From an uncultured Gammaproteobacteria bacterium (GTDB taxonomy: Bacteria; Patescibacteriota; Patescibacteriia; UBA1558; 2-01-FULL-52-15): a stretch of 64,000 nucleotides of DNA. How positions within the stretch are numbered: the stretch's first letter is position 1; each line of letters opens with the position of its first letter. The notes under the pieces were generated by a model. It did no database searches and was not told the DNA's origin. It saw nothing but the letters and a program-made list of their open reading frames with translations. Below, one piece after another: positions 1 to 64,000 of the stretch. The DNA lies in the NCBI GenBank assembly GCA_964540995.1, contig CAZIOU010000002.1, forward strand, positions 43,750 to 107,749. The letters run 5' to 3'. The position numbers and the translations under genes were made by a program.

Positions 1-690
1 TATCAGTTTATTGTCAGGTGATACGGTCACTTGTAGATCTAAACCCTTGGTACCAGAAATCGGCTCGACCAGTTTCAGATTGGAACCGTCAGTGTTGCTG
101 GTGACCAACCATTGATTGTTTGCGCTGTCACCTTTCCAGACTGCAGCGATAGCGGTTCCTGAAGGATCGATAGCGAAACTTTCTAATTCTTTGGGTAACG
201 TAATCTGCTTCTTGGTAGTGAAATCATAGAAAATATTGGAACCATCGGGATATTCTAATATGGCCTGCTGTTTGACTGGCGACCAGGTGACATTGTCAAC
301 ACCAAAAAATATTGGGTCACTGTAGGCCTGACTTTTACCGTCAGCATTGAGCAACATGAACTGCGAACTATTGGGTTGGAAATAGACTACACCACTACCG
401 GTAGGTTTGGGACTGACTACGCTATCGCTACTATAATCAGTAACCTGCGTCAATCCTCCGCTGGCCACGGTGTCGACAGTACCGGTGGTAGGGAAATTAG
501 TCGACGGAGTACTGGTCGTACCGGTTGTCGGTATCTGCCCCGGTGTCACTCCTGGTAGCTGACCAGGCGTATTGGTATTGGTCGTCCCCGGTGTAGTACT
601 CGTGCGGAAAAATAACGCGTACAGACCGAAAGCCAGCAAAAGTATGATGAGAACAAAACTTGCTATTAATCCAATCCTACGAATATTCAT
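1..690 (-). CDS. Partial (C-terminus off window) membrane-anchored protein with a beta-propeller-like (TolB/PD40-like) C-region
   Basis: Reverse strand ATG at 688-690 gives MNIRRIGLIASFVLIILLLAFGLYALFF (N-terminal TM) followed by a Thr/Pro-rich linker, then repeats of the form DGS..L, WSPD and DGxxI. The frame stays open to the window edge. It is not in the ORF track because no stop is seen. Confidence 0.5.
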   Translation of the reverse strand, partial: MNIRRIGLIASFVLIILLLAFGLYALFFRTSTTPGTTNTNTPGQLPGVTPGQIPTTGTTSTPSTNFPTTGTVDTVASGGLTQVTDYSSDSVVSPKPTGSGVVYFQPNSSQFMLLNADGKSQAYSDPIFFGVDNVTWSPVKQQAILEYPDGSNIFYDFTTKKQITLPKELESFAIDPSGTAIAAVWKGDSANNQWLVTSNTDGSNLKLVEPISGTKGLDLQVTVSPDNKLI

Positions 691-698
691 ACAAATTA

Positions 699-1229
699 TT
701 AATTACTTGTTGTAGCTTGGCTAACGAATCCATCCCACCAGCTCTTCACCGCACTTAATAAGGCATTGAGCGTTATTTTCGGGTCCAGCAATGGCAAAAA
801 GACGATGAAAAAAATTGATATAACGGTCATCAGCATCCAATCAACAAATAACAGCACCCCCACTTCAGTATCTGTTAGCTTATCCTCGCCAACCAAAGGA
901 ATTTTGAAAGGCAATAAATTGCATACAATCAAACGAATATGCATTTCGAAAAAAAGAAAGAAAGCTCCGACCAACGTTAACCCAGTCACGATACGGCGAA
1001 GGTCTCGAAGTGAACGTAATGCTTGGGCAGTATCATCGACAGTCTGAGTCTCCTCTGTATTTTCTTCTGCTTGAGCCGTCATCGCTTCCAGACGACTGCT
1101 TACTTGCTGCAGCTGGAGCTGACGACTATATTCTTCTTGGACTTGCTGGCGTTGATAATACGGATCCTCTGGATAATCGATACCAGGGCGCAGATTGAGA
1201 CCGGCTGGAGTAGGTAAGACGTCAGCCAT
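699..1229 (-). CDS. Hypothetical membrane protein in the T4SS-like operon (start probably at M11, MADVL)
   Basis: The ORF track gives 699..1259. The internal Met at 1229 removes the overlap with the upstream gene. There is a Gln-rich coiled segment followed by 2-3 hydrophobic helices. Confidence 0.45.
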   Translation of the reverse strand: MADVLPTPAGLNLRPGIDYPEDPYYQRQQVQEEYSRQLQLQQVSSRLEAMTAQAEENTEETQTVDDTAQALRSLRDLRRIVTGLTLVGAFFLFFEMHIRLIVCNLLPFKIPLVGEDKLTDTEVGVLLFVDWMLMTVISIFFIVFLPLLDPKITLNALLSAVKSWWDGFVSQATTSN

Positions 1230-1230
1230 A

Positions 1231-1776
1231 CTATTTCTGCAGCCAGTCAGCCGAATCAACTAACCACTGATCCGCTGACTTAATTAATTGTAATTTTAAT
1301 TGTTGGAAATAAGTAGTGGTTTTCAAGCTGGCATCACGCTCACTTCTTTGTAGTGTCAATACAATAGTCGAGGCAGTAGCGGTCTGCTGAGAAGTCTTGA
1401 TACTGACTACCCTACTCTCGACACCTTGGTACTTGTCGCCGGGTTGAGTAGTACCAGCTGATACTACCTGCCGCAGATGATCGGTCATCAGGGGAAATAA
1501 CTGCTTAATATTTTCGTAAGGATTCTGGTTGGAATAGCTACCATAGCGTTCGGCAAAGTTACGCGCAGCCACCACAGCCTCGCCTCCTACTGGCGGCTGG
1601 ATCTGATCACTACCGGTTACCGTGTTGGTTGGCTGATTGGCAGCTCCGGTATTAAGGACTACATCGGGAGGTCTCTGATCGCGCAGTAACCACCATAATC
1701 CTAGACCAAATAACACCGCCATAATGATAGCGCCGATAATAATTGGTCGTTGGTAGCGTGGCCACAAAGCGTTCAT
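1231..1776 (-). CDS. Hypothetical N-terminally anchored protein in the T4SS-like operon
   Basis: 181-aa ORF. The N-terminal TM segment IIIGAIIMAVLFGLGLWWLL suggests a bitopic protein. Confidence 0.45.
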   Translation of the reverse strand: MNALWPRYQRPIIIGAIIMAVLFGLGLWWLLRDQRPPDVVLNTGAANQPTNTVTGSDQIQPPVGGEAVVAARNFAERYGSYSNQNPYENIKQLFPLMTDHLRQVVSAGTTQPGDKYQGVESRVVSIKTSQQTATASTIVLTLQRSERDASLKTTTYFQQLKLQLIKSADQWLVDSADWLQK

Positions 1777-1781
1777 GGTTC

Positions 1782-3674
1782 CTAAGAATTACTCAAGGTT
1801 TTGTTAACAGTTTCAGCAAAATCTTTCTTGGCTTGTTCGATCTCCAGCAACTGCTTCGGATCGGACGTGATAAGTTGATCTTCGGTATAGGACGCCATCA
1901 CCTTGATAGCGGCGTGCTTGGCACCGGCGAAGAAGATACCCTCTCCTACTGCACTTTCGAGCAACAAATATTTCTCTCCTTCTGTCAGTAAGAAAGTTTT
2001 CTGAATATTATTGATGGACGCCGGAGATTGCTTGAGCAGCATCTGCATCGATGAGTTCGTTACGATCGCCTGACCATAGGGGGACAACAAAAAGTCATTG
2101 ACATCTTGGGTAATAGTCGTGATGCCCAGATAATATTTGCGACATCGTTTCACCAGAGCGTAGATAAATTTGGCACTATCTTCATGCTGCATCAGCCACC
2201 AGGCCTCATCAATAATCAGGAGACGTTTCTTGACTGAAGAACGAACAATATTCCAGATATAATTGATGATGGTGTAAATTGCGATCGGGCGTAATTCGTC
2301 TTCTAGATCACGGACACTAAATACTACTAGCTGATTATCAATATCAACATTGGTAGGGGCATTAAACAATCCTGAGAACGTACCTTGCGTATATTTCTTA
2401 ATGCGCAAAGCAATGTCCTCTCCTCCCACCATACCCATCAGTACTTCCTCGAAATCGGACATCAATGGCATACTTCTCTGACTCCAATCTGATCCAGGTG
2501 TAATATCTTTCTTGGCATAAGTCTCCAGCAAAGCTCGATCAACGATCGAGTCCTCTTCATTGGTCAGCACTCCTACCATCAAGCGAACCAGACCCTTCAA
2601 GGTAATAACCGCACTGCGCAAGATATCTTCCGGTCGAGCGTCTCCCAGCTTACGTGGCAAGTCAAAAGGATTAAGCTTACTTTCCGCGTTGAGAGATAAA
2701 TTCACGTAGGTGCCTCCAACCGATTCAGATAAGTGCAAATACTCTTTTTCCGGATCAATAATGATAATATCAACGCCTAACATCATACTGCGAAGGACTT
2801 CCAATTTGACGGCGTAGCTTTTGCCAGCACCAGAGGTAGCGAAGACCACTGAATTGGCGTTCTGCAAACTGAATCGATCGAAGATAATCAAGCTGTTATT
2901 GTGTCGGTTAATACCATACATAATTCCGTTGTCGGACGTTAGCTCTGAGGAGACAAATGGGAATGAAGCTGCCGCTGGAGAACTACTCATATTGGCCGTC
3001 ACATAGAGCTCGTCATTACCCAAAGGCAGAGTCGAATTGAAGCCCTGCTCCGACTGATAGAAGGCTCGTCGTGACATCACCAGATGCGCGCCCAACAGAT
3101 TCTCTATCTTATCCGAAGCGCTATCTAAGCCTTCTTTGGTTTCCGAGTAGATCGTGATATAGAGCGCATATTGGAAAAATTTCTCCGTCCCCTGACTTAA
3201 GGAGTCACGTAATGATTCAATATCAGCCAGCGCCGTTTCTTGCACCGGATCACGTGGTGCTCCTTTCTCCCGATCAGATATAATCTGCGCTTCGATGACT
3301 CCAACCTTCTTCTTCAATTGCTTCAGCACGGTCGTACTATCGACGGGATAGAAGAACATCGCAATATCCAAAGGCAAACTATAATTGATAATCGGAGCAA
3401 ACCAACTAATCGTCACATACCGAGGATAGGCAATGACAAAGATCGTTCGAGCAAAAAGTGGTCCCAGTCGTAAATGATTAACATCAACTTGGAAGGACGA
3501 CGGTGCGATGATATCGCGGATGTTAACCACTCCCTGACGGAAAAACTTTTCCGCTTCTAGGACACCAATTTCTTCTTTGTTCTTCTCACGTATCTCCTCT
3601 TCCTGCTGATAGACTGACTTTGGTTGCGTATCAGTGGCAGAATAGGTACGTTTGAGTTCTTTGGGTTCTATCAT
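1782..3674 (-). CDS. virB4: VirB4/TraE/PrgJ-like type IV secretion ATPase, catalytic (C-terminal) part
   Basis: Walker A is VVFATSGAGKSY and Walker B is LLIIDEAWWL, the latter being the VirB4/TrbE signature DEAW. The 630-aa length fits the ATPase half of VirB4. Its start overlaps the upstream ORF's stop (ATGA). Confidence 0.8.
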   Translation of the reverse strand: MIEPKELKRTYSATDTQPKSVYQQEEEIREKNKEEIGVLEAEKFFRQGVVNIRDIIAPSSFQVDVNHLRLGPLFARTIFVIAYPRYVTISWFAPIINYSLPLDIAMFFYPVDSTTVLKQLKKKVGVIEAQIISDREKGAPRDPVQETALADIESLRDSLSQGTEKFFQYALYITIYSETKEGLDSASDKIENLLGAHLVMSRRAFYQSEQGFNSTLPLGNDELYVTANMSSSPAAASFPFVSSELTSDNGIMYGINRHNNSLIIFDRFSLQNANSVVFATSGAGKSYAVKLEVLRSMMLGVDIIIIDPEKEYLHLSESVGGTYVNLSLNAESKLNPFDLPRKLGDARPEDILRSAVITLKGLVRLMVGVLTNEEDSIVDRALLETYAKKDITPGSDWSQRSMPLMSDFEEVLMGMVGGEDIALRIKKYTQGTFSGLFNAPTNVDIDNQLVVFSVRDLEDELRPIAIYTIINYIWNIVRSSVKKRLLIIDEAWWLMQHEDSAKFIYALVKRCRKYYLGITTITQDVNDFLLSPYGQAIVTNSSMQMLLKQSPASINNIQKTFLLTEGEKYLLLESAVGEGIFFAGAKHAAIKVMASYTEDQLITSDPKQLLEIEQAKKDFAETVNKTLSNS

Positions 3675-4348
3675 TGGCTCAACGATAATTGGTTAATATC
3701 TTCCAGTGGCTGACTCTTGGTCATAGTTGGATTATAGCTATTATAGTAGAGCTCAATTAAAGCCTGTGTATCCAGACGTTGTACCTGCAGTCCCATACTC
3801 GTCAGTCCCGAGGAGATGAAAATAGCACGCTTAGTCAGCTCGCGAGAATAGGTATCAAATTTATCGCGTCCCAAGGTAATCCTCCGAGCAGTGGAGAAAG
3901 CATCCATCAGGCGTTCCCAGTATTTACGTTTCAAATCGTGTAATGGATTATAGGAGACAACAACGAAAAACTTCTTACTCATAATGTCTTCCAGTTCCAA
4001 TAATTCGGTGACAAAATTGCGATAATCGGCGGTCTGCAATCGTAATAACTCATTGGTGTGTTCACGTTCAGTCTTGCGTAGACGATCGAGATATTCATCG
4101 ATATTAAGCGGGCGAGATTGCACCACTATTTGCAGTGGCATACTGAGCGAGTTGAGAAAATTGACATAGGAACCAACCATTGCTTCCTGCTCGTCTTCTG
4201 ATTTGAGATCGAAGTTCACCGAGGATACAATCAAGACAGCTCGTACCGTTCCATCACGCATCACTACGACGTCTTCCTTGATCTCGGCAATGTCCAGATA
4301 ATGCTGGGCCGAAGCCAAGGGATTTTTCTTATGATTATTTTTGGCCAT
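3671..4348 (-). CDS. VirB4 N-terminal domain encoded as a separate ORF
   Basis: The block YLDIAEIKEDVVVMRDGTVRAVLIVSSVNFDL resembles the N-terminal region of VirB4/TrbE proteins. Its stop overlaps the ATG of the ATPase ORF (ATGA). The probable start MAKNN is at 4348. Confidence 0.5.
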   Translation of the reverse strand: MAKNNHKKNPLASAQHYLDIAEIKEDVVVMRDGTVRAVLIVSSVNFDLKSEDEQEAMVGSYVNFLNSLSMPLQIVVQSRPLNIDEYLDRLRKTEREHTNELLRLQTADYRNFVTELLELEDIMSKKFFVVVSYNPLHDLKRKYWERLMDAFSTARRITLGRDKFDTYSRELTKRAIFISSGLTSMGLQVQRLDTQALIELYYNSYNPTMTKSQPLEDINQLSLSQ

Positions 4349-4793
4349 AAACAGTTTGATTGGTGAAGTTAGCCTGCTCCTCTCCTCGATACGCACCGCC
4401 GGTATCGACGACTAGAGCTAATTCTGACAATTTACGCGGAGTTAGACGAGGTTTAGTTGCATAAGAGTCGTCTATCTTGACCGGCTGTTTCATCGGCTCC
4501 GACACTACATCGTCTTCTTTCTGCCAGACGCGTAAATCCGGTTTACCGAATCGAGATAAAAAATTAAGTATAAAAATGTGCATTGGCGTCCCGTTGATTT
4601 TGAGAAAGGCGAAGCTACCACCGATAGCCAAAATAAAGACAGAAAATAATAGGAACAAATTAAATTCGAACAACTTATAGGTAGCAAAGATAAAGATGCC
4701 AGTCACAATCAAGGTGATAAATTGGCGCGTGGTAATACTGCCAATAATCTTATCTTCGATGTCAATAAATTGTGGCACGATAAATTTACGCAT
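4335..4793 (-). CDS. PrgI/VirB3-like small T4SS membrane protein
   Basis: The N-terminus MRKFIVPQFIDIEDKIIGSITTRQFI followed by two TM helices is the PrgI-family pattern, and the gene sits immediately upstream of VirB4. Confidence 0.55.
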   Translation of the reverse strand: MRKFIVPQFIDIEDKIIGSITTRQFITLIVTGIFIFATYKLFEFNLFLLFSVFILAIGGSFAFLKINGTPMHIFILNFLSRFGKPDLRVWQKEDDVVSEPMKQPVKIDDSYATKPRLTPRKLSELALVVDTGGAYRGEEQANFTNQTVYGQK

Positions 4794-4796
4794 AGC

Positions 4797-5939
4797 TTAG
4801 AAGCGTAGCTGTTTATTCAGATCAGTCATAGCTTCAAATTCTTCTGCTGTCAGGTAGGGTTTATTTTCCTTCTGCAATTCCTGGACAACCTGCGACAAAT
4901 TACGACTATGCTCCAAGCCGTGATGACCCATCGTTAGATAAGTTTGATATACCTGACTCGTGCGCCAAGCAGTCATGCCTTGTGCTTTGCGTGCCAGAGA
5001 TTCTTTGGCCAGATTATTGATACGTTGCAGTACTTTGGCGGCCCGCACACGCGGATCAGCATCAAGCTGACGGAATTCGTCAACTGTCATAGCAGCTAAT
5101 TCATCGATCCGACTCATCACTTTGGCAGGACGATTAGCTCGTATCGGTGCGCTAACTTTGATCGGCTCTATAGTGACTGCTCGGCGCACCTTGGGTAATT
5201 CTGAATCGTTAAAGCTAGGCGCTACTGGCTTAGGCGGAAGTATAACCGTCGGTTTGGGGGCTACTACTGGTTTCTCAACCGCTGCTTGTACTACTGGTGG
5301 TTTAACCTCGATTGGCTCCGGCATAACGGGTGATATCTCGTCTGTTTCCATCGTGCGTTCGGCGGATCCGCGGATCACTACACCGTCAGCGGCTTCAATC
5401 TTATCTTTGAGACTTTTAACAATAACCATCACTTTATCAGCCAGACTAGGATCAAATGAGAAGTCCTGAATCAGTAACTCTTTGGTAATAACGAAACTTC
5501 GCACTTGTCGGAAGAAACTTAGTAATAAACTAACAAATTTCTCCTCTTGCTCTGGAGAAAGTTTGACTTTATTCTTTTCGATCAATTTGGCAGCGATTTT
5601 CTCAATACTATATTTTCGCTTCTCAGCTGCCGCCGTCAGATACCCATTAATTTTGGCCATTTCTGCTTCCAAATCCGCTTTATCATCGGGATGAAAATGA
5701 AATTCCGCCACTTCATGCGGTTGTCCGCTGATGGTAGCTGGTAAGAAATGACTATCAACCGCTTGAGAAGCTGGTTGCTGAAAATTAGGCGTTATCACTG
5801 GCGGTGGAGTCGTCTTAGCCGGCGAAGAAACGGCTGCTAGAGCACCGTGTTGCCAAACTTTAAACTGTCCGTCGACATCCTTAACCAAAAAAGATGGATC
5901 CTGGGGAATTATGACTTCAGAATTTGCCATGGGTAGCAA
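4797..5939 (-). CDS. Hypothetical Pro-rich protein, first gene of T4SS-like block 1
   Basis: 380-aa ORF with a PVVxxPK-type proline linker. No motif recognised. Confidence 0.45.
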   Translation of the reverse strand: MLPMANSEVIIPQDPSFLVKDVDGQFKVWQHGALAAVSSPAKTTPPPVITPNFQQPASQAVDSHFLPATISGQPHEVAEFHFHPDDKADLEAEMAKINGYLTAAAEKRKYSIEKIAAKLIEKNKVKLSPEQEEKFVSLLLSFFRQVRSFVITKELLIQDFSFDPSLADKVMVIVKSLKDKIEAADGVVIRGSAERTMETDEISPVMPEPIEVKPPVVQAAVEKPVVAPKPTVILPPKPVAPSFNDSELPKVRRAVTIEPIKVSAPIRANRPAKVMSRIDELAAMTVDEFRQLDADPRVRAAKVLQRINNLAKESLARKAQGMTAWRTSQVYQTYLTMGHHGLEHSRNLSQVVQELQKENKPYLTAEEFEAMTDLNKQLRF

Positions 5940-5974
5940 AAATGCTCAAAAAATAATAGCTGTTAACAACTAAA

Positions 5975-5983
5975 TTATACCAT
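5975..5983 (-). promoter_or_regulatory. Extended -10 promoter (TGgTATAAT on the minus strand) for the block starting at 5939
   Basis: Plus-strand attatacca has reverse complement TGGTATAAT, about 35 nt upstream of the ATG at 5939. Confidence 0.45.
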
Positions 5984-6010
5984 AATTATGGCTCCAGCGG
6001 AATCCCATAA

Positions 6011-6042
6011 GCAACAAAAAAGTTCATCGCAGTGATGAACTT
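6011..6042 (-). terminator. Rho-independent terminator of the methyltransferase gene
   Basis: 9-bp hairpin aagttcatc-gcagt-gatgaactt followed by tttttgttgc on the minus strand. Confidence 0.6.
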
Positions 6043-6065
6043 TGTGCACGGATAAAATTCTTAGA

Positions 6066-7271
6066 TCAAGACGTTCTAGTCCAGACAACAATCTCCCGAC
6101 CAACGATTTGTCCTGGTCGATGATAGAGCAAAGTGCCGCGAGTCGACAATTTGGCTGCCAATGATGTCGAAGCGACTTTAGGTTTGACGAAGCTGAAGCC
6201 TAATTGGGCCACTTCATACAGGAGCGGTAAGAATTCTGTCCGCTCTCCGATGAAATAGACTGGCCAGACCATGACGACGCGTCCATCAGACTTCAAAATA
6301 GTACCTAATTGACGGAAGACAGCAAGATACAGCTGCGATAGCTCTCTTTGAATAGTCTGCAAACGTAATCCCGTGACAGCTCCTTGCAATTCTCGTGCTG
6401 GACCCAAATACGGCTCCGTCACTACCACACCTATGGAGTTGGGCGCGAGCCTGGTGGAGAGCTGTTCTGCTGAGATGGTCTGAAATCGGGCTTGAGCATC
6501 TGGATACTGCTGTTGCAACCAAGCCATATTTTTCTCCGCCGCAGCGATAGCTCGCTGATCTCGATCAGTACCCAAGATTGATGTGAAGCCTAGGAGCGTT
6601 GCTTCCTGCGCAACCGTACCGACTCCGCAGAAAGGGTCCAGCAGAGGAGCGTCATTTCCTGCTCCGCTAATATTGATCATCATTTGAGCCACCTTGGGAG
6701 GCAGCATCCCTCGTTCATCATCACGATCCGGTCGCCCATAATCACGGTTGCTATAAGCGGCAAATGGTTGCACAGCACGCGTCAAACCCAAGTAAGTCTG
6801 ACCTTTTTCTGTCACCACGACAAACTCGCGATCCAATAATTTACTTTTGGTTACTGCTACTGAAGATAAAATACCATCATTATTAGCCACCATTCGAGCT
6901 TGCTTGCCATCTGCTTGTAACCGACGTTTCAATTGCAAACCGATCTTCTGCCAGACGCGGACGCTATGAGGTTGAGAATTATAGAGACTATAGCCAAAAA
7001 CAACTTTCTTCTCATCATCAGACGATGGTAATAATGTAAGCAGATCTTCGGGTGTGATAGCATCGGGCCGTGGCAAGGTATGGACCAATTCAGCAATCTT
7101 GATCGTACCACCCAATTGCTTGATCAGATCAAGCGGTTCTACTTTTGCCCGTATAATCAAGGCCTGTGTGCCCAAACTAACAATATCTGACTTTTTGGCC
7201 TTAGTGACAGTCAGTATTTCCTCGGCCGAAAGCGCCGGAGAATGGCCTAAAATGAAGATCCAAGATTTCAT
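6066..7271 (-). CDS. Class I SAM-dependent methyltransferase with an N-terminal THUMP-like region (RNA m2G/Trm11/RlmL-like)
   Basis: Motif I is LDPFCGVGT. Motif IV appears as the unusual VVTEPYLGP, where DPPY would be expected. The probable start MKSWIFILG is at 7271; the track starts the ORF at 7328. Confidence 0.55.
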   Translation of the reverse strand: MKSWIFILGHSPALSAEEILTVTKAKKSDIVSLGTQALIIRAKVEPLDLIKQLGGTIKIAELVHTLPRPDAITPEDLLTLLPSSDDEKKVVFGYSLYNSQPHSVRVWQKIGLQLKRRLQADGKQARMVANNDGILSSVAVTKSKLLDREFVVVTEKGQTYLGLTRAVQPFAAYSNRDYGRPDRDDERGMLPPKVAQMMINISGAGNDAPLLDPFCGVGTVAQEATLLGFTSILGTDRDQRAIAAAEKNMAWLQQQYPDAQARFQTISAEQLSTRLAPNSIGVVVTEPYLGPARELQGAVTGLRLQTIQRELSQLYLAVFRQLGTILKSDGRVVMVWPVYFIGERTEFLPLLYEVAQLGFSFVKPKVASTSLAAKLSTRGTLLYHRPGQIVGREIVVWTRTS

Positions 7272-7515
7272 ATTGGCATTATAGCACATGGTTGACAGTA
7301 TAACCTCATTATGGTAATGTTGTGCCACTTAGATTTGTTATTTTGCTTGCTCGTATTACCTCGATCAAGCCTGACAATATAAGTAATCCACATCTCTTTG
7401 ATCAACGTTCAGGTAGCTTCAGTCTTTTTTATAGAGCGAAGCCCTGAGCGAAGTCGAGTTTAACTCGACAAGTCGAGGGGATCCTTAATCAATCTTTAAG
7501 AATTAAGGTTACATC

Positions 7516-7992
7516 ATGTCACACTATGAACTAACCTATATTCTGACTTCAGCTATTGCTGAGACAGAATATCCGGCTTTGCAGAAAAGCATCGCCGATT
7601 TGATCGTTTCCTTGGGTAAAGGAAGCGTTACCAGTGAGGTCATCCTGGGTAGAAAAAAATTGGCCTATCCTATTAACAAGGAAAAATACGGTCACTACGT
7701 GACGGTAGAATTTGATGCTGAAGCCGAAAGCATCAAGCAGCTGGATACTGAGTTTAAGCTCAACAATGGCTTACTCCGTCATCTAATGATCACCAAGAAG
7801 GTACTTAGCCCAGAACAGCAAGAAGAAGAAGCCTCTCGTCAGGCTAAGGTCAGAGCTCGTAAGGCAGCTGCCAAAAATACTGTCGTCGAGCCAGTAGAGA
7901 AGGAAAAAAAGCCCGAAAAATCCAAACCCAAGATCTCTCTCGATAAGCTCGATGAGAAATTGGATGAATTACTCGGACAAGAAATAAAATAA
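7516..7992 (+). CDS. rpsF: 30S ribosomal protein S6
   Basis: MSHYELTYILTS...GHYVTVEFDAEAESI is the S6 pattern. It has a Lys/Glu-rich C-terminal tail. Confidence 0.9.
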   Translation: MSHYELTYILTSAIAETEYPALQKSIADLIVSLGKGSVTSEVILGRKKLAYPINKEKYGHYVTVEFDAEAESIKQLDTEFKLNNGLLRHLMITKKVLSPEQQEEEASRQAKVRARKAAAKNTVVEPVEKEKKPEKSKPKISLDKLDEKLDELLGQEIK

Positions 7993-8023
7993 TCGAGCTC
8001 AGCTCGACTAAACTTCAAAAAAT

Positions 8024-8479
8024 ATGGATCTCAATCGTGTCATGCTGATCGGAAATGTTGTGCGCGATCCTGAATTACGCACCACCCCGTCCGGCCAGAC
8101 CGTAGCCTCTTTCTCGATCGCTACTAACTTGAGTTGGACCGATAAGAGTGGTCAGAAACAAACCAAGGCCGAATTCCACAATGTCGTGGCTTGGCGTAAA
8201 TTGGCTGATATTATTGGCCAATACGTCAAGAAAGGCAGCAAAGTCTACCTCGAAGGTCGACTGGAGACTCGCTCTTGGGATGACCAAAATGCGATTAAGC
8301 ACTATCGAACCGAAATCGTCTCTGACAATCTAATCATGTTGGATCGAGCTGGTGCACCCAGTGGCGCACCCAGTCCTCGTCCGATGATGAATAATTCCGC
8401 TCCTTCTGCCCCACAGTCTGACGAACCGACCATCAATGTCGATGAGCCAGAAATTAATGTGGAAGACATCCCCTTCTAA
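8024..8479 (+). CDS. ssb: Single-stranded DNA-binding protein
   Basis: OB-fold motifs LIGNVVRDPELRTT and FHNVVAWRKLA are present, and the acidic C-terminal tip is DIPF. Confidence 0.9.
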   Translation: MDLNRVMLIGNVVRDPELRTTPSGQTVASFSIATNLSWTDKSGQKQTKAEFHNVVAWRKLADIIGQYVKKGSKVYLEGRLETRSWDDQNAIKHYRTEIVSDNLIMLDRAGAPSGAPSPRPMMNNSAPSAPQSDEPTINVDEPEINVEDIPF

Positions 8480-8594
8480 TTAAATATCTCTGTTACTAGT
8501 TATTTGTTATTTGGGAAGAACCAAGTATCGCCCTAATAACGAGTAACGAATTCGGCCAGAGGCCGAAACGACTCATAAAAGAATAACTAACCTC

Positions 8595-8810
8595 ATGGAA
8601 AAAGAATCCAAGAAATATTGCTTCTTCTGTGTCAATGCTATCTCTAGTATTGATTATAAGAATACACAGATGCTTCAGCGCTTCACTTCTTCCTATGCCA
8701 AGATCGTACCGAAACGTCGAAGTGGCGTCTGCTCCAAACACCAACGCAAATTATCGCTCGCTATCAAACGTGCTCGATTCTTGGCCTTGTTGCCTTATAT
8801 CGCTAAATAA
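8595..8810 (+). CDS. rpsR: 30S ribosomal protein S18
   Basis: CFFC...[12 protein letters not shown]...[28 protein letters not shown] is the S18 pattern, in the conserved rpsF-ssb-rpsR arrangement. Confidence 0.9.
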
Positions 8811-8815
8811 CTCCC

Positions 8816-9373
8816 ATGCTTGGACTAAGTGAAATCAAATTAGGCACTGTTTTGAGTATTAATAATGAACCGTATCAGGTCGTATTCACTCAACACATCA
8901 AGGTAGCCCGTGGCGGCGCCACCCTACGTACCAAGTTGAAGAATTTGGTCACTGGCTCAACCTTAGAGAAATCCTTCTCTGGGGCTGACAAAGCCGAAGA
9001 AGCCGATCTCAATCGCTCCTCTGCCAACTATCTGTACCAACAGGGAGATAAGGCGGTATTTATGGACAATGAAAACTTCGAACAGTATGAATTTGACCAC
9101 GACATCCTAGGTGAGGGCATGAAATATCTCAAAGAAGGCCAAACCTGCGACGTCTTGATCTATAATGGCCAAGCCGTTACTGTCGCTCTTCCCAAGAAAG
9201 TAACTCTCAAGGTTGTATCCGCTCCTCCTGGAGTAAAAGGTGACACCAGCGGTGGTGCTACCAAGACAGTGACTATGGAAACGGGTCTAGAAATCAAGAC
9301 CCCGCTCTTCATCAAAGAAGGTGAGGACATCGTCATCAATACTGAAACCGGCGATTATGTAGCACGCGCTTAA
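8816..9373 (+). CDS. efp: Elongation factor P (Arg-type loop)
   Basis: KLGTVLSINNEPYQVV...KVARGGATLRTKLKNLVTG is the EF-P pattern, with Arg at the position of E. coli Lys34. Confidence 0.85.
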   Translation: MLGLSEIKLGTVLSINNEPYQVVFTQHIKVARGGATLRTKLKNLVTGSTLEKSFSGADKAEEADLNRSSANYLYQQGDKAVFMDNENFEQYEFDHDILGEGMKYLKEGQTCDVLIYNGQAVTVALPKKVTLKVVSAPPGVKGDTSGGATKTVTMETGLEIKTPLFIKEGEDIVINTETGDYVARA

Positions 9374-9449
9374 ACGCGTGCGGAATAGCCTGCCCCGAGC
9401 TTGTCGAGGGGTCGCTCGAGCGTAGCGAGAGACTTCAAGTCAAATAGTC

Positions 9450-9480
9450 AAAAAATCCTGACAGCTTGTCAGGATTTTTG
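9450..9480. terminator. Bidirectional hairpin terminator between efp (+) and a convergent minus-strand gene
   Basis: aaaaatcctgaca-gctt-gtcaggattttt: a perfect stem flanked by an A-run and a T-run. Confidence 0.65.
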
Positions 9481-9496
9481 GTTTATTATTAAACTA

Positions 9497-10753
9497 CTAA
9501 TTTGCTCCTTCGATGACAAAATTTTTGGCAACCAATCTAACTTCCCGCAATCTAAATTCGGCTCTCGTCATATCAATGTAAGCCGCCTGATCCCAACCAG
9601 CTTCCGAACAAATCAAGTCTGCAATCATAGCGGTTTCAGCCGGTGAATAGTGTAACTTATCTTGGAGAATAAGCTGAAAGAACAAGACAGCGCTTACCAA
9701 CGTACTATCGGGTTGCCACAGGGACCTAGCTTGATCACTGAAACGGACACTTATGAAGCGGCGAACTATTCCAATGAAGCGCAGATCCGACGAGATAAAT
9801 GTCGCCAGCTGTTTACGCCGAGCTGCCAGTACCAAGGCAGCAATTACTCGATCTTTGTCCTCCACTCCTAGAGCTTCCCAAATAATGTCGGCTAAACGTC
9901 CAGCTTGATCGCCAATCTCAATCTCGATTCCAGACACACTAGCAGAGATACGAGACAGTAAATCTTGTCCGTAGGCGCGGTACTGGTCAGTGATTCGGGA
10001 TACGTCGACAGTGGATATGGAGGGTTGCTTCGGTTGATCGGCCACAGCTTCGACACTGCCGCTGCGAACCGTAACCCGACGACCGTCAATGCTGAAACGG
10101 GCCAACGTACCTTCACCGTAGGAACTAATAAAATTTAAAACATTAGCTTTGTCCTCTGGGGGTAGATTCTTGACATTGACACTACGGATCAAGTATTGGC
10201 TTCGGGCAAGTCCGTCTCTCATCGAAGGACCCATAGCACGAAGGAAATCTTTGAGCCAATTATCTATTGTTGGGTCTTCAACTGGTCCTTGTCCCAAATC
10301 AAGTGGTTGAGCGGTTAACCACAGAGAACGATTATCACCATGTTGCTGTAGGAATTCCTCGGCCGTCGCCACGATTGCACCGTCACTCATTGCTTCTGCA
10401 ACCGGTTGCGGCATTGATCCTTGGGGTAACTGTCCACCCAGACGTTGGATCAGAGTATCGACGCCAGGTAAGTATTGTCTCATGGACCACAATTTACGAG
10501 TAGCTATGGCCAAAGTTAAAGCCCGAATATCAACCGACCCTAAGTCAAGCTTTGATAAGGCAGCCGGCAAATCAATTACTTTCTGCTCGCCAGTGTAAAT
10601 AGTCAATAATACACCTAATACTAATCTCAAGCGTGAGCCGGATAAGTCAAAATCACGAGCAATCGAATCGTTAATTTCGACCGACCCTTCGTTAAATATC
10701 AAATCTTTAAATCCCTCAGGTAATGCCTGAAGTAATTTTGTGTTCACAGACAT
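9497..10753 (-). CDS. Hypothetical protein, last gene of T4SS-like block 2
   Basis: 418-aa ORF with an ATG start, separated by a 3-nt gap from the VirB6-like gene's stop. No motif recognised. Confidence 0.45.
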   Translation of the reverse strand: MSVNTKLLQALPEGFKDLIFNEGSVEINDSIARDFDLSGSRLRLVLGVLLTIYTGEQKVIDLPAALSKLDLGSVDIRALTLAIATRKLWSMRQYLPGVDTLIQRLGGQLPQGSMPQPVAEAMSDGAIVATAEEFLQQHGDNRSLWLTAQPLDLGQGPVEDPTIDNWLKDFLRAMGPSMRDGLARSQYLIRSVNVKNLPPEDKANVLNFISSYGEGTLARFSIDGRRVTVRSGSVEAVADQPKQPSISTVDVSRITDQYRAYGQDLLSRISASVSGIEIEIGDQAGRLADIIWEALGVEDKDRVIAALVLAARRKQLATFISSDLRFIGIVRRFISVRFSDQARSLWQPDSTLVSAVLFFQLILQDKLHYSPAETAMIADLICSEAGWDQAAYIDMTRAEFRLREVRLVAKNFVIEGAN

Positions 10754-10756
10754 AAA

Positions 10757-13336
10757 TTATCTCACATCATCGATAGGGGCTCCACCACGAGCTACCCTCT
10801 TGATATCATTTTCTTTTCGCTGTCGCTTCTCTTCCTCACTCGGTGCTTTGGGTGCTGGTTTGGGACGGGCTGTATCAGGTGTAGGCGTACTAGTTGAAGT
10901 CGTGGCTTCAGCATTGGTTGCCGTAGTACCTCCGCCCCGTGTGGCGTCACTAGCTGCCTCGGCTGAATCATATGGCCCATTGATAATCACTGTATCGTCT
11001 AACGGTCGTACTGTATCATTCTTCTTTTCATTCTCTTTTGACTTATCTTTATCAAGATCCTTGATATATTTTTCAAGTTTATCGAATGATTTTCCTTGTG
11101 TACCGACATTACTCAAATAATCATTTTTGAATAAGCTGGAGGCCAATTTTTGTTGCTCTTTTGCCAATGACTTTGCTGTCTCAAGCGTCGATTCCAAAGT
11201 TGTCAAAGCCGCGATCTTGGCTTTTTCAACCTTCGCCGGATCACCGCTTCGAGCCATATAAGTAAATTGCGACGGTGTCAGGTGTGGAGCTACCTGTTCA
11301 ATACTATCGTCATGTATTCCGGCTGCTTGTTCTGGGGTCAACTTACTTACCAAACTATGAAGTGGCATCAGCGCTTCACGTTTCTCTGAACCATCGTCAT
11401 TAGTACCGACGACCATCTCCTCATCAGATGCGTATTCAGTAATATGAGCACTATCAACCTTAGCCCCCAACTCTCGTATCTCACGCATCCGTTTAACGTC
11501 ATCTCCCTCATCAGCTATACCAACTGCTGCTTGAGTGGCGGTACCAAAATTTCCCTTTTCATTCTTTGTCATCTTGGTGGGCAAGGCAGCCAGCTGCTTA
11601 CCAGTAATACCGACATCGAGAGCGGTATGCATCAAATCACCAGTCCAATCCCAATGAACAGCGTTCTTCTCAAATTCGCCGGATGTATTAAGTGCTGCCA
11701 ATTTTTCTTTCTGTTTCTCCGGTGACAAGACATCGATATATTTCTTAGTGAACTCATTATAGTGGTCCGATACTGGGTCACCAGGGCCAGCACCCTTCAT
11801 GATATTGGCGGCTTTCTTACGTAAATCTTGTTTCTTTCTTGATTCTGCTTCGTAACGTTCATCATCATGTTTGATATCCGAAGCCACACTGAAATGTCCC
11901 CGTTTGTCTAAAGTCATAGCTGCCGCACGAGCTTCCTGCGCATTGACGCTGCCCATCTTACGCTCTAGTTCATTATCAGTTAATGAAGTCATTTGCTTCA
12001 TGAAATTACTAGTCTGCGCAGTCTGCATCTGACGATAAGCCGGGACTGCCTTCTGCAATATCTGGTCATAAGCGAAAGCTCCGGTGGCGTATTTCATCGG
12101 GCCGCTGGTGGCAACGCCGGCAATATCCTTAAACACCTTATTATCACCCACCCGTTTCACGGTCGCCAAAGCACCAGATCCCGCACGACCCAACGTACCA
12201 CCCAATAATTTATTGTCCGCCAAAGAAACACCACCGGCAATGCTACTACCGATACCTCGTGTGGCTGCCAATGCGCCCATACCGGCGGTAGCTGCAGCTC
12301 CAACTGCCATTCCCTTGAGCGCGCCACCAAGCTTACCTGACCATTTATTGGCCATAGCACCGCCAGCGACACTAAGCTCCTTAGCTACCGTCAGTCCGCC
12401 GATCAATAACGAGATACCAACCAAGAAACGAAGTATTGTTGCTACCAAGGGATTATTAGAAGGAGTCGGACAAGCCGTCTCACCAGTAACAGCGGCGGAG
12501 TCCGTCGCTTGATTGAGCTGGCCTTGTGCGCCCTCCTCTGTCTTCTGAATCGTAAAAGAAGAGTCCTGTCCCTTACCGGCGACAATTTGTGACAAACAAC
12601 CCGATGCAGTCGGTTGTTGAACTACAGAGAAGCTTAGCCAGAGGAAGAAAGCTAGTGCCGGTCCAACTGCTGTATAATTACCCAGCTCTTTCCACCACCG
12701 TTGATAGTAGGTAAATCCCGTCGGCCAAGCACTCAGTAAGAAGGCTATCGGTGCCAAGATAATAATGAAACCAAAAGCAATAATACGATACAAGAAGAGC
12801 AAGGTAATAATAACGATGACGATCAAAGCGATCACCATCATGATGCCGCCCAACATAATCTGAACAAAGACGGATAAACCGCCAACTACTTGCGCGCCAG
12901 CATTACCTTTCACTAACTGTAGAACAGGAGTTAGGCCAAGTAATTCCGGAAACCCAGCTTGGAGAGAATTTAGGAAGGCATTAACGAAGGCCAGAGTAAC
13001 CACCTGTGAAACTTCAATGAAAAATAAGGCGATTGATTTACTGAAGTTAATCAGGATCGCCATCAATACGAGACGTCGCAGATTCTGCTGATAACCATAA
13101 CGACCACTACGTAATATTGTACCCAACGCTATCACCAGTAAGACAATAATAAACAGCATGTTGCTGAAATCACGTGTCACCACCCAGCCGCGATTGATAA
13201 TGTCCTCGTTAGCAAAGTTCTGATAACTCAAGATAATAACTAAGATACGACTAACAATCGTAAGAGCCCAGCCGGGGATATAGATCCACAGCAAGTACCA
13301 AATATGCGATAAGACGTCAATTATTCCTGAAAACAT
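10757..13336 (-). CDS. VirB6/TrbL-like polytopic T4SS membrane protein with a long C-terminal extension
   Basis: The N-terminal 400 aa contain at least 6 TM helices, typical of TrbL/VirB6. After that comes a Gly/Ala-rich stretch (GAMANKWSGKLGGALKGMAVGAAATAGMGALAA) and a 350-aa charged C-terminal tail. Confidence 0.55.
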   Translation of the reverse strand: MFSGIIDVLSHIWYLLWIYIPGWALTIVSRILVIILSYQNFANEDIINRGWVVTRDFSNMLFIIVLLVIALGTILRSGRYGYQQNLRRLVLMAILINFSKSIALFFIEVSQVVTLAFVNAFLNSLQAGFPELLGLTPVLQLVKGNAGAQVVGGLSVFVQIMLGGIMMVIALIVIVIITLLFLYRIIAFGFIIILAPIAFLLSAWPTGFTYYQRWWKELGNYTAVGPALAFFLWLSFSVVQQPTASGCLSQIVAGKGQDSSFTIQKTEEGAQGQLNQATDSAAVTGETACPTPSNNPLVATILRFLVGISLLIGGLTVAKELSVAGGAMANKWSGKLGGALKGMAVGAAATAGMGALAATRGIGSSIAGGVSLADNKLLGGTLGRAGSGALATVKRVGDNKVFKDIAGVATSGPMKYATGAFAYDQILQKAVPAYRQMQTAQTSNFMKQMTSLTDNELERKMGSVNAQEARAAAMTLDKRGHFSVASDIKHDDERYEAESRKKQDLRKKAANIMKGAGPGDPVSDHYNEFTKKYIDVLSPEKQKEKLAALNTSGEFEKNAVHWDWTGDLMHTALDVGITGKQLAALPTKMTKNEKGNFGTATQAAVGIADEGDDVKRMREIRELGAKVDSAHITEYASDEEMVVGTNDDGSEKREALMPLHSLVSKLTPEQAAGIHDDSIEQVAPHLTPSQFTYMARSGDPAKVEKAKIAALTTLESTLETAKSLAKEQQKLASSLFKNDYLSNVGTQGKSFDKLEKYIKDLDKDKSKENEKKNDTVRPLDDTVIINGPYDSAEAASDATRGGGTTATNAEATTSTSTPTPDTARPKPAPKAPSEEEKRQRKENDIKRVARGGAPIDDVR

Positions 13337-13340
13337 GAAA

Positions 13341-16300
13341 TTAGGATTGTGGTTTCTTAATCTGAATCATCGAGTCATTGCTTGAGCCATAGAATATATA
13401 GCCTGCCTGATTACCTGCCGGCCCAGTACAACCCTGCCCCACCGGTCCCCAAGCAGTATTAGAACACCAACCCCAGTTATCCTGCACCCTGGCTCGTGGC
13501 CTATAACAGGCATAGCCAGCCGGACAACCGGAGATACCCGACGATGCGCCGTCAAAAGCTACATTATACTGATAGACATGGAAGTAGCTACGAATAGTCG
13601 GGTCACAGCCTTGTGATGTACCGGCAAAATCCATCGTCGTCTGGAAAGCTGGATTGGATACATTGGGACGGATTATTTGCGTCGGATCACAGACAGACCA
13701 ATTATTTTTATAATAACCGACATTGGCCTGACGCGATCCATCACCCCAATCAACTTCAATCGAACGCAATGGCATACGATCCTTATAAGCTGAAGCGTAG
13801 AAGGAAACCGTAGCCAACATAGTTGGACTTTGGTTCTCGATGATCGGACCAGAAGATTTATCATTGACCAAGAAATTACTGGTAGGGCCGAGATCGCAGG
13901 TTATGCTAGAAGCAGAGCAAACTGGTTGCGCAATAATCGGACCGAAGTCTGCCTGTGCATAGCGACTTGATCTCGATGCAGCTGCTATCTGATCCTTCTG
14001 ACTTTGCGGAATAGTCGTTCCATTGGCATTACGTACGGCAAAACTTTGTGACATACTAGCATCAAGTGGTAGCGCCTTTTCATCAATAGCCTGCGTCGAA
14101 CCAGCTATACAGGTTGGATCGGTGTCAGGGTTACATAACGGCTGATACGAATCTCGTATAGGCGTACAATAAGGTCGCTTGTCATTTCCGCCGTTAATAG
14201 AAACCTCTACTTGATTCGCGTATTTACAGATTGCATCGGGCGCTTGGCAAATTTCATTACCAGCATTTAGTCTCTGTCCTAGATTATTGGTTATAGCTGT
14301 TGCACAGCTCTGAACTCTCGTTAGTTGGTTAACTCCCGTTGTCGAAGTATCCGAGAAGTCCACACCAACACAGTACTGACCCTGTGCCGGAGCGCAGAAA
14401 GTCTTGGAATCATAAGCCTCGGCCAAAGCATCGCAATCATCGAATGAATGCGTACAGCTGATAACAGTGCACTTAGAGGCATCACGTGAGGAACAACAAC
14501 GCTGTGCTTGCATATTACAAGTTAAAGACTCACGGACCTGACACTGACTGCGGGCATCAACCTGAGGACGCTCACAGCTTGTCTGACCACAGGTAGCATT
14601 GGCCGGACAATCACTATCAGAAATACACAGCGCCTGATCCGATGAAGTGCACCGTTTGGCACATTGACCTTGACCAGTGGTACAGACAGCACAGCTTATC
14701 TCACTGGGTGATATAAGCTGATAGCAACCACCCGTAGTTAGATCCACTTGCCAGCCAGCCGGACAAGAGCTGCAAGATGTAGCAGTGCCCCAAGCGGAAT
14801 TGATACAGGTATTGGAAATCGTCTGACAGACATTACTCTTACTCTGATCAGTTGGATTATTACGATCATAACGCAAGGTGCACTCACCGTTAATGCTGCC
14901 AGTAGCACCACAACGATTACCACCGAAGGGTCCGCCACTACATACCGGATAAGCGCAGGACTCGCCAGCTTCAAAACGATAAATTCCAAATAATTTTTGG
15001 TAAATCTGCTTCAAGCGGTTAACACCTGTAACATACCATTCTTTAGTTTCTATGCTAGCCGAAGGAGAATCGCCAAATGAGGGATGAGTCCAACCCTTAA
15101 TATAGAGGTCGCTCTTACTATCTGACAAGAGTCGGCAATCTGCTTCGTCATTGGCACAAGCATACGGACTACCCGCTCGCGGCACCACTCCCCGATCCTG
15201 CACCGACAGAGCGCCGAATTGTTGCGGTACAAATCCTGATCCCGGCACCGCAGCGCCAAATGGCGTGTCATCACGATCAAGGGTATAGCCTTGGCCAGCA
15301 GTCTTGAGGCTGACGACGAAAGGCTTGCCATCAGGACGATAATTGGCCCAGAAGGAATTGGTCTTAGCAGCATTATCTCCTCGCTCATTTACAGCTGCTG
15401 TGAGGTACGTACACAAGGAACGTGGCCAACTTTCTGCTTGTATGAAATCACCGCGTGAGCCATCACAAGTACTGTTCGAGTTGGTACAAGAGAGATAGTC
15501 AGTGGACCCATTATATCGTCCTAAACAATGTTCTGAATATCCGATCCAAACATTATCATCTCTAACCCAACCCAATATGGTCGGATTATCAATACAGTTG
15601 GAAGTAATCTTATTGGTTACAGGATCTCGGTAAGCAGCGATAGGATATACATCATGGGCGTCGCCAGTATTATCCTTCCATGGAAGTATTATATGTTCTT
15701 CATGAGTCCATTCACCACCCATTCCGCCATTAGTTGCATTAGAGCTTGATAAACTACCATCACGATTCATCTTGCTATAGTAATCACCAACATCCTTAAG
15801 CTTCATCGGGGCCGTCCTCCAATGATACCTGTCTTCCACGAGCTGCATTTCCGTGCAGTAGTAGACCGGAGCTTTGAAATTATAGCCAGCGTCTCGATTC
15901 TGATTGAAATAATCAATACCACCGATGGCGTTATCAACTGGCAACCAAGAAAGACAAGCGTACTCTGACGATGAGCCATTGATAGATGATGATAGATCAG
16001 GCTCTAGACAATAGCCACCCCAATTGAGGAAAATATCGCTGCGTGATAAGTAGGTTGGATTACCACCAGGACACTGATCAGAAATCGAAGACTTCGTGTC
16101 GCTGTTGGATTCAATGACAGTACACGACCTGCCATCAAGGTTACCACCCTGACAGATACAAGAAGATATCTCTCCGCTACCCAAGGAAGCGTTGAGCGAA
16201 TAGAATCGAGTAGCCCCGCCGGAACCATACTGTAATTTGTAATATCCCACTTCACAGGAAGCTACCGCGCTATCACAAATATTAGCTTGTTGAAAACCAA

Positions 16301-19300
16301 ATTTGACTCGTCGTTGTTGACCAGTATTACTGGAAACGACGCTCTGCGGGAAAGGCGCTTCAGTTTCAGCAAATCCACGTGTGGTCGGCTTAATCACAAA
16401 TGGCGAAGTCAGGTCAAATCGACTGCCATCGATGCCATTGACACACAACGGGCTACCGCTGACACCGAAGATGGCACCTGTTGATTGACCTTTGCCATCC
16501 AGCGTACCGCATTTCAATTGACCATAGTTAGTGGCTAATTGGTTACATTCAGCTGTAGTACAATTCTCGGCACGAACCAAACGGAAATCAGGATTGGCCG
16601 CATCAGGACCATTCTTAGCGGCATTAATACTGACATCAACCAAACGTAGGTGATCTACTGGATAGCGATTAAAGAGTGAGTAGCCAGAATAATCCAGAGC
16701 GTCATAGCGGACATCGCGCGTCGTATAAGCTGAATAATCAACTTTGGAGGTACTCTCTGGTAACCAATGGGCACAGTTCAGACTGCCATTGTTGGAGCTA
16801 TACTGGTCGCAGAGCGCTACTTCGGTACAGATCTGACGCTGTGAATTGGTCTGGGTATCGAAGATCTGCGAGCTCGTCTTACAGGTTAACCATTCGGCAC
16901 ACTGACGATCACGGGAGACCTTGATGATACGATTAGCGTCATTGGTACATGCTCGCAGGATCGGATCGGCCGAGCTCGGATCGCAGACTACCGGACTGAC
17001 GCCTTTGCCATTGGCGCGTTCACTATAGAAATAAGTTAAGAAACTATTGTATTGTTTTACTGGATCATTAGGATCACTGAAGAGGATACAGCCCTCATTC
17101 TTGCTTACTTGACCATTACAGGAACTATCATCAATAGACTTATTATTGAGATAGAAATAGGACTGAGCCTTACGCAGACTTAGGTTGGAGAACTGCACTT
17201 CATTGGGCGTACTGTTGTTATCACAATCTCCTCCACTCGGACAATCCAGGGACAAACGGAACGTTGGTTCACACATAACCAATTCATCGCCTTGTGAGGC
17301 AGATCCCAGATCGGCAGTAGCCGTCAGTGTCTGAACCGTTGATTTATCTTGTATGTCAGCACCAGCATAAAATTCAGTCAGATGATCACGACGATTACCG
17401 CGGGAGTCAGTAGTGTCATAGCCAATAGCTAGATTACAGGTGTAGCCACTGGCACATTGAGTGTTGCTACTACATGGCGTCTGGGTCATATCAGTAGCTG
17501 ACTCACAGTAACCATCAGCCTTCTTATAACAAATTTCCTTGCCCGGACAATCACTATCAGTGATACAAGTATTAGCATAATCGACGATGGTGCCGTATTG
17601 GCTGTTGCCGCTTTCTACTACCGTGGCACAATAATCTTTGTCGTACGGACTATCCCAGAGACAGCGCATCACCACTTGAGCACTGGCTTTGCCTTGGGTG
17701 CCGACATTGAGATTCTTGACGGTGACATCAGCACTAATGGTATAGACGTCGGCGTTGTTGATCGGCTTAGCACCGAGGACATCTTTGGTAGTATTGAAGA
17801 AACGCTGGAAGATCAGAGCTAATCCATGCGGTTGTGATAATAAGGTTGCAGAGGCGGTCTGTGGATTAGCCACAAAGGTTTGATCGAGAGGCAAGGCGTT
17901 GCCACTAGACTGCCAGACTCCCCACTTGGCTTTGGGTCCTGTCGGATCGTTGAAAGTTGGATTGGATAAGAAATTATCTCCATTGGTAGCTTGTGTGTCG
18001 ATGAATTCGGAGCACTGATTCTGTGAACCAGGACACAGGCCGGCGGAATTATTGAATTGATTCTCGGCAGCAGTATAGATCTTATAGTCATCCAGTGGGG
18101 TGACATTGTCAGAATAACAGCCTACCGGTGACTTGCCGGCTTCCAAACTATCAGTCTGGAACCAGCCCGTCTGAATGACGCCATTAATACTAACACCGTC
18201 TTTGTAGGTACACGTACGATTGCCTGGATCACTATAATAATGAGACACACCATCACTGCCGGTATATTCCTGACAGTATAAACCCTCGTTCTTACACAGC
18301 TGATCACTATATTGATCAGGATCATTGATCTTGAATACCGTCTGATAGGATCTGACGTAGCGTGGATCTTGCTCCGGCAAATTGCGGTTAATGTTGGGTT
18401 TGCCGAGCGCCTGACAACCTTGGTATTTCGGTTCGCAGAATTTCTTACTATCGACTACGACGTATTCTAATGAATCTGCTGGTACGGTGACTTGTGACTT
18501 ATCGCCAGCGTTAAATACTTGTTCATAAGGATAGTTGGAGTTTTGGGTATTGATCACTGCCTGACAACCAACCGCCTCCTGACGACAGATCTGGGAGAAT
18601 GAGCGCAAAGCATAATTCTTGTTGTCGGTACCTTTGTACAACTGACAACCAAGGTTGGCACCAGCAAATGGCAGATCGCATGAGGCTGGTGTTTTCCAGC
18701 TATCACGGACCAAGAATAGATTAGAAACTGATTCTCGCAGAATGATGTTATCGATGAAGGTACCGCTGGCACTAGGAACCAAGGTTAAATTGGCTGCTTC
18801 CGGATTGACCACTTGATCAATCAACAATGGTCCGACTTTATACAGTTGCCAATCTCCAGCAGTAGCTACCGTAGTAACAGCAAATTGACATGGACCTTGA
18901 CCACATTTAGTCTGCGTTCCATTAGTATCGCCGAGGTAAGCTCGTAATTCGGCTCCGTTCTGACTGGTCTTGAGCCAGAAGCTTAGATAATATTCCCGAC
19001 CAGCAACCAACTGATTGCTCAAAGGATAGACTACGACTCCTGGTGCGGTGACAGCTAAAGAATGACCGCCAGAACTTGCTGCTTCGCTCGATAAAGCGAT
19101 TTTACCACTACCTTGGCCAGCCCATGGAGCATAGGTAGCGCGTCCTTCGAACGTATCGTTGATAATCGTACGAACATTACTACTCTGATTACCACGGAAT
19201 TCAGTACAACGTACATTGCTGGCGGAGCAACTGCGACTTTCGGACGCCAAGCCATTGTAGGTTTGATTACCGTCGCTGCGTCTGTAAGGATGACAATCAT

Positions 19301-22300
19301 TGGAAGCGAAGATGACCTTGTCTTGGAGACGGAAATAGGATTGGCCGGCGGTATCGAAGAATTCTCGACAATTAGGGTTGGTAGCCATGTCAGCTGCGGT
19401 ACAACTAGCCTGTGAAGCAGCAGTATCAGTACAAGTCGATCCACCATTAGCAATGGTGGTACACGGTCCTTGATCGGTCGCCAAATTACTCGGTAAAATC
19501 TGCCATGTCTTGACTTGGAAGCCACTAGTATCGCTACCTTCTAACGTATAGTAAGTAACTCCTTGGTCGGCTTTGACACATTGGCGTAGGAAACTAAAGT
19601 ACTTCTTGCCCTCTCCTCCAGCCGCAACTTCATCAAGATTGGTAAACTCGCTGCAACCAACTTCGGTAGCCGGACAAGCCTTGGCTGTCTTGGCGATGAA
19701 ATTAATTTGCTTGGCCGTTGCCGATGCGCCTTCGGCTAATTCAAAATTGGTCGGCAACTGTGCGTAGGTCTGATAGCCCACACATTCGGTCGGACAATAA
19801 TCGTTCTGACTGATGACTCCGGGGATTACCGCATCACCATTGGTTGGGCTATAGAGTGAACAGCCAACCTCCTGCGCCGTACATTGTGAACGCTGTCCCG
19901 ATAAATAAACCGTTCCTGACTGGCCATACGTTGTGTAGGCAGTAGCACGAGTGCCAAATTCTACTTTGACGCCGTCGATAAATAACGAGCCACAAGAAAC
20001 CTTGCTCTGTAATACGGCTAGAACTTGCGTATCAGGGACATCAACGCCAAACGTATACGTCAACTGATATCGCTGCCAGCTATCGGTATAGCTGACGTCC
20101 ACCGTACTGCCTGGCGCGGTGGCTGAAGAAATCGTCGCTTGAGTCTGACAGGCAGTAGTAGCTTTGGCGAACCAGGACAAAGTCATCGCTTTACCAGCAA
20201 CTTGACCGCTTAAGGCCGAGGTCGACAAACTGCCATCACCACTTATTCTAATACCGACCGGTCCGAATTGAGCCGCTTCATTTGAGGTGAACGTTTGTAA
20301 ACCATTACCAGTCCAGCCGACGAATGTATCGGCTTTGTCATCATTGATCCAATCAGGGTTACTGTAATCAGTCGAAGGGTTAGCTTGATAATCAGCGAAA
20401 TCGCTATTGGCTACCAAGTTAGCAGTAGCTGATGTTGGATTGATATATTCCTGACAGCCATCTGCTTCCGCCGGACAACTGGCAGCATTATTATTGAAAT
20501 AGATTCTGTCGGCTGGATTCCAGTCATAGTTCGGATCCGTCGCTGTGCCGAAATTGGTCTGACTCTTACTATACCAAGTACAACCAGCTTGCGAGGCGTC
20601 ACACGTAGCTAAGGTGTTGGTCAAATAGCTATATTTGGCGCCGTTATCACGACGCACCAGCACCTGACAAGAAGCATATTGCTCTTGGCATTGGGTACCA
20701 GCGAAGCGCCAGACATTGCGTTCTTTGGTACAGTAACCGTAGCCACTCTGACAGTTACCTTTGTCATCTTCTGATAGACAAGAGGGACGATCGACACAGA
20801 CTTGCTGACGTTGATTACTGTTGACATCTTCTAGAGACGGGCCACTAACGAGTGCTTTGCACTGAGTCAGAGGAGCAGCCAAGACCCAATCAGGGTCAAT
20901 CAGATGATAATAAATATTGGCCGCTGCATCCAAATCGCAATTACCATTATTTTCGAAACAATTAATCACTTGACCTAAAGTCACTGGTCGACCAACGGGA
21001 CTTAGCGCTGCGGCAATCTCCCAACCTAGTGGCAAAATACGATAGCTACGCATCTTACTGATATTGCTGTAGCAGTAGGAATTCTGATAGCACTTCTTAC
21101 CACCATTAATGGAAGAGTTAAGGTAGGAAACCAATGGCCAATTGGCGTGTAGATGACCACGGTCCAGAGCTTCGCGCACCGTCTCCCTATTGTTAATAGC
21201 GGTCACCAGTCCCGTATCAGTCGTACAGTTCAGTTGGCTAGCGATCCGTGTATCAGCCGGACAGGCGCCCATCTCGGAAACATAATCAAAGTTATCAATA
21301 GCTTGCACATCAACTGTGTTGAGATCAGCCAGAAGCTCCGAAGCAGACCCGAGACGTCGCAAATCAACTCGACTCCGCAACTTAGCTATCAAGCTGTCTC
21401 GTAAATTAGTGGATCCACTGTTGCTATTTAGATCAGCCAAAGACCACGATCCAGAGATAAACCGTTTCATCAAGCGAGACGTCAGTGTCTTGGTAAATAG
21501 TACGGCCGATTGCTTAAAAACATTTTCACTCTTAAGCAAACTAGCCTCGGCAATATAATCATTGATAGCATTCTCATGAAGATTCAATATCTGTTCACAA
21601 GTATGAGAAATGTCGTTGGACAAAGGTCGTTTAGCATCTATATAGCCGCGACACGTAGCTTCATTTAACTTAGCTAATTCCTGTTTGTCAGCTGCCTGCT
21701 GGCGAGCTAAATCATTTAATTTCAGGAAAGCGCCGATATCATTGTTCTTAGGATCAAGATATTCGGCAAAAAAATTGACTTTATCATCTGGACTCAAGTC
21801 GGATAAGGAGGCAGTCAACCAACGACCAGAGTTCAACGTCTGCCCGAACTGTTCCCAATTCTTCTGAACTTGCCGAATTTCACAACGTGGCTTAACAGAA
21901 GGCGGAGTAATATCATTGATAATACCTAAGCTAATACGGGCTTGAACATCGGCCGAAGGCTCACAAAGATCTAAACCAAGACCTTCGAAGTAACCGTCCG
22001 AAAGACGCCCGATAAATTCCCCGTAGGCCGTATCGCGAGCATCAGTCCAGACGCCCTCGAAGCTCTTGGTTCGGATAAAAGGTGTGCCGCCCACATTGCC
22101 TTCAGCAATATACTTGGCTGTATCGAGAGCGATACGATTGAGGGTCACTTGCAGGGTTGAAGTTAAGATATTGTAACCAATGGCCTGATTGACCTTATCA
22201 ATTTGCTTAGTAATCTTCTGCCAGATAGTCGCTTGACGGTCCTGCACTGGTATACCGCCAGGAGCAACGGCGCCAATCGTACCTAGTGCGCCCGAAAGAT

Positions 22301-22427
22301 TGGTACCAGAATCAAGAGGCGGTTCAAGCCCGACAGGTTGAGCTACAGCAATTACACTTGAATACAATAATCCCACAACTATCAAGATAGTAGCGGCAAA
22401 TATTCTAATATGAGTTAATTTCTTCAC
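13341..22427 (-). CDS. Giant (3028 aa) Cys-rich secreted/cell-surface protein
   Basis: Single uninterrupted 9.1-kb ORF with a GTG start overlapping the upstream stop (GTGA). It has an N-terminal signal/TM (IFAATILIVVGLLYSSVIAVA), very high Cys/Ser/Thr/Asn/Gly content and no TM segments after the N-terminus. Confidence 0.8.
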   Translation of the reverse strand: MKKLTHIRIFAATILIVVGLLYSSVIAVAQPVGLEPPLDSGTNLSGALGTIGAVAPGGIPVQDRQATIWQKITKQIDKVNQAIGYNILTSTLQVTLNRIALDTAKYIAEGNVGGTPFIRTKSFEGVWTDARDTAYGEFIGRLSDGYFEGLGLDLCEPSADVQARISLGIINDITPPSVKPRCEIRQVQKNWEQFGQTLNSGRWLTASLSDLSPDDKVNFFAEYLDPKNNDIGAFLKLNDLARQQAADKQELAKLNEATCRGYIDAKRPLSNDISHTCEQILNLHENAINDYIAEASLLKSENVFKQSAVLFTKTLTSRLMKRFISGSWSLADLNSNSGSTNLRDSLIAKLRSRVDLRRLGSASELLADLNTVDVQAIDNFDYVSEMGACPADTRIASQLNCTTDTGLVTAINNRETVREALDRGHLHANWPLVSYLNSSINGGKKCYQNSYCYSNISKMRSYRILPLGWEIAAALSPVGRPVTLGQVINCFENNGNCDLDAAANIYYHLIDPDWVLAAPLTQCKALVSGPSLEDVNSNQRQQVCVDRPSCLSEDDKGNCQSGYGYCTKERNVWRFAGTQCQEQYASCQVLVRRDNGAKYSYLTNTLATCDASQAGCTWYSKSQTNFGTATDPNYDWNPADRIYFNNNAASCPAEADGCQEYINPTSATANLVANSDFADYQANPSTDYSNPDWINDDKADTFVGWTGNGLQTFTSNEAAQFGPVGIRISGDGSLSTSALSGQVAGKAMTLSWFAKATTACQTQATISSATAPGSTVDVSYTDSWQRYQLTYTFGVDVPDTQVLAVLQSKVSCGSLFIDGVKVEFGTRATAYTTYGQSGTVYLSGQRSQCTAQEVGCSLYSPTNGDAVIPGVISQNDYCPTECVGYQTYAQLPTNFELAEGASATAKQINFIAKTAKACPATEVGCSEFTNLDEVAAGGEGKKYFSFLRQCVKADQGVTYYTLEGSDTSGFQVKTWQILPSNLATDQGPCTTIANGGSTCTDTAASQASCTAADMATNPNCREFFDTAGQSYFRLQDKVIFASNDCHPYRRSDGNQTYNGLASESRSCSASNVRCTEFRGNQSSNVRTIINDTFEGRATYAPWAGQGSGKIALSSEAASSGGHSLAVTAPGVVVYPLSNQLVAGREYYLSFWLKTSQNGAELRAYLGDTNGTQTKCGQGPCQFAVTTVATAGDWQLYKVGPLLIDQVVNPEAANLTLVPSASGTFIDNIILRESVSNLFLVRDSWKTPASCDLPFAGANLGCQLYKGTDNKNYALRSFSQICRQEAVGCQAVINTQNSNYPYEQVFNAGDKSQVTVPADSLEYVVVDSKKFCEPKYQGCQALGKPNINRNLPEQDPRYVRSYQTVFKINDPDQYSDQLCKNEGLYCQEYTGSDGVSHYYSDPGNRTCTYKDGVSINGVIQTGWFQTDSLEAGKSPVGCYSDNVTPLDDYKIYTAAENQFNNSAGLCPGSQNQCSEFIDTQATNGDNFLSNPTFNDPTGPKAKWGVWQSSGNALPLDQTFVANPQTASATLLSQPHGLALIFQRFFNTTKDVLGAKPINNADVYTISADVTVKNLNVGTQGKASAQVVMRCLWDSPYDKDYCATVVESGNSQYGTIVDYANTCITDSDCPGKEICYKKADGYCESATDMTQTPCSSNTQCASGYTCNLAIGYDTTDSRGNRRDHLTEFYAGADIQDKSTVQTLTATADLGSASQGDELVMCEPTFRLSLDCPSGGDCDNNSTPNEVQFSNLSLRKAQSYFYLNNKSIDDSSCNGQVSKNEGCILFSDPNDPVKQYNSFLTYFYSERANGKGVSPVVCDPSSADPILRACTNDANRIIKVSRDRQCAEWLTCKTSSQIFDTQTNSQRQICTEVALCDQYSSNNGSLNCAHWLPESTSKVDYSAYTTRDVRYDALDYSGYSLFNRYPVDHLRLVDVSINAAKNGPDAANPDFRLVRAENCTTAECNQLATNYGQLKCGTLDGKGQSTGAIFGVSGSPLCVNGIDGSRFDLTSPFVIKPTTRGFAETEAPFPQSVVSSNTGQQRRVKFGFQQANICDSAVASCEVGYYKLQYGSGGATRFYSLNASLGSGEISSCICQGGNLDGRSCTVIESNSDTKSSISDQCPGGNPTYLSRSDIFLNWGGYCLEPDLSSSINGSSSEYACLSWLPVDNAIGGIDYFNQNRDAGYNFKAPVYYCTEMQLVEDRYHWRTAPMKLKDVGDYYSKMNRDGSLSSSNATNGGMGGEWTHEEHIILPWKDNTGDAHDVYPIAAYRDPVTNKITSNCIDNPTILGWVRDDNVWIGYSEHCLGRYNGSTDYLSCTNSNSTCDGSRGDFIQAESWPRSLCTYLTAAVNERGDNAAKTNSFWANYRPDGKPFVVSLKTAGQGYTLDRDDTPFGAAVPGSGFVPQQFGALSVQDRGVVPRAGSPYACANDEADCRLLSDSKSDLYIKGWTHPSFGDSPSASIETKEWYVTGVNRLKQIYQKLFGIYRFEAGESCAYPVCSGGPFGGNRCGATGSINGECTLRYDRNNPTDQSKSNVCQTISNTCINSAWGTATSCSSCPAGWQVDLTTGGCYQLISPSEISCAVCTTGQGQCAKRCTSSDQALCISDSDCPANATCGQTSCERPQVDARSQCQVRESLTCNMQAQRCCSSRDASKCTVISCTHSFDDCDALAEAYDSKTFCAPAQGQYCVGVDFSDTSTTGVNQLTRVQSCATAITNNLGQRLNAGNEICQAPDAICKYANQVEVSINGGNDKRPYCTPIRDSYQPLCNPDTDPTCIAGSTQAIDEKALPLDASMSQSFAVRNANGTTIPQSQKDQIAAASRSSRYAQADFGPIIAQPVCSASSITCDLGPTSNFLVNDKSSGPIIENQSPTMLATVSFYASAYKDRMPLRSIEVDWGDGSRQANVGYYKNNWSVCDPTQIIRPNVSNPAFQTTMDFAGTSQGCDPTIRSYFHVYQYNVAFDGASSGISGCPAGYACYRPRARVQDNWGWCSNTAWGPVGQGCTGPAGNQAGYIFYGSSNDSMIQIKKPQS

Positions 22428-23197
22428 AGCAATGATTTGATTAAATCTTTCAGATCATCCGGCGACATGCGGTCAACTTCAGTCTGAGATACACCAGAAT
22501 CAACTAAAAATTTACGAATGTCTTTCTCATCCAGTGAATTAACATCGATCGGATCTTGTTGATCGTAGCTGACAATTGCGTCCATATAAGCAAATAGCTG
22601 TCGGTCATCAAGTGTCGCTAGCGTTTCAGCATCCATACCGCTATCTAGCAAAATCTGACGGAACTGTTTCAGCGTCGCTTCTTTCAAACTCACGTTCGTG
22701 GGTGAGAATTGGGGCAATAGATCGGATATTTTGACGTCCGGATTGATGAAGCGCACTCCGGTACAGGCACCTTTCTTCTGATCGCAGTTCGGATCGCTCC
22801 CCCGCTTCACTTCAGTACCGTCATCGACACCATCACTATCGGTATCTTTCAAATAAGGACTCGTACCATAGACATAAATCTCATCATAATCAGTCAAACC
22901 ATCGGCGTCCGTATCCTTCTTCTTCAGATCAGCAGCCACTTTGGTCGTATCTGTTGTTGAAGTAGCTGGTTTCAGAACATCAGCCACAGAAACATTGAAG
23001 GGGTGGGTGATACGATACTGTAATAACCAACCAGAAAGTCCCAAGATAACCACTCCACATAAGGCCAAAGCGCCAATAACAATTTTGGTCGCCTTATCAA
23101 GAGGCGCCCTACCGGCAATCTGAATTGTTTCTGGCTGTTCCAACACTTCAGTATCCTCTACTACTTCTGCCTGAAGATTAGAACGTTTAGTTGCCAT
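22424..23197 (-). CDS. Membrane-anchored protein with thrombospondin-type-3-like Ca-binding repeats
   Basis: The TM segment is IVIGALALCGVVILGLSGWLL. DxDxDGxxDxxE repeats are present (DTDADGLTDYDE, DTDSDGVDDGTE). Confidence 0.55.
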   Translation of the reverse strand: MATKRSNLQAEVVEDTEVLEQPETIQIAGRAPLDKATKIVIGALALCGVVILGLSGWLLQYRITHPFNVSVADVLKPATSTTDTTKVAADLKKKDTDADGLTDYDEIYVYGTSPYLKDTDSDGVDDGTEVKRGSDPNCDQKKGACTGVRFINPDVKISDLLPQFSPTNVSLKEATLKQFRQILLDSGMDAETLATLDDRQLFAYMDAIVSYDQQDPIDVNSLDEKDIRKFLVDSGVSQTEVDRMSPDDLKDLIKSLL

Positions 23198-23232
23198 GGG
23201 GACAACGAGAAAAGTGAATAAAAATTTTCTAT

Positions 23233-23241
23233 ATTATAGCA
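23233..23241 (-). promoter_or_regulatory. Extended -10 promoter (TGcTATAAT on the minus strand) for the operon of the Ca-binding protein, giant protein and VirB6-like protein
   Basis: Plus-strand attatagca has reverse complement TGCTATAAT, about 35 nt upstream of the ATG at 23197. A GGCGCC-GGA-GGCGCC hairpin lies just upstream and probably terminates rsmA. Confidence 0.45.
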
Positions 23242-23303
23242 TAAAGGCGCCGGAGGCGCCAAGTTTCAAATTCCAAATTTCCAGTTTCCAATTTGAATCT
23301 AAT

Positions 23304-24134
23304 TTAGTGCTTCAATTTCAGTGTTAAGGTCACCCATTCTTCCTTAGAAAGATCTTCCGCACGAACATTTACATTGACACCAGTAGCGGATAGCAATTTT
23401 TCTGCTTCAGTTTTAGTAATTTGCAATCCAGAGGCTAGATTATTGACCAATTTCTTACGTTTGGAGCTAAAACCAATACGAATCAACTGCCAGACCTCTT
23501 TCTCTGATGCGTCATAATCCCAACTATGAACATTATTAAGTCGCAAAATAGCTGAATCGACAGCTGGGACAGGCCAGAAAGATTTGGCCGGAACCTTCTC
23601 GATAATTTCTGGCTGTGAATAGAACTGCGCCGCCAAGGATTGCTTACTCATATCACCAGCCACAGCACAATATTTCTTGGCAACTTCTAGTTGAACCAAC
23701 AAGACTATTGACTGCGGTACTATTTCCCAAGTCAGTAACTGCTCGACTATCTTGCCAGTGATGTAATAAGGGATATTGGCCACTACTGAGTAACGTGAAC
23801 CTAATTCTTCGCTGATGTCGGAGAACTTTACTTTGGTAATGTCGTTGAGTAGCAAGTGAATATTGAGGTGCTGCTTCGGTAACTGCTTCAAGAAGGGTTC
23901 CAATCTACGATCAGACTCTACCGTAATCACTTTGGCTGCCTGTCCCGCCAATGCTTTGGTTAACGTACCCAAACCAGTACCTATCTCCAGTACCGTTTCG
24001 CTCGCCGTGACGCTTGCGGCCGCGACTATAGCATCAAGAACAGTTTCGGATATAAGAAAATTCTGACCCCGATCAGTGTCCGGTCGGAGTCGATATTTCT
24101 TGGCTAAATATTTTGTTTCTTCTAGTAAACTCAT
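23304..24134 (-). CDS. rsmA: 16S rRNA (adenine1518/1519-N6)-dimethyltransferase RsmA/KsgA
   Basis: QNFLISETVLDAIV...VLEIGTGLGTLT...VVANIPYYITGKIV. The start MSLLEE at 24134 overlaps the stop of the upstream MFS gene (ATGA). Confidence 0.85.
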   Translation of the reverse strand: MSLLEETKYLAKKYRLRPDTDRGQNFLISETVLDAIVAAASVTASETVLEIGTGLGTLTKALAGQAAKVITVESDRRLEPFLKQLPKQHLNIHLLLNDITKVKFSDISEELGSRYSVVANIPYYITGKIVEQLLTWEIVPQSIVLLVQLEVAKKYCAVAGDMSKQSLAAQFYSQPEIIEKVPAKSFWPVPAVDSAILRLNNVHSWDYDASEKEVWQLIRIGFSSKRKKLVNNLASGLQITKTEAEKLLSATGVNVNVRAEDLSKEEWVTLTLKLKH

Positions 24135-25300
24135 AGCATCATATACAGCAGCGACGTAACAGCGGCCGCTACGAAAGCCCAATTAAATCCTTGGTGTAAA
24201 TCCGGTACCAGCGAGAAGACTCCCAACAGTATCACGATCATAGCTAATTTGCCAACTACCAGTGATAACTCGAATTCTACCACTGTTTTCATCACGTTTC
24301 GACGCTTGGCGCTAGCATAGGATGAGGAGGTGAGTGCCACTGAAATAATATTTTTCAGTAACCAGGAGAGCGATCCAGCAGTGAAGACGCCACCAACAGT
24401 AGAGATGACCGTACGTAGGATCCAGGTCATCGAATAGAGCAGGCTACCCAAACGTAATATCGGTCGATGGTCACGATGCTTATCGGCAAATTTACCGGCA
24501 ATCAATGTCACGACTGTTGAGACCAGTACCATCAAGCCGATGACTAAGCCAATCTGAAAATCATCTTTGACCACAGTAGCGATAAAGATCGGCCAGACCA
24601 CCATGACGACATATTCTTCGGCATAGCCTAAGTAAGCAACTTTGAAACGCCACAGATTGGTAGAAAATAATTCGACATAGGTCCGCCAATAAGGAAATGA
24701 AAAGGGCACAAACTGTTCATCAGTACTCATCAAAGGCAAATTGGACAACAGGAAGATCAAAGCCACAATGATGAAGAGCCAACCATAGCCTCCGATAGAG
24801 ATCAGGTAGCCAGCTAAGATCGGTCCCAAGATAAATACCAGCGATGTAGCCACCGTCAGACTACTCACTTCTCTCGCTCGTTCTATAGAAGAAGCGTGCT
24901 GTGCGAAATCAGCATGAAAGGCCGGCCAGTAGAACATCTTCTGCAAAGCATAGAGTGCAGCCGCTAGATAAAATAGCTGATGGTTGTACTGGATGGCAAA
25001 TAAACAAACATACAGCAACGAGATAAATATGGTACTCAACTCAATACTTCGCTCGGTACCGAAGCGTCCAGCGAACTTAGCGCCCAAGGGAATAAGCAAG
25101 AAATACATACCGTACACTGCTAAGAAAAAGAGCATAATCTCAGGCAAACTATACCCAATCGAGTAAAGATAGATCGGTTCAAACATCTGCACCATCGCCA
25201 AACCAAAATTCATCAGAATCGTCGATGAATACAGCTCCTTCACTTCAGGGCTTAATTGGTGTGGCACGAACGTACCCAGATAACGAATTCGACGATGCAT
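24131..25300 (-). CDS. MFS-type transporter
   Basis: 389 aa with about 12 predicted TM helices and an MFS-like hydrophobicity pattern. Confidence 0.55.
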   Translation of the reverse strand: MHRRIRYLGTFVPHQLSPEVKELYSSTILMNFGLAMVQMFEPIYLYSIGYSLPEIMLFFLAVYGMYFLLIPLGAKFAGRFGTERSIELSTIFISLLYVCLFAIQYNHQLFYLAAALYALQKMFYWPAFHADFAQHASSIERAREVSSLTVATSLVFILGPILAGYLISIGGYGWLFIIVALIFLLSNLPLMSTDEQFVPFSFPYWRTYVELFSTNLWRFKVAYLGYAEEYVVMVVWPIFIATVVKDDFQIGLVIGLMVLVSTVVTLIAGKFADKHRDHRPILRLGSLLYSMTWILRTVISTVGGVFTAGSLSWLLKNIISVALTSSSYASAKRRNVMKTVVEFELSLVVGKLAMIVILLGVFSLVPDLHQGFNWAFVAAAVTSLLYMML

Positions 25301-25301
25301 A

Positions 25302-25913
25302 TTAATTAACGACGATAGGACCCTGCCTAAGGACCTTCAATGAGTTAGCGGTCAACTTGATAATAGTACTTGGGAATACTTCCGGCAAAACACCATAATC
25401 TAGTACCAAATCCGGCTGCGCTGTGCGACCTCGCATCTGAGCTAAGAAATGTTTGATATCATAGACAGCTGGTTGGCCCGAAACATTAGCCGAGGTAACA
25501 ATCAGTGCTCTCCCACTCAAACGACTAAGTGCCTGCGCAATAGGATGTGATGATACACGCAAGGCTAGCGTGCGACTCTTGAACTGTGTATGTTGTAACT
25601 TACTATGCTTCAATGGCAGTACCATTGTCAGTGGACCAGGCCAATGTTCTTTAGCCAATCGCTGCGCTCTGGCCGGAAACGTAACCAAAGATCGTGCTAC
25701 ATGTTCGTCTGGCACGATCACCGGTAAAATCTTGTCTTTGGGCCGCCCCTTAATCTCCAAAACTTTCTGATACGCCAAAGGAGAAAAAAAATCTCCTCCG
25801 AGAGCATAGGCAGTCTCGGTAGGATAGACAATCGTTCCTCCTCGATTGATAATTTCCAAGGCTTGATGAAGAACTTTGTTTTTATTTTGTGCCGTCAGCT
25901 TAATGACACGCAT
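25302..25913 (-). CDS. tsaC: L-threonylcarbamoyladenylate synthase TsaC/YrdC
   Basis: VYPTETAYALGGDFFSPLAYQKVLEIKGRPKDKILPVIV and WPGPLTMVLP are YrdC/Sua5-domain motifs. Probable start MRVIKL at 25913. Confidence 0.8.
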   Translation of the reverse strand: MRVIKLTAQNKNKVLHQALEIINRGGTIVYPTETAYALGGDFFSPLAYQKVLEIKGRPKDKILPVIVPDEHVARSLVTFPARAQRLAKEHWPGPLTMVLPLKHSKLQHTQFKSRTLALRVSSHPIAQALSRLSGRALIVTSANVSGQPAVYDIKHFLAQMRGRTAQPDLVLDYGVLPEVFPSTIIKLTANSLKVLRQGPIVVN

Positions 25914-26015
25914 GTCATTATTATAACACAATATAAAACCACCGATCACGCGCCTTATTATATACAAAACACCGGAAAACATTATTGTACCTCCGGTGTT
26001 TATGGGTACTGTAAT

Positions 26016-26297
26016 TTATAGAGCAAAAATCTTGGAGTCTTCGATAGCAATACCTTTAGCCTGCAATTCGCGTACCAGATTATGAACTGCTCTGTCGGTA
26101 CCCAGATAGTCCAATAATCCATGTTTAACTTTAGACATATCGTCGTTTAAAGATTGCAACTGTTCCTCAACCCCTTGAAAGCGTTTATTAACACGAGACT
26201 CAAAGCCATCGATACGATCGTTAATCGTAGCGCTGAACCGGGTCAGGGCGCTATCTAAAATAGTAGTTAGATCCTTTTTTGTGACGTATTCAGACAT
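26016..26297 (-). CDS. Small hypothetical coiled-coil protein
   Basis: 93-aa ORF with a heptad-like pattern. Confidence 0.4.
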   Translation of the reverse strand: MSEYVTKKDLTTILDSALTRFSATINDRIDGFESRVNKRFQGVEEQLQSLNDDMSKVKHGLLDYLGTDRAVHNLVRELQAKGIAIEDSKIFAL

Positions 26298-26455
26298 AGA
26301 GATATTATAAATAATTATATCCCTGTTTAGACGATACTAGCATAATATAAATTTATAGTGAAGATGAGCCGTCGGTTTCCACTCGTCACACGAGACGGGC
26401 GGTTTACATGACAACCTCATAATATCTTATGTTTTTTAGATTATTTAGAGATTCA

Positions 26456-26484
26456 TTGACAATATTCACATGTACATCTAATAT
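26456..26484 (+). promoter_or_regulatory. Sigma70-like promoter (TTGACA-17-TAATAT)
   Basis: TTGACA, a 17-nt spacer, then TAATAT, about 45 nt upstream of the GTG at 26532, followed by the Shine-Dalgarno GAGGAGG. Confidence 0.55.
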
Positions 26485-26531
26485 TGGCAGGCTTTTGTTC
26501 TTGAAAAACCTACTACTTACGAGGAGGTAAT

Positions 26532-27122
26532 GTGCCCCGATCTCACCCGCTTTTTGGTCGCAGAGATTTCACGGCCCGTGTCGACGCGAATCCCGTGATC
26601 TTCAAAGTTCGACGCCCAAGAACCCTTTCTCGATCAAAGAAAGCTAAAGGGAAAAAGACTCAGAAACTGCTAAGAATCCCGACAAGGTTCTGCTGTGATT
26701 CGGTCTCCGCTGTCATGCAGGCTCTTGATCTATTGGGGTTCCAGAATAATTGGATCACCCTGACTCAAGCAGGAGGTCGGCTGGTCTTGGCCTATCAGGG
26801 CTGGCTACCGTGGTTACCACCTAAGGCTCCGCTCCTCCTACCCTTCAAGGCGAGCGACCCTGAACCCGAAAAGAGGTTAGCCGAATTACTTGAACGTCTC
26901 TTCAAGCCCTTTGAGCTTCAAGGCTCAATGCGCTACCGCTCTCGTTATGAAGTGACAAGGGATATGGAGACTGCTGACCGGGATATGGATATTAGCCTCC
27001 TGGTTATTCTCAATGCGGCTCTATTCTGTGCTCCGGATATGCTTGAAGCGCTCACAAAGACTCTGACTGAGCTCGATAATATACCCATGCATGTTCAAGC
27101 CTCTGCCTTCGAGCCCGGATAA
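26532..27122 (+). CDS. Hypothetical protein, GC-rich relative to its neighbours (likely horizontally acquired)
   Basis: 196 codons open in a segment that looks about 55% GC by eye. GTG start 5 nt after GAGGAGG. Contains WLPWLPP. No motif recognised. Confidence 0.5.
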   Translation: MPRSHPLFGRRDFTARVDANPVIFKVRRPRTLSRSKKAKGKKTQKLLRIPTRFCCDSVSAVMQALDLLGFQNNWITLTQAGGRLVLAYQGWLPWLPPKAPLLLPFKASDPEPEKRLAELLERLFKPFELQGSMRYRSRYEVTRDMETADRDMDISLLVILNAALFCAPDMLEALTKTLTELDNIPMHVQASAFEPG

Positions 27123-27160
27123 TTGACCATCGCTTCTTTTCCGGCACTATATAAGCCCCT

Positions 27161-27191
27161 AACAAACATTTTGTTAGGGGCTTATTATTTT
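27161..27191. terminator. Long perfect hairpin (14-bp stem) between convergent genes
   Basis: aagcccctaacaaa-cat-tttgttaggggctt followed by tattatttt. A second imperfect hairpin abuts the leuS stop. Confidence 0.6.
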
Positions 27192-27231
27192 GTAAACCTA
27201 GTAGTCGCACATTATAATGCGCGACTACTTC

Positions 27232-30138
27232 TTAGACGACAATATTTACGATCTTACCTGAAACGTAGATAAATTTCTTCGGCTGGTTGCCAACTAGGTG
27301 TTTCTGTACCACAGGTAGCGACAGAACGATTGGTTTCAGATCAGCTTCCGTAATATCAGACGCTACTTCCACCTGCCCGCGCACCTTACCGTTAATCTGA
27401 ACTGGTAACGCTATTTTGTCCGCACGCAAAAGTGCTGGATCATATGTCGGCCAGCTCTGAAGATGAATAGAGTCTTGGTGGCCCAACTTCTCTCGCCATA
27501 GCTCCTCCGTCATATGTGGCGCCAATGGTGCTAACAAGAGCAGAAATGTTTCCAATACAGAACGCTCGACAATTTTCTGCTCCGTAACAGCATTAAATAA
27601 AATCATCAATCCGCTAACAATAGTATTGTAAGAACGACGAGCGATATCATCATCCACTTTTTTAATCGTTTGATGGAGTAGGTTATGAATACTTGATTGC
27701 TTGCTATCAGAAATTGCTGCTGATTGATAATAGTCCCAGATACGTTTCAAGAAGCGATACACTCCCTGCACACTACCATCATTCCAGATCTTAGTACCAT
27801 CATATTCTCCCATGAACATTTCATACAAACGCAAAGTGTCAGCACCATATTTCTCCACGATAGCATCAGGATTGATGACGTTACCTCTGGATTTGGACAT
27901 CTTCTGACTATCAGGGCCCAGGATCATGCCATGAGAAATACGTCGAGCGTAGGGCTCGGCAGTAGGGACTAACCCCTGATCGAAGAGGAACTTGTGCCAG
28001 AAACGTGAGTAAAGAAGATGCAATGTCGTGTGCTCCATTCCTCCATTATAGAGATCTACCGGTAACCAATAATCCAGTTTTTTCTTGTCAGCTAACACTT
28101 GATCATTCAATGGGTCAGTGAAGCGCAAGAAATACCACGACGAACCAGCCCAATTGGGCATAGTATCGGTCTCACGCTTAGCAGCGGCACCACATTTGGG
28201 ACATTTCACATTTACCCAATCTGTAATAGCTGCCAAAGGTGACTCGCCGGTATCAGTAGGCTCATAGTGCTCTATGTCCGGTAATTCCAATGGCAGATCT
28301 TTGTCATCTAGTGGCACATAGCCGCAGTGCTCACAGATAATGACCGGTATCGGCTCACCCCAATAATGTTGGCGTGAAAAAATCCAATCACGCAACTTGT
28401 AATGCGTAGTTATCTTGCCTTGTTTCTTGGCTACCAGTGCATCAGCGATGGCTTGCCAGGCCTTGGTATCAGGCAAACCATCAAATTCATGTGAACTCAT
28501 CATCACTCCTTCTCCGGTATAGGCTGTTCCGCCGCTGATATACTGCTGCCAGATGAACAGTCCATCAACGATGTTCAATTTCTTGGGCACTTCATCGGCT
28601 GTCACCCACAGCGGGCTGTGTTTGGCTGTCTCCTCATCGGTTAACTCACGACGTTGATCGTTAACCAAGTCAAAAACCACAACACTTATATCGGCATAAC
28701 GGTTTTCATCTTTATGACCAGCATAATACTCTGACTGAATCATCAAAGGTAACTGCTGAACAAAGGCAATATTCTCATAACCAGTTTCTTCCAGTACCTC
28801 TCGCTTGGCTGCTTCGATCAGATCTTCTCCGGGATCAACACCTCCAATGACGAAAGAGTATAACTGCGGCCGCTGGGGCGTCAGGTTCACTTTCCAATCT
28901 AATAACATTATCTTCTGATCGCTCGGACGACGCAGAATTATATGAACATTATGGCGACGAACCGATTTCTTACCTGGAATCGGCCGGCTTACAGGTTCCT
29001 CGAAATGTGGCGCAATCACTTGTTTAATCGGCAATTCATATTTGTGGGCAAACTCCCAATCTCGCTCATCATGCGCTGGTACCGCCATGATAGCGCCAGT
29101 GCCATAACTCATCATGACATAATCCGCCACGAAAATAGGTAACTCTTCTTGGGTAAAAGGGTGAAGCGCTTTGATGCCTTTCAATTCCACACCGGTTTTC
29201 TCTTTCTTCTCCTGGCGCTCTCGATCGGTTAATTTTTTGCTCGCTGTCACATAGGCTTCCACCTCAGAGTAATTCTTCACTTTCAACTGGTAACTTTCAA
29301 TTAACGGGTGCTCCGGTGCAATGACGAGAAATGTAGCGCCGAAAATAGTGTCGGGACGAGTGGTGAAGACACGAAGAGTGGTACTTGGTACTGGCGACTG
29401 GGTACTCGGATCCCCGATAGCGGATCCTGCGATCTTAAACTCAATCTCCACTCCCTTACTCCGCCCAATCCAATCAATCTGCTGCTTCTTGATGTGGGGT
29501 AGGAAATTGACCGTTTCTAGATCATCGACCAGACGATCAGCGTACTTAGTAATTTTCAAAATCCATTGGTTAATATCACGTAATTCCACTTCAGTACCGC
29601 AGCGTTCACATTTACCATCGACAACTTCTTCGAACGCCAAGCCAATCTTATCTTTGGGACACCAATTAATCTTGGTTAATTTCTTTTCTGCTAGACCAGC
29701 CTTATAGAGTTGTAAGAATATCCACTGTGTCCATTTATAATATTTCGGGTCAGTTGTATTAACTTCTCGACTCCAGTCAAAAGAGATGCCAAGCGATTTG
29801 ATCTGGCGTTTGAAATTGGCAATATTTTTCTCTACTGCTTGTCGAGGATGTATCTTATTTTTGATAGCATAATTCTCCGCCGGCAAACCAAAAGCATCCC
29901 ATCCCATCGGATACAGCACGTTATTACCCTTCATGCGCAGGTAACGCGCTAAGACATCTTGAGCGGTATAGGACAGACAGTGACCGACATGCAGACCATC
30001 ACCAGAAGGATAAGGAAACTCCACTAAAATATACTGCTTGGGCTTAGCAGAAAAATCTTCAGCTCGATACAAATGCTGCTGATCCCAGTACTGTTGCCAC
30101 TTGGGCTCAAATTCTGATGGTTGGTACTCATTAGTCAT
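27232..30138 (-). CDS. leuS: Leucyl-tRNA synthetase with an inserted Nudix-hydrolase domain
   Basis: HIGH motif PYPSGDGLHVGH; KMSKS motif KMSKSRGN; CP1/editing-region motif AHDERDWEFAHKYELPI. See the Nudix insertion feature. Confidence 0.9.
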   Translation of the reverse strand: MTNEYQPSEFEPKWQQYWDQQHLYRAEDFSAKPKQYILVEFPYPSGDGLHVGHCLSYTAQDVLARYLRMKGNNVLYPMGWDAFGLPAENYAIKNKIHPRQAVEKNIANFKRQIKSLGISFDWSREVNTTDPKYYKWTQWIFLQLYKAGLAEKKLTKINWCPKDKIGLAFEEVVDGKCERCGTEVELRDINQWILKITKYADRLVDDLETVNFLPHIKKQQIDWIGRSKGVEIEFKIAGSAIGDPSTQSPVPSTTLRVFTTRPDTIFGATFLVIAPEHPLIESYQLKVKNYSEVEAYVTASKKLTDRERQEKKEKTGVELKGIKALHPFTQEELPIFVADYVMMSYGTGAIMAVPAHDERDWEFAHKYELPIKQVIAPHFEEPVSRPIPGKKSVRRHNVHIILRRPSDQKIMLLDWKVNLTPQRPQLYSFVIGGVDPGEDLIEAAKREVLEETGYENIAFVQQLPLMIQSEYYAGHKDENRYADISVVVFDLVNDQRRELTDEETAKHSPLWVTADEVPKKLNIVDGLFIWQQYISGGTAYTGEGVMMSSHEFDGLPDTKAWQAIADALVAKKQGKITTHYKLRDWIFSRQHYWGEPIPVIICEHCGYVPLDDKDLPLELPDIEHYEPTDTGESPLAAITDWVNVKCPKCGAAAKRETDTMPNWAGSSWYFLRFTDPLNDQVLADKKKLDYWLPVDLYNGGMEHTTLHLLYSRFWHKFLFDQGLVPTAEPYARRISHGMILGPDSQKMSKSRGNVINPDAIVEKYGADTLRLYEMFMGEYDGTKIWNDGSVQGVYRFLKRIWDYYQSAAISDSKQSSIHNLLHQTIKKVDDDIARRSYNTIVSGLMILFNAVTEQKIVERSVLETFLLLLAPLAPHMTEELWREKLGHQDSIHLQSWPTYDPALLRADKIALPVQINGKVRGQVEVASDITEADLKPIVLSLPVVQKHLVGNQPKKFIYVSGKIVNIVV
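28534..28986 (-). other. Nudix hydrolase domain inserted in LeuS (about aa 385-535)
   Basis: The perfect Nudix box GGVDPGEDLIEAAKREVLEETGY (Gx5Ex7REUxEExGU) lies between the editing-domain motif AHDERDWEF...ELPI and the YKLRDWIFSRQHYWGEPIP block. In E. coli LeuS these two blocks are about 40 aa apart. Confidence 0.7.
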
Positions 30139-30205
30139 ACCTCTTAAATTAGCAATTTACGGCCAATATGGCAAACCTTGGGGCAATGTAACTTGACGAA
30201 ATTCC

Positions 30206-30234
30206 TTGAAAATTGTCAACGAAAATGGTATAGT
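30206..30234 (+). promoter_or_regulatory. Sigma70-like promoter (TTGAAA-17-TATAGT) for the LysM/M23 gene
   Basis: TTGAAA-attgtcaacgaaaatgg-TATAGT, followed by a leader of 100-250 nt depending on the true start. Confidence 0.5.
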
Positions 30235-30335
30235 AGTAGTCGCATAATTAATCATTGATTCGCATTCTGCAATCAAGGTGAGTGCGAACGGTGAATGGAT
30301 GATAGTACGTTATTAATGTCCGTCTGAAAAAAATC

Positions 30336-31658
30336 TTGGTAACCATAGCGCTCCACGCGGTGCGCTTCGTCACCTTACTCTCTGGTCCTATTGGTGCCTT
30401 TTTTTTGTTGGGAGGCAAAGGTATAAAATGGTCATTAAAAAAACTACTACTCAAACCAGCGCTCTTCATCTATCTGCGTGGTTTGAAATTACACAAAATA
30501 CTCACCAACAGTACCGCCAACAGTAATAGCAAATATCTTTACTGGATCAAACGCTTCGGTTATCCAACGACCGCTATTATTATCGTCTTACTGACCGCAA
30601 CCAATAATCTCACCGCCCGCGATCTGGTGCGATCAGACTTTGATACTCCCACTCGACTAGCGCAGATCATTGGTAATCCAGAGGAAGATTTCGTCACCTA
30701 CAGCACGGAGAACGCCTTGTCGCGACCCGCGCCCACGGTGACCAATTATCTAGAGGATATGGGCGCCCTAGACAATCCTATCGCTTCCTCACCTTTCGGT
30801 GATAATGATACCGACACGTTTCTTAGTATCACTCAAGGCGACACTGCTTTGGAAGCTCCCAGCATCAATGATATAGAAAGTTTACCGACCGCGCGTACTC
30901 GTAATGTCGTCTACACAGTGCAATCTGGAGACACGATCAGTGAGATCGCCCAGAAATTTAATATCAGCACCAACACCATCCTCTGGGCCAATGATTTAAC
31001 GACGCGATCCTCACTCAAACCAGGTCAGAAGCTAACTATCTTACCGACATCCGGCACGGTTCATACCGTCAAGGCTGGAGAATCGCTAGCAGCCATTGCC
31101 AAAAAATATCAAACCACTGTCGATCAAATTATCGCCTTCAACAAATTATCTAGTGAACGTGATATTCGTAGCGGCGAGAACCTGATTATTCCTGGCGGTA
31201 TCAAGCCCGCTACCGCGGTAGTTAAAGCTTACCAGCCACCAACAACAGCTAGTGTGTTGAAAAATATTATCGGCTCACCCGCTACTCAGGACAGCGGCGC
31301 TACGCTACTATGGCCATCGGGAAGTCATAAGATTACCCAATACTTCTCCTGGCGACACACTGGTCTCGACATCGGTACACCGATCGGATCGGCTGTCTAT
31401 GCTTCCGAAAATGGCCGTGTCACAGCTGCCGGCTGGAATAATAGCGGGTATGGTTATTATGTAGTCATTGATCATGGTAATGGCATGACCACGCTCTACG
31501 CTCACAACTCTGCCCTCTTGGTCAAAGAAGGCCAGAGTGTCTCCCGTGGTCAACAAATCTCCGAATCTGGCTCTACCGGAAGATCGACCGGACCTCATTT
31601 ACATTATGAAGTACGTGTTGGCGGTCGCCGTACCAACCCACTCAATTACATCCGATGA
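30336..31658 (+). CDS. LysM-domain M23 family peptidoglycan peptidase
   Basis: Two LysM repeats (YTVQSGDTISEIAQKFNIS..., HTVKAGESLAAIAKKYQTT...) and an M23 core (HTGLDIGTPIGSAVYA...HLHYEV). The track start is TTG. An alternative in-frame TTG around 30483 lies before the TM segment AIIIVLLTA. Confidence 0.8.
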   Translation: MVTIALHAVRFVTLLSGPIGAFFLLGGKGIKWSLKKLLLKPALFIYLRGLKLHKILTNSTANSNSKYLYWIKRFGYPTTAIIIVLLTATNNLTARDLVRSDFDTPTRLAQIIGNPEEDFVTYSTENALSRPAPTVTNYLEDMGALDNPIASSPFGDNDTDTFLSITQGDTALEAPSINDIESLPTARTRNVVYTVQSGDTISEIAQKFNISTNTILWANDLTTRSSLKPGQKLTILPTSGTVHTVKAGESLAAIAKKYQTTVDQIIAFNKLSSERDIRSGENLIIPGGIKPATAVVKAYQPPTTASVLKNIIGSPATQDSGATLLWPSGSHKITQYFSWRHTGLDIGTPIGSAVYASENGRVTAAGWNNSGYGYYVVIDHGNGMTTLYAHNSALLVKEGQSVSRGQQISESGSTGRSTGPHLHYEVRVGGRRTNPLNYIR

Positions 31659-32188
31659 TCTTACAGCTCATCCTCACCATCTTCATTACCGCGGTAGCTA
31701 TTGTTGTAGTCTGGCAAACATTGCAAGGCCGCCGCTTCGGCCCCTATGTACCGAGCAATATGAAGATGCTTAGGCGAGCGCTGCAGGAATTACCGCTAAC
31801 AGCTAGTGATAGATTTATTGATATTGGCTCGGGCGACGGTCGAGCGGTTATAGTCGCTGCCAAACAATTCGGCCTTCATGCGGATGGCATTGAGATCGCA
31901 CCAGTCCTCTGCTGGTGGGCTACGATGCGAACTTGGTTAGCCGGAGTACGATCCAAGACCAAGATTATCTGCGGTGATCTCTATCAGCTCGACCTAAGTA
32001 ATTATTCGATTATCTATATCTTTGGCTTACCAACTAATATCCAGACTAAAGTGTATGAGAAATTACAGCACGAGTGTAAGTCTGGAACCTACATTATTTC
32101 CTACAGTTTCTCTTTGCCGCAGCAGCAGCCAATCAAATTCTTGCAAGACCGCTGGCGCAAGATCATGATCTATAGAATTGAGAAATAA
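31655..32188 (+). CDS. Small class I SAM-dependent methyltransferase
   Basis: Glycine-rich motif I IDIGSGDGR. Overlaps the upstream stop (ATGA). Confidence 0.6.
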   Translation: MILQLILTIFITAVAIVVVWQTLQGRRFGPYVPSNMKMLRRALQELPLTASDRFIDIGSGDGRAVIVAAKQFGLHADGIEIAPVLCWWATMRTWLAGVRSKTKIICGDLYQLDLSNYSIIYIFGLPTNIQTKVYEKLQHECKSGTYIISYSFSLPQQQPIKFLQDRWRKIMIYRIEK

Positions 32189-32344
32189 GAATTGTTGTAA
32201 CACAAAACACTTTCATTATTCATAATTCTTAATTCTTCATTCTTAATTCATAATGTGTCTCACTTGACCTGTCGGTCATTTTTTGTTAAAAGGTAATGAC
32301 GTTTCGTCCCTTCACAATTACCTTTTCCTTCACAGGAGGCTATC

Positions 32345-33106
32345 ATGCCCGCTCGTTCTGCTTGGAAATCAGCTCTGATATATCTCGGACTGTTACTGAC
32401 AATAATTGGGTTACCGTGGGCACTTGTCTCGGTGCTGCGACCGCTCAATAGCACCGAATACGAACCAATCAGCTTCCAAGTAGCGGTCAATTTCATACAC
32501 TGGGGTGGTCTGTCGTGGCTTTTCTATGTGATCTTCTTCGCCACCACACTGTACTTCGCGGTCATGGGATTCAATATACGCTTCTACCGTCATTACTACT
32601 TTGCTCATGCGCGTATTGATGTCGCTGGACCGATGCCAAAGTTGGTAGCCGCCTATGGAGCCCAGAGCAGCGCTCCTAAATGGAAATTGGCTGACCTCGG
32701 TGGCAACGACTTTCAAATCAAACAAGTCTCAATCTCGATCCCTATGAGGATGCAGCCGATCGCAGACAACCCTAAGGTCAGAAGATTGACCTACGAGATT
32801 CAATTTGCTTCAGCGACAAACACGGCGTCGGCAGAGCATACACTGCAGTTGGTCACCCAAGCATCAAAGGTGTCCAATCAAGGTCGTATCGATGGTGATG
32901 GTAGCCTGAAAGAAGCACTGGAACGCTGGCTCAAGTATCACCTGTATATTTTCAACGAGCGGAATAGTCGGCACCTGGGTGAGCTGTTCAATCCGTTGGA
33001 TAATGAACAGCAGAAAGCCTTCTGGGATCTGATCAACGATTACTTCATACCGATCGTGGCAGGATCTGGTCTGATGGTCCAGCGCGCCAAATTCGATCTG
33101 ACTTAA
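32345..33106 (+). CDS. Hypothetical membrane protein
   Basis: 253 aa. Shine-Dalgarno AGGAGG 6 nt upstream. Two N-terminal TM helices. Confidence 0.5.
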   Translation: MPARSAWKSALIYLGLLLTIIGLPWALVSVLRPLNSTEYEPISFQVAVNFIHWGGLSWLFYVIFFATTLYFAVMGFNIRFYRHYYFAHARIDVAGPMPKLVAAYGAQSSAPKWKLADLGGNDFQIKQVSISIPMRMQPIADNPKVRRLTYEIQFASATNTASAEHTLQLVTQASKVSNQGRIDGDGSLKEALERWLKYHLYIFNERNSRHLGELFNPLDNEQQKAFWDLINDYFIPIVAGSGLMVQRAKFDLT

Positions 33107-33116
33107 TAACAAATAC

Positions 33117-33150
33117 AAGCCCCACATGTTTCATGTGGGGCTTTCTTATT
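33117..33150. terminator. Bidirectional hairpin terminator
   Basis: aagccccacatg-tttc-catgtggggctt flanked by A-rich and T-rich runs, between convergent genes. Confidence 0.65.
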
Positions 33151-33160
33151 AAGAAAAATC

Positions 33161-33736
33161 TTACTTCCTAACTTCTTTGTAGCAGAAACAACTCACCAAA
33201 TGATCATTAACCATCCCAGCTGCTTGCATGAAAGCATAACAGATCGTCGGGCCGCAGAAGGTAAAGCCGCGTTGCTTCAAATCCTTACTCATCTGCTCTG
33301 CTTCAACTGTCTTGGCCGGTAAATCTTTGGACATTTTCCAACTATTTTTAATAGTCTTACCCTTAGTAAACTGCCAAATATAGTTATCAAATGAACCGAA
33401 CTCTTTCTGAATCTGCAAAAAAGCTTTAGCGTTTTTAATCGATCCTTCAATCTTCAATTTATTACGGATAATTCCGGCATTGTTCATCAGCCGTTTATAG
33501 TCGCGAGCGGTAAAGGCCGCCACCTTCCGAGGATCGAAATTAGCAAAGGCCTTCTCGAAATTCTGACGCTTATTAATAATTGTTGACCAGGACAAGCCAG
33601 CCTGAAAAGCATCTAATATAAAAAATTCAAACAACTTCCTGTCATTATGCAGTGGCACTCCCCACTCCTTATCATGATAAGCGATCATCAGAGGGTTCTC
33701 TCCGACCCAGCTACAACGTTTTTTTGATTTGTACAT
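33161..33736 (-). CDS. tag: DNA-3-methyladenine glycosylase I
   Basis: CSWVGENPLMIAYHDKEWGVPLHNDRKLFEFFILDAFQAGLSWSTI. Confidence 0.85.
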   Translation of the reverse strand: MYKSKKRCSWVGENPLMIAYHDKEWGVPLHNDRKLFEFFILDAFQAGLSWSTIINKRQNFEKAFANFDPRKVAAFTARDYKRLMNNAGIIRNKLKIEGSIKNAKAFLQIQKEFGSFDNYIWQFTKGKTIKNSWKMSKDLPAKTVEAEQMSKDLKQRGFTFCGPTICYAFMQAAGMVNDHLVSCFCYKEVRK

Positions 33737-33790
33737 AGCAGCCTGTCATTGCGACCCCGCCTGCTGCGGGGGAAGCAATCTAGCATTACG

Positions 33791-34096
33791 CTAATTAAAA
33801 GTTTTCCTAACCACCTTAGCTAACTCCTGAATGTCATCGTCAGGACTAATCTTATTCTTCTTGCGATAGCCACAGTCGATACACTCATGCACGATAATCA
33901 TATGTTCGCTCGACCCTTCCGATGCCACCGGCTCCATCATACCACCACACTCGGCTGCTCGATCGCCTGGGTTAATATCAACGTGTTTGCTCCAGAGACA
34001 TTTGGGACAATGATTGGTATAACCATTACCGGTCACTTCATGGCCGCAGTGCTCGCAGACAAAATCTTCTACGTTTCTTTGGAACTTCTTAGGCAT
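33791..34096 (-). CDS. Zinc-ribbon (RNHCP-like) protein
   Basis: CEHCGHEV...HCPKCLW...CIDCGY gives three CxxC pairs. Probable start MPKKFQ at 34096. Confidence 0.5.
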   Translation of the reverse strand: MPKKFQRNVEDFVCEHCGHEVTGNGYTNHCPKCLWSKHVDINPGDRAAECGGMMEPVASEGSSEHMIIVHECIDCGYRKKNKISPDDDIQELAKVVRKTFN

Positions 34097-34100
34097 ACTA

Positions 34101-34496
34101 TTACTGCAGTGGTAAACAATTTTGGGAAAAGTCAGAACCTTTTCCTGCAACCATACCAACTCTTACTGCTTGTGAGGGGTATTCATACTGCAAAGCTATC
34201 TGGTAGCCGTCTTTGGTCACCCAAAGATTAGCTGATCGTCCATGAGTAAACCGGATAGTAAATAGGCCCGCAGAGTCACTTTGACTCGTTACCCAATAAT
34301 TCTTATCCCACACCAGATAACTATCCCAACCCCATCCCTGCTGCCTCGCTGTGACGGTAGCATTGGCAATAGGTTGATTGGTACTACAATCATAGACAGT
34401 ACCAGCCACAACTTTCTGACCGAGAAACGATGTGTAGACTGCAACGAAAACAACTACCAGTATCACAGCTAGTATGAATAGGAAGATTTTTTTCAT
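34101..34496 (-). CDS. Small N-terminally anchored secreted protein
   Basis: The signal/TM is MKKIFLFILAVILVVVFVAVY, followed by a beta-rich domain. Confidence 0.45.
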   Translation of the reverse strand: MKKIFLFILAVILVVVFVAVYTSFLGQKVVAGTVYDCSTNQPIANATVTARQQGWGWDSYLVWDKNYWVTSQSDSAGLFTIRFTHGRSANLWVTKDGYQIALQYEYPSQAVRVGMVAGKGSDFSQNCLPLQ

Positions 34497-34525
34497 AACG
34501 TAGGTAGAGAAGGTTGTAGAATAAT

Positions 34526-35926
34526 TTAGCGGCTATAGCGGCTCGGGGCGCGGCGTTTGCCACCCATGCCTCGTTTGCTGTCACGTCGAGTAGATTGACT
34601 GCGTCGGCGTCCAAAGGAATGATCGGCACCGGTAGTACTATCTCCTCCGCTGTGTCCTTGGGTATGATCAGAGAAACGTGAGCTGCCGGGTCTGCGGCCG
34701 CGTGTAAATGGTCGTGAGGTTGCACGTGATCTGCCTTCTGGTACATCAGCGTGATAACGTGAAGCTTCAACTTCTGCTTGTGGTCTGACAGGAGCCAGCG
34801 TAGTCGGGCGTTTCATCGCTACCGTGGTACGGGTAAGACGTTCAATATCACGGACCTTACCACGTTGATCAGCCGACACGAACGTAATAGCTAAACCGGA
34901 TGAACCAGCCCGTCCTGTACGACCAATGCGGTGCACATAATCTTCGGGGTCTTCTGGCATATCAAAGTTAACGACTAATTCAATATCTTGCACATCAATA
35001 CCGCGAGCAGCTATATCAGTAGCAACTAAGACACGATATTTACCGTTCTTGAATCCACGGATAGCATCCTGACGTTGGGCCAGCGAGCGGTTAGAGTGAA
35101 TTTCTGTGGCTCGATGTCCCATAGCACCGACCGCTTGACTGATGCGTTTGGCTCCATGCTTGGTTCGAGAGAAAACCAGTACAGTTCCTTTATACTGACT
35201 TAGCAATGAATCGAGTAAACGAATTTTTTCTTCTTTATTAACCATCAGAAATTCTTGTTGCACTTTGTCAGTCAGAGTACCAGCGCGAGCAACTTCGATG
35301 CGTAGTGGCAATTCCATATAGGCAGTAGCCAACTTAACGATCGGATCAGGCATCGTAGCGGAGAAAAGCATCACCTGTCGCTTGTCGGGCAAAGCACTCA
35401 TAATGCGCTTGATCTGTGGTGCGAAACCCATGTCAAACATACGATCAGCTTCATCCAAGACGACGATCTTCACCCGACGGAGATCGACTGAACGTTGTGT
35501 CATATGATCGAGTAAACGTCCTGGTGTAGCGATGATGATGTGAGGGTTACGATTGAGCGCTGCCAGTTGTCTACGAATATCAGTACCGCCGATAAGAACA
35601 ACCGAGTTCATACGCAAAGGTCGGCCCAATTTCTCGACTACTTCTTCTACTTGGATGGCTAGCTCGCGAGTCGGAACTACAATTAAACCTAAACCGCCAA
35701 GTACTTGTAGTCGCTGCATCAAAGGGATGACGAAGGCTAAAGTCTTACCGGTGCCGGTCTGGGCCACACCGATCAGATCTTTGCCGGTGACAGCGATCGG
35801 GATAGCTTTGTGTTGGATCGGTGTCGGTGTAGTAAATTGTAAACGGTCAAGAATACCCAAAATATTCTGGTTGATGCCGAGTGTGGTGAAACTTTGGTTT
35901 GGGACTGGCGTTGGTGATTGATTCAC
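34526..35926 (-). CDS. DEAD-box ATP-dependent RNA helicase with an RG-rich C-terminal tail
   Basis: Motifs AQTGTGKTLAF, VLDEAD, SAT and HRIGRTGRAG. GTG start. Confidence 0.85.
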   Translation of the reverse strand: MNQSPTPVPNQSFTTLGINQNILGILDRLQFTTPTPIQHKAIPIAVTGKDLIGVAQTGTGKTLAFVIPLMQRLQVLGGLGLIVVPTRELAIQVEEVVEKLGRPLRMNSVVLIGGTDIRRQLAALNRNPHIIIATPGRLLDHMTQRSVDLRRVKIVVLDEADRMFDMGFAPQIKRIMSALPDKRQVMLFSATMPDPIVKLATAYMELPLRIEVARAGTLTDKVQQEFLMVNKEEKIRLLDSLLSQYKGTVLVFSRTKHGAKRISQAVGAMGHRATEIHSNRSLAQRQDAIRGFKNGKYRVLVATDIAARGIDVQDIELVVNFDMPEDPEDYVHRIGRTGRAGSSGLAITFVSADQRGKVRDIERLTRTTVAMKRPTTLAPVRPQAEVEASRYHADVPEGRSRATSRPFTRGRRPGSSRFSDHTQGHSGGDSTTGADHSFGRRRSQSTRRDSKRGMGGKRRAPSRYSR

Positions 35927-35994
35927 GGTGATTATGATTTGTACTAACTTAAATTGTAATTATAGTCTTCAGATGCCTTGGTCGCTGAGCGATA

Positions 35995-36234
35995 TTAATT
36001 GTAAGTCACATCGCTTCTCCGTTGTATCGAAAATATATGATACTTACCACGTCCATCAATGATTATAAATATTCGTATACTGCCGACACGGACTCGCAGT
36101 ATGTCCTTGCGGTTGGCAATCTTCTTGATATCTAGAGCAGTAAGATCCTGACTTTGGATCTGATGAATAACAGCCAGCACCCTCTGTAGTTCTTTGGTCG
36201 TCAAGCGCTGAAGAAACTTCTCGATCTTATCCAT
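35995..36234 (-). CDS. RelE/ParE-family toxin
   Basis: ILRVRVGSIRIFIIIDGRGKYHIFSIQRRSDVTY matches the RelE C-terminal pattern (RvGdyRi...ghRkdvY). Confidence 0.6.
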   Translation of the reverse strand: MDKIEKFLQRLTTKELQRVLAVIHQIQSQDLTALDIKKIANRKDILRVRVGSIRIFIIIDGRGKYHIFSIQRRSDVTYN

Positions 36235-36238
36235 ACTG

Positions 36239-36478
36239 CTATTTCTTAAGCATCCGAGTCAGAGTCTTCTCGACTTTCTCAATCGTGACACCCTTGGGGT
36301 CAATCTGAGTGAAATCAATCACTTCTTCCCAAACGCCATCATCGATATCCGGCGAGGACAATCGGAATACTGGACGAGATTTGCGAACCACCAAGAAAGA
36401 CTGACCCTTTTTAACTTTTTTGATGTAATCCTCAGTATTCTCGCGCAACTCTTTGAGACCAATTATTTTCTCTGCCAT
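36239..36478 (-). CDS. Phd/YefM-family antitoxin
   Basis: The N-terminus KIIGLKELRENTEDYIKKVKKGQSFLVVRKSRPVFRL is Phd_YefM-like. It lies directly upstream of the toxin. Confidence 0.55.
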   Translation of the reverse strand: MAEKIIGLKELRENTEDYIKKVKKGQSFLVVRKSRPVFRLSSPDIDDGVWEEVIDFTQIDPKGVTIEKVEKTLTRMLKK

Positions 36479-36541
36479 AGACTCTAAGTTAATCTTAAGA
36501 TTAACTTAAGGTAGCATCAAATTACTTTTTATGCAACCGAC

Positions 36542-37297
36542 CTAGGCTTTTGACTTATCTCTATGGTACTGCTCTAATAATGCGTTAATCACCTTTGCTA
36601 ATTGCACAGTGAGCATATAAATATCGTCAAGAACTTTTCGACCAGTTTCGTCCGTTTGCTCCGCAAGAAACCCGGATACAGCTGCGTCAGCATAATAGTA
36701 TCTGGTCTCATAAAATCCTGTGCTCGTTGACGAATACGTTGCGAACTTGGTTAAATCTCCCAAATCCTGCTCAAAAAAATGCCTTCTAAATCCTTGCGCT
36801 AGTGGCTTACCTGATTGAAAAAAATGAAATGCAACATTATTTCTAATCATTAATAACAGATGCCTTATCTTTTCAATATCAACCTCATTATATTCTTTGG
36901 TCTCCTTATCGTCGCAAATATCAATAAGTAGCGACCAGATTTTTTGATCATTACTATTCAGCTGCTGATAATATCTTTGAAAAATCGTCGAATCAATAAT
37001 TTTTCGATTTTCCGAAATTAAAAGGAGCGACTCATGTAATAAACCAATTGTGTATTTAAGAGTTTGTATTTTTAAACCAGCAAATTCACCCGCATGTTCT
37101 GAATACTCAGTAGGTTGTGGCTTTCTATAATATCTTTCGCGCCACTTATCAAAGTACACCAAACCTTTTAAGTCATTAAAAACCATTGCTAATGACAAGA
37201 AAAACAAATCTAGCTCCTGCCCAGAGGTGCTTGGTGAATCAGAAATTAATCCTTCGGGCTTTAATTTCCTCAATTTGCTATTCTTAAATTCTTCCAT
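36542..37297 (-). CDS. Hypothetical AT-rich protein next to the tRNA gene
   Basis: 251 aa. No motif recognised. Confidence 0.45.
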   Translation of the reverse strand: MEEFKNSKLRKLKPEGLISDSPSTSGQELDLFFLSLAMVFNDLKGLVYFDKWRERYYRKPQPTEYSEHAGEFAGLKIQTLKYTIGLLHESLLLISENRKIIDSTIFQRYYQQLNSNDQKIWSLLIDICDDKETKEYNEVDIEKIRHLLLMIRNNVAFHFFQSGKPLAQGFRRHFFEQDLGDLTKFATYSSTSTGFYETRYYYADAAVSGFLAEQTDETGRKVLDDIYMLTVQLAKVINALLEQYHRDKSKA

Positions 37298-37344
37298 TAA
37301 ATATACGCTAGCTAATACTCTGAAATAATCGGAGGGGAAAGTAA

Positions 37345-37420
37345 TGGTGGGCCTGGGTGGAATCGAACCACCTACTTCGATCTTATAAGGATCGCACTCT
37401 AACCGATGAGTTACAGGCCC
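37345..37420 (-). tRNA. tRNA-Ile with anticodon UAU (reads AUA); CCA encoded
   Basis: The reverse complement GGGCCTGTAACTCATCGGTTAGAGTGCGATCCTTATAAGATCGAAGTAGGTGGTTCGATTCCACCCAGGCCCACCA folds as a full cloverleaf: 7-bp acceptor stem, D stem ACTC/GAGT, anticodon stem CGATC/GATCG with loop CTTATAA, and a GGTGG-TTCGATT-CCACC T-arm. It is very similar to tRNA-Ile(GAU), including discriminator A73. Coordinates are accurate to about 2 nt. Confidence 0.85.
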
Positions 37421-37486
37421 AAAAAAAAGAACAACTCAATTGTGCTGGTTTAATGCTTCATTGTCAATGCAATCTCGTTCTACCCC

Positions 37487-39244
37487 CTATTTGATAAATC
37501 CTCCAGCCTGAATATTCCACAAAGTCTGATAAATACCCCTTTTCTTCAAAAGTTCCTGATGGGTGCCACTATCGACCACCTTGCCAGCATCGATAACAAT
37601 TATTCTATCCATCTGCATAATAGTTGATAATCTATGAGCCACAACAATGGTAGTCTTATTTTGCATGAGGTGGGCTAACGCCTCTTGAATCAAATGTTCC
37701 GATTCAGAATCCAAGCTAGAGGTAGCTTCATCTAACACCAAGATAGGTGCATTTTTCAAAATGGCTCGCGCGATGGCCACACGCTGACGTTCACCGCCTG
37801 ATAATTTGATGCCTCGCTCCCCGACAAATGTTTTGTACCCATCAGGTAAAGCAGTAATAAATTCGTGACAACGTGCCTTCTTGGAGGCAGCGATAACTTC
37901 TTCGTCACTGGCGGAAGCCCGTCCATAGCGAATATTATCCATCAGGCTTCGGTGAAATAGTATCGGCTCTTGTGGTACCAAGGCGATGTTTCTACGAAGA
38001 CTATCTTGAGTCATGTCGGCAATATTCTGGCCATCGATCAATATCTTCCCTTGAGTGACGTCGTGAAAACGGAATAATAATTTAGTGATCGTCGTCTTAC
38101 CGGCACCTGAGGCTCCAACCAGAGCAACTTTCTCGTGAGATTTTATTTTAAGGTTAAACTTCTTTAAGACGAGGCGAGTAGAATGGAAGTAGAATGAGAC
38201 GTCAGAAAATTCTACTTCACCCCTTTTGACAGTAATGTTCTTGGCTCGAGGCTTATCCTGAACTTCATAGGGTAATTCCAATATCTCTACCATCTCTTTG
38301 GCATCGGAGAAGCTTTCATAGATCCTACGGAAGGACTGATTAATATTCCATAGACGACCAAATACTAGAGCCAAATAGCCTTGAATGAGTATGATATCTC
38401 CAAGGGTCAGGACTCCTTGTCGCCATAATTGGATTCCCCAATACAACAATACGATCTGTATGATCACATTGAGTAACGCTTGCAAGGCACTAATGAACTC
38501 ACCTCGAAACCAGCTAGAGATCTGCAGCTGGCGCCAACGATGAATATTGGTTCGATAACTAGCTTGCTCGCGATTCGTTCCATTGAATAACTTAGTCGTT
38601 GTAGCATTGGAGAAAACATCAGTCGTGAATCCGACAATTTCTGAATCAACGGCTGCTTTCTTGACGTCGATCTTAAACTTCCAACGAGATGCCAAGACGT
38701 TGGCGTAAATAAATATGGCACACCAGACCACGAAGACCAGTGACATATAAGGAAAGCGCAACGCCAAAGCAATAATGGCCCCAATTAGTACAATAATAAC
38801 CGGAATAATACGGTACTGAAATTCATCAGCTATAACCATAAAGGCTTGGCCGATTCGCCCAACTTTCCTCGCCAGAGAACCGGCGAAGTTATCCGTAAAA
38901 AATTTATACGAATGCCCTAGTAGATAATTGAAGCAGGTCTGTTGCAGATCGGCGATGACGTGCGGCTCCCAGTAGGTAGAGACGAAACCAAATACTCTAT
39001 TACCGATCCAATTGACCAGATTGATAACAAAGATCGTGCCTATAATCCACATAAGAGTAGTGGCAATTTCGGGGGTACTAGCTCCTTGCGACATAACATC
39101 TATCAAGCGCTTCATGAACCAAGGACTGATCGTGTCCATGATCACTGCAGCTAAGATCGAAGCGACAATAACAACAACATGCCAAGGATACTTCCAAGCA
39201 TGTCGCCAGAATATTTTTGCAATCGTTGAATTTTTAACTGCCAT
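37487..39244 (-). CDS. ABC transporter, fused permease and ATP-binding domains (MsbA-like exporter)
   Basis: Six N-terminal TM helices; Walker A GASGAGKTT; ABC signature LSGGERQRVAIARA; Walker B ILVLDEATS. Confidence 0.85.
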   Translation of the reverse strand: MAVKNSTIAKIFWRHAWKYPWHVVVIVASILAAVIMDTISPWFMKRLIDVMSQGASTPEIATTLMWIIGTIFVINLVNWIGNRVFGFVSTYWEPHVIADLQQTCFNYLLGHSYKFFTDNFAGSLARKVGRIGQAFMVIADEFQYRIIPVIIVLIGAIIALALRFPYMSLVFVVWCAIFIYANVLASRWKFKIDVKKAAVDSEIVGFTTDVFSNATTTKLFNGTNREQASYRTNIHRWRQLQISSWFRGEFISALQALLNVIIQIVLLYWGIQLWRQGVLTLGDIILIQGYLALVFGRLWNINQSFRRIYESFSDAKEMVEILELPYEVQDKPRAKNITVKRGEVEFSDVSFYFHSTRLVLKKFNLKIKSHEKVALVGASGAGKTTITKLLFRFHDVTQGKILIDGQNIADMTQDSLRRNIALVPQEPILFHRSLMDNIRYGRASASDEEVIAASKKARCHEFITALPDGYKTFVGERGIKLSGGERQRVAIARAILKNAPILVLDEATSSLDSESEHLIQEALAHLMQNKTTIVVAHRLSTIMQMDRIIVIDAGKVVDSGTHQELLKKRGIYQTLWNIQAGGFIK

Positions 39245-39380
39245 AGTATTTAAGTATACCTAAAACTGACTCAAATGTCAGTCTTTTTATCCTCTTCTGA
39301 CTCACCTACTCACTATAATCCCAGTTCCTCGGCCAGAGGCCGATCTAAGTTCCCAGTTCTCAATTTCTAGTTCCAAATGC

Positions 39381-40499
39381 CTAACTCCTAATCAACTTCA
39401 TCTGCTCTCCTAAAACCTGCAACACTTCTTTCTCTGCTTCTGGCAAAGGCAAGGCTAGCGGGAACTCTACGCCACGCTTGCTACCTTGTACTGGATAGCG
39501 AGCTAGCAACTTAGTGAGATCAATCGCTTCTCTGGCAGCGACATGTACCACCGTAGTGTCGAATTCACGCTGATAGAAAAGCACTGCAACTTGAGCTTCT
39601 GGACTGGTGAGGATCAAATCTTCACATAAATCAGACCAATTGACCGTGGTGCTGGCGATCTCATCGCGTGCTATGAAGGAATAGACGACGTCACCAGATT
39701 TCTTCAGACGAGACAAGAGCTTACCCCACAGCTTGAGGGTGGCAATATCACGAGTGCGATATAGCTTGAGCACTATATCATCGCGCTTAGCGCCAGCGAT
39801 CATCAGCTTGCTGGCTAATTGTAGCGTGTCAGGTGAGACGCGATTGGTCTGGAACGATTCCGTTGCTGCGATCAATCCGATAAGCAGCAGCTGTGCGCTG
39901 TCACTATCCAATTGTGTCTGCATCAGCTCATAACACATCTCCGTCAGAGAAGCAGCGGTGACATTAATCCAATTGAGCTGGCCATAACTACGATTATCGA
40001 GACGACGATCAATATTGATGATAGCTACTTTGGCTAACTGTTCCTGATACAAGGTATTGACCTGACCAGTACTAGCCAGATCACTAGCTCCGATCGTGAT
40101 CACGAGGTCATAAGGGAAATCAGTAGTAAGCGCTTCTACATCTTCCGGCTTAAGACTACCTTCTTTGGTCGCAAGATGTATCTCTAGATACTTATCTTTG
40201 ACCTGATACTTCAGCTCTGCCAATTTGGCTTGGTCAGTACGCACCCGCAAGACATAGTGATGTTGGCTGCGCTTATCAGAACTCGGTGTCTGAATATTCT
40301 CTGCTCCAGGTAGCCAGTGAAATTGCGACACAAGCTTATGATCGATGACTACTTCAACTTGTTTATCTTTCTTCTTGAGCCAACGATACCAAGCCAACAC
40401 TGAAGCAACCTCGTCGAAGCGAGCATCAGATCGTGTAGTTATCAAAATTGACCGACTGCGGTCAACAAGTGATGTAATCTGTTCCAATTCGCTAGTCAT
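39381..40499 (-). CDS. Degenerate DHH-family (NrnA-like) paralog in which DHH is replaced by DRR
   Basis: ILITTRSDARFDEVASVLAW parallels ILIISHRSPDGDTVGAATAL of the NrnA at 50343. INIDRRLDNRSYG parallels VNIDHHVTNTLYG, so the catalytic His-His is replaced by Arg-Arg. Confidence 0.5.
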   Translation of the reverse strand: MTSELEQITSLVDRSRSILITTRSDARFDEVASVLAWYRWLKKKDKQVEVVIDHKLVSQFHWLPGAENIQTPSSDKRSQHHYVLRVRTDQAKLAELKYQVKDKYLEIHLATKEGSLKPEDVEALTTDFPYDLVITIGASDLASTGQVNTLYQEQLAKVAIINIDRRLDNRSYGQLNWINVTAASLTEMCYELMQTQLDSDSAQLLLIGLIAATESFQTNRVSPDTLQLASKLMIAGAKRDDIVLKLYRTRDIATLKLWGKLLSRLKKSGDVVYSFIARDEIASTTVNWSDLCEDLILTSPEAQVAVLFYQREFDTTVVHVAAREAIDLTKLLARYPVQGSKRGVEFPLALPLPEAEKEVLQVLGEQMKLIRS

Positions 40500-40695
40500 A
40501 AATCATATGAGCATACCTGTAGAATGACGCCCTGTCAATTCTGTCTTGTATTCCCCCCTAATAACTAGTAACAAATGACTACCGACTTCCTCTTCAACCA
40601 ATTGACAAACCCCCGAAAATCTAGTAATCTTGAGCAGATTCAACCCCATCTTCTGTCCTCTACCCCCTAATAAGCTACCACCTACAACCTACTCA

Positions 40696-42681
40696 ATGAA
40701 CGTCTCCGAACTCGCCCGCCAACTCAACGTCACCACCAAAGAACTCTTGGATAAACTTCCGGAGCTTGGTTTTTCTATCGGTGGACGAGCTATCAAAGTT
40801 GACGATCATCAAGTTGATAAAATTATTTCTGCCTGGAAGAAGAAAGCCAAACTTGAAGCTATCAATCGCGCTCATGAGCATGTGACTGAAGTTCGTTCTA
40901 AAGATACTGACACGGCTGTTAATAAGAAAAGTATCGCTATCGGGCCGACTATCGTCGTCAAAGAATTAGCCGATACCATGAAGCTTCCTCTAGCCAAAGT
41001 CATGGGTGAAATGATGCGCAACGGTATCATGGCTTCACTCAATGAACGCTTAGATTTCGAAACTGCCTCTATCATCGCTGAAGATCTCGGCTTCAAAGTA
41101 GAGAAACTTGGCACTGCCTCTGTCGATGAACACAGTAACAAACAACGAATCGAGTCTATGCTGGCCGATCGCGAACAGAAGGCCACTCGCGCCCCTGTCG
41201 TCGTTGTCATGGGTCATGTCGATCACGGCAAAACTAAATTACTCGACGCTATCCGTAAGACTAACCTGGTCGCTGGAGAAGCTGGTGGTATCACCCAACA
41301 CATCGGTGCTTATCAGACAGTCGTCAAGAAAGGCAAACAAGAACGCCTCATCACCTTCCTCGATACTCCTGGACATGAAGCTTTCAAAACTATGCGTTCA
41401 CGTGGCGGTCAGATCGCTGACGTCGCTATCTTGGTCGTGGCAGCTGATGACGGACTCAAGCCACAAACTCTAGAAAGTTTATCTATTATTCAGAAAGAAA
41501 ATTTACCCTTCATTGTTGCTATCAATAAAATCGACAAAGCTGGTGCCGATGTCGAACGCGTAAAGAAAGAATTATCCGAAATTAATCTCGTGCCTGAAGA
41601 CTGGGGTGGCAAAACTATTTGTGTCCCGATCTCCGCTCTCAAAGGTGAAGGTCTCGATGATGTCCTCGATATGGTTCTGCTGGTTGCTGATATCAATGAA
41701 CTGAAAGCTGATGAAACCGGTCCAGCTGTCGGTACTGTCATCGAGTCACACATGGACCAACACGAAGGTCCAGTCGCCACCGTCCTGATCCAAGCTGGTA
41801 CGCTCAATGTCAATGACCTCGTCACCGTCGGCTCTGTCCCAGGTAAAGTCAAATCGATGAAGTCTTGGAAAGGCGAGACCATCACCAGTGCTACTCCCAG
41901 CACACCGGTGAAACTTCTCGGCCTCAAAGCAGTACCGCAATCAGGTGATATCCTCAAAACTGCTGATAAAGAAACTTTCAAGAAGTCCCTCAAACATTTA
42001 CCGCAAGAACGTGGCGCCATGAAGCCAGCTATCCATACTGCTAGCGCCAGCGATGATAGTGAAGCTGATATCCCAACTATTAATCTCGTTATCAAAGCTG
42101 ACGTCCTCGGATCTCTAGAAGCGATCGACAACTCTCTCAATCGTCTCAATACTCGAGCCTCCCGCGTCAAAATTATCCGAAAGGGTTTGGGCTTCGTTTC
42201 TGATGGCGACATTCAAGCCGCCGAGACAGCCAACGGATTACTGATTGCTTTCCACTTACGAACTGACCGTCAAATCGAGCAGAAAATTGCCGACAAGCGT
42301 ATTGATTTCGCTAGCTATGACATCATCTATAAGTTGATCGAAGATATTCAAGAGCGATTGAAGAAATTGGAGCAACCCAATATTGTCCGCACCCTGATCG
42401 GTTCGCTCAAAGTATTGGCTATTTTCAAAACTAAGAAACGCGAAACCATTCTGGGCGGTAAAGTACTTGATGGTATCGTCGTTAACCCGTGCAAAGTCAA
42501 AGTACTGCGTAATAACAACATTATTACCTACGGTGACTTGAGCGATCTGGAAGCCAATCGTGAGAAGATGCGCGAAGTAGCCGCTGGTAATGAATGTGGT
42601 TTGAAATTTACTGGTGAGGCGGTCCTCGAAGTCGGTGATATTTTAGAATTTTTCACTGAAGGCGATGTCCCAAAGAACTGA
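40696..42681 (+). CDS. infB: Translation initiation factor IF-2 (short form)
   Basis: G-domain motif VVVMGHVDHGKTKLLDAIR. The track ORF starts at a TTG at 40630. The ATG at 40696 (MNVSELARQL) is the more likely start. Confidence 0.85.
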   Translation: MNVSELARQLNVTTKELLDKLPELGFSIGGRAIKVDDHQVDKIISAWKKKAKLEAINRAHEHVTEVRSKDTDTAVNKKSIAIGPTIVVKELADTMKLPLAKVMGEMMRNGIMASLNERLDFETASIIAEDLGFKVEKLGTASVDEHSNKQRIESMLADREQKATRAPVVVVMGHVDHGKTKLLDAIRKTNLVAGEAGGITQHIGAYQTVVKKGKQERLITFLDTPGHEAFKTMRSRGGQIADVAILVVAADDGLKPQTLESLSIIQKENLPFIVAINKIDKAGADVERVKKELSEINLVPEDWGGKTICVPISALKGEGLDDVLDMVLLVADINELKADETGPAVGTVIESHMDQHEGPVATVLIQAGTLNVNDLVTVGSVPGKVKSMKSWKGETITSATPSTPVKLLGLKAVPQSGDILKTADKETFKKSLKHLPQERGAMKPAIHTASASDDSEADIPTINLVIKADVLGSLEAIDNSLNRLNTRASRVKIIRKGLGFVSDGDIQAAETANGLLIAFHLRTDRQIEQKIADKRIDFASYDIIYKLIEDIQERLKKLEQPNIVRTLIGSLKVLAIFKTKKRETILGGKVLDGIVVNPCKVKVLRNNNIITYGDLSDLEANREKMREVAAGNECGLKFTGEAVLEVGDILEFFTEGDVPKN

Positions 42682-43009
42682 ACAAGTCGGCGCCTTGATG
42701 ACACATCATATTAATGAGGTGTTGATCCGCGACTTCGAACCACCTATTGGCTGCATGATAACTATCTCGCATGTCGAGCCAGCACCAGATCTGAAAACAG
42801 CCAAAGTCTTCGTCTCGGTCCTACCGGAGAAAATGTCCGGCACCGGTCTCCAAGCACTTCGTAAGCAAGCTGGTCACATCCAAGGTGTCATCAATAAAAA
42901 GTTGAGCATGAGATTCGTACCGCGTATCACCTGGGTCTACGATGAAACCAATCTCAAACTAGATCGCATCGACCGCGCCCTCAATAATGTCGACGAGCCA
43001 CTAAAATAA
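42665..43009 (+). CDS. rbfA: Ribosome-binding factor A
   Basis: RTEQVGALMTHHINEVLIRDFEPPIGCMITISHVE...AKVFVSV. Overlaps the end of infB. Confidence 0.8.
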   Translation: MSQRTEQVGALMTHHINEVLIRDFEPPIGCMITISHVEPAPDLKTAKVFVSVLPEKMSGTGLQALRKQAGHIQGVINKKLSMRFVPRITWVYDETNLKLDRIDRALNNVDEPLK

Positions 43010-43061
43010 TTCCTATTAGAAGAACCGTTATGACAACATAACGGTTCTTTGTTTCCTGTGA

Positions 43062-43433
43062 TCAGGCGGTGAGACAGATTGCTACTGCCTGGTCTTGTGT
43101 CTGGCAATAAGAGAACATATCGCTCTTGCCCATGCCTTGCAGCATCATTTCAATATGCGGCGCTGCCTGACAAAGGACAAACTTCTTACCTCGTTTCTTG
43201 ACAAACCAAGCCAAGAGAAGACTGATCGCGACAGTAACCAGATCGATCCTATCCACATACTGAAGATCGACTATGACCGATGGTAGATCAGCCAGAATGA
43301 TCATATTATCCAGACCATTAAGCTGATCGCTTACCCTGCGTTGTGTGGCTTCAGCGGTTTCTTCTTCCCTTGCCAGCACTTCCTGCAAATGAACTACCAG
43401 AATCCTGCCATCTTTGAGCAGATCGATACTCAT
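43062..43433 (-). CDS. STAS-domain protein (anti-sigma-factor-antagonist-like)
   Basis: 123 aa from MSIDLLKDGRILVVHLQEV. STAS/SpoIIAA-like pattern. Confidence 0.55.
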   Translation of the reverse strand: MSIDLLKDGRILVVHLQEVLAREEETAEATQRRVSDQLNGLDNMIILADLPSVIVDLQYVDRIDLVTVAISLLLAWFVKKRGKKFVLCQAAPHIEMMLQGMGKSDMFSYCQTQDQAVAICLTA

Positions 43434-43670
43434 GACAACCTCTTGTGAAGGAACTAGGCTAACCAAGTGGGCTGCTGAAAGTACGCCAATTCCTACCTCT
43501 TGTCAAGACAATCACAAGGACTTTACCTTTTCGGGGACTGGGGTTAGTATGGTGGTAGGTTCACCAACCCACTGTTAGTCGAAATATTTCTTTTCTTTTC
43601 TCGGGCTGGTGCCCGAGTGTTTACAAAAATTTTCAATTTCTTTTTCTTTCTAAATATTGAACCACTGGAT

Positions 43671-46376
43671 ATGGTGATGGGTAGCGTAGATAAACAGATA
43701 GGTATATCTGATGAGGCAATTTGCAAATTGATTAGTAATTTTGATCGTGACGGCGATCGAGGGTTTGTCGCACAAAATGTTTTAGATAAATTGAGAACCT
43801 TTGTTGAGGCTGTAACCGTAAAAGCTTGCGGAGAAAATGATTATAGTTACGAAGTTTTTACGAGTAAGGCCAAGCCCTATGCTTCATCCAGGACAGATTT
43901 GAGATTTCTAATAAAATTCCATAAGTTTCTTCAGCGATCTGTTTCCCATTACCTTCCAGACGAAGAAACTTCTGAAAGGTTAATGTTGAAGTATTATGAA
44001 TACCTCTTCAAAATAAAAGTATTTTTGGATAGTAAATACGGAATCGAGGTTCTAAAAAATATAAATGAGTTCCCTATTAACACCGATCCCGCTCTAAAGG
44101 AATATCATGAAAAAATTGCTGAAAAGATAAGTAAGCCTACGTCAAATAGAACGGCTATTACTTACGATGATAGATATTATATAAAAAAAGTAAAACCATT
44201 CTTTGTAAACAACGTAGTTTATTATGAGGTTACTTTCACGACAGCTATTGATAATGTCAGCAAGTTCGAAAGGGTAATCGCTTTTACAAAATTAGATATT
44301 TCGCAAAACTATGCTGTAAAGCTTTTAGTGAGCAATGATGTCATAGAAGTTTTGGGGAAGAAGATGCCAATTCAAATCATTGATGATTGGCAAGTATCAA
44401 TCAGGCCATGTGAATTAAACCATTTCGCAGATATTTTTGGTAAACATTCAAGTATTTCAGCTGGTCTTGTAGAGTCTCGTAGATTAATGACCCTTTTAAC
44501 AAAGACGGGGCTTAATTTAGTTGAAATTGTAGAGCTACCAGATGATATTTATTTACGTTATAAGGTGGCGGTTACGAACAGGGCTAAAACTTCGCATTTT
44601 TTCGACATCTTAGATAAATGCCGTGAAGTGATTAAAAGTGACTCCCCTGGGAGGAATGTATTAAGGTACTTGTTGTATGCGCTCTGCAACAAAATTCTTA
44701 AATTCCAGTATAGCAACGAGGCTTGCAGTAAGTTGTCAAATCTATATCTTGCTTGGGGTTGTATCCCATTTGATGATATGCCCTTTAACACATCGATCAT
44801 TGAGCATAATCCAAAATTTCATGATGTAATTGATTGTATTGACCCAACAAATCGCGAGCACGAATTGTTTGCAAGATTGATAAAAAATAATACGGAGCAA
44901 AAGGGGCAGTTATATACTCCGGAAAATTCTATAATAGGCATCACAAATATCGACGGCCTAATCTCGGCTTATAATGCGAAATTATACTATAAGCACATTA
45001 ATCGAAAAATTGAGAAATACAAAAGCAATATTTACATTAAGGGTTATGAAGAAGATGCGCTACACATCATAGAGAAACTAATTCGCTTTGCTCGATCTGG
45101 AATAAAGAATTATTCCAATTCGGTGGATGCATGGCTTCAAATATCCGGTAACGGTGGTGACAGCGAAGAAAAAAAGATAATTCTTAAACAGATTTTTGAA
45201 AAATCTCGCGTTGCCATGATATATGGATCTGCAGGAACTGGTAAAACCACGCTCATTAATCACATTTCCACATTTTTTAAGGACTATAAGAAGCTTTATT
45301 TGGCTAATACTAACCCAGCAGTAAATAACCTAGAAAGAAGGGTCGATGTGGGAAATGCCACATTCAAGACAGTTGCTAAATTCTTACACGAAAAGGATGC
45401 TGAGACTGATTGTGACTTGCTGGTCATTGATGAATGTAGCACCGTTAGCAACTCGGACATGCTGGGAATTTTAAATAAAGCTTCATTCAGGTTGCTTGTG
45501 CTGGTTGGAGATGTTTTTCAAATAGAATCAATACTTTTTGGGAACTGGTTTAACATCGCGAGATCATTTCTCCCAGAAACTTCAGTATCCGAACTGAAAG
45601 ATCCATATCGTACTAATAACGAAAAACTTCTTACTTTTTGGGGAAAGGTTAGAAATATTGAAGACGATATTTTAGAGCACATCACGAAAAATCAATATTC
45701 TACGGCTTTAAATGAAACAATATTTGAACAATCGGAGGACGATGAAATTATTTTATGTCTAAACTATGACGGTTTGTATGGAATAAATAACATCAATAGG
45801 TTTCTTCAAAGTAACAACCCAAACCAGCCCAAATATTGGGGCATACATACTTACAAAGTAAATGACCCGGTATTATTCAACGAATCTGGTAGGTTCAAAC
45901 CGTTAATTCATAACAACCTCAAAGGAGTAATTGTTGGCATTGAAATCTTTAATGATAGGGTGCAATTTGATATTGCAATTGATATGTCAATCAATGAATT
46001 AGACGTCTCTAATTACGAACTAGAGTTGTTGGGAGAATCCGAAGTTGGTAAGTCGGTGATAAGATTTTCTGTTAATAAACTTCAGAGTACTGATGAAGAT
46101 GATGATGTTTCAAGTTCCGTCGTGCCTTTCCAAATTGCATATGCAGTATCAATGCATAAAGCCCAGGGTCTTGAGTACGACTCTGTTAAAGTTGTGATCA
46201 CAAACGAAACCGAAGAGATGATTACACACAACATCCTCTATACTGCAATTACTCGAGCCAAAGAAAAGTTAAAAATATTCTGGTCGCCAGAAGTGGAAAA
46301 GAAGATATTAAGTAATCTAGAAAAGAAGTTTAATAATAGAGACGTGTCCCTATTAAAAGCTAAATATAATGTATAA
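43671..46376 (+). CDS. Large protein with an unknown 500-aa N-terminal region fused to a RecD/Pif1-like SF1B helicase (AAA_30 plus UvrD_C_2-like)
   Basis: Walker A MIYGSAGTGKTTLINH; Walker B LLVIDECST; motif III VLVGDVFQIES; C-terminal AYAVSMHKAQGLEYDSV. The ORF is AT-rich compared with the neighbouring core genes. The ATG at 43671 is preferred over the track's GTG at 43617. Confidence 0.75.
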   Translation: MVMGSVDKQIGISDEAICKLISNFDRDGDRGFVAQNVLDKLRTFVEAVTVKACGENDYSYEVFTSKAKPYASSRTDLRFLIKFHKFLQRSVSHYLPDEETSERLMLKYYEYLFKIKVFLDSKYGIEVLKNINEFPINTDPALKEYHEKIAEKISKPTSNRTAITYDDRYYIKKVKPFFVNNVVYYEVTFTTAIDNVSKFERVIAFTKLDISQNYAVKLLVSNDVIEVLGKKMPIQIIDDWQVSIRPCELNHFADIFGKHSSISAGLVESRRLMTLLTKTGLNLVEIVELPDDIYLRYKVAVTNRAKTSHFFDILDKCREVIKSDSPGRNVLRYLLYALCNKILKFQYSNEACSKLSNLYLAWGCIPFDDMPFNTSIIEHNPKFHDVIDCIDPTNREHELFARLIKNNTEQKGQLYTPENSIIGITNIDGLISAYNAKLYYKHINRKIEKYKSNIYIKGYEEDALHIIEKLIRFARSGIKNYSNSVDAWLQISGNGGDSEEKKIILKQIFEKSRVAMIYGSAGTGKTTLINHISTFFKDYKKLYLANTNPAVNNLERRVDVGNATFKTVAKFLHEKDAETDCDLLVIDECSTVSNSDMLGILNKASFRLLVLVGDVFQIESILFGNWFNIARSFLPETSVSELKDPYRTNNEKLLTFWGKVRNIEDDILEHITKNQYSTALNETIFEQSEDDEIILCLNYDGLYGINNINRFLQSNNPNQPKYWGIHTYKVNDPVLFNESGRFKPLIHNNLKGVIVGIEIFNDRVQFDIAIDMSINELDVSNYELELLGESEVGKSVIRFSVNKLQSTDEDDDVSSSVVPFQIAYAVSMHKAQGLEYDSVKVVITNETEEMITHNILYTAITRAKEKLKIFWSPEVEKKILSNLEKKFNNRDVSLLKAKYNV

Positions 46377-46403
46377 AAAGAAATTGGAAAATTTTTGTAA
46401 CCG

Positions 46404-46565
46404 GTCCCGCTGCGGCGGGACAAAAGAAAAGAAACACATCGACTAACAGCGCGTATCTGGCTCCGGCTTGCTCCGTTCCTCCGCAAGCCTCCGCGTATAT
46501 TGCGCGGGTGTCCGCTTCGCGATATTATACACCCGCGCAACATCAGATACGCGCAAACGTTAGGT
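46404..46565. repeat. GC-rich nested-palindrome element inside the AT-rich island
   Basis: Hairpin gtcccgc-tgcg-gcgggac at 46404-21. Outer inverted repeat gcgcgtatctg (46449-59) with cagatacgcgc (46544-54) encloses two further hairpins: ggcttgc...gcaagcc (46465-89) and ttgcgcgggtgt...acacccgcgcaa (46500-40). It ends in GTTAGGT. Confidence 0.6.
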
Positions 46566-46591
46566 GAAATCACTCGCATATAACTAGTCTT

Positions 46592-47281
46592 ATGCCTAAA
46601 GAAAAAGTCGAAAAAACTCAAATATCTGACGATGAAGTTCGGTGGATAATGCTCCAATTTTTTTACGATAGAAATAAAAACGCTACCAGCCGCATCGGCA
46701 AAAAAGGATCGGCTGCCAAAATCAGTGACATACGAGCAGCACTAAAGAGCTCTCATGGATTAAAGAGCCAGGATGTCCAAAGTAATTTAACTTATCTGCT
46801 AAGTCAAAAATGGGTTGAAGAGATTACAATAAGTAAAAATTTCACAACCAAATCAGGCGTCGCCATACCCTCCAATACAAACTACTACATTATCAGTGCC
46901 GTTGGGATGGATAAAATTAGCGGGCCAAGTGAATTCACCAGAGACCGGTTCGAGGGTATAAAGATTGAAGCCACAGGACAAAACATCATCACTGTTGGAG
47001 ACGGAAATCAAGTAAACGCTGTGTTTGGAGAATTAAGTGAGGCTTTAGGCAAACTACGCCATGAAATAACAAAAGCAACGCCTTTGTCAGAATCTGATAA
47101 GTTGGAGGCTGTATCAGATATTGATACTATACAAGCGCAGCTCTCAAAATCACAACCGGACAAAACAATTATTGAAAGGGCGTGGGATAACATTAACAGA
47201 TTAGCCTCTGTGGTTCAGCTTGCCGATGCGGCTAAAAAAATCATTCCTATAATAGCAGCCCATCTCACCAAGTTACATTAA
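46592..47281 (+). CDS. Hypothetical protein with an N-terminal winged-helix-like region
   Basis: 229 aa. The N-terminus VRWIMLQFFYDRNKNATSRIGKKGSAAKISDIRAAL is wHTH-like. The C-terminal half is coiled/unknown. AT-rich. Confidence 0.5.
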   Translation: MPKEKVEKTQISDDEVRWIMLQFFYDRNKNATSRIGKKGSAAKISDIRAALKSSHGLKSQDVQSNLTYLLSQKWVEEITISKNFTTKSGVAIPSNTNYYIISAVGMDKISGPSEFTRDRFEGIKIEATGQNIITVGDGNQVNAVFGELSEALGKLRHEITKATPLSESDKLEAVSDIDTIQAQLSKSQPDKTIIERAWDNINRLASVVQLADAAKKIIPIIAAHLTKLH

Positions 47282-47339
47282 AGTATGTTCGCGACATCAC
47301 ATAACACCAGATATCCGATTCGCGAGCGAGATAATATTT

Positions 47340-47960
47340 ATGAAAAATAAATCAAAAAATTTATACCTTATACCTCAAATACCCGACGGGCAAAATATCA
47401 TTGGCCGTTTACTTGTAAGTATGTTTGGTGGCTTCGATGAAGTATTGGGCAAGGATGGACGAATATACTATATACTACTCTGTAGGTTGATAAACAAGGC
47501 GATATATGAGTACAGTATGGTCAATGAGTATTGTATTAAAGAAAGCACACCATCAGATGAAATATTTAGTCACAAAATTATTGATCATCTCGAAAACTGC
47601 GTTAATGCTGTACATCGGGCTAATTTACTAGCTATTGATATGGTAAATAGGAATAAATTACCGTCTAGTATCAATAAGAATCTTTTACTCCAAATCAAAA
47701 GAAAGTTAGCGAGTATCAAAGTTAAGGAAATTAGACATCGAATTGAGCACATGAATGAGGATCTCGCAAACATTGGAAAATACCCATTGAAAGGATCGCA
47801 TTCTGTGTATTTTGATGAGAAGAAAACTAGCCTTGTTATTAATAAACGTAAATTAACCCTCTCTGATTTAGCAAAGAATATTGACCTACTTCAAGGTTTT
47901 GTTGATCATATCAACATCTCCTTACCCAATAAAAGAACGGGAAATAAGTTCTATTATTAA
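47340..47960 (+). CDS. Hypothetical protein with a HEPN-like Rx4H motif
   Basis: 206 aa. EIRHRIEHMNEDL contains R-x4-H. AT-rich. Confidence 0.45.
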   Translation: MKNKSKNLYLIPQIPDGQNIIGRLLVSMFGGFDEVLGKDGRIYYILLCRLINKAIYEYSMVNEYCIKESTPSDEIFSHKIIDHLENCVNAVHRANLLAIDMVNRNKLPSSINKNLLLQIKRKLASIKVKEIRHRIEHMNEDLANIGKYPLKGSHSVYFDEKKTSLVINKRKLTLSDLAKNIDLLQGFVDHINISLPNKRTGNKFYY

Positions 47961-48116
47961 AAATTTATATTATCTCGCTCGCTCATCTACATCCATCCCC
48001 TTCTCGCACGATGTTGGCCTTCACCCTTCGCTAAAGCTTCGGGTGACAAGTACGGGACTTCTCATATCCTGGCCAGTTGTGCAAAATCGCGCTTATATAT
48101 TAGTAATAAAATTTTT

Positions 48117-48371
48117 ATGGAAAACCGAAAATCAAAGTGGGATTTGCTGAGTGATGACAGAAAAAAGGAGTGTATTGCCGAAATCGTCGCCTTCTTTCAA
48201 AATAACCGCAATGAAACCATTGGAGTTATTGCCGCTCAAGAAGTATTTGATTTCTTCATGGAGGAAGTAGCTGAAGACATTTATAACAAAGCTATTGATG
48301 ATGCTAAGACAGCAGTAAAATTGAATTTTGAAAATCTTGAAGTTGATCTAGATTTGCTATTTAATAAGTGA
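48117..48371 (+). CDS. DUF2164-like small protein
   Basis: 84 aa. LSDDRKKECIAEIVAFFQNNRNETIGVIAAQEVFDFFMEEVAEDIYNKAIDDA fits the DUF2164 pattern as I recall it. Confidence 0.45.
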   Translation: MENRKSKWDLLSDDRKKECIAEIVAFFQNNRNETIGVIAAQEVFDFFMEEVAEDIYNKAIDDAKTAVKLNFENLEVDLDLLFNK

Positions 48372-48386
48372 GTCAAAGTTCTATAG

Positions 48387-48415
48387 AAAAAGCCACCGAA
48401 ATATCGGTGGCTTGT
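48387..48415. terminator. Bidirectional hairpin at the right edge of the island
   Basis: aaaa-agccaccga-aata-tcggtggct-tgtg between convergent genes. Confidence 0.55.
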
Positions 48416-48428
48416 GCCTGTCAAAACT

Positions 48429-48782
48429 CTATGTCAGTAACGATCGTCCCTCTTTCAAGGCGTCATCTTCTGCGTCAAAGATGAAGAGATCTTTCTCCAT
48501 TCGTACATGACGATAGAGCCGACGTAATTCTTCAGACATACAACACAGCAGCAACTTAGCCTTTCGTGTAAGATGACTCCTGTGAGCATGAACGAGAGCT
48601 ACGGCACCGTCCGCAGAAACGAATGTCAGTCCACGTAGATTCACTACCACCGGTGGTACTGGCTTAAGCTCATATATTGAGTGTAGCCTCTGACCCAAAG
48701 CAATGGTGGTAAATGTATCCCAAGCAGTTTCAGTAAAATAAAGAACTACTACTCCTTCTCGATCGATCTGCTCTACGGCCAT
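48429..48782 (-). CDS. STAS-domain protein
   Basis: 117 aa from MAVEQIDREGVVVLYF. STAS-like. Confidence 0.55.
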   Translation of the reverse strand: MAVEQIDREGVVVLYFTETAWDTFTTIALGQRLHSIYELKPVPPVVVNLRGLTFVSADGAVALVHAHRSHLTRKAKLLLCCMSEELRRLYRHVRMEKDLFIFDAEDDALKEGRSLLT

Positions 48783-48923
48783 TTGAGGCTCCTTGTCGCG
48801 AGAGGTGTAAAGAAAAAGTAATCTCAGACCAAAGTACACCACTCAAGTATAGCTGTCAATCAAAAAAATGCACCCGCCGGGAAACCCAGCGGGTGCTTAG
48901 TGATTTACACGACAATCGACCGA

Positions 48924-49610
48924 TCAGATGGTCTCAATCTCCTCAAGAATGGTATTAACCTTGGTGATGACGAAAATCTGTCGCACTCTCCGAGGTACTT
49001 TATAGACGATGCAGCCTTTATGGCATTCTTTGGCTGCGATGTAGATAACAATCAGAGTACCAAGACCATTGTTGCTGATGAACTGCGTGCCCTGCAGATC
49101 AAGTACCAGTCGTTGTATCTTCGGATTCTTCAGATGCTCCTTACAATCCTCGACGAACTTCTCTCCATCAGGTCCGCCCATCAGATTACCAACAACATGG
49201 ATGACCATTGAATCACCCTGTTGCTCTGACTTAAAGCTCCTCCTCTCTTGATCGACGCCTGAGGACCGGTAATTTTCGTCATGTGCGTCGGCCAACGTAG
49301 GACGGATATCTAGAATAATATTAAGTTTGGTTGCTTCGAAGATACTTTTCACCGATCTCTGCACCCTGCATAAGATGAGTGATCTTGGGGTATTCTGCAC
49401 AGAACCTTGAGCGTTCACCAAGATACCCAAAGCATTCGAAGTGAGATAACTTACTGTGTGAAGATCCAAGATGATCTTGGTAATTTCACGATTAGCCAGA
49501 AGTTCATCGATGGCCTCTTGGAGTTTGACCGTATTCAGTTCACTCCACAAGGCCACAATCGGTGTCACGGTGGCAGTAGATCCTTGGATCTCGACTTTGA
49601 TCTCTGACAT
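48924..49610 (-). CDS. Tandem STAS-domain protein
   Basis: 228 aa with two STAS-like halves: MSEIKVEIQGSTATVTPIV... and GDSMVIHVVGNLMGGPDGEKF... Confidence 0.55.
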   Translation of the reverse strand: MSEIKVEIQGSTATVTPIVALWSELNTVKLQEAIDELLANREITKIILDLHTVSYLTSNALGILVNAQGSVQNTPRSLILCRVQRSVKSIFEATKLNIILDIRPTLADAHDENYRSSGVDQERRSFKSEQQGDSMVIHVVGNLMGGPDGEKFVEDCKEHLKNPKIQRLVLDLQGTQFISNNGLGTLIVIYIAAKECHKGCIVYKVPRRVRQIFVITKVNTILEEIETI

Positions 49611-49618
49611 CTACCCTC

Positions 49619-50209
49619 CTAGGAAAGGTTTGGTTGCTTGGTCTGGCCCGATCGGCTACCGATATAGGCACCAAGGACGAATAAAGCTGAGATAATCTGC
49701 TGTACCACCATCACTGTCCGGTGTTGACGATACATCAGTAAGGCACAGCTGCCATTCATCAGCAAGAACCAGAGGTAACCGGTATTGTGTCGCCGAGCCA
49801 GAAACCAGGTACCGGCCAAGAATCCGATCACCATAGCTATCTCGAGAACCTGATTGATAGTACGGATGCCGTGATTATCAACGAAGCTAAGCGCTACTCC
49901 CAGCGGGATCATCAGTCGGACAAACCAGTCGATCCATTCATAGCTGCGAGACTGACTCTTCCAACTATTGATCACTCCCAAGATCATGGCCGGACCAGCA
50001 GCGGCTTCGAGGAAGACGGCGATCCAGTTACGACTCACCGCAAATAGTACGATGATAAAGGGTAGCCCTAGGCAGTAGCTGAGCCATGCCAATAGCATCA
50101 ATCGATCTTTCTTGAGCTTCAGGCGTGGTAGCTCTGAAAAGAAGAACCCCACCTTGGCTAACAGATAGAAACTGCCACCAGCAATCTGCAGGACTGTATC
50201 AAGCACCAA
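49619..50209 (-). CDS. Hypothetical polytopic membrane protein
   Basis: 196 aa with about 6 TM helices. TTG start in the track. Confidence 0.45.
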   Translation of the reverse strand: MVLDTVLQIAGGSFYLLAKVGFFFSELPRLKLKKDRLMLLAWLSYCLGLPFIIVLFAVSRNWIAVFLEAAAGPAMILGVINSWKSQSRSYEWIDWFVRLMIPLGVALSFVDNHGIRTINQVLEIAMVIGFLAGTWFLARRHNTGYLWFLLMNGSCALLMYRQHRTVMVVQQIISALFVLGAYIGSRSGQTKQPNLS

Positions 50210-50342
50210 AACCTCCTTAGAGTGTCTGTGTGAATATTCAAATGTAAGGAACCAGTTGATTCCGAAGACTACAATTATTTATCACTATTGTCAACGCTTT
50301 GACAGTTGACGCCACCGAAGTTAACCGCTACACTCCTCTGTT

Positions 50343-51308
50343 ATGCATGACCATCAAATAGAAGCTAATGCCATCAAACAGACTATTGATCAGAGTCGCC
50401 AGATTTTAATTATTTCTCATCGGTCACCTGATGGCGACACCGTCGGCGCTGCCACTGCTCTAGCAGAGACACTTCTAACTCAAGGCAAAGAGGTGCAGCT
50501 TTTCTGTGCTGATCCATTGCCGCTCTATCTCCGCTATCTGCCCAATGCTCATCGCTATAGTACTGATGAGCGCGTATTTGATCTGCATTTTGATCTCGTC
50601 ATTGTCGTTGATAGCGGCAACTTACTCTATGCTGGTGTCGATACACTGGCACCCAAGTTATCCGGCACTCCTCCACTCGTTAACATTGATCATCATGTGA
50701 CCAATACTTTGTACGGCCACCACAATCTAGTAGTAGTCGCTGCCAGCTCGGCCTGCGAGATCGTCGGGCGACTGCTGCGTCATTGGAACATTGATATTAC
50801 TGAGCGTATGGCCAACTGTCTCATCACCGGCATTGTGACTGATACCAGCGGACTACGTAATCCCGCCACCAAGCACACAACTCTCGAAATTGCCGGCTAC
50901 CTGACACGACGCGGAGCTGATATCAATCACGTCTATCGACTGACGCATCATCAGAAAACAGTCGATCAACTTCGACTGTGGGGACTAGCCTTGTCACGAC
51001 TTAAGAAAAGCCAAACTCTGAATCTTGTCACTACCTACATCAATGACCAAGATCTCCAAGAATACGGTCTGACGGCAGACAGCTTAGAAGGTCTAGCCAA
51101 CTATCTGGCTGTGCTCCATGAGGCGGAGATCATCATGGTACTGAAGCAGAAAGACGATGTCGTCCATGGATCGCTACGCACTCCTTTCGATCATGTCGAT
51201 GTCAGCAAATTGGCGCAAGCACTAGGTGGTGGCGGGCACAAGAAGTCGGCGGGGTTTACCGTCACTGGTAAACTAGTGATGCAGAATGATAGATTGTCGG
51301 TTGAATAA
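50343..51308 (+). CDS. nrnA: DHH-family phosphoesterase NrnA (oligoribonuclease/pAp phosphatase)
   Basis: ILIISHRSPDGDTVGAATALA and LVNIDHHVTN carry the intact DHH motifs. A DHHA1-like C-terminus with GGGHKKSAG is present. Confidence 0.8.
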   Translation: MHDHQIEANAIKQTIDQSRQILIISHRSPDGDTVGAATALAETLLTQGKEVQLFCADPLPLYLRYLPNAHRYSTDERVFDLHFDLVIVVDSGNLLYAGVDTLAPKLSGTPPLVNIDHHVTNTLYGHHNLVVVAASSACEIVGRLLRHWNIDITERMANCLITGIVTDTSGLRNPATKHTTLEIAGYLTRRGADINHVYRLTHHQKTVDQLRLWGLALSRLKKSQTLNLVTTYINDQDLQEYGLTADSLEGLANYLAVLHEAEIIMVLKQKDDVVHGSLRTPFDHVDVSKLAQALGGGGHKKSAGFTVTGKLVMQNDRLSVE

Positions 51309-51539
51309 CATCGCAAGAAAGATTCAAGCTACAATAACCAATAATCAAACAATAACAAATATCCAATACCGAGAGTCGGTTTATATTTGAACTCGTCCAT
51401 TAAATATTGTTTCTTGATTATTATTTATTGTTTGAGTATTGAAACTTAAATATTGTTTGGAAATTGTGACTTGATTATTGATTATTCGTTATCCCCTCTC
51501 TCTTGACCTCTCCCTTTAATATGATAGATTAACGCTACT

Positions 51540-52115
51540 ATGTTACTCATCCCAACCGTCATCGAGAAATCCACCTACGGCGAGCGATCGTACGATATTT
51601 ATTCACGTTTACTCAAAGAACGTATCATTTTCCTCGGCAGTGAAATCGACGAAAACGTCGCCAATAGCGTCGTCGCCCAGCTTCTCTTCTTGGCCTCCCA
51701 GAGCGACACCAAAGATATCAAGATCTACATCAATTCACCGGGCGGCTCAGTCACTGATGGCTTAGCTATCTTGGATACGATGCAACACGTGAAGCCTGAC
51801 GTCTCAACCATCTGTGTCGGCATGGCTGCTAGTATGGCCGCAATACTGCTAGCCGGTGGCGCCAAAGGCAAACGCTTCGCCTTACCCAATTCCGAAATTC
51901 TCATCCACCAACCGATGGGCGGTACCCATGGCCAGGCTTCTGATATCAAGATCCGCGCCGAACACATGCTCAAGCTCAAAGACCGTCTTAATGTCATCTT
52001 ACAGAAACAGACTGGTCAACGATTGGACAAGATCGAACGAGACACTGATCGTGATTATTTCATGAGTGCCGAGGAAGCAGTTGATTACGGACTCTTGGAT
52101 AAAATTATTAAATAA
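51540..52115 (+). CDS. clpP: ATP-dependent Clp protease proteolytic subunit
   Basis: [40 protein letters not shown] (catalytic Ser) and ILIHQP (catalytic His). Confidence 0.9.
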
Positions 52116-52174
52116 ACCCAGCCTCAACTAAACGAGTTGAGGCTCTTGTTTACAGTCGGTTCTTTCTACTTGAG

Positions 52175-52411
52175 GTGAAGATGGCTGCTCTAGAAGAGAA
52201 GCGCTGGCATCGGGCTCCGATCGCGAAGTTACGCCGCCAAGCTCGGTTGCAAAAGGTCGCCCGTGAACATCTGGCCGCAACAATCGGAATTATGATCGGC
52301 TCAGGATCATTTCTGGCCTATTATTTGAACGCTCCAGATTTCATCGTTGGGTTATTGATGTTCATAGGATTGACGATTCTCACTATCACCCACTTCTGCA
52401 GTCGTAGCTGA
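52175..52411 (+). CDS. Small hypothetical membrane protein
   Basis: 78 aa. GTG start. One or two TM helices. Confidence 0.35.
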   Translation: MKMAALEEKRWHRAPIAKLRRQARLQKVAREHLAATIGIMIGSGSFLAYYLNAPDFIVGLLMFIGLTILTITHFCSRS

Positions 52412-52835
52412 CATGGACATCAATTTCCAAAGCCTTACCCGACTCATCAGAGACGGATTTACCTTTGGGATAATCATCGCTATTGCCTGTCTGATCATAT
52501 TCGTGTTTGGTCGTTATCTGTTTCGGCGGCGATCATGAGCACGACACCATAGGAGCCTCGCGCCCACTCGGCACGCGGCTCTTTTTATTACTCAAAACTA
52601 CACTCCTATATAGGTGAGCTTGCCCGCCGACCTGTCCCCCGAAGCCTTGGCGTAGGGGGAAGCTTTCTTGCCTGCCGTAGCATCGGCGAAGGCAGGAGCG
52701 AAGGCGGGTCCGACATAATAGTACGACGGCTGATGGAGCAGTGGATAACTGGGTCTTGAAATAATTTACCAATCAGGTACACTTAGACCCAGAAAAACAG
52801 GGGTAGTCCTTACAAACGGGACGCGCAATACTCCT

Positions 52836-52874
52836 GTTATTTTCTTTGCCGTAAATTACGGCAAAGAAAATAAC
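52836..52874. repeat. Perfect 39-nt palindrome (19+1+19)
   Basis: gttattttctttgccgtaa-a-ttacggcaaagaaaataac. Coordinates accurate to about 2 nt. Confidence 0.7.
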
Positions 52875-52962
52875 CCGCCGAGATCCTAATGAGACACCAG
52901 CGGGTAATCGTGAATCGCCAACAAAGATATTGTCGGCGACTACTACCAAAAAGGAGGTTGCT

Positions 52963-53601
52963 ATGAAACAGGGACTGTTCTTTGTTTTAGCTTTGGCTTT
53001 GGCTGCCTGTCAGACCGAAGCCCCTACTACTCCACCGCTACAATTACGAGTTCAGGACTTGTCAGCTGACGATCATCTGATGCAGACACTGGATCACCAG
53101 CACTTCTTCGAGACCATCTCACCCAATGCTGGTTGGATCGATCATGATCATCCCTACTACGCCAACGATGGTCAGCGCGAATTCGTCTTCATCGATCTGG
53201 AAGCTGCTGACGAACATCGTACGCTCGTCATTATCTTCCGTCAGCAGCAGCCTGTCGCAGCCACCATCATCGGCTATGCTCCGATCGAGTCCTGCTATGA
53301 AGATGAGCCAGATCAATCTGCTACTGATGGCTATGTCTTCGTCTATGACCTGTCACAAGGCGTTCGTTGCCTGATGAACTACTTCACCGGTCAAAACCTG
53401 ACATCATCTGAGGAGCTCCCGAGCGACCAAAGACAAAGTCTCGATCTACTGAGTCATGAGTCTCAGCGTCAGTGCCTGACTAGCTACTTCCAGCACAAAC
53501 CACAAGGGCTTAACTGTCACTTGCTGACTGAGCTAGATATCTTGCCGCGGATGCAGTACGTGGCTGACGACGTCAGTCAGATAGTAGATTGCCTGCCGTA
53601 A
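52963..53601 (+). CDS. His-rich lipoprotein
   Basis: Shine-Dalgarno AAGGAGG, then MKQGLFFVLALALAAC with a LAAC lipobox. Has HQHFFETI and IDHDHPYY segments. The track starts the ORF at the TTG at 52930. Confidence 0.6.
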   Translation: MKQGLFFVLALALAACQTEAPTTPPLQLRVQDLSADDHLMQTLDHQHFFETISPNAGWIDHDHPYYANDGQREFVFIDLEAADEHRTLVIIFRQQQPVAATIIGYAPIESCYEDEPDQSATDGYVFVYDLSQGVRCLMNYFTGQNLTSSEELPSDQRQSLDLLSHESQRQCLTSYFQHKPQGLNCHLLTELDILPRMQYVADDVSQIVDCLP

Positions 53602-53606
53602 TCAGG

Positions 53607-53636
53607 GCCGCCGAGCTTAGCTCGGCGGCTTCTTTA
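53607..53636 (+). terminator. Rho-independent terminator
   Basis: gccgccgagc-tta-gctcggcggc followed by ttcttt. Confidence 0.7.
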
Positions 53637-53902
53637 CAAATAGCCCCATAATCAGTCCAAGCTTGTCAGCAAGGCAGGCGCATGTTAGTATGCTTACGCT
53701 AGATTATATCGACCAATAAGTCATTAATTTAGCTAATTTAAGCCATAATCTGTTTCGATTGTTGAAGGGTAAAGTCTGAATTCGCATGTTCTCAATTTTC
53801 GTATCTATCGTTAGCGCGTCAGCCAGTTCAGCCTCATAGACTCCGAGTAACGCTCGGCTAGTATCTTTATACTTCACTATCGGGACAGTCTAATATCTGT
53901 CT

Positions 53903-55417
53903 ATGTTATTTATTTACCTCCTGATTGCAGTGGTCCTCGGAGCCGTCATTGGTTTCGTGGCCAAGAAGATCGCTACCCAGCGAAGCATTGAGTCAGCCGA
54001 GCGCAAAGCGCATGAGCTGATCGAAGATGCCAAAAATAAGCAGAAGCAAGCCTTACTCGACAGTAAGGATCAAGCTTTGAAAATTATCGAAGAAGCCAAA
54101 CAAGAAGAGAAAACTCGTCGTCGCGAAATTCAAGATATGCAAGATCACTTGCAAAAGCGCGAGACTATGTTTGATACCAAGATTCTCGAATTCGAAGGCA
54201 AACAACAGAAACTCTATGAACAGCTGGAGAAAATGGAATCAGCTAAAGAAGAAGTCAAGAAAATTCGTGAAGAGCAGCTAGCCAAGTTAGAAAAAATTGC
54301 CAACTTACGTCAGGATGAAGCCAAACAGGTACTGATGCAAAATCTGGAAATGCGCAGCAAAGATGAATTACTGGCTCGCATGCGCAAATTGGAACTCGAA
54401 GCCAATGATGAATTGGAACGCAAATCCAAAACAATCTTAAGCACCGTGATGCAACGAGTTGCTTCTAATCATACATCCGAAAGTACGACTCTGATCGTTC
54501 CGCTAACGAGCGACGAGATGAAAGGACGCATCATCGGACGTGAAGGTCGCAATATCAAAACCATCGAACAACTCACTGGCGTCGAAATCATCGTCGATGA
54601 TACTCCGGAAAGTATCATGATTTCTGGTTTCAATCCTATTCGCCGTCACTTAGCCAAACGAGTCCTCGAACAACTGATGGTTGACGGTCGTATCCACCCA
54701 GCCCGCATCGAAGAAGTGGTCGCTCAAGCCAAGAAAGATCTCGCCGCCGATATCACCAAAGCCGGTGAAGAAGCCGCTTACGAAGCCGGTGTGGTCGGAC
54801 TTGATCCCAAATTGGTCCAGATCCTCGGTCGGCTCAAATACCGCACCAGCTACGGACAGAATCAATTACGACATGCGCTCGAAGTCTGTCATCTCTCCAC
54901 CTTACTGGCTCAAGAGCTCAAGGCTGACGTCACTGTCTGTCGCAAAGGTGGCTTGTTGCACGATATTGGTAAAGCGCTCGATCACGAAATCCAAGGTGGC
55001 CATCCAGAAATTGGTTATGACTTGATGAAGAAATTTGGTTTACCGGAAGAAATTGCCTATATGGCTATTGCCCATCACGAAGACAACCCCAAGACTTTGG
55101 AAGGAGTCATCGTGAAGATCGCCGACGCTATCTCTGGCTCTCGTCCAGGTGCTCGTCGCGATACTTATGAGAACTATGTCAAACGTCTAGAAGAACTAGA
55201 AGGTGTAGCCAATAGCTTCGAAGGTGTCGACAAGAGCTACGCCATCCAAGCTGGTCGTGAAATCCGTGTCTTCATCAATCCAGAAAATATGGATGACTAT
55301 CAGATGAAAACCTTAGCCCGCGACATCGCTACCAAGATTGAGAACGAACTCAAATATCCAGGTGAGATCAAAGTCACCGCCATTCGTGAGAAACGTGTCG
55401 TCGAATATGCCCGCTAA
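53903..55417 (+). CDS. rny: Ribonuclease Y
   Basis: N-terminal TM and coiled coil; KH domain GRIIGREGRNIKTIEQLTGVEIIVDD; HD domain GLLHDIGKA...HHED. A TTGTCA-17-TAGTAT promoter lies at about 53650-53685, leaving a 5' leader of roughly 200 nt. Confidence 0.9.
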   Translation: MLFIYLLIAVVLGAVIGFVAKKIATQRSIESAERKAHELIEDAKNKQKQALLDSKDQALKIIEEAKQEEKTRRREIQDMQDHLQKRETMFDTKILEFEGKQQKLYEQLEKMESAKEEVKKIREEQLAKLEKIANLRQDEAKQVLMQNLEMRSKDELLARMRKLELEANDELERKSKTILSTVMQRVASNHTSESTTLIVPLTSDEMKGRIIGREGRNIKTIEQLTGVEIIVDDTPESIMISGFNPIRRHLAKRVLEQLMVDGRIHPARIEEVVAQAKKDLAADITKAGEEAAYEAGVVGLDPKLVQILGRLKYRTSYGQNQLRHALEVCHLSTLLAQELKADVTVCRKGGLLHDIGKALDHEIQGGHPEIGYDLMKKFGLPEEIAYMAIAHHEDNPKTLEGVIVKIADAISGSRPGARRDTYENYVKRLEELEGVANSFEGVDKSYAIQAGREIRVFINPENMDDYQMKTLARDIATKIENELKYPGEIKVTAIREKRVVEYAR

Positions 55418-56210
55418 ACCTCTCAAATTATTATTCTTCGGAGATGTCATCGGTAAGCTCGGCCGTCGCGCCGTAGCCCAGATTGTACCGCAGTGGAAAT
55501 CGCAGTATCAACCTGATGTGATCTTGGCCAATGTCGAGAACCTAGCTCATGGCAAAGGTGTAACGGTCAAAACACTAACCGAGCTTAAGGAAGCTGGCGT
55601 CCAAATCTTCACCGGTGGCAATCATATCTTCAGCAAAGACGATCCTACCACTGATGAATACGCTGACAATTTCACTTTGGCCTTACCGGCTAATGTCGTC
55701 CGCACACCGGCTAATTTTCGTTATCACAAAATTACTGTCGCTGATAAAGAGCTGGTCGTTATTAACTTACTAGGCCAATTCCAGATTGAATCTGATGGCA
55801 GTACCAACCCCTTCCTCGAATTCGATAAGCTCTATGACGAGCTTAGTAAACCGAAATTGATGCTCGTTGATTTCCATGCTGAAGCTACCAGCGAGAAGGT
55901 GGCTTTCGGTCTGTACTGTGACGGCCGTGCTTCAGCTGTCGTCGGATCACATACTCACATCCCTACCAATGACGCTCGCATCCTGCCTCAGGGCACTGGC
56001 TATATCTCTGATATGGGCATGGTCGGCGGTCAGAATACTGTCCTCGGTGTCACTGCCAGTATTATTATCAATCGGTTCAAAGGTGAAACAGCTGCATTTG
56101 ACTGGCCAGAGACGGGAGAGGCTATCATCTGCGGTGTCTACCTAGAGCTTGACCCGGAGACAGGACACTGTTTACAAATCACCCCGCTTCAAGCTACTAT
56201 TACAGTATAA
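55407..56210 (+). CDS. ymdB: YmdB-like metallophosphoesterase (2',3'-cyclic-nucleotide phosphodiesterase)
   Basis: LKLLFFGDVIGKLGRRAV...GGNHIF. Overlaps the end of rny by 11 nt, the usual rny-ymdB pairing. Confidence 0.8.
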   Translation: MPAKPLKLLFFGDVIGKLGRRAVAQIVPQWKSQYQPDVILANVENLAHGKGVTVKTLTELKEAGVQIFTGGNHIFSKDDPTTDEYADNFTLALPANVVRTPANFRYHKITVADKELVVINLLGQFQIESDGSTNPFLEFDKLYDELSKPKLMLVDFHAEATSEKVAFGLYCDGRASAVVGSHTHIPTNDARILPQGTGYISDMGMVGGQNTVLGVTASIIINRFKGETAAFDWPETGEAIICGVYLELDPETGHCLQITPLQATITV

Positions 56211-56256
56211 GAAACCTCGTCTGCCCTATCGGTAGACGGACTTACGTCATACTACT

Positions 56257-56535
56257 ATGAACAAAGCCGAGCTATGTGAATCAATTGCTTCTAAACTAAG
56301 TCTCAACAAAACCGAAGTCGAACGAGTCGTCGATGCCTTCGAGGAAACGATCATGGCTACTCTGAAGACAGGCAGCGAAGTCAGCTTAACGGGCTTCGGC
56401 ACGTTCTCCGCTAAGCACCGTAGCGCTCGCGCCGGCGTCAATCCACGCAACCCGTCAGAGCGAATCCAAGTACCGGCCGTGACCATCCCCAAATTCAAAG
56501 CTGGCAAAGCTCTCAAAGACGCTCTCAAGAATTAG
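56257..56535 (+). CDS. hup: DNA-binding protein HU
   Basis: MNKAELCESIASK...GFGTFSAKHRSARAGVNPRNPSERIQVPA. Confidence 0.9.
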   Translation: MNKAELCESIASKLSLNKTEVERVVDAFEETIMATLKTGSEVSLTGFGTFSAKHRSARAGVNPRNPSERIQVPAVTIPKFKAGKALKDALKN

Positions 56536-56548
56536 ATCATTACTCAAT

Positions 56549-56580
56549 AATCCCGCTACCCAGCGGGATTATTTGTTTTA
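56549..56580 (+). terminator. Rho-independent terminator after hup
   Basis: tcccgct-accc-agcggga followed by ttatttgtttta. Confidence 0.7.
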
Positions 56581-56672
56581 TTACGCTATTTGACATACTT
56601 CCTACCATAGACTAAAGTCACACCGTTCGCTCTTTATCAAACCGCCACAACACACTCCCAAGGAGGGCAGCC

Positions 56673-57077
56673 ATGTCCCAACTACTTATTGACCGCAATA
56701 TTGTTACTTGGAGAGAGTTAACTCAAGCCGAAAGCCTGATTATCAGACTGTACCCGCTATTGGTGACTGCGGCCAAAAACACGAATCATGAGACGCATAC
56801 CGTCGGACTTCGAGTTCAGGTATTCGATGAGCTACGATTTTCGATTGTAGTTCAGAAAAAAGATGACTGTACCCAAGAAACAATCGCCACCCTCTTTTGG
56901 TGGGCAGTCGCTGATAATCCCGAACTTTGTCTCGACAGCGAAACGATTAAATGGATTCCCGTGTACATTGCGTCACGACTCTGCAGCCTCTCATTCGGTG
57001 GAGCAAATCCTCTGGAGCAGTTGGGCTGTAATTCTTCTGGATCAGAATCATTCTATTCCTTCATTCCCATGAGATAG
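56673..57077 (+). CDS. Hypothetical protein
   Basis: 134 aa. Shine-Dalgarno AGGAGGG. A TTGACA-17-TAAAGT promoter lies at about 56589-56620. Confidence 0.5.
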   Translation: MSQLLIDRNIVTWRELTQAESLIIRLYPLLVTAAKNTNHETHTVGLRVQVFDELRFSIVVQKKDDCTQETIATLFWWAVADNPELCLDSETIKWIPVYIASRLCSLSFGGANPLEQLGCNSSGSESFYSFIPMR

Positions 57078-57080
57078 CCA

Positions 57081-57125
57081 AAACGGCCCGATCACCAGAT
57101 CGGGCCGTTTCTTATATTATTTTTT
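57081..57125. terminator. Bidirectional terminator
   Basis: aaacggcccgatc-acca-gatcgggccgttt followed by a T-run. Confidence 0.7.
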
Positions 57126-57905
57126 TATTACGATACCAACCTTGGCACCATCAGCTGCTTGACCCGTCCAATCATGGATCGCGGCCATCAAGATATTTTC
57201 CGTATAGATATAATCCGCGCCATTACGGGTACCTGGGTCATTGGTGATGAACTTGCCATCTTTGGTAAAGCCTTTGATCACCAACATATGATAGATCGGA
57301 CCAGGCTGTTTGAAATTGGGATTATGCAGCTCTCTCCCCGCTGCCGGTACTATCACGGGGAAACCAGAGCGTAGCTGATCGCGTATCTTATCAGCTGTCA
57401 GATTGGCAATGATTTGATAACGATAGGAGGGATAAAACTGTTTGGCTAATTCAATGGTCTTGGCAGCTGATAAATCTAAATGTCCACCCCACTCTTTGAT
57501 CTGCCAAGCCACCATCTGATCAATCACATCCTTCATCTGCTGCTTAGTCAGACTGGCGTCGCGTAGATAAAAATCAGTCATGATTAGACTCGCCTCTTCG
57601 CAAGCTTCGCCATAGGGCATACTCCAATCACCAAAAGGAGCCTGCGAGGCAAATGGTACTGCCAAGTTAATCTGGTCAACTGGAGGTTTGGGTTCTGACA
57701 CTGGAGGTTTGGGTTTCTGGGGCACAGTGGAAGTCGGTATTACGGGAACAGTAGTAGTGACTACAGCGTTGATTGGTAGCGCTGGAGGCAGAACAACCTT
57801 GGGTGTCACAGCCTGACGAATATAGCCTCGTCCAGCATAAGCCAAACCAGCGATAACAATGATCGCCAGACCGGCTGTAAGAAATAATGTAGCTCTTCGT
57901 CTCAT
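57117..57905 (-). CDS. Secreted/anchored papain-like Cys peptidase (C39-like, YvpB-type)
   Basis: N-terminal TM and a Pro-rich linker, then FASQAPFGDWSMPYGEACEEASLIM and a downstream YHMLVIKGF. Confidence 0.55.
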   Translation of the reverse strand: MRRRATLFLTAGLAIIVIAGLAYAGRGYIRQAVTPKVVLPPALPINAVVTTTVPVIPTSTVPQKPKPPVSEPKPPVDQINLAVPFASQAPFGDWSMPYGEACEEASLIMTDFYLRDASLTKQQMKDVIDQMVAWQIKEWGGHLDLSAAKTIELAKQFYPSYRYQIIANLTADKIRDQLRSGFPVIVPAAGRELHNPNFKQPGPIYHMLVIKGFTKDGKFITNDPGTRNGADYIYTENILMAAIHDWTGQAADGAKVGIVIKK

Positions 57906-57952
57906 AGTACGCAGGTTATACTATAACCTCATTTCATAATTAAATACAACCT

Positions 57953-58375
57953 ATGAAACGAACTATCGCCGTTTTAGCGATACTATCTATGCTCATTACC
58001 GTCAATACGGTAGTAGCTAAATCCAATGATGCCAAGAATGCCAATAAAGATGGCGCCCTCGGTATCAGTAATACGCTGCAACTCAAGCATAATGAATCAG
58101 CCGAAGTTGAACACAATAAGTCAGCCAAACTAACAGCAGCTCATAAGATTACCTTCATCTATACCAGTGACACAGCTGCTACGACTACACTGTATGCTCT
58201 AACCAAAGATCGTCATGTCTGGTCTATCAGCAATGGCAGCTGGACTGACATGAACCGCACCTTACCAACTACCACACCGGCTATCAAGCAGTGGCAACCG
58301 AGCGCTTTCCTCGATGCTCGCGGTGATGCCTGGCGCTGGAGCGGCTCACTCTGGGTCAATATCAGCCATCCGTAA
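57953..58375 (+). CDS. Small secreted hypothetical protein
   Basis: 140 aa. Signal peptide MKRTIAVLAILSMLITVNTVVA. Confidence 0.5.
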   Translation: MKRTIAVLAILSMLITVNTVVAKSNDAKNANKDGALGISNTLQLKHNESAEVEHNKSAKLTAAHKITFIYTSDTAATTTLYALTKDRHVWSISNGSWTDMNRTLPTTTPAIKQWQPSAFLDARGDAWRWSGSLWVNISHP

Positions 58376-58385
58376 ATTCTTATGA

Positions 58386-58420
58386 AAACCCCTAGTCCTA
58401 AGGCTAGGGGTTTCGTATTG
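58386..58420 (+). terminator. Rho-independent terminator
   Basis: aaacccctag...ctaggggttt followed by cgtattg. Confidence 0.6.
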
Positions 58421-58779
58421 CTGGCTATGGCAACCTCTTACGATAGAACGACATAATTGAAAAAATCACTCTCTGGGGTTTGGGGTCACATACTTGTTTG
58501 AGCCCAAGAATAGAAGGGTAATCAAGAATAGACCGAAGCGAGTCTATGTGACCCCAAGACTTTTGATTACTTTTGGTCACAAAAGTAATGCCTGAGCGGC
58601 GAGCGATAATACCAAAATACTATCGATACTACCCAAGAATAGAGGTGGGATTATCTAAGATGAGAGGAGAAAGATTATATATCTTCTTTAATCTTTCGGA
58701 TGTTCAGAATAAAAAACAACCATGCCAGCTAATGCGGGATTTGGCCGGTTAATAAACTCTCATCGCTGATGAGAGTTTA

Positions 58780-59352
58780 TTATATTGCTCGAGCAATCAA
58801 ACCAATTGCCATGATTCCCAAGAAGCTGAAGACAAAAGATATTAGAGCAAATAATTTCTTATTAACCTTAGCTAGTCCCAGTACCGCCATAGCCAATTCG
58901 TCCGGTAGAGGCGAAGCGATAATCAGCCCAGCAAATAGCGGTGGCAACCAATGAAATATCTTGGTCTTAAAAATATGCCGCAACCTGCGGTGTGGGGCTA
59001 AATTGAAAATATAAAGAATATCCTGATCAAGGTCATCGCGGACGAAACGATAAATAACCGAATCAGCGATCACCGAACCAAGCGCTCCAACCAAGGCTAC
59101 GATCCATATTGGATAGGTTCGAGAAAGGTCACCTAATATGGCAATAGCCGGAGCCGTAGTAAACATCGAGCTGAAGAAAAATCCGGCCAAGAAGCTACTC
59201 ACCAGCTGCCAGCCATCGAATGCCTTTACTAGTTGATGTATCGCGCCCGTCTCAACCAGTAATACTGCCGTCAGGATACTCAACAAAATTGTGCCGATGT
59301 CACGACGGAAATTGGCTGCGTGCTGGGAATCAATTTTCTGAAACCATCTCAT
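58780..59352 (-). CDS. Hypothetical polytopic membrane protein
   Basis: 190 aa with 5-6 TM helices. Confidence 0.5.
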   Translation of the reverse strand: MRWFQKIDSQHAANFRRDIGTILLSILTAVLLVETGAIHQLVKAFDGWQLVSSFLAGFFFSSMFTTAPAIAILGDLSRTYPIWIVALVGALGSVIADSVIYRFVRDDLDQDILYIFNLAPHRRLRHIFKTKIFHWLPPLFAGLIIASPLPDELAMAVLGLAKVNKKLFALISFVFSFLGIMAIGLIARAI

Positions 59353-59858
59353 GCAGACATTGTAACATATTTACGTAAGAGAAAACCGTTCATACTGGAT
59401 GAACGGTCTCATGATCTGATCAAAAAGAAGTCGTTGTGACTGATGAATTCCCGAGAGAATCCAGTTGGTGACTAACGAGTGTTAGTACCTGTGTCATGAC
59501 TTGAATGGTCAGATCAAATAGTTGTGGAGCAAACATACGTAAGACCACTAATAGCAGAAAGAACGATAAGGCTGATGAGATAGCTCGAAACATAAATGTT
59601 TCCTATAAGCGTCAAAGCCTTGGAGAATATTGGTAGTTCGACGGCTACCAAGACCTTGTGAGCTTAAGAACGTGTAACGTTCCGAGTCTCAATGTTATTA
59701 GATGGTCTAGATTATTCTCTTCAGGTAAGAGGACGCTAATCAGAACGCCCTAATAACAAATAACGAATGCCTAATTACCAGCTTCCTGCCTAAAGAGAAT
59801 AGCTCCAGTGATGTAAAGAACTTCTCTACTTTTGGCTTACCAGAGGCTATAAATAATG

Positions 59859-61391
59859 TCAAGACTCTTTCTGCTGGCGGCGATATTGCAGTGCTTCCAA
59901 TACATGCTCGGTAGCGACCGCTTCCTGACCTGCCAGATCAGCGATAGTACGAGCTACTTTGATCACTTTATGGATTGAACGTGAAGATAATTGCAGTGAA
60001 TTGCTAGCCTGCGCGATGATTGAACGGCTCCGAACATCAAGAGGACAGTGGCGCTCTAACTGTCTACTCGAAATATCGGCATTGACATTGAATGGTTGGC
60101 CTTTATAACGAAGCGTTTGAATCGTTCGGGCCTGACTCACACGATCTTTGACTACTTCAGATGATTCACTGACCCGTCGAGAATCAAGTAATTGTTCACT
60201 CGGCACCGGCGCTATATCGAGATAGAGATCGATACGATCGAGAAGTGGTCCTGACACGCGGCGTTGGTATTGTGACACCTGTGATGGGCGACAAATACAG
60301 TCTCGCACTTGGCTGCCGTAGTAACCACAAGTGCAAGGATTGGCTGCTGCCACCAACATGAAGCCAGCCGGGAAACTAACAGCACTATGGGCTCGTGCAA
60401 TGTGCACTGACTTTTCTTCTAAAGGTTGTCGCAGGGCATCAAGTACTTGTCGCGGAAATTCTGGCAACTCGTCTAAGAACAAAACTCCTCGATGCGCCAA
60501 AGTAATCTCGCCTGGTTTGGGCCACGACCCTCCACCGACCAGCGATACTTGTGATGACGAATGATGTGGCGAACGAAATGGCCGCTGACGCATCAGAGGT
60601 TGGTCACTGGGTAATAAACCAGCGTAACTATAGATACGACTAACTTCCATCGCTTCATCCAATCCCATATCAGGCATGATGGACAACAAACTCTTGGCCA
60701 AGAGTGTCTTGCCTGCTCCAGGGCTACCGGAGAAAAAAACATTATGTCCGCCAGCAGCGGCAATTTCTAATAGTCGCTTGGCTTGATCTTGTCCTCGTAT
60801 GTCATCGAAGCTTACTGGTGCGACTGCAACCGTAGCACTGACTGAAGGTGAAATAGGTGGCGTTACAATTATTTCTTTGCCATTAAGATGCCGTGCTAGC
60901 TGCCGCAAGGTGCGCACAGGAATAATTTCAATATCTGGTACCAGCTGTGCCTCGGCCAGATTGCTCAAAGGCACATAGACACGCTTACAACCCAAACGCT
61001 GAATATTCCACACCATGTTTAGCACGCCTTTGACGGGACGCACTTCACCAGTCAGCGACAACTCTCCGAGATACACTGCCTGTAGATCAGCTTGGCCTAA
61101 CGTGACCAGATCCTTATGTAGCAGCACACTGATAGCGATCGGTAAATCAAACCAAGAACCTTCTTTGCGAATATCAGCCGGAGCTAGATTGGTCACCACC
61201 TTGCTGCGTGGGAATCGTAAGCCACTCGCATCACAAGCTGACCTGACACGCTCTCGAGCCTCCTGCACCATAGTATCGGCCAGCCCCACCATGATAAATT
61301 TGGCGGTAGGTGACGGCATAATATCAGCCTCCACCTCTACTAAGTAGCAATCCAAACCTATCGTTCCAACAGTTAAAATTTTACCCAACAT
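59859..61391 (-). CDS. comM: YifB/ComM-family Mg-chelatase-like AAA+ ATPase
   Basis: The N-terminal Lon-protease-like start MLGKILTVGTIGLDCYLVEVE and the Walker A motif GSPGAGKTLLAKSL. Confidence 0.85.
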   Translation of the reverse strand: MLGKILTVGTIGLDCYLVEVEADIMPSPTAKFIMVGLADTMVQEARERVRSACDASGLRFPRSKVVTNLAPADIRKEGSWFDLPIAISVLLHKDLVTLGQADLQAVYLGELSLTGEVRPVKGVLNMVWNIQRLGCKRVYVPLSNLAEAQLVPDIEIIPVRTLRQLARHLNGKEIIVTPPISPSVSATVAVAPVSFDDIRGQDQAKRLLEIAAAGGHNVFFSGSPGAGKTLLAKSLLSIMPDMGLDEAMEVSRIYSYAGLLPSDQPLMRQRPFRSPHHSSSQVSLVGGGSWPKPGEITLAHRGVLFLDELPEFPRQVLDALRQPLEEKSVHIARAHSAVSFPAGFMLVAAANPCTCGYYGSQVRDCICRPSQVSQYQRRVSGPLLDRIDLYLDIAPVPSEQLLDSRRVSESSEVVKDRVSQARTIQTLRYKGQPFNVNADISSRQLERHCPLDVRSRSIIAQASNSLQLSSRSIHKVIKVARTIADLAGQEAVATEHVLEALQYRRQQKES

Positions 61392-61564
61392 AAAAATCCC
61401 GCTTCCACGAGACTCCCTGTTAGATCTCTTAATGCTTAATCGGGGCTAACCCCGTTAGAGTTTTAAATCTCTAATGAGGCTAATTTTAGCCTAAATAGTA
61501 AAAAATGCAAGTAAATAGAATGGCTTATATTAGCCAATAGAGCTTATATTAGCCTAATCTGATA

Positions 61565-61595
61565 TTGACAAAATACTAATAAAATTGTAAGATAA
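61565..61595 (+). promoter_or_regulatory. Sigma70-like promoter (TTGACA-17-TAAGAT), preceded by direct repeats gcttatattagcc (two copies)
   Basis: TTGACAaaatactaataaaattgTAAGAT, about 45 nt upstream of the ATG at 61639, which has a GAGGAG Shine-Dalgarno. Confidence 0.45.
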
Positions 61596-61638
61596 TATAT
61601 TAATCGTACGTCACATATCACACACAGAGGAGCCGTAG

Positions 61639-61938
61639 ATGATCCATCTGCTAGCCGGTTCAGAGTCTGTAGTGCTAAGCACACAGCAGGCTCAGTTACT
61701 GACACTGGAGAGGGATAAGAGAATCCTCCAGTGTGCCACCCCGAACTGCTCACAGCGAGAGATTCCGAGTCAAATGTTTGGCTTGTCTGAGCCGCCAATT
61801 GGCACGAATCATCGGATTCACGTTATCTGCGCCCAACATTATACGGTGGCGCAAATCGTGAAGGACATTCCCAAAGAGCACCTGGCACCTCTACTGGATG
61901 CTATCAGCGCTGCACTGCGTGCCGAACGTGCCGGTTAA
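61639..61938 (+). CDS. Hypothetical small protein
   Basis: 99 aa with a good Shine-Dalgarno. Confidence 0.5.
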   Translation: MIHLLAGSESVVLSTQQAQLLTLERDKRILQCATPNCSQREIPSQMFGLSEPPIGTNHRIHVICAQHYTVAQIVKDIPKEHLAPLLDAISAALRAERAG

Positions 61939-62039
61939 CGCTCCACCCCGCTCATTACGCCATAACGGCTGTAGATGAGCGGGTTCACCTCAAGTTCATT
62001 TATACTAAGTGAATTTAAGGTGAACTAATCTAATTACCC

Positions 62040-64000
62040 ATGAATACATTGATGTCCAAAATTATTACTTTCATCATAGTGCTGACTATTGCTGTCGGTA
62101 ATTTTGGTTTTGCTGCTGTCACTCAAGCTGATAGTACATTGACCATCGATCGTATCACCATCAATACTGATTTCCCAGGTGCCAACGGTTCTGCTAAAGC
62201 TGATATTACGTGGCATACCAATAAGCCGGCCTACGGACAACTTCGTTATGGAGTAAAATCTGATCAACTTGATTTCGTTGCTAATACTTCTGGTAAGCCG
62301 TTATCGGAATATACGATGTCATTGTCGGGATTGAAGAGTGAAACAACTTACTACTTCACGATTCAAGCCAACATCAATACTGAAGCGACTACTTCGTTTG
62401 TCCGCAGTTTTAAAACTGTCAAAGTGGGTGATAGCATCGCTCCGACATTTGAAACTAATATTTCTCGAATCGACACAACGGCTCATACTGTAACATTTCA
62501 ATGGACTACCGACGAGGAAACTTCTGGTACTGTTTATTTCGGTACCAACAAAGATAAACTATCTTCTTCTGCCAGCCACAGTGGCCGCAGCAAAAAGCAT
62601 GAAGTAGTGATCAAAAATTTGAAACCTTCTACCACCTATTGGTATCGCGGTCAGATCAAAGATAAGGATAACGTCATTAGTAATTATTTTGTCGATAGTT
62701 TCCGTACTCTGGATAGTAATGCCAATGAGAAAGAACCTCTGATAATTTCCAGCCTTGGCCCTAATTCTACCAACGATAGTCGCGTACACGAGACGAGCTT
62801 AACAATTTCTTTCACGACCAATCGTCCGACCAAAGCAACTATTACGTTGAAAAGCAAAGCTGTCAGCAAGACGATCAAAACCGATACTTTCTCTACTACG
62901 CTTCATTCTTACACTATCGACGGCTTAGCTCCCAATACTACGTATGATTCAACTGTCAGTGTTTCTGACAATCTTGGTCATACTACCAAATTGGACAAGC
63001 TGACCTTTGCCACCCGCAATTATACTAAGACTCAAGATCAAGTCATCACTACCAGCGCCAACCAAAGCTACATCACCCCTGCAGTCCGTCTGGTCAAATC
63101 TAACTCCAGTGACACCGTCTATGCGGTGGTAACTCCTTTGACTGCTGGTGCTGTCTGTAGCGCAGCTGTCACCAAAGTTACCAGCCAAGCTGGTTGGAAT
63201 GCTGAATACTATGATTGGAACGAGACTTCACCTAACATGGCCAAGGATGACAAGGCAGTATTTAATTCGCCTTTGGAAACCAGTTGGTACAACCCTCAAT
63301 ATTTGGTCAAAACCAAGCTCGATACCAACCTCAAGTTTGGTCCTCGCTTCTATCCCGTTGATGAATTCAAAACGGATAATCAAGCGCACAACTACTATTT
63401 CGGCGCACATTGGAGCGGCAATCTCAATGTGCCTGCGACTGGTAACTATGCTTACGTCTTAGCTTCAGATGATGACAGCTGGGTATTGATCGATGGACAA
63501 GTGGTAATCAATAACGGTGGTCGTCACCGTCCTACCGAGATCAAGAAGACACTCAATCTCACTGCTGGTAGCCATCGTATTGATGTCTATTATGCGGAAC
63601 GATATCCTGTCGGTACTGCCATGACCTTCTATTTCTCTGATCCCAAATTGGTGGTTACCACCGGACAAAATCTGCTTAGCTGTCCCGCTGGTCAGATCAA
63701 AACCGCCAGCGTGAAGCTACACGCCATCATGAATTCGACTGCCTTCCAACGCTATGGCTATCAGTGGAATAAAATTGAGATCGTCAGCGATCAAGAATTG
63801 CAACGTTTCGCTCCTGCTAAGCTCATCCGTACTGCCAACGATCCAACTGTCTACTATGTTGATACTGCCCGACGCTTGAAGATCGCCATTCCCAACGAAG
63901 CCGTGTTCAATTCCTATGGCAATCAATGGAATGATGTTGTCTACGTCGTACCAGAAGACTTGAAAGCCTACTACAACGTAGAACTAATCAAAGAAGCTGG
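62040..64000 (+). CDS. Partial (3' end off window) large secreted protein with FN3-like repeats and a PA14 domain
   Basis: The ATG at 62040 gives MNTLMSKIITFIIVLTIAVGNFGFAAVTQA (signal peptide), then three FN3-like repeats ending ...TTYYF / ...TTYWY, then PA14-like NYYFGAHWSGNLNVPATGNYAYVLASDDDSWVLIDGQ. No stop before the window end. It is absent from the ORF track because it is not terminated. Confidence 0.7.
   Translation, partial: MNTLMSKIITFIIVLTIAVGNFGFAAVTQADSTLTIDRITINTDFPGANGSAKADITWHTNKPAYGQLRYGVKSDQLDFVANTSGKPLSEYTMSLSGLKSETTYYFTIQANINTEATTSFVRSFKTVKVGDSIAPTFETNISRIDTTAHTVTFQWTTDEETSGTVYFGTNKDKLSSSASHSGRSKKHEVVIKNLKPSTTYWYRGQIKDKDNVISNYFVDSFRTLDSNANEKEPLIISSLGPNSTNDSRVHETSLTISFTTNRPTKATITLKSKAVSKTIKTDTFSTTLHSYTIDGLAPNTTYDSTVSVSDNLGHTTKLDKLTFATRNYTKTQDQVITTSANQSYITPAVRLVKSNSSDTVYAVVTPLTAGAVCSAAVTKVTSQAGWNAEYYDWNETSPNMAKDDKAVFNSPLETSWYNPQYLVKTKLDTNLKFGPRFYPVDEFKTDNQAHNYYFGAHWSGNLNVPATGNYAYVLASDDDSWVLIDGQVVINNGGRHRPTEIKKTLNLTAGSHRIDVYYAERYPVGTAMTFYFSDPKLVVTTGQNLLSCPAGQIKTASVKLHAIMNSTAFQRYGYQWNKIEIVSDQELQRFAPAKLIRTANDPTVYYVDTARRLKIAIPNEAVFNSYGNQWNDVVYVVPEDLKAYYNVELIKEA

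Follow-up and report, generated by a model that had tools for sequence, protein, structure and literature searches.

The block at positions 1782-5939 (minus strand) of the 64-kb stretch of DNA analysed here, called the window below, is in our judgement (probability of about 0.88) the energising and inner-membrane module of a chromosomal, MPF_FATA-derived Patescibacteria T4SS, in which the VirB4 motor is normally encoded by two genes. Nearly all Patescibacteria, which are ultra-small bacteria, carry such a T4SS, and the one described here would belong to a Komeilibacteria-like genome. The VirB4 N-terminal domain is predicted to be divided between two proteins: its first half would come from a TrsD/TraC-like protein of 225 aa, and its second half from a protein of 630 aa that also holds the RecA-like ATPase domain. 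Both genes would be co-transcribed with the PrgI (VirB3-like) gene just upstream and the VirB8-like gene just downstream, and the overlap of stop and start probably couples translation, which may lead to matched amounts of both proteins. In the R388 structure the VirB4 N-domain is contacted by the tails of VirB3 and VirB8; by analogy, the TrsD-like piece is most likely what docks the ATPase hexamer onto PrgI/VirB3 and the VirB8-like and VirB6-like membrane proteins. The arrangement is real but ordinary: it was already published for Patescibacteria in 2025 (PMC12102498), and nothing in the locus is unusual for this phylum.

Gene content of the locus

All genes of the locus lie on the minus strand. 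The operon starts with a conserved protein of 377/380 aa (4797..5939) without a Pfam or NCBIfam match; an ORF of 381-489 aa precedes the PrgI-like gene at the same position in relatives (L003-L008, L014 and L015). It is followed by the PrgI/VirB3-like gene (4335..4793), whose 152-aa product has two hydrophobic helices and, at 28.1 bits (E 3e-6), passes the Pfam PF12666 (PrgI) threshold of 27. Its orthologues carry annotated PrgI matches. Both this score and the position of a small two-TM protein immediately before the VirB4 N-terminal piece agree with VirB3/PrgI, and the PrgI-like gene named in the sequence-only reading is confirmed. Next come the ORFs of 225 aa (3671..4348) and 630 aa (1782..3674). 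The former is counted from the ATG at 4348, while a mechanical ORF list lets it begin further upstream, at a GTG (4396).

Downstream of VirB4 we find a bitopic membrane protein of 181 aa (1231..1776). It has no sequence family match in Pfam or NCBIfam, but its AF2 model (pLDDT 74) shows an N-terminal TM helix (6-32), a linker and an alpha+beta NTF2-like domain. The top Foldseek match is the VirB8 domain of PrgL (7aed, E 8e-5, TM 0.58-0.61), followed by TrwG/VirB8, TcpC, CagV and TraM, with the CaMKII hub and other generic NTF2-fold proteins scoring in the same range. By its predicted structure, the protein is VirB8-like. The next gene (699..1229) encodes a protein of 176 aa, or 186 aa when counted from an upstream TTG, with an acidic, Q-rich N-terminus and two C-terminal TM helices; it has no Pfam or NCBIfam match, is called as 176 aa in L012, and its orthologues hold the same position in relatives. 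The last ORF (1..690) translates to the 5' part of a membrane-anchored, beta-propeller-like protein of 404 aa and is truncated by the start of the window. L012 has the full 404-aa gene, followed by a gene for a 210-aa DsbA/thioredoxin-like protein.

A further, putative component is encoded 7 kb upstream, namely an extended, polytopic VirB6/TrbL-like membrane protein of 859 aa (10757..13336). The protein itself has no direct Pfam match, but 8 of 33 aligned homologues match TrbL/VirB6 (best E 5e-7) and several carry annotated PF04610/PF19590. The gene has the same placement relative to PrgI, TraC-like and VirB4 in L014 and L015, where it is directly followed by orthologues (414-416 aa) of the conserved 418-aa protein encoded here at 9497..10753, for which neither Pfam nor NCBIfam gave a family match. 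Judged from these homologues and the synteny, the VirB6-like gene belongs to the same conserved super-locus. For the TrsD-like as well as the VirB6-like protein, all close homologues come from Patescibacteria.

The sequence-only reading had described the 630-aa and 225-aa ORFs and the PrgI-like gene correctly, and the limits of its block hold these three. The same limits also take in the 377/380-aa ORF, which it did not mention, and exclude the downstream membrane proteins, which lie below 1782. Those proteins and the beta-propeller ORF are present as it had described. Its description of the T4SS as minimal undersells the locus, given the VirB8-like and putative VirB6-like components.

GC content is even over the locus, in which rpsF-ssb-rpsR-efp and a methyltransferase gene lie between the T4SS genes. 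This order is kept in distant Patescibacteria, which indicates vertical chromosomal inheritance.

A VirB4 motor in two pieces

The identity of the 630-aa protein as a VirB4 ATPase with Walker A and B motifs, including DEAW, stands. Walker A is found at A279-TSGAGKS286 (ATSGAGKS) and Walker B/DEAW at residues 485-493 (LLIIDEAWW); the protein matches the VirB4 C-domain in PDB 4ag5 with E 2e-43, and scores 361.5 bits against a cutoff of 325 for NCBIfam NF045971, the CD1110 family VirB4 of the MPF_FATA class. No complete N-terminal domain is found in one polypeptide, with the 630-aa protein corresponding to positions 181-729 of the 752 in the CD1110 model. Its first ~45 residues are an extra charged segment, and residues ~45-245 form the second half of the VirB4 N-domain.

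The 225-aa product matches the NCBIfam TrsD/TraD family (NF041427) over positions 21-157 of 201 with E 1e-8, but its 35.3 bits are far below the curated cutoff of 200 bits. It is a remote relative and lies outside this narrow NCBIfam subfamily. Pfam PF26593 (TraC-like) is annotated on the identical product and on 120 of 120 listed homologues; this match comes from the annotation of the identical product and was not returned by our Pfam scan of the window ORFs. The PF26593 annotation goes together with a stand-alone length in the range of ~200-230 aa and a gene position between the VirB3-like gene and virB4. A profile of the family aligns to pGO1 TrsD with an hhalign probability of 86.5% (E 4.6e-6). 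In a Foldseek PDB search with the AF2 model, which has moderate confidence (pLDDT 69), the top 14 matches are all TrwK/VirB4 chains, at a low TM-score of 0.36. The protein has 1074 homologues (clusters), of which the best 120 are 163-234 aa long, nearly all of them 221-234 aa; among the 3381 representatives of the family, 149 of the top 150 span 132-443 aa.

Whether the two products tile one VirB4 was suggested as a check, and the profile matches indeed cover full-length models without overlap. On the CD1110 model the 225-aa ORF takes positions 10-119 and the 630-aa ORF 181-729 of 752, and on the Mbov_0397 VirB4 model they take 97-245 (E 5e-10) and 285-893 of 894. Coverage of Pfam TraC_F_IV runs from 21 to 183 and then from 276 to 374, of 375. 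The fused 805-aa VirB4 of Lactococcus aligns from its residue 225 onward to residue 50 of the 630-aa ORF, and its residues 34-113 are colinear with the 225-aa family, although this hhalign match is weak (probability 2.3%); for the R. albus VirB4 the hhalign E-value is 2e-5. As far as sequence and model comparisons can tell, the 225-aa product corresponds to the N-terminal half of the VirB4 N-domain, made here as a stand-alone protein. The sequence-only reading, which took it for the VirB4 N-domain, was right about the homology to the VirB4 N-terminus and overstated the extent, as only the first half of the domain is present.

In another reading, the 225-aa protein would be a paralogue that has diverged from the VirB4 N-terminus and has a separate function (assembly chaperone, regulator or substrate adaptor, for example), without replacing the missing half of the N-domain. 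Some family members have C-terminal extensions up to ~440 aa, and Gracilibacteria TrsD homologues do not adjoin virB4 (PMC12102498), which would fit such a role. We consider this unlikely, because the 630-aa protein matches full-length VirB4 profiles only from position 181 onward and lacks precisely the region to which the 225-aa protein is similar, the gene order and tight overlap are conserved, and the same clade contains a natural in-frame fusion with the TrsD-like part first and VirB4 second.

Conjugation functions and likely role

The absence of VirD4, relaxase and VirB11 from the window, as the sequence-only reading had it, is upheld. None of T4CP, relaxase and VirB11 was found in 44 Pfam-scanned ORFs of at least 122 aa, which include every ORF of at least 372 aa; the scan left out five ORFs of 126-262 aa, two of which had NCBIfam only. 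NCBIfam likewise gave no relaxase or T4CP, and tblastn of the window with two VirD4 and two relaxases found nothing. The association with a relaxase and VirD4/TcpA that marks a conjugative T4SS is therefore not seen within 64 kb. This does not show that the genome has no coupling protein, since most Patescibacteria genomes have VirD4-like genes, which lie at a great distance from virB4 (PMC12102498). In the same survey relaxases were rare, 109 in 3035 genomes, and the T4CP was encoded far away (PMC12102498).

An integrated conjugative element or plasmid whose coupling protein and relaxase lie outside the window, with the locus as its mating-pair-formation part, is a very unlikely alternative. 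The descent of this VirB4 clade from monoderm conjugation systems, the VirD4-like genes elsewhere in most Patescibacteria genomes, and a RecD2-like helicase in a low-GC island at 43.6-46.4 kb could be cited for such an element. The relaxase-family matches of this helicase cover its helicase part only, however, and the missing conjugation genes, the uniform GC, the conserved housekeeping surroundings and the scarcity of relaxases in the survey all speak against it. A non-conjugative role, as proposed in the sequence-only reading, is the published consensus inference for these systems. The whole machine is probably no conjugation apparatus and would more likely move proteins or other macromolecules between epibiont and host.

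A genuine split gene

The junction of the two VirB4 genes reads ...agccaATGAtagaa, with the TGA stop of the 225-aa ORF overlapping the ATG of the 630-aa ORF by 4 nt, which bears out the reported ATGA overlap. The stop of the PrgI-like gene and the ATG of the 225-aa ORF overlap by 14 nt. A Shine-Dalgarno motif is absent before every start of the operon, and its lack before the ATPase gene is therefore uninformative. In relatives the junction varies between ATGA, TAATG, a stop followed by 1-2 nt and ATG, an 8-nt overlap and a 10-nt gap. Both ORFs show low pN (0.04-0.16) against pS of 0.75-0.9; for the 225-aa ORF pN is 0.06-0.16 and pS is saturated. The relatives mostly have two ORFs and not the single intact gene that had been considered, with one rare exception. 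This is a natural fusion of 898 aa (P0246) on 5 contigs, with the two places shown coming from two different samples, which adjoins PrgI and an SLT hydrolase and has a linker of ~85 aa at the split position.

The tiling, the two-ORF homologues and the purifying selection agree that the two-gene arrangement is genuine, as one of the options in the sequence-only reading had it. Its other option, a frameshift or pseudogenisation, taken here as one VirB4 gene recently disrupted by a frameshift or nonsense mutation, or by an error of assembly, might be suggested by an ATGA overlap inside an apparent single protein and by the fused VirB4 of other lineages, but it is already refuted by comparative data: 1074 clusters show the two-ORF state, nearly all with a conserved length of ~226 aa (lengths from the best 120), independent assemblies from two samples gave the identical sequence, the junction types of relatives differ and fall in different relative frames, purifying selection on both ORFs is strong, and two ORFs are the rule among homologues, with the same boundary in Bacillota megaplasmids and in pGO1 (TrsD/TrsE).

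Comparison with known systems

Single-chain VirB4 proteins, such as the CD1110 family of Clostridia and Lactococcus elements and TrwK of R388, have the same domains in the same order, whereas here they are divided over two polypeptides and the 630-aa protein opens with the extra charged residues. The same split is found in PrgI/TraC-like/VirB4/M23-peptidase loci of large, mostly non-mobilizable plasmids of Bacillota (Pontibacillus, Geobacillus, Paenibacillus and others), where an ORF of 274-318 aa overlaps one of 621-636 aa. Among the non-Patescibacteria VirB4 proteins of the plasmid collection, the closest (36% identity) is found on these plasmids. They differ by a longer N-terminal piece, Shine-Dalgarno sites, an M23 peptidase 1-2 genes downstream and their plasmid location.

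The S. aureus plasmid pGO1 which, like TraD/TraE of pIP501-type plasmids, represents the MPF_FATA conjugation systems, has the gene order trsC(135)-trsD(227)-trsE(672), that is, a VirB3-like protein, a TrsD of ~227 aa and a VirB4 of ~670 aa, as here. Its trsC/trsD overlap is also 14 nt, the TrsD|TrsE boundary falls at the split point seen here, and TrsE, to which the 630-aa protein aligns over residues 36-617 (E 3e-42), starts at the same point. The similarity is remote, with 25% identity for TrsD and 23% for TrsE and the NCBIfam TrsD cutoff missed. In contrast to the locus described here, with its ATGA overlap and no Shine-Dalgarno, pGO1 genes are preceded by Shine-Dalgarno sites, trsD and trsE lie 14 nt apart, and the pGO1 operon, on a conjugative plasmid, includes VirD4 (TrsK), a relaxase, a CHAP hydrolase and a topoisomerase, none of which is found in the window.

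The closest likeness in arrangement is to the Patescibacteria-clade T4SS. The locus differs from these systems in that no VirB2-like pilin gene or array is recognisable in the window and that the sole candidate peptidoglycan hydrolase (M23+LysM, 30336-31658) lies 25 kb from the T4SS block; it is otherwise indistinct from them. Quinonero-Coronel et al. (2025) reported 2272 TrsD homologues, 1664 of them adjoining virB4, and found TrsD to be remotely homologous to the VirB4 N-terminus (PMC12102498). For Patescibacteria they described TrsD adjoining virB4, together with PrgI, VirB6 and, in class ABY1, VirB8, no relaxase and a distant T4CP (PMC12102498). The T4SS of Ca. Southlakia epibionticum (Saccharibacteria; SEML1_0006-0019), in which neither a coupling protein nor a relaxase can be recognised, is essential for epibiotic growth (Wang et al. 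2023, PMC10633639). The locus shares with this clade the TrsD homologue directly before virB4, PrgI/VirB3 upstream, a putative VirB6-like gene and, as in class ABY1, a VirB8-like gene, the chromosomal setting amid housekeeping genes (with ksgA in the window) and no relaxase or T4CP nearby, and also the vicinity of competence and recombination genes, such as ComF in L012 and RecG in L014 and L015.

Operon layout and identity of the ATPase

The ORF list shows a tightly packed operon on the minus strand of the window. From its upstream end it comprises a 377/380-aa ORF (4797-5939), a PrgI-like 152-aa ORF (4335-4793) that passes the Pfam PrgI threshold with 28.1 against 27 bits, a 225-aa ORF (ATG at 4348, end 3671), the 630-aa VirB4 ORF (1782-3674), a 181-aa ORF (1231-1776) and a 176/186-aa ORF (699-1229/1259) whose product has two TM helices. 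It continues past the window start with a gene whose ATG is at 690 and whose translation carries a membrane anchor at its N-terminus ahead of a beta-propeller-like body. The block delimited by the sequence-only reading, 1782-5939, contains the ORFs as described there, but it also includes the 377/380-aa ORF, which went unmentioned, and excludes the downstream membrane proteins. The PrgI-like protein shows no similarity to TrsC of the Staphylococcus aureus conjugative plasmid pGO1 by BLASTP.

By sequence, the 630-aa protein is unambiguously VirB4. Residues 245-603 match the VirB4 C-terminal domain in PDB 4ag5 (E 2e-43), Pfam P-loop_TraG is matched at 4e-27, and the NCBIfam model 'VirB4-like conjugal transfer ATPase, CD1110 family' scores 361.5 bits, above its cutoff of 325. 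The Walker motifs are directly legible in the translation, with ATSGAGKS at 279-286 for Walker A and LLIIDEAWW at 485-493 for Walker B. These matches bear out the Walker motifs and the upstream PrgI-like gene reported from sequence alone, as does the junction itself, agccaATGAtagaa, for the ATGA shared by the stop codon (TGA) of the 225-aa ORF and the start codon (ATG) of the 630-aa ORF. One gene further up, the 152-aa ORF stop and the 225-aa ORF ATG overlap by 14 nt. Shine-Dalgarno-like motifs are absent at the operon starts 5939, 4793, 4348, 3674, 1776 and 1229 and in the Patescibacteria loci L004-L008, L014 and L015; clear GGAGG-type sites are found at the Bacillota counterparts L001, L002 and pGO1. 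Inspection of such motifs is uninformative here because none of the operon's genes has one.

The 225-aa ORF as a piece of VirB4

Judging from profile alignments and a predicted fold, the 225-aa ORF is the first half of the VirB4 N-terminal domain, which agrees with the sequence-only reading. On the NCBIfam models of full-length VirB4 it covers positions 10-119 of 752 (CD1110) and 97-245 of 894 (Mbov_0397, E 5e-10), and the 630-aa ORF covers 181-729 and 285-893 of the same models. Likewise, the 375 positions of Pfam TraC_F_IV are matched at 21-183 by the first and at 276-374 by the second, so that the two products tile a full-length VirB4. A fused Lactococcus VirB4 of 805 aa, whose gene directly follows a PrgI gene, aligns from residue 225 onward to the 630-aa protein from residue 50 onward (E 8e-51), and its residues 34-113 are colinear with the 225-aa family, with a weak hhalign match. 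The 949-aa VirB4 of Ruminococcus albus matches the family with an hhalign E of 2e-5.

When the AlphaFold2 model of the 225-aa protein (pLDDT 69, from a 45-sequence alignment) is compared with the PDB, the 14 top-ranking structures are all TrwK/VirB4 chains of the R388 T4SS (best E 1e-3, probability 1.0, TM 0.36). A sequence search of the PDB returned nothing at E<=10, and our local Pfam scan gave sub-threshold TraC_F_IV alone, without PF26593; the family name 'TraC-like' (PF26593) is taken from precomputed matches. In the 630-aa protein, residues ~45-245 make up the second half of the N-domain (Pfam CagE_TrbE_VirB 121-196 of 204), and therefore the break falls within the N-domain and not between the N- and C-domains.

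A split gene or a broken one

On the strength of their conservation, the TrsD-like and VirB4 genes are a real and ancient two-gene arrangement. At E<=1e-3 we find 1074 homologues of the 225-aa protein; lengths among the best 120 run from 163 to 234 aa, nearly all 221-234, and every one of the 120 carries PF26593. Where a source is named among these 120, it is a Patescibacteria lineage, with Komeilibacteria closest (92%). Searching 1.8 billion representatives with a profile gave 3381 members, and 149 of the top 150 are 132-443 aa in length.

The sequence-only reading had left undecided between a genuine split and a frameshift or pseudogene. A recent frameshift or decaying gene is contradicted by several observations. 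The gene order is kept as two ORFs in six close relatives, found by a genome-contig search with a single protein, and their junctions vary between ATGA, TAATG and a stop followed by 1-2 nt and ATG, in different relative frames. In more distant Patescibacteria, where the wider synteny comes from exact-protein look-ups, the two ORFs overlap by 8 nt or lie 10 nt apart. Nonsynonymous divergence is low (pN 0.06-0.16 for the 225-aa ORF and 0.04-0.10 for VirB4) against a pS of 0.75-0.9; since synonymous sites are saturated, dS is inestimable and pN and pS are given alone. The identical protein pair was also assembled independently in two sequencing runs, and the same split is found in Bacillota and pGO1. 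All of this argues for a genuine split gene.

Fused orthologues in relatives come down to one natural fusion inside the Patescibacteria clade. This 898-aa protein, P0246, consists of a TraC-like part (2-223), a linker of ~85 aa and a VirB4 part (311-890) 47% identical to the VirB4 of the window. It occurs on five contigs and adjoins PrgI and an SLT hydrolase; two of its occurrences are from two different samples. We regard it as Rosetta-stone evidence, at the level of sequence, that the two chains function as a single unit.

A Komeilibacteria MAG has 92-93% protein identity to the window, by which the window genome is Komeilibacteria-like. The relatives' contigs L003 and L005-L008 are titled 'uncultured Gammaproteobacteria bacterium', yet they carry the Patescibacteria locus at 74-100% protein identity, and the assemblies appear to be taxonomically mislabelled.

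Other components and the wider locus

In its AF2 model (pLDDT 74) the 181-aa protein consists of a TM helix at the N-terminus, a disordered linker and a domain of alpha+beta type. The PDB structures that it matches best are the pCF10 PrgL VirB8 domain (E 8e-5, TM 0.58-0.61), TrwG/VirB8, TcpC, CagV and TraM; scores in the same range are reached by the CaMKII hub and further proteins of the NTF2 fold. From the model we read it as a VirB8-like component. In L003, whose TrsD-like protein is 100% identical to that of the window, a single 273-aa ORF (10573-11394) replaces the 181-aa and 176-aa genes after VirB4, which suggests that the VirB8-like region changes rapidly or has undergone fusion. Further upstream, an 859-aa protein (10757-13336) has Patescibacteria homologues, 8 of 33 with a Pfam TrbL/VirB6 match, and is read from these as a putative extended VirB6-like protein.

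The block delimited by the sequence-only reading and the upstream block belong together as one unit, a super-locus that is conserved in distant Patescibacteria. Its first part holds the VirB6-like gene, a ~415-aa partner, a methyltransferase, rpsF-ssb-rpsR-efp and a 380-490-aa protein; its second part holds PrgI, the TraC-like gene, VirB4, the VirB8-like gene, a small membrane protein and the ~405-aa propeller protein. On the source contig, a DsbA/thioredoxin-like gene, a glycosyltransferase and a ComF-like gene lie beyond the window start, and in relatives RecG comes next. The last two neighbours agree with the published siting of ABY1-class T4SS loci near comF and recG (PMC12102498). No VirB2-like pilin gene was found among the small ORFs in the intergenic gaps by a hydrophobicity scan, nor by tblastn with pGO1 TrsB/CagC.

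Immediately upstream of the VirB6-like gene lies a giant 3028-aa protein (13341-22427, minus strand), whose matches are all sub-threshold (CBM_4_9 with 23.6 bits, below the cutoff of 25.9, and DUF7107). Its place beside the T4SS genes hints at a surface adhesin or a protein associated with the T4SS.

Conjugation functions in the window

A Pfam scan of 44 ORFs of at least 122 aa returned housekeeping functions, including KsgA, LeuRS, IF-2, ClpP, RNase Y, a ComM-like protein, an ABC transporter and a DEAD helicase, and no VirD4/TcpA, relaxase or VirB11/T2SSE family. The Pfam scans take in every ORF of at least 372 aa and leave out five of 126-262 aa, two of which were covered by NCBIfam only. 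Searching the window by tblastn with two VirD4 and two relaxases gave no match other than a weak one to the P-loop of VirB4, as expected. The absence of VirD4, relaxase and VirB11 noted from sequence alone thus stands, as a result for the window alone. Reading the locus as non-conjugative is plausible and not new.

A low-GC island at ~43600-48000 (GC 0.35-0.38 vs ~0.45 elsewhere) may be acquired DNA. It encodes a 919-aa RecD2-like SF1B helicase (43617-46376), whose first ~410 residues are without a family match, followed by two ORFs of 229 aa and 206 aa, also without one. We rejected the helicase as a relaxase candidate, as TraA/TraI relaxase models matched in its helicase part only. Elsewhere in the window, a 968-aa leucyl-tRNA synthetase (27232-30138, minus strand) contains, after its editing domain, an inserted NUDIX hydrolase domain at residues 394-523 (E 3e-14). 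Two neighbouring 79-aa ORFs (35995-36234 and 36239-36478, minus strand), 4 nt apart, look like a putative toxin-antitoxin pair. A large secreted protein at 61.9-64.0 kb (plus strand) has the signal-anchor start MNTLMSKIITFIIVL and continues past the 3' end of the window.

Relation to published work and proposed mechanism

Every element of this finding has already been described, and the window is a further instance. A survey of 3035 Patescibacteria genomes found VirB4 in 2417, as a clade nested in MPF_FATA, and TrsD as the most abundant accessory component, with 2272 homologues, 1664 of them adjoining virB4 (Quinonero-Coronel et al. 2025, PMC12102498). [quoted passage not shown] The T4SS of Ca. 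Southlakia epibionticum has no recognisable coupling protein or relaxase, and Tn-seq showed its genes to be essential for epibiotic growth (Wang et al. 2023, PMC10633639), the TrsD homologue among them (PMC12102498). A 2025 FEMS review treats the Patescibacteria T4SS as an established new branch of the superfamily.

The two VirB4 genes are co-directional and overlapping, evolve under purifying selection, jointly encode one VirB4 domain set and are flanked by VirB3-like and VirB8-like genes. The stop/start overlap probably couples their translation. In R388, structures have established that the VirB4 N-domain anchors the ATPase to membrane components. By analogy, the TrsD-like chain most likely completes the N-domain in trans and anchors the ATPase hexamer to the PrgI/VirB3, VirB8-like and VirB6-like proteins. 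The machine probably moves proteins or other macromolecules in support of host-dependent growth and does not serve conjugation, as published work has inferred.

It is tempting to go further and propose that an obligatory two-chain VirB4 marks a distinct, largely non-conjugative T4SS lineage, spanning Patescibacteria chromosomes and relaxase-less Bacillota/Actinomycetota megaplasmids, in which the N-domain split is functionally important and not neutral. We consider this unlikely, with a probability of roughly one in five. If it is true, the split might for instance let membrane adaptor and motor assemble or turn over separately, or differ in stoichiometry, in a pilus-bearing monoderm machine serving host-dependent growth. 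The Patescibacteria T4SS is near-universal in a huge host-dependent radiation and essential for epibiotic growth in the sole system tested. The arrangement of TrsD, VirB4 and PrgI and the absence of a nearby relaxase or coupling protein have already been surveyed across ~3000 genomes, and we add no new element to these.

Comparison with plasmid systems

The same split is found on Bacillota megaplasmids, where PrgI is followed by a protein of 274-318 aa and a VirB4 of 621-636 aa, in overlapping ORFs. Loci on a Pontibacillus plasmid (L001, 10769-17030) and a Geobacillus plasmid (L002, 10666-19342) carry a PrgI-like gene, annotated with the PrgI family in L002 only, together with a TraC-like gene, a short VirB4 and an M23 peptidase. 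No VirD4 or relaxase was found within 12 kb of either locus, and these plasmid loci may belong to a non-conjugative split-VirB4 lineage of Bacillota. Among the plasmid records matching the TraC-like/TrsD-like protein, 78 of 103 are typed non-mobilizable; for VirB4 matches in general, 3654 of 5000 are typed conjugative.

pGO1 is a classical conjugative plasmid and has the split as well: trsC (135 aa) and trsD (227 aa) overlap by 14 nt, and trsE (672 aa) comes next. The 225-aa family profile matches its TrsD with an hhalign probability of 86.5% (E 4.6e-6), and a six-frame search of the whole window with TrsD returned the 225-aa ORF as the sole match. TrsE residues 36-617 align to residues 54-592 of the 630-aa ORF (E 3e-42), and both proteins start at the same architectural point. 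The modest value of our analysis is a clean demonstration that a TrsD-like protein and a short VirB4 tile one full-length VirB4, with the break point between TrsD and TrsE of pGO1 shared and a rare natural fusion alongside, which favours treating TrsD as part of the VirB4 motor in models of these machines.

Follow-up and report, generated by a model that had tools for sequence, protein, structure and literature searches.

Leucyl-tRNA synthetases of CPR bacteria with a predicted Nudix hydrolase module inserted in the CP1 editing domain

Aminoacyl-tRNA synthetases make the dinucleoside polyphosphate Ap4A from an aminoacyl-adenylate (aa-AMP) and ATP, and in animals this by-product belongs to a LysRS-Ap4A-NUDT2 axis, while HINT hydrolyses aminoacyl-adenylates. 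Among class I synthetases of the Ile/Leu/Val group, an extra enzyme domain has a precedent in the isoleucyl-tRNA synthetase (IleRS) with an embedded N-acetyltransferase (NCBIfam NF040702, ileS_w_GNAT, an 'exception' model), which differs from the protein described here in both its host and its inserted enzyme. The first-pass annotation of the present locus had pointed to a Nudix hydrolase domain inside a leucyl-tRNA synthetase (LeuRS) and was aware of no description of this arrangement; in agreement, no description of a Nudix-in-LeuRS architecture was found in the searchable literature, where absence is not proof, and a 2017 survey of the Nudix clan makes no mention of tRNA or synthetases. Likewise, no curated LeuRS-with-Nudix model was among the matches of the protein, where such a model would be expected to give the top score.

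The window, which is the whole 64 kb stretch of DNA that was analysed, encodes a bacterial-type LeuRS that scores 984.7 bits against TIGR00396 (leuS_bact, cut-off 548.4) and contains the Pfam domains tRNA-synt_1, tRNA-synt_1_2 and Anticodon_1. The full-length AF2 model (pLDDT 91.1, pTM 0.81) matched the E. coli, T. thermophilus and N. gonorrhoeae LeuRS structures in Foldseek with E-values of 1e-82 to 5e-79 (TMt 0.77-0.84). The synthetic-site residues H50, G52, H53, K746, S748 and K749 and the editing residues T260, R261, D263, T264, H356, D357, R359 and D360 do not vary among the 98 LeuRSs aligned. The LeuRS is complete and its HIGH, KMSKS and editing motifs are intact; both aminoacylation and editing are predicted. 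The first-pass annotation had also suggested a proofreading role for the Nudix domain, which is unlikely if it means replacement of editing, because the editing motifs are invariant in 98 of 98 aligned sequences. The protein clusters with three near-identical ones and is found on more than ten contigs (NCBI, ENA and Logan). The hairpin downstream of leuS lies between convergent open reading frames and is a likely bidirectional terminator, which makes it probable that leuS forms a transcription unit of its own; no Rfam families were found in the 1.25 kb downstream of the gene. The features of the locus are listed in Table 1.

Table 1 Features of the leuS locus, with positions counted from the first nucleotide of the window
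Feature	Residues	Position	Strand	Basis
leuS CDS, bacterial-type leucyl-tRNA synthetase, 968 aa		27232..30138	minus	ORF, TIGR00396, Pfam, AF2
HIGH motif (HVGH), synthetic site	50-53	29980..29991	minus	translation
CP1 editing domain before insert	222-381	28996..29475	minus	PF13603 match
TTRPDT, threonine-rich editing motif	259-264	29347-29364	minus	translation
AHDERD, editing motif with conserved Asp	355-360	29059-29076	minus	translation
Whole Nudix module as fold unit	376-540	28519..29013	minus	domain-only AF2, Foldseek, stand-alone members
Inserted segment relative to T. thermophilus LeuRS, 151 aa	388-538	28525..28977	minus	phmmer to 1h3n; translation
Pfam NUDIX (PF00293) match	394-523	28570..28959	minus	E=2.7e-14
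R395, start of first Nudix strand, family-invariant	395	28954..28956	minus	265/271 copies
Nudix box GGVDPGEDLIEAAKREVLEETGY, metal-binding catalytic helix	432-454	28777..28845	minus	motif match
Family signature YYAGHKDENR, specificity ('X') loop aromatic pair then K476, N479, R480	471-480	28699..28728	minus	alignment
CP1 editing domain after insert, into YKLRDWIFSRQ	539-580	28399..28524	minus	aligns with T. thermophilus LeuRS from 376 on
KMSKS motif, synthetic site	746-750	27889..27903	minus	translation
Perfect 16-bp hairpin, 47 bases downstream of leuS stop codon		27151..27185	no strand	terminator scan, both strands read

The Nudix domain with a perfect box that had been noticed in this protein was borne out, the Pfam match scoring 53.7 bits against a gathering score of 21.1, which places it in the Nudix superfamily, and GGVDPGEDLIEAAKREVLEETGY fitting the consensus GX5EX7REUXEEXGU exactly; no other Nudix box is present in the 64 kb window. 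The estimate of some 150 extra residues also held, in that phmmer aligned query residues 4-387 with residues 3-373 of T. thermophilus LeuRS (1h3n) and query residues 539-742 with residues 376-580, leaving an insert of about 151 residues where the T. thermophilus enzyme has two. The insertion point was likewise placed correctly (28534-28986, corresponding to residues 385-535), but the insert lies inside CP1 and not, as had been proposed, between CP1 and the catalytic core. It interrupts the Pfam editing-domain profile (PF13603, E=5.9e-59) at position 146 of 185, with the preceding part of the domain matching profile positions 2-146, and the 40 or so residues leading up to YKLRDW form the usual C-terminal portion of the editing domain. 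As a fold unit the module extends further than the insert at its N-terminal end, and stand-alone members of the family share its N-terminal strand (PHFEE) and linker, three of them (P0139, P0144 and P0166) beginning with the same N-terminal extension. The module was modelled alone by AF2 with a pLDDT of 95.0 and a pTM of 0.89, its strands and helices follow the order seen in a Nudix fold, and a Foldseek search of the PDB gave 539 matches at E<=0.001, with a probability of 1.0 for hundreds of Nudix structures; all 50 of the 50 matches listed are Nudix enzymes, and the matches include RppH as well as the Ap4A hydrolases from Aquifex and human. The linkers to the module are predicted with high confidence in the full-length model. 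A module of about 150 to 165 residues, carried on a surface loop of CP1, is thus predicted to fold on its own, which answers in the affirmative the earlier question of whether this region forms an independent domain.

Conservation was assessed over 271 copies of the family. In the box, G432/G433 are conserved in 98 % of copies, E438 in 85 %, R446 in 86 %, E447 in 99 %, E450 in 97 %, E451 in 100 %, G453 in 98 % and Y454 in 90 %, and the copy in the window has every catalytic residue. About 15 % of copies ('type 2') have altered box residues (E438Q; R446 replaced by A or M), and these often lie beside a canonical copy in LeuRSs that contain several Nudix modules. The family has a signature of its own, [FY][FY]xxHKxxNR followed by E503, H507 and W511, in which K476 is conserved in 98 %, N479 in 96 % and R480 in 93 % of copies. 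The aromatic pair of the X-loop, Y471/Y472, lies 17 and 18 residues after the box and is F or Y in 93-96 % of copies at each position, with F being the commoner residue (170 F and 91 Y at the first, 136 F and 116 Y at the second). R395 aligns with the YRRNVG start of lupin Ap4A hydrolase. The family is acidic, with a median pI of 5.6 and a net charge of -4.

The top profile match among solved structures is lupin Ap4A hydrolase (1F3Y, E=3.4e-9), restricted to profile positions 22-90, and the closest curated family is RppH/NudH for 41 of the 41 members scanned. Membership of RppH/NudH was rejected, with the PRK00714 models giving 28.5 bits against a cut-off of 116 and covering only residues 47-89 of the 170-aa module. 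Among solved proteins, AvrM14 alone (E of about 1e-7 with the profile) aligned across the entire domain, K..NR signature included; it has been described as an mRNA-decapping enzyme (10.1101/2023.11.14.566975). Two further assignments were also rejected. ADP-ribose pyrophosphatases are marked by a proline in the X-loop after the box (PMC5389931), and the family has S, A or N at +15 and E, K or H at +16, with proline never the majority residue; the motif SQPWPFPxS, which follows the box in NADH pyrophosphatases (PMC5389931), is absent from residues 455-540.

As judged from sequence comparisons, the Nudix-in-LeuRS arrangement is common to hundreds of ultra-small (CPR) bacteria. A database search for such proteins, as had been proposed, found the same insert in more than 100 LeuRS homologues, and nearly all of the best LeuRS homologues, which are all from CPR/Patescibacteria, carry the same narrow Nudix subfamily. 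A word-index search with the insert alone gave no match, which reflects the sensitivity limit of that search, since a full HMMER search of the protein library (1.84 billion proteins) recovered 346 relatives. Among the 149 best matches listed, 117 are LeuRSs, about 20 are stand-alone proteins and one is a prolyl-tRNA synthetase (ProRS); of the other nine over-long proteins three are fragments of LeuRS editing domains, and no Pfam domain other than Nudix or synthetase domains was found in the nine. A genome scan with a six-sequence alignment was saturated by the generic Nudix-box pattern, and about 25 of its 80 loci belong to the true family. The stand-alone form is about 165 aa long and occurs in CPR genomes, where its gene neighbours (HAD hydrolase, LMW phosphatase, glycosyltransferase and others) offer few clues. 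The ProRS is of a class II lineage whose nearest relatives are from DPANN archaea, and its module separates the anticodon-binding domain from the C-terminal one and is not located at an editing site.

Within LeuRS the module occupies three different sites, all in CP1 or at the CP1 hinge, with one to three copies per protein. Copies at the pre-CP1 site share 67-73 % identity with site-B copies from other LeuRSs, which is well above the 29-58 % identity between other site-B modules and the module in the window and supports repeated insertion into LeuRS. Related LeuRSs carry Ham1, serine-hydrolase (Ser_hydrolase) or DUF559 domains in neighbouring loops in place of the Nudix module, and in some Ham1 and Nudix occur together. 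Presence is patchy, and the closest relatives of the LeuRS in the window mostly have no Nudix module, so the module is an accessory. Sequence evidence therefore points to a lineage-wide, mobile accessory module. A phage or defence origin was considered and dropped: no family member was found on viral contigs, whose matches were all to the generic Nudix box, PHROGs gave generic Nudix families only, and no PADLOC anti-phage model matched the module or two stand-alone members.

The anatomy described above, together with a predicted role of the module as an active accessory hydrolase, is the main reading, to which we assign a probability of about 0.9. The module would be a Mg-dependent hydrolase that equips the synthetase with a tethered third catalytic site, and would be needed by neither aminoacylation nor editing. 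Its substrates may be adenine-containing dinucleoside polyphosphates (Ap4A, Ap3A and relatives), a tentative assignment with somewhat less than an even chance of being right; the idea in the first-pass annotation, that the fusion could couple synthesis of such compounds to their removal, thus stays the leading hypothesis. In this scheme an enzyme-bound aminoacyl-adenylate attacked by a nucleotide, and not by tRNA, would yield Ap4A, Ap3A and relatives, the Nudix module would hydrolyse them, and clearance would take place near the source and scale with the amount of synthetase. This preferred reading is supported by the purifying selection on catalytic and family-specific residues in the 271 copies, the tight association of the subfamily with aminoacyl-tRNA synthetases (LeuRS and class II ProRS), the repeated insertion at three LeuRS sites, the invariance of the HIGH, KMSKS and editing motifs in 98 LeuRSs, and the nearest relatives, lupin Ap4A hydrolase and RppH/NudH. 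A tyrosine in the X-loop some 17 residues after the Nudix box marks ApnA hydrolases (PMC5389931, summarising Dunn 1999), and the aromatic pair at +17/+18 was counted in favour of such a substrate; the acidity of the domain is also easier to reconcile with a small-molecule substrate than with an RNA-binding surface. Against the dinucleoside polyphosphate assignment, the F that is more frequent than Y in the X-loop, the match to Ap4A hydrolase mainly in the box region, and the alignment of the decapping enzyme AvrM14 alone over the whole domain have to be set, as does the RppH score of about 28 bits. The stand-alone copies and the close relatives lacking the insert indicate that tethering is not required for function. 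LeuRS is not known to be among the strongest producers of Ap4A, which also argues against this substrate.

The module could instead be a passenger, a house-cleaning NTP pyrophosphatase acting on damaged or non-canonical (d)NTPs, like MutT and NudI, with no chemical link to aminoacylation, and present in LeuRS through the tolerance of CP1 loops and the guaranteed expression of an essential gene in a tiny genome. We regard this as rather unlikely. The unrelated hydrolases in neighbouring LeuRS loops, among them Ham1 of the ITP/XTP pyrophosphatase family, fit CP1 as a permissive carrier without chemical coupling, and the patchy presence of the module among close LeuRS relatives, the stand-alone copies (one of which adjoins HAD and LMW phosphatase genes), the placing of NudI and the uncharacterised MutT/Nudix protein 2azw among the top structural and sequence neighbours, and the general dependence of CPR and DPANN organisms on scavenged nucleotides are all consistent with it. 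However, a passenger would be expected in many kinds of host, and the best matches are dominated by LeuRS, with one ProRS and with no Pfam domains other than Nudix and synthetase ones in the over-long proteins; moreover, MutT models match just 9-12 of the 41 members, and independent entry at three LeuRS sites and into a class II synthetase is hard to explain by tolerance alone. A role at the tRNA end is a little less probable still. Here the module, which the editing domain would keep close to the acceptor arm, would strip a pyrophosphate-containing group (a 5' triphosphate, an NAD or Np4N cap, or a toxin-added 3'-terminal pyrophosphate) and so condition or repair tRNA before charging. Both hosts bind tRNA, and CP1, which takes up the acceptor end of the tRNA, contains all three LeuRS sites or has them at its hinge. 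Of the curated families, the RNA pyrophosphohydrolase RppH comes closest to each member scanned; it is also among the best fold matches, and the decapping enzyme AvrM14 is the one solved protein aligned over the full domain. Yet the RppH scores are far under the cut-off and confined to the box region, the acidic domain is unlike a typical RNA-binding surface, the ProRS module is away from the editing site, the stand-alone copies have no tRNA-binding host, and such a function would be needed for all tRNAs, beyond tRNA-Leu and tRNA-Pro.

A nucleotide sensor that binds Ap4A, ppGpp or ADP-ribose without turnover and modulates LeuRS or its editing, or a structural domain that stabilises CP1, is highly improbable. 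The 'type 2' copies with an altered box, the high-confidence linkers that suggest a fixed orientation on CP1, and the existence of non-enzymatic Nudix proteins, such as the regulator AraR among the sequence matches, would accord with such a role, but the intact catalytic residues of the window copy and the 97-100 % conservation of E447, E450 and E451 are expected of catalysis and not of binding, and close LeuRS relatives manage without the module. Artefacts can be practically dismissed. A chance motif, the alternative named in the first-pass annotation, is ruled out by the Pfam E-value of 2.7e-14, the high-confidence Nudix fold and the more than 100 homologues; an assembly chimera by the occurrence of the same protein on many independent contigs and its uninterrupted reading frame; and an intein by the lack of a Hint domain in Pfam and by a C-terminal boundary (...YISGGT/AYTGEG, the slash marking the junction) without His-Asn and a Cys, Ser or Thr nucleophile.

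If the module is active and coupled, this aminoacyl-tRNA synthetase would possess a third catalytic centre, for which no LeuRS precedent was found, and could offer a natural handle on the question of whether synthetase-made dinucleoside polyphosphates are signals or waste, as evolution may have tied a disposal enzyme to its source. That the module recurs in a class II ProRS, in organisms that share this lifestyle but belong to another domain of life, points to selection connected with extreme reduction of the genome and with the scavenging of nucleotides. A broader and rather doubtful proposal is that this Nudix subfamily is a dedicated synthetase partner, wired in repeatedly and independently by unrelated ultra-small episymbionts, CPR bacteria (LeuRS) and DPANN-like archaea (ProRS), as a third active site for a dinucleoside polyphosphate, an adenylate-derived by-product or a pyrophosphate-bearing tRNA end. 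Many of these LeuRSs are named 'class I tRNA ligase family protein' and not leucine--tRNA ligase by NCBI, and estimates of CPR genome completeness and metabolic reconstructions may be affected as a result. CP1 loops that take up whole enzymes at three or more positions are also of interest for protein engineering.

Compared with known systems, the LeuRS in the window shares with the bacterial enzymes of E. coli (4AQ7/4ARC), T. thermophilus (1H3N/2BYT) and N. gonorrhoeae (7NU3) the TIGR00396 match, the HIGH, KMSKS and editing motifs, the anticodon-binding and C-terminal domains and the overall fold (TMt of about 0.8), but differs in the Nudix domain that makes up its extra CP1 residues. It also lacks the segment matching T. 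thermophilus residues 580-637, which we take to be the leucine-specific domain. The module shares the Nudix box, the fold and the R-x-x-V start of the first strand with RppH/NudH and the plant-type Ap4A hydrolase of lupin (1F3Y), and is unlike them in being acidic and not basic, in its own signature, in the box-limited alignment and in being embedded in a synthetase. The flax rust effector AvrM14 (8DP8/8DP9) can be aligned along the entire module, K..(N/Q)R segment included, although the similarity is weak and AvrM14 is a secreted, stand-alone eukaryotic protein. The LysRS-Ap4A-NUDT2 axis and HINT resemble the proposed system in that a by-product nucleotide of a synthetase is removed by a dedicated hydrolase, which in those cases is a separate protein, whereas the module described here is covalently inserted into the synthetase.

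The leucyl-tRNA synthetase (LeuRS) encoded by leuS in the window was assigned to the bacterial type by its match to TIGR00396 (984.7 bits; cut-off 548.4), and Pfam recognized class I catalytic, LeuRS editing and anticodon-binding domains together with a NUDIX domain at residues 394-523 (E=2.7e-14, 53.7 bits; gathering score 21.1). The HVGH, KMSKS, TTRPDT and AHDERD motifs showed no variation in an alignment of 98 homologues. When the protein was aligned to Thermus thermophilus LeuRS (Tt, 1h3n), residues 4-387 corresponded to Tt 3-373 and residues 539-742 to Tt 376-580, so that the insertion point lies between Tt 373 and 376 and about 151 residues stand in place of two. The Pfam editing-domain profile stops at position 146 of 185 and residues 539-580 form the usual end of the CP1 editing domain, resuming after the insert; the Nudix module is therefore situated within the editing domain, 16 residues past the conserved AHDERD motif. 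The Nudix box at residues 432-454 matches GX5EX7REUXEEXGU at all positions and is the only such box found in a scan of all six frames of the window. The first-pass annotation had described a perfect Nudix box in a LeuS of 968 residues, which is borne out, and about 150 extra residues (its coordinates correspond to residues 385-535) between the CP1/editing-domain motif and a conserved block; the size is upheld, and the insert is inside CP1 and not between domains. The window LeuRS is also without a segment equivalent to Tt 580-637, which we take to be the leucine-specific domain, and the gap falls at residues 742-746; by eye, the same segment is missing from P0015, a relative from the Patescibacteria (CPR).

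Positions of leuS, its motifs, neighbouring features and the insertion sites of the Nudix module
Feature	Position	Strand	Remarks
leuS, leucyl-tRNA synthetase	27232-30138	-	ORF, 968 residues
Synthetic-site motifs	HVGH residues 50-53; KMSKS 746-750	-	From translation
Editing motifs	TTRPDT residues 259-264; AHDERD 355-360	-	From translation
Perfect 16-bp hairpin, T-runs both sides	27151-27185		Between convergent leuS and ORF 26532-27122; 47 bases past leuS stop
Candidate ORF, 196 aa	26532-27122	+	GTG start; G+C 0.50-0.53, against 0.36-0.44 in flanking intergenic DNA; no match in Pfam
Candidate ORF, 93 aa	26016-26297	-	No match in Pfam
tRNA-Ile, anticodon UAU	37345-37420	-	Sole tRNA gene within the 64 kb window
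Site B	After AHDxRD		Site in the window LeuRS; 196 copies
Site A	Just past the WIGRS strand opening CP1
Site 0	Ahead of the WIGRS strand		Tandem pairs

The hairpin downstream of leuS is probably a two-way terminator. Nothing about the genes beside leuS in the window, which encode an MFS transporter, Sua5/TsaC, a LysM-M23 peptidase and a methyltransferase, suggests a functional connection.

AlphaFold2 models were obtained for the full-length LeuRS (98-sequence alignment, pLDDT 91.1, pTM 0.81) and for the module alone (residues 376-545, 41-sequence alignment, pLDDT 95.0, pTM 0.89). The full-length model resembled solved LeuRSs (TMt about 0.8; best TMq 0.73, against 4AQ7, the E. coli complex in the aminoacylation state), and its confidence was about 90 or higher across the module and at the two junctions. 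The strand-helix order of the module-alone model is that of the Nudix fold, and a Foldseek search of the PDB returned 539 matches at E<=0.001, of which all of the 50 listed are Nudix enzymes. The top matches listed were E. faecalis MutT/Nudix protein, NudI, T. thermophilus ADP-ribose pyrophosphatase, RppH and Aquifex Ap4A hydrolase (TM 0.5-0.78), a comparison that does not discriminate among Nudix subfamilies. The predicted fold is with certainty a Nudix fold, and the insert is modelled as an independent domain.

The subfamily is narrow: in a set of 1.84 billion representative proteins, an exhaustive search with HMMER gave only 346 relatives of the insert at E<=0.001. A family set of 285 domain copies in 258 proteins was assembled and conservation was scored on 271 near-full-length copies. 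Within the box, E451 is conserved in 100 % of copies, E447 in 99 %, G432, G433 and G453 in 98 %, E450 in 97 %, R446 in 86 % and E438 in 85 %. Residues specific to the family are equally constrained (R395 98 %, K476 98 %, W511 97 %, N479 96 %, R480 93 %), and the aromatic pair 471/472, E503 and H507 are further conserved positions. Such a pattern is to be expected if the enzyme is active and has a defined substrate. A "type 2" variant, whose box reads GGxExGQTxEExAxxE, makes up about 15 % of family copies; in it, E is changed to Q and R is displaced by one. Type 2 copies are the middle or site-A copy in LeuRSs with two or three Nudix modules (P0023, P0121, P0123, P0124, P0017), and occur also singly at site B and as the stand-alone proteins P0246, P0249 and P0261.

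This Nudix family is present in 109 of the 120 best LeuRS homologues, at site B in 108. Komeilibacteria, Magasanikbacteria, Nomurabacteria, Moraniibacteriota, Paceibacterota and Minisyncoccota are named among those 120, and a scan of species-representative genomes extends the range to Saccharibacteria, Berkelbacteria and Parcubacteria. A few carriers bear other phylum labels and are likely to be mis-binned because their contigs are short (two of 2.6-3 kb, one of about 11 kb). Outside the insert, the window LeuRS is 75 % identical to the Nudix-bearing P0002, 62-72 % identical to eleven LeuRSs without a Nudix, and on average 57.6 % identical to the 108 site-B carriers, P0002 included. Such patchy presence among relatives indicates that gain, loss or exchange of the module has taken place within lineages, and that LeuRS can do without it. 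Many Nudix-bearing LeuRSs (P0002, P0011, P0041, P0062, P0074, P0077, P0087, P0088, P0109) carry the NCBI pipeline label "class I tRNA ligase family protein" and not leucine--tRNA ligase, a label that could make CPR genomes seem to be without LeuRS.

Three module copies each were found in the LeuRSs P0023, P0121 and P0123. Between the first copies at site 0 and the site-B copies in other LeuRSs, identity is 67-73 %, whereas the window's module shares only 29-58 % with other site-B modules, which argues that the module moved between sites and did not diverge in place. The N-terminal extension of the module recurs in about 20 stand-alone members of 143-200 aa; for 17 of the 19 scored the nearest neighbour is a LeuRS-embedded copy, and their gene neighbourhoods contained nothing informative. 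Taken together, the comparisons establish that a complete LeuRS holds, in CP1, an intact, conserved and independently folding Nudix module, which belongs to a mobile accessory subfamily associated with synthetases.

LeuRS sequence flanks the Nudix in 117 of the best 149 library matches. A second host is P0180 (643 aa; contig L081, 2906-4837), an archaeal-type class II prolyl-tRNA synthetase (ProRS) with the same subfamily inserted between its anticodon-binding and C-terminal domains; the inserted copy scores 151 bits against the family profile and retains every signature residue. Four further clusters (P0273-P0276) have this architecture, and the nearest ProRSs without the insert are named Nanoarchaeota and Woesearchaeota. 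Two proteins of about 290 aa (P0257, P0258) have a C-terminal Nudix that is the closest relative of the ProRS copy and about 140 N-terminal residues without a Pfam match; P0214 (467 aa) has the subfamily at its C-terminus and a second, Nudt16-like Nudix domain. LeuRSs near that of the window hold other domains, in frame, in the loops flanking CP1, some in addition to a Nudix: Ham1, of the ITP/XTP pyrophosphatase family, in P0004, a serine hydrolase (PF06821) in P0005 and, at a third site after YWGEPIP, in P0017, and an endonuclease-like DUF559 in P0065. P0022 likewise has another enzyme domain flanking or inside CP1. P0003 and P0006, which are among the window's closest LeuRS relatives and have no Nudix, contain, after YWGEPIPM..C.HC, about 130 extra residues in frame (KEVVESTPHQLNFRDEKIWKKLISGEKTVETRALN...) without a match in Pfam; on visual inspection these look like an ASCH/PUA-like domain. 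The CP1 loops are clearly permissive carriers, but only aminoacyl-tRNA synthetases were found as recognizable non-Nudix fusion partners, which argues for a functional tie, and the evidence on such a tie pulls both ways.

Judged by sequence, the module comes near the RppH/NudH-Ap4A hydrolase group without belonging to it. Among solved structures the family profile placed lupin Ap4A hydrolase at the top (E=3.4e-9), over the box half only, followed by AvrM14, aligned along the entire module and called an mRNA-decapping enzyme (10.1101/2023.11.14.566975). RppH was the best NCBI curated family for 41 of 41 members scanned, with scores of about 28 bits where the cut-off is 116. In the specificity loop about 17 residues past the box, ApnA hydrolases have Tyr, ADP-ribose pyrophosphatases have Pro and NADH pyrophosphatases have the motif SQPWPFPxS (PMC5389931). 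It reads YY in the window module and F/Y across the family; an ADP-ribose pyrophosphatase was rejected as the loop has no Pro, and an NADH pyrophosphatase as SQPWPFPxS is missing. The module is acidic (median pI 5.6), and viral contigs, PADLOC and PHROGs gave no link to phage or known defence.

We tentatively favour, at a probability of roughly 0.4, a module that would clear by-products of the synthetase, namely dinucleoside polyphosphates or related compounds derived from the adenylate; the nearest relatives, the aromatic X-loop, the acidity and the restriction to synthetases point to this role. The parallel with Ham1 in related LeuRSs is consistent with a house-cleaning NTP pyrophosphatase carried in a permissive loop, a possible but doubtful alternative. 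An RppH-like action on the tRNA end is unlikely, and would draw on the similarity to RppH and AvrM14 and on the location in CP1. From the residue conservation we infer that the module is catalytically active, and it is very improbable that it serves as a non-catalytic sensor, a role with which the type 2 variants and precedents of non-enzymatic Nudix proteins would accord.

The LeuRS-Nudix architecture is plentiful in public databases with precomputed Pfam matches. A full-text literature search found no description of it, in agreement with the first-pass annotation, which knew of none, and a 2017 survey of the Nudix clan mentions neither tRNA nor synthetases. No model for a LeuRS with a Nudix was among the NCBIfam matches of the window protein; the isoleucyl enzyme (IleRS) with an embedded acetyltransferase is covered by an NCBIfam "exception" model.

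Follow-up and report, generated by a model that had tools for sequence, protein, structure and literature searches.

AbiO, a single-gene abortive infection system of Lactococcus, consists of a PD-(D/E)xK nuclease and an SF1B helicase, and the nuclease-helicase systems Nhi and Hhe follow the general logic of an SF1 helicase and an extra domain in one defence protein. A restriction-endonuclease-like nuclease is predicted for the N-terminus of AbiO (PMC13064643). PDC candidates owe their definition to guilt-by-embedding, and validation has since followed for several (PMC12881386, PMC12988326). One family, PDC-S53 (PADLOC-DB v2), was chosen by PADLOC for its embedding in defence islands and is itself a guilt-by-embedding candidate only; we found no published experimental test or mechanism for it. 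In the 64-kb stretch of DNA analysed here (the window), the PDC-S53 profile (PDLC05035) is matched end to end by gene 1 (43671–46376, plus strand, 901 aa), with 1295.6 bits, residues 3–899 on profile positions 1–894 of 900 and no sequence-level difference, and PHROG 325 (‘Dda-like helicase’) also covers the whole protein (5e-69). Both profiles span the N-terminal 500 residues that the earlier note had taken as unknown, and the gene that it had called novel belongs to a family already catalogued as a single-gene candidate. Judged by its sequence, gene 1 is a full-length member of this phage-defence candidate family, and alignment with homologues suggests that its true start is probably the ATG at 43677, giving 899 aa.

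The C-terminal part of gene 1 (aa 501–901, 45171–46376, plus strand, as are all its domains) is an SF1B core of the RecD2/Dda/Pif1 type with Walker A, Walker B, motif III and UvrD_C_2 regions (Pfam AAA_30, 1e-18; Viral_helicase1, 1.5e-19; UvrD_C_2, 1e-12), and it matches the RecD2 structure PDB 3e1s. The SF1B motifs quoted previously are indeed present, and their columns are near-invariant across the family. The N-terminal module, which is confined to the ~900-aa proteins of this family (796 representative clusters), comprises a HEPN-like helical bundle (aa 1–155, 43671–44135) with conserved R42, E46, S92-H93-Y94, R103 and Y108 and without an Rx4-6H motif, an OB-fold (aa 160–245, 44148–44405) with conserved Y170, Y185, E186, K198, R201, F205 and Y214, and a helical, winged-helix-like region with beta-hairpins (aa 246–500, 44406–45170) in which F367 and P371 are invariant and the last 100 or so residues align with the RecD2 pre-core region. 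Gene 1 and AbiO are thus alike in joining an N-terminal accessory module to a C-terminal SF1B motor in a single polypeptide, and both carry Schlafen group 3-type helicase signatures (Pfam SLFN-g3_helicase on the gene 1 motor, 3e-7). However, the PADLOC AbiO model aligns only with the P-loop half of the motor (residues 503–662, 2.7e-11), and where AbiO has its nuclease, gene 1 carries the HEPN-like bundle, the OB fold and the wHTH region. Nhi and Hhe, with which gene 1 shares the general logic, are not among the PADLOC models that it matches, and no HNH, Vsr or PD-(D/E)xK fold was detected in gene 1. Of the proposed unknown- or nuclease-helicase defence fusion, the first form therefore stands, as a kind found in defence islands, while the Nhi-, Hhe- or AbiO-like nuclease domain does not. 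The motor domains, motifs and UvrD_C_2 are also those of RecD2, Dda and Pif1 helicases, and residues 395–885 align with RecD2, but the score lies far under the equivalog threshold, the first 400 residues are unique and gene 1 is accessory, not core. A conceptual analogy, and no more, is offered by the group III Schlafen proteins of eukaryotes, in which an RNase domain accompanies an SF1 helicase: an N-terminal module that cleaves or senses nucleic acid joined to an SF1 helicase that recognises ssDNA; their N-terminal modules have no homology to that of gene 1, and that gene 1 has RNase activity is no more than a hypothesis.

Gene 1 lies in a 5-kb AT-rich stretch that is foreign DNA. The GC content of 43467–48428 is 0.370 compared with 0.458 in the rest of the window, which makes it the unique minimum among all windows of the same size (3.7 sd under their mean), and GC3 is 0.32–0.37 in its four genes compared with 0.41–0.57 in flanking genes. 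The sharp drop in composition, the four co-oriented genes (43671–46376, 46592–47281, 47340–47960 and 48117–48371) and the character of the segment as a compositionally foreign accessory island all hold as first described. From the composition minimum and a junction motif we place the island at 43575–48385 (plus strand), where the left end is set at the G|TT junction 43574/43575 and the right end, put before the terminator of the neighbouring host gene, is approximate. The flanking host genes encode STAS-domain proteins, as had been noted, at 43062–43466 (minus strand; Pfam STAS, 5e-5; GC 0.47) and 48429–48842 (minus strand; 5e-9). Since these two have no detectable mutual similarity by BLASTP (E about 1), the ‘paralogous array’ into which the island was thought to have landed is valid only at the level of a common domain family. 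A relative lacking the island, in which an empty site could be seen, did not come to light. Three GC hairpins are present (43601–43618, 46404–46421 and 48390–48413) but not all of them bound the island, as a terminator scan assigns the third to the right STAS gene as its minus-strand terminator.

Gene 1 is itself bracketed by an imperfect inverted repeat. The left arm (43567–43658; outer end CTGTTAGTCGA) holds the first of these hairpins and the right arm (46363–46454; outer end TCGACTAACAG) the second; in a repeat search the arms are 92 nt long and 72% complementary, and the bracket score of gene 1 is 50 compared with ≤22 for 58 other ORFs. After the gene follows a candidate attC-like site, a 125-nt palindrome (46441–46565, plus strand) distinguished by its folds, inverse core and end architecture. 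It has the form GACTAAC-AG-CGCGTATCTG ... CAGATACGCG-CAAAC-GTTAGGT with a branched centre, folds with z = -6.55 as ssDNA and -5.76 as RNA, and has no match to an Rfam family. Over 9–11 nt its inverse core is complementary to the very start of the gene 1 unit. This own-start rule, with a probability of 0.017 for any one such match by chance, holds 7/7 in locus L006, which contains a homologue of gene 1, and in two instances in L016, an array with a gene 2 homologue whose repeats share the end architecture of the site; the site is also 81% identical to positions 2759–2795 of locus L110. The likeness is to integron cassettes and to CALIN elements, which are attC clusters without an integrase: a promoterless-looking ORF is followed by an imperfect palindrome with RYYYAAC-like and GTTRRRY ends, and homologues of genes 1 and 2 occur in arrays of repeated attC-like sites, with one homologue of each gene lying in a clear cassette array. 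Complementarity between the inverse core and the cassette's own first bases is likewise a feature shared with integron cassettes. In contrast to these, no integron integrase gene (intI) was found in the 64-kb window, a single attC-like site is definable with no equivalent after genes 2–4, the spacer geometry is unusual (2 vs 5 nt), the L stem lacks a bulged base, extra complementarity of the flanks amounts to some 80 nt, and the 90-nt flank complementarity exceeds the integron requirement. Cassette junctions are seen in only 2 of 17 gene 1 loci. A bioRxiv preprint indicates that defence genes are known in integron cassettes (10.1101/2024.07.02.601719).

We put forward, with moderate confidence, that about 43575–48385 consists of horizontally acquired, separately mobile accessory genes, of which gene 1 would be the main one, a stand-alone, cassette-borne PDC-S53 gene directed against phages or mobile elements. 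The family numbers more than 3600 homologues (about 3700), 60–73% identical in CPR bacteria, Proteobacteria, Bacillota and Nanoarchaeota and so present in both the bacterial and archaeal domains, and its members sit in defence islands and mobile elements with no conserved partner gene. Gene 1 is most likely a single-protein anti-phage or anti-mobile-element factor. We propose that it reached this genome as an integron-type cassette that would start at the G|TTAGTC junction and end in the 125-nt attC-like site, with the inverse core GACTAAC pairing with the bases at the cassette's own start. The OB fold and the motor, an intact SF1B helicase of the RecD2/Dda-like, 5'-to-3' kind, would load on ssDNA of the invader, for example replication or recombination intermediates, and ATP-driven translocation would then disrupt the invading replicon directly or, alternatively, might activate the N-terminal bundle, which would act as effector or regulator. 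Genes 2 (wHTH-like with a PDC-M14B-like C-terminal domain), 3 (Rx4H helical) and 4 (DUF2164) would be further foreign passengers.

A possible, though less probable, alternative is a small toxin-antitoxin or abortive infection module apart from gene 1, made up of genes 3 and 4 or of genes 2 and 3, in which gene 3 would be a HEPN-type RNase toxin and the DUF2164 or wHTH protein would neutralise it. Gene 3 (47340–47960, plus strand, 206 aa) is an all-helical, candidate HEPN-like protein, and its Rx4H motif (RNRIEH-type, R132..E136-H137), at the start of a helix, is invariant in a family of only five members, as is IIDHLE.C; the motif noticed at the outset is thus real. Its structure model, however, has low confidence and resembles nothing more specific than generic helical bundles, and gene 3 has no Pfam HEPN match. 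Gene 3 is also flanked by an inverted repeat (47317–47350 and 47954–47987; repeat search) with arms of 34 nt, 76% complementary, both bearing the perfect 16-mer GCGAGCGAGATAATAT (0.04 matches expected by chance). Gene 4 (48117–48371, plus strand, 84 aa) is a DUF2164 protein as had been assigned (Pfam PF09932, 2e-18), and the DUF2164 protein MctE sits in the immunity region of microcin Mcc1229 (PMC8853679); on the other hand, 156 nt separate genes 3 and 4. Gene 2 (46592–47281, plus strand, 229 aa) belongs by homologue search and alignment to a large uncharacterised family (n=1396) without a Pfam domain. Its N-terminal part is winged-helix-like, the motif ATGQNIIT.GDGNQV is invariant, and the helical C-terminus is common to PDC-M14B (2e-8, residues 126–209 only). 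Its description as a winged-helix protein finds support in recurrent sub-threshold matches to MarR_2, MCM_C wHTH and related profiles, which occur in ≤22 of 54 family members. A gene 3 homologue in a Shedu/type I R-M island (L019) suits a defence module, but no DUF2164 gene and no gene 2 homologue lie next to it. The supposed wHTH/HEPN pair is not conserved, and the homologues of each have other neighbours.

Somewhat less probable still is that gene 1 serves the elements that carry it, as a helicase of the Dda/RecD kind for the replication, recombination or transfer of prophages, plasmids and integrative elements. PHROG 325 spans the whole protein, an OB fold with an SF1B motor is a replication-type toolkit too, and two phages and several plasmids carry full-length copies, among the latter a small L. 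plantarum plasmid where the homologue adjoins a TA pair. Recombinases or integrases are often close, as in one locus with integrases, in another with methyltransferases, a serine recombinase and type III R-M, and in a prophage accessory region adjoining type IIS R-M and recombinases. Yet phage copies are rare (2 of 50,697 records) and lie by R-M and integrase genes in an accessory region, outside the replication module; many homologue loci are plain R-M/Mrr/GmrSD islands (HTH/EcoRI-methylase/GmrSD-HNH or Fic/Mrr/NgoFVII R-M neighbours); within the window, as in L006, the gene stands as an isolated cassette without an element that it could serve; and it was defence-island embedding for which PADLOC picked the family.

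It is very unlikely that the four genes form one defence system, as the earlier note had it; in such a system the helicase would be the sensor or motor, the wHTH protein a regulator, the HEPN-like protein a toxin and the DUF2164 protein an immunity partner. The genes are co-oriented, closely packed and uniformly low in GC, and the conserved Rx4H and the DUF2164 immunity link would fit such a system. Against this, genes 2–4 accompany gene 1 in none of about 17 homologue loci examined, the family sizes are unequal (about 3700, 1400 and 5 for genes 1, 2 and 3), and the attC-like site and a terminator-like hairpin separate genes 1 and 2. Homologues of genes 2 and 3 are found in defence islands elsewhere and in other company (PDC-S05/RhuM, a type I S subunit, PDC-S06 and Shedu), so the four genes are not one system. 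DNA similarity to L110 (46591–47322, 78%, blastn) covers gene 2 alone, stopping at a conserved 3' flank (47299–47322, plus strand) with an R''-like ACATAAC that matches the predicted inverse core at 6 of 7 positions, which is not significant alone. Finally, that gene 1 is an ordinary housekeeping RecD2 helicase and the composition dip incidental is effectively refuted, for although RecD2 is its best NCBIfam match (5.8e-33), it scores 114 bits where the cut-off is 500, its GC3 of 0.35 compares with about 0.5 for core genes, and the distribution across domains is patchy with variable neighbourhoods.

We consider it fairly probable that the low-GC segment at about 43575-48385 is a patchwork island, and that its first gene (gene 1, 43671-46376, + strand) is a stand-alone candidate defence gene of the PADLOC phage defence candidate (PDC) family PDC-S53, delivered as a cassette; within this reading, we see the chances that defence is the true function of gene 1 as roughly balanced. 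The reading is based on an intact SF1B helicase motor, a confidently modelled, OB-containing N-terminal module that is unique to the family, an accessory, mobile and defence-island distribution, and a foreign composition.

The low-GC island is real and accessory. The sharp drop in composition described in the earlier note is seen in sliding windows as a GC trough at 43.5-48.5 kb (0.32-0.42 vs 0.44-0.51 on either side), and positions 43467-48428 (GC 0.370 vs 0.458 in the remaining window) are the minimum among all windows of the same size, 3.7 sd under their mean. GC3 is 0.32-0.37 in genes 1-4 compared with 0.41-0.57 in infB, rbfA, the STAS genes, clpP, and rny. All four co-oriented ORFs that had been described are present (gene 1; gene 2, 46592-47281; gene 3, 47340-47960; gene 4, 48117-48371), and the minus-strand genes on both flanks (43062-43466 and 48429-48842) do carry a Pfam STAS domain. 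These flanking genes had also been taken for paralogues, a view that does not hold for the adjoining pair, which has no pairwise similarity (BLASTP E ~1), so that the two abutting STAS genes are not recent duplicates. A terminator scan assigns the 48390-48413 hairpin to the right-hand STAS gene as its terminator. A scan of metagenomes for infB, with generic GTPase peptides as patterns, in search of a host relative that lacks the island returned only relatives of 36-52% identity. An independent assembly of window positions 43474-46946 (Logan SRR12762304) has one break 8 nt past the start codon of the left STAS gene, which is the left margin of the low-GC segment, and a second one within gene 2; heterogeneity of the population around the edges of the island may be the reason.

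Judged from its sequence, gene 1 is a new member of PDC-S53, an already catalogued, uncharacterised candidate family. The PADLOC run that the earlier note had suggested gave a full-length match to PDLC05035 (PDC-S53; E = 0, 1295.6 bits, residues 3-899 on profile positions 1-894 of 900), which takes in the N-terminal 500 aa as well, and the novelty proposed for the system is therefore not supported; PHROG 325 also matches. PDCs were nominated via guilt-by-embedding and most are still unvalidated (PMC12988326), and four of eight other candidates protected E. coli in one study (PMC12881386). Our literature search for PDC-S53 found no mention of the family. The C-terminal 400 aa form the complete SF1B core that had been recognised by eye: AAA_30, Viral_helicase1, and UvrD_C_2 exceed their Pfam cut-offs, Walker A, Walker B, motif III GDxxQ, and a C-terminal UvrD_C_2 region with its arginine motif are all present, the helicase motif columns are at least 90% conserved in the family alignment, and the best solved relatives in a PDB search are RecD2 and Pif1. 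Orthology with RecD2 itself is rejected by a score of 114 bits on the NCBIfam RecD2 model (TIGR01448), for which the equivalog cut-off is 500. The probable translation start is ATG 43677, as 95% of homologues begin at the position of M3.

When residues 1-500 of gene 1 were used as query against 1.8 billion representative proteins, all 796 clusters recovered were ~900-aa proteins or shorter fragments, and the module is thus found solely fused to the PDC-S53 helicase. The structure prediction that had been recommended for this region gave a confident AlphaFold2 model (residues 1-505, 147 sequences, pLDDT 93.5, pTM 0.89) with six helices up to residue 154, a beta domain at 161-242, read as an OB fold, and a helical region with two small hairpins that extends to residue 505. 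In the Foldseek comparison with the PDB the OB fold alone was supported (probability 0.89), with no match at E <0.1. Its conserved aromatic and basic residues (Y170, Y185, K198, R201, F205, and Y214) are as would be expected for single-strand binding. The helical bundle has a near-invariant R42, mostly as R-N-x-x-E, and an S92-H93-Y94 motif on a different helix, such that the conserved R42 and H93 lie 51 residues apart. An Rx4-6H motif was sought in the bundle and is absent (R42-N-x-x-E has no conserved His), a Pfam search with 10 diverse N-termini of the family at E up to 5 gave no match, and the N-terminal profile found nothing relevant in the PDB and no link to HEPN; for these reasons we term the predicted bundle HEPN-like and do not assign it to HEPN. 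A nuclease fold was sought across gene 1 and none was seen. The architecture had been likened to that of the fusions Nhi and Hhe. Nhi, Hhe, and AbiO, the last of which is described as a PD-(D/E)xK domain joined to an SF1B helicase (PMC13064643), all have a nuclease domain; gene 1 has no recognisable one and is set apart from them on that ground.

Homologues of gene 1 are numerous. More than 3600 were scored, the best 120 of which share 60-73% identity over full length, and those among the best with a named source come from CPR bacteria (Magasanik-, Kaiser-, and Moranbacteria), Virgibacillus, and Nanoarchaeota; among the candidates scored the family comprises ~800 clusters at 50% identity and >3600 at 90%. 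The closest homologue has HTH, EcoRI-type methylase, and GmrSD-HNH genes as neighbours, others are found with methyltransferases, a large serine recombinase, and type III R-M, or, in a nanoarchaeon, with Fic, Mrr, and NgoFVII-type R-M, and two further loci have phage-like genes and a pair of integrases, respectively. A homologue lies at the accessory end of Erysipelothrix phage phi1605, where it adjoins type IIS R-M and recombinases, another adjoins a TA pair on a 10.6-kb L. plantarum plasmid, and a third is on a Sporosarcina plasmid. Full-length copies are rare both in phages (2 of 50,697 records) and in plasmids (6 of 72,556). This variety of neighbours together with the rarity in phages and plasmids fits a single-gene accessory function that moves with defence and mobile DNA, and the distribution argues against a housekeeping role and against a core role in phage replication. 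The main rival to our reading is that gene 1 is a helicase serving the mobile elements themselves, which we consider unlikely; the recombinases and integrases near some copies speak for it, and the R-M, Mrr, and GmrSD surroundings of others speak against it. A small circular element was rejected, as the 3.3-5.4-kb contigs with homologues show no terminal overlaps.

In the mechanism that we envisage for a candidate defence gene, the gene 1 protein would act alone against invading DNA. The OB fold and the motor would together load it on single-stranded DNA, along which it would translocate 5'-to-3', and it might either dismantle replication or recombination intermediates directly or use its HEPN-like bundle as an effector or switch. 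A bolder proposal, which we rate as improbable, is that PDC-S53 is a new single-polypeptide immunity class with Schlafen-like logic, in which the OB fold and SF1B motor would sense ssDNA of an invader and a non-canonical HEPN-like bundle with a split R42/H93 site would serve as RNase or signalling effector. Its gene would move among bacteria, archaea, phages, and plasmids, in part by way of integron-type cassettes; the idea of cross-domain spread was prompted by the 60-73% identity across domains of life. PDC-S53 is a large and unusually conserved family present in both prokaryotic domains, and it appears to have been characterised by nobody. What we add is a first structural reading, in which a HEPN-like bundle is followed by an OB fold, a winged-helix region, and the SF1B motor, and the residues singled out (the Walker A K, R42, H93, and the OB aromatics) make the family directly testable.

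The earlier note had combined all four genes into one defence system, a reading that our analysis does not support. Genes 2-4 were sought beside gene 1 homologues and found at none of ~17 loci, the neighbours of which vary, so by its genomic surroundings gene 1 qualifies as a single-gene unit without an obligatory partner. Gene 2 (229 aa; an identical protein is P0126) belongs to a family of ~1400 proteins of ~225 aa without a Pfam domain, in which the motif ATGQNIIT.GDGNQV is invariant. Exact-sequence searches with P0126 and with the 901-aa translation of gene 1 recovered no contig. Residues 126-221 of gene 2 match positions 163-261 of the PDC-M14B profile (E 2e-8); there is no full-length match to PDC-M14B, and no M14A match among the genes scanned. 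The N-terminus of gene 2 may be a winged helix, as had been proposed: sub-threshold matches to winged-helix families recur among members of its family (MarR_2 in 22 of 54 and the MCM_C wHTH in 19 of 54, with Nse1, HVO_A0261_N, Penicillinase_R, and Mrr_N as further matches). Homologues of gene 2 are found in an Ignavibacteriales array that also carries EcoRI-methylase and GmrSD-HNH genes, between a glycosyltransferase on one side and a pyrophosphatase gene on the other (an 81% homologue), and in the viral contig IMG/VR UViG_3300026519_000410 (3660-9869), within a run of RhuM/PDC-S05, type I S subunit, dual-specificity phosphatase, and PDC-S06 (AAA_13) genes; the last is a compact defence island. 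Gene 3 (206 aa) has only five relatives. The Rx4H motif noticed in it is genuine: R132-x4-H137, in most cases RNRIEH, is present without exception in the 5 family members, which also keep IIDHLE.C, and one relative has Shedu SduA (full-length) on one side and a type I S subunit on the other. HEPN models did not match gene 3, and the AlphaFold prediction, at pLDDT 62.5, is too weak to place it in HEPN by structure and resembles generic helical bundles only, so that a HEPN-type gene 3 remains a suggestion at the level of the motif. Relationships of gene 3 to the N-terminus of gene 1 (hhalign probability 0.4%) and to genes that adjoin gene 2 homologues were both rejected. Gene 4 is a DUF2164 protein (PF09932), as had been proposed (66.6 bits vs a Pfam gathering cut-off of 27), and the sole functional association found for this domain is with microcin Mcc1229, whose immunity region includes the DUF2164 protein MctE (PMC8853679). 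Given their unequal family sizes and unrelated neighbours, genes 1-4 do not form a conserved unit; nor is the wHTH/HEPN pair suggested as a module conserved, as homologues of genes 2 and 3 have other neighbours.

The manner of delivery is suggested by repeats in the island. An imperfect 92-nt inverted repeat (43567-43658 and 46363-46454, 72% complementary) brackets gene 1; its outer ends are exact, CTGTTAGTCGA and TCGACTAACAG, and each arm holds its own GC hairpin, the two differing in sequence. Gene 3 is bracketed by a 34-nt inverted repeat (47317-47350 and 47954-47987, with the perfect 16-mer GCGAGCGAGATAATAT) that overlaps its start and stop codons. Among 60 window ORFs the bracketing scores are 50 for gene 1, 32 for gene 3, and at most 22 for the others. 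The right arm of gene 1 is immediately followed by a palindrome of 125 nt at 46441-46565 (GACTAAC-AG-CGCGTATCTG...CAGATACGCG-CAAAC-GTTAGGT), which folds far more favourably than shuffled sequence (z = -5.8 as RNA and -6.55 as bottom-strand DNA). In integrons, the attC site is an imperfect palindrome, 57-141 nt long, whose inverse core reads RYYYAAC and whose core reads GTTRRRY, and recombination at G|TT leaves the inverse core able to pair with the bases at which its own cassette starts. Specifically, GACTAAC has one mismatch to RYYYAAC and GTTAGGT is exact to GTTRRRY, and the inverse core complements the start of its own unit (G|TTAGTC, 43574), not the bases that follow the inverse core. This own-start match, G|TTAGTCGA at 43574 and TCGACTAAC at 46439-46447, extends over 9-11 nt, and the chance of one 7/7 match is 0.017. 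The fold has an asymmetric spacer, AG vs CAAAC, and an L stem that is perfect over 10-11 bp, with no bulged base. Excision would yield a circular-cassette junction ...ACGCGCAAACG|TTAGTCGAAATATTTC, and the candidate empty site would read ...CACCAACCCACTG|TTCTATAGAAAAAGCCACC.

Similar sites are found in other genomes. In a contig of Desulfobacterota bacterium M19, the gene 1 homologue lies between two copies (408-545 and 3533-3622) of a ~125-nt attC-like element with an R-box, an unpaired spacer of 7 nt, and an L stem that contains a bulged base. The contig breaks off within the second of these copies, which is what a repeat-rich array would lead one to expect. In the Ignavibacteriales contig JACPUH010000021.1 (1-6911), 4-5 copies of a 155-169-nt attC-like repeat, with the ends xTAAC-AG...CAAAC-GTTAx of the window palindrome, lie between genes, and among the cassette genes are a gene 2 homologue, an orphan of 190 aa, and a pair made up of an EcoRI-type methylase and GmrSD/HNH; by these features it is an integron-like cassette array. 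The own-start rule is obeyed 7/7 in three further cassettes, that of M19 and two of Ignavibacteriales (the gene 2 homologue and the methylase with GmrSD). We would describe gene 1 as occupying an integron-type, CALIN-like cassette (an attC cluster without integrase), a description that we confine to gene 1. A full integron is a less tenable description: integrons have an integrase or several attC sites, whereas in the window only one site could be defined, and phmmer searches with five queries found no tyrosine recombinase or integron integrase in it. Genes 2-4 are followed by no comparable site with a 7/7 junction match (the 6/7 match after gene 2 is at chance level, one time in three), cassette junctions are seen at only 2 of 17 gene 1 loci, and integron biology explains neither the 90 nt of complementary flank nor the bracket around gene 3. 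A transposon with terminal inverted repeats is dismissed, as the bracket is absent at 10 other gene 1 loci and there is no target-site duplication. The window shares DNA with a further locus (L110) over two stretches only, one that covers gene 2 and 41 nt more (78%) and one at the palindrome's 3' end (81%), which suggests modular units; a 90-aa gene in L110 proved unrelated to gene 4. The cassette context of gene 1 (in the window and M19) and of the gene 2 homologue is new here and fits recent reports that integrons store defence genes and that phage-defence genes are found in their cassettes (bioRxiv 10.1101/2024.07.02.601719, PMC12614218). It also carries a caution for genome scans: low-GC genes in a neat co-oriented cluster need not be one system and can instead be independent cassettes patched together.

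Several minor observations concern the rest of the region. An Rfam search of 43-49 kb gave no family match, and structured RNA at 47961-48116 and 43467-43670 was rejected as these segments fold no better than shuffled sequence. A crude scan for TAAC...GTTA plus a stem also picked out 51335-51491, which is an AT-rich repeat block and probably unrelated; at 51330-51500, overlapping direct and inverted repeats of TTGATTATT-type units lie between a DHH-family gene (50343-51308) and clpP (51540). A second low-GC islet (35995-37420, GC 0.33-0.37) adjoins tRNA-Ile(TAT) at 37345-37420 and contains a pair of 79-aa ORFs, of which one is Phd/YefM-antitoxin-like (at Pfam 2.2e-5, under the cut-off), and an orphan ORF (36542-37297, - strand, 251 aa) with an RNNVAFH (Rx5H) motif and no Pfam match; it may be another small TA or Abi-type insertion. 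Two ORFs of 320-370 aa, 39381-40499 and 50343-51308, flank the infB-to-STAS region, and a DHH-type motif (SPDGDT...DHH) can be read by eye in the translation of the second.
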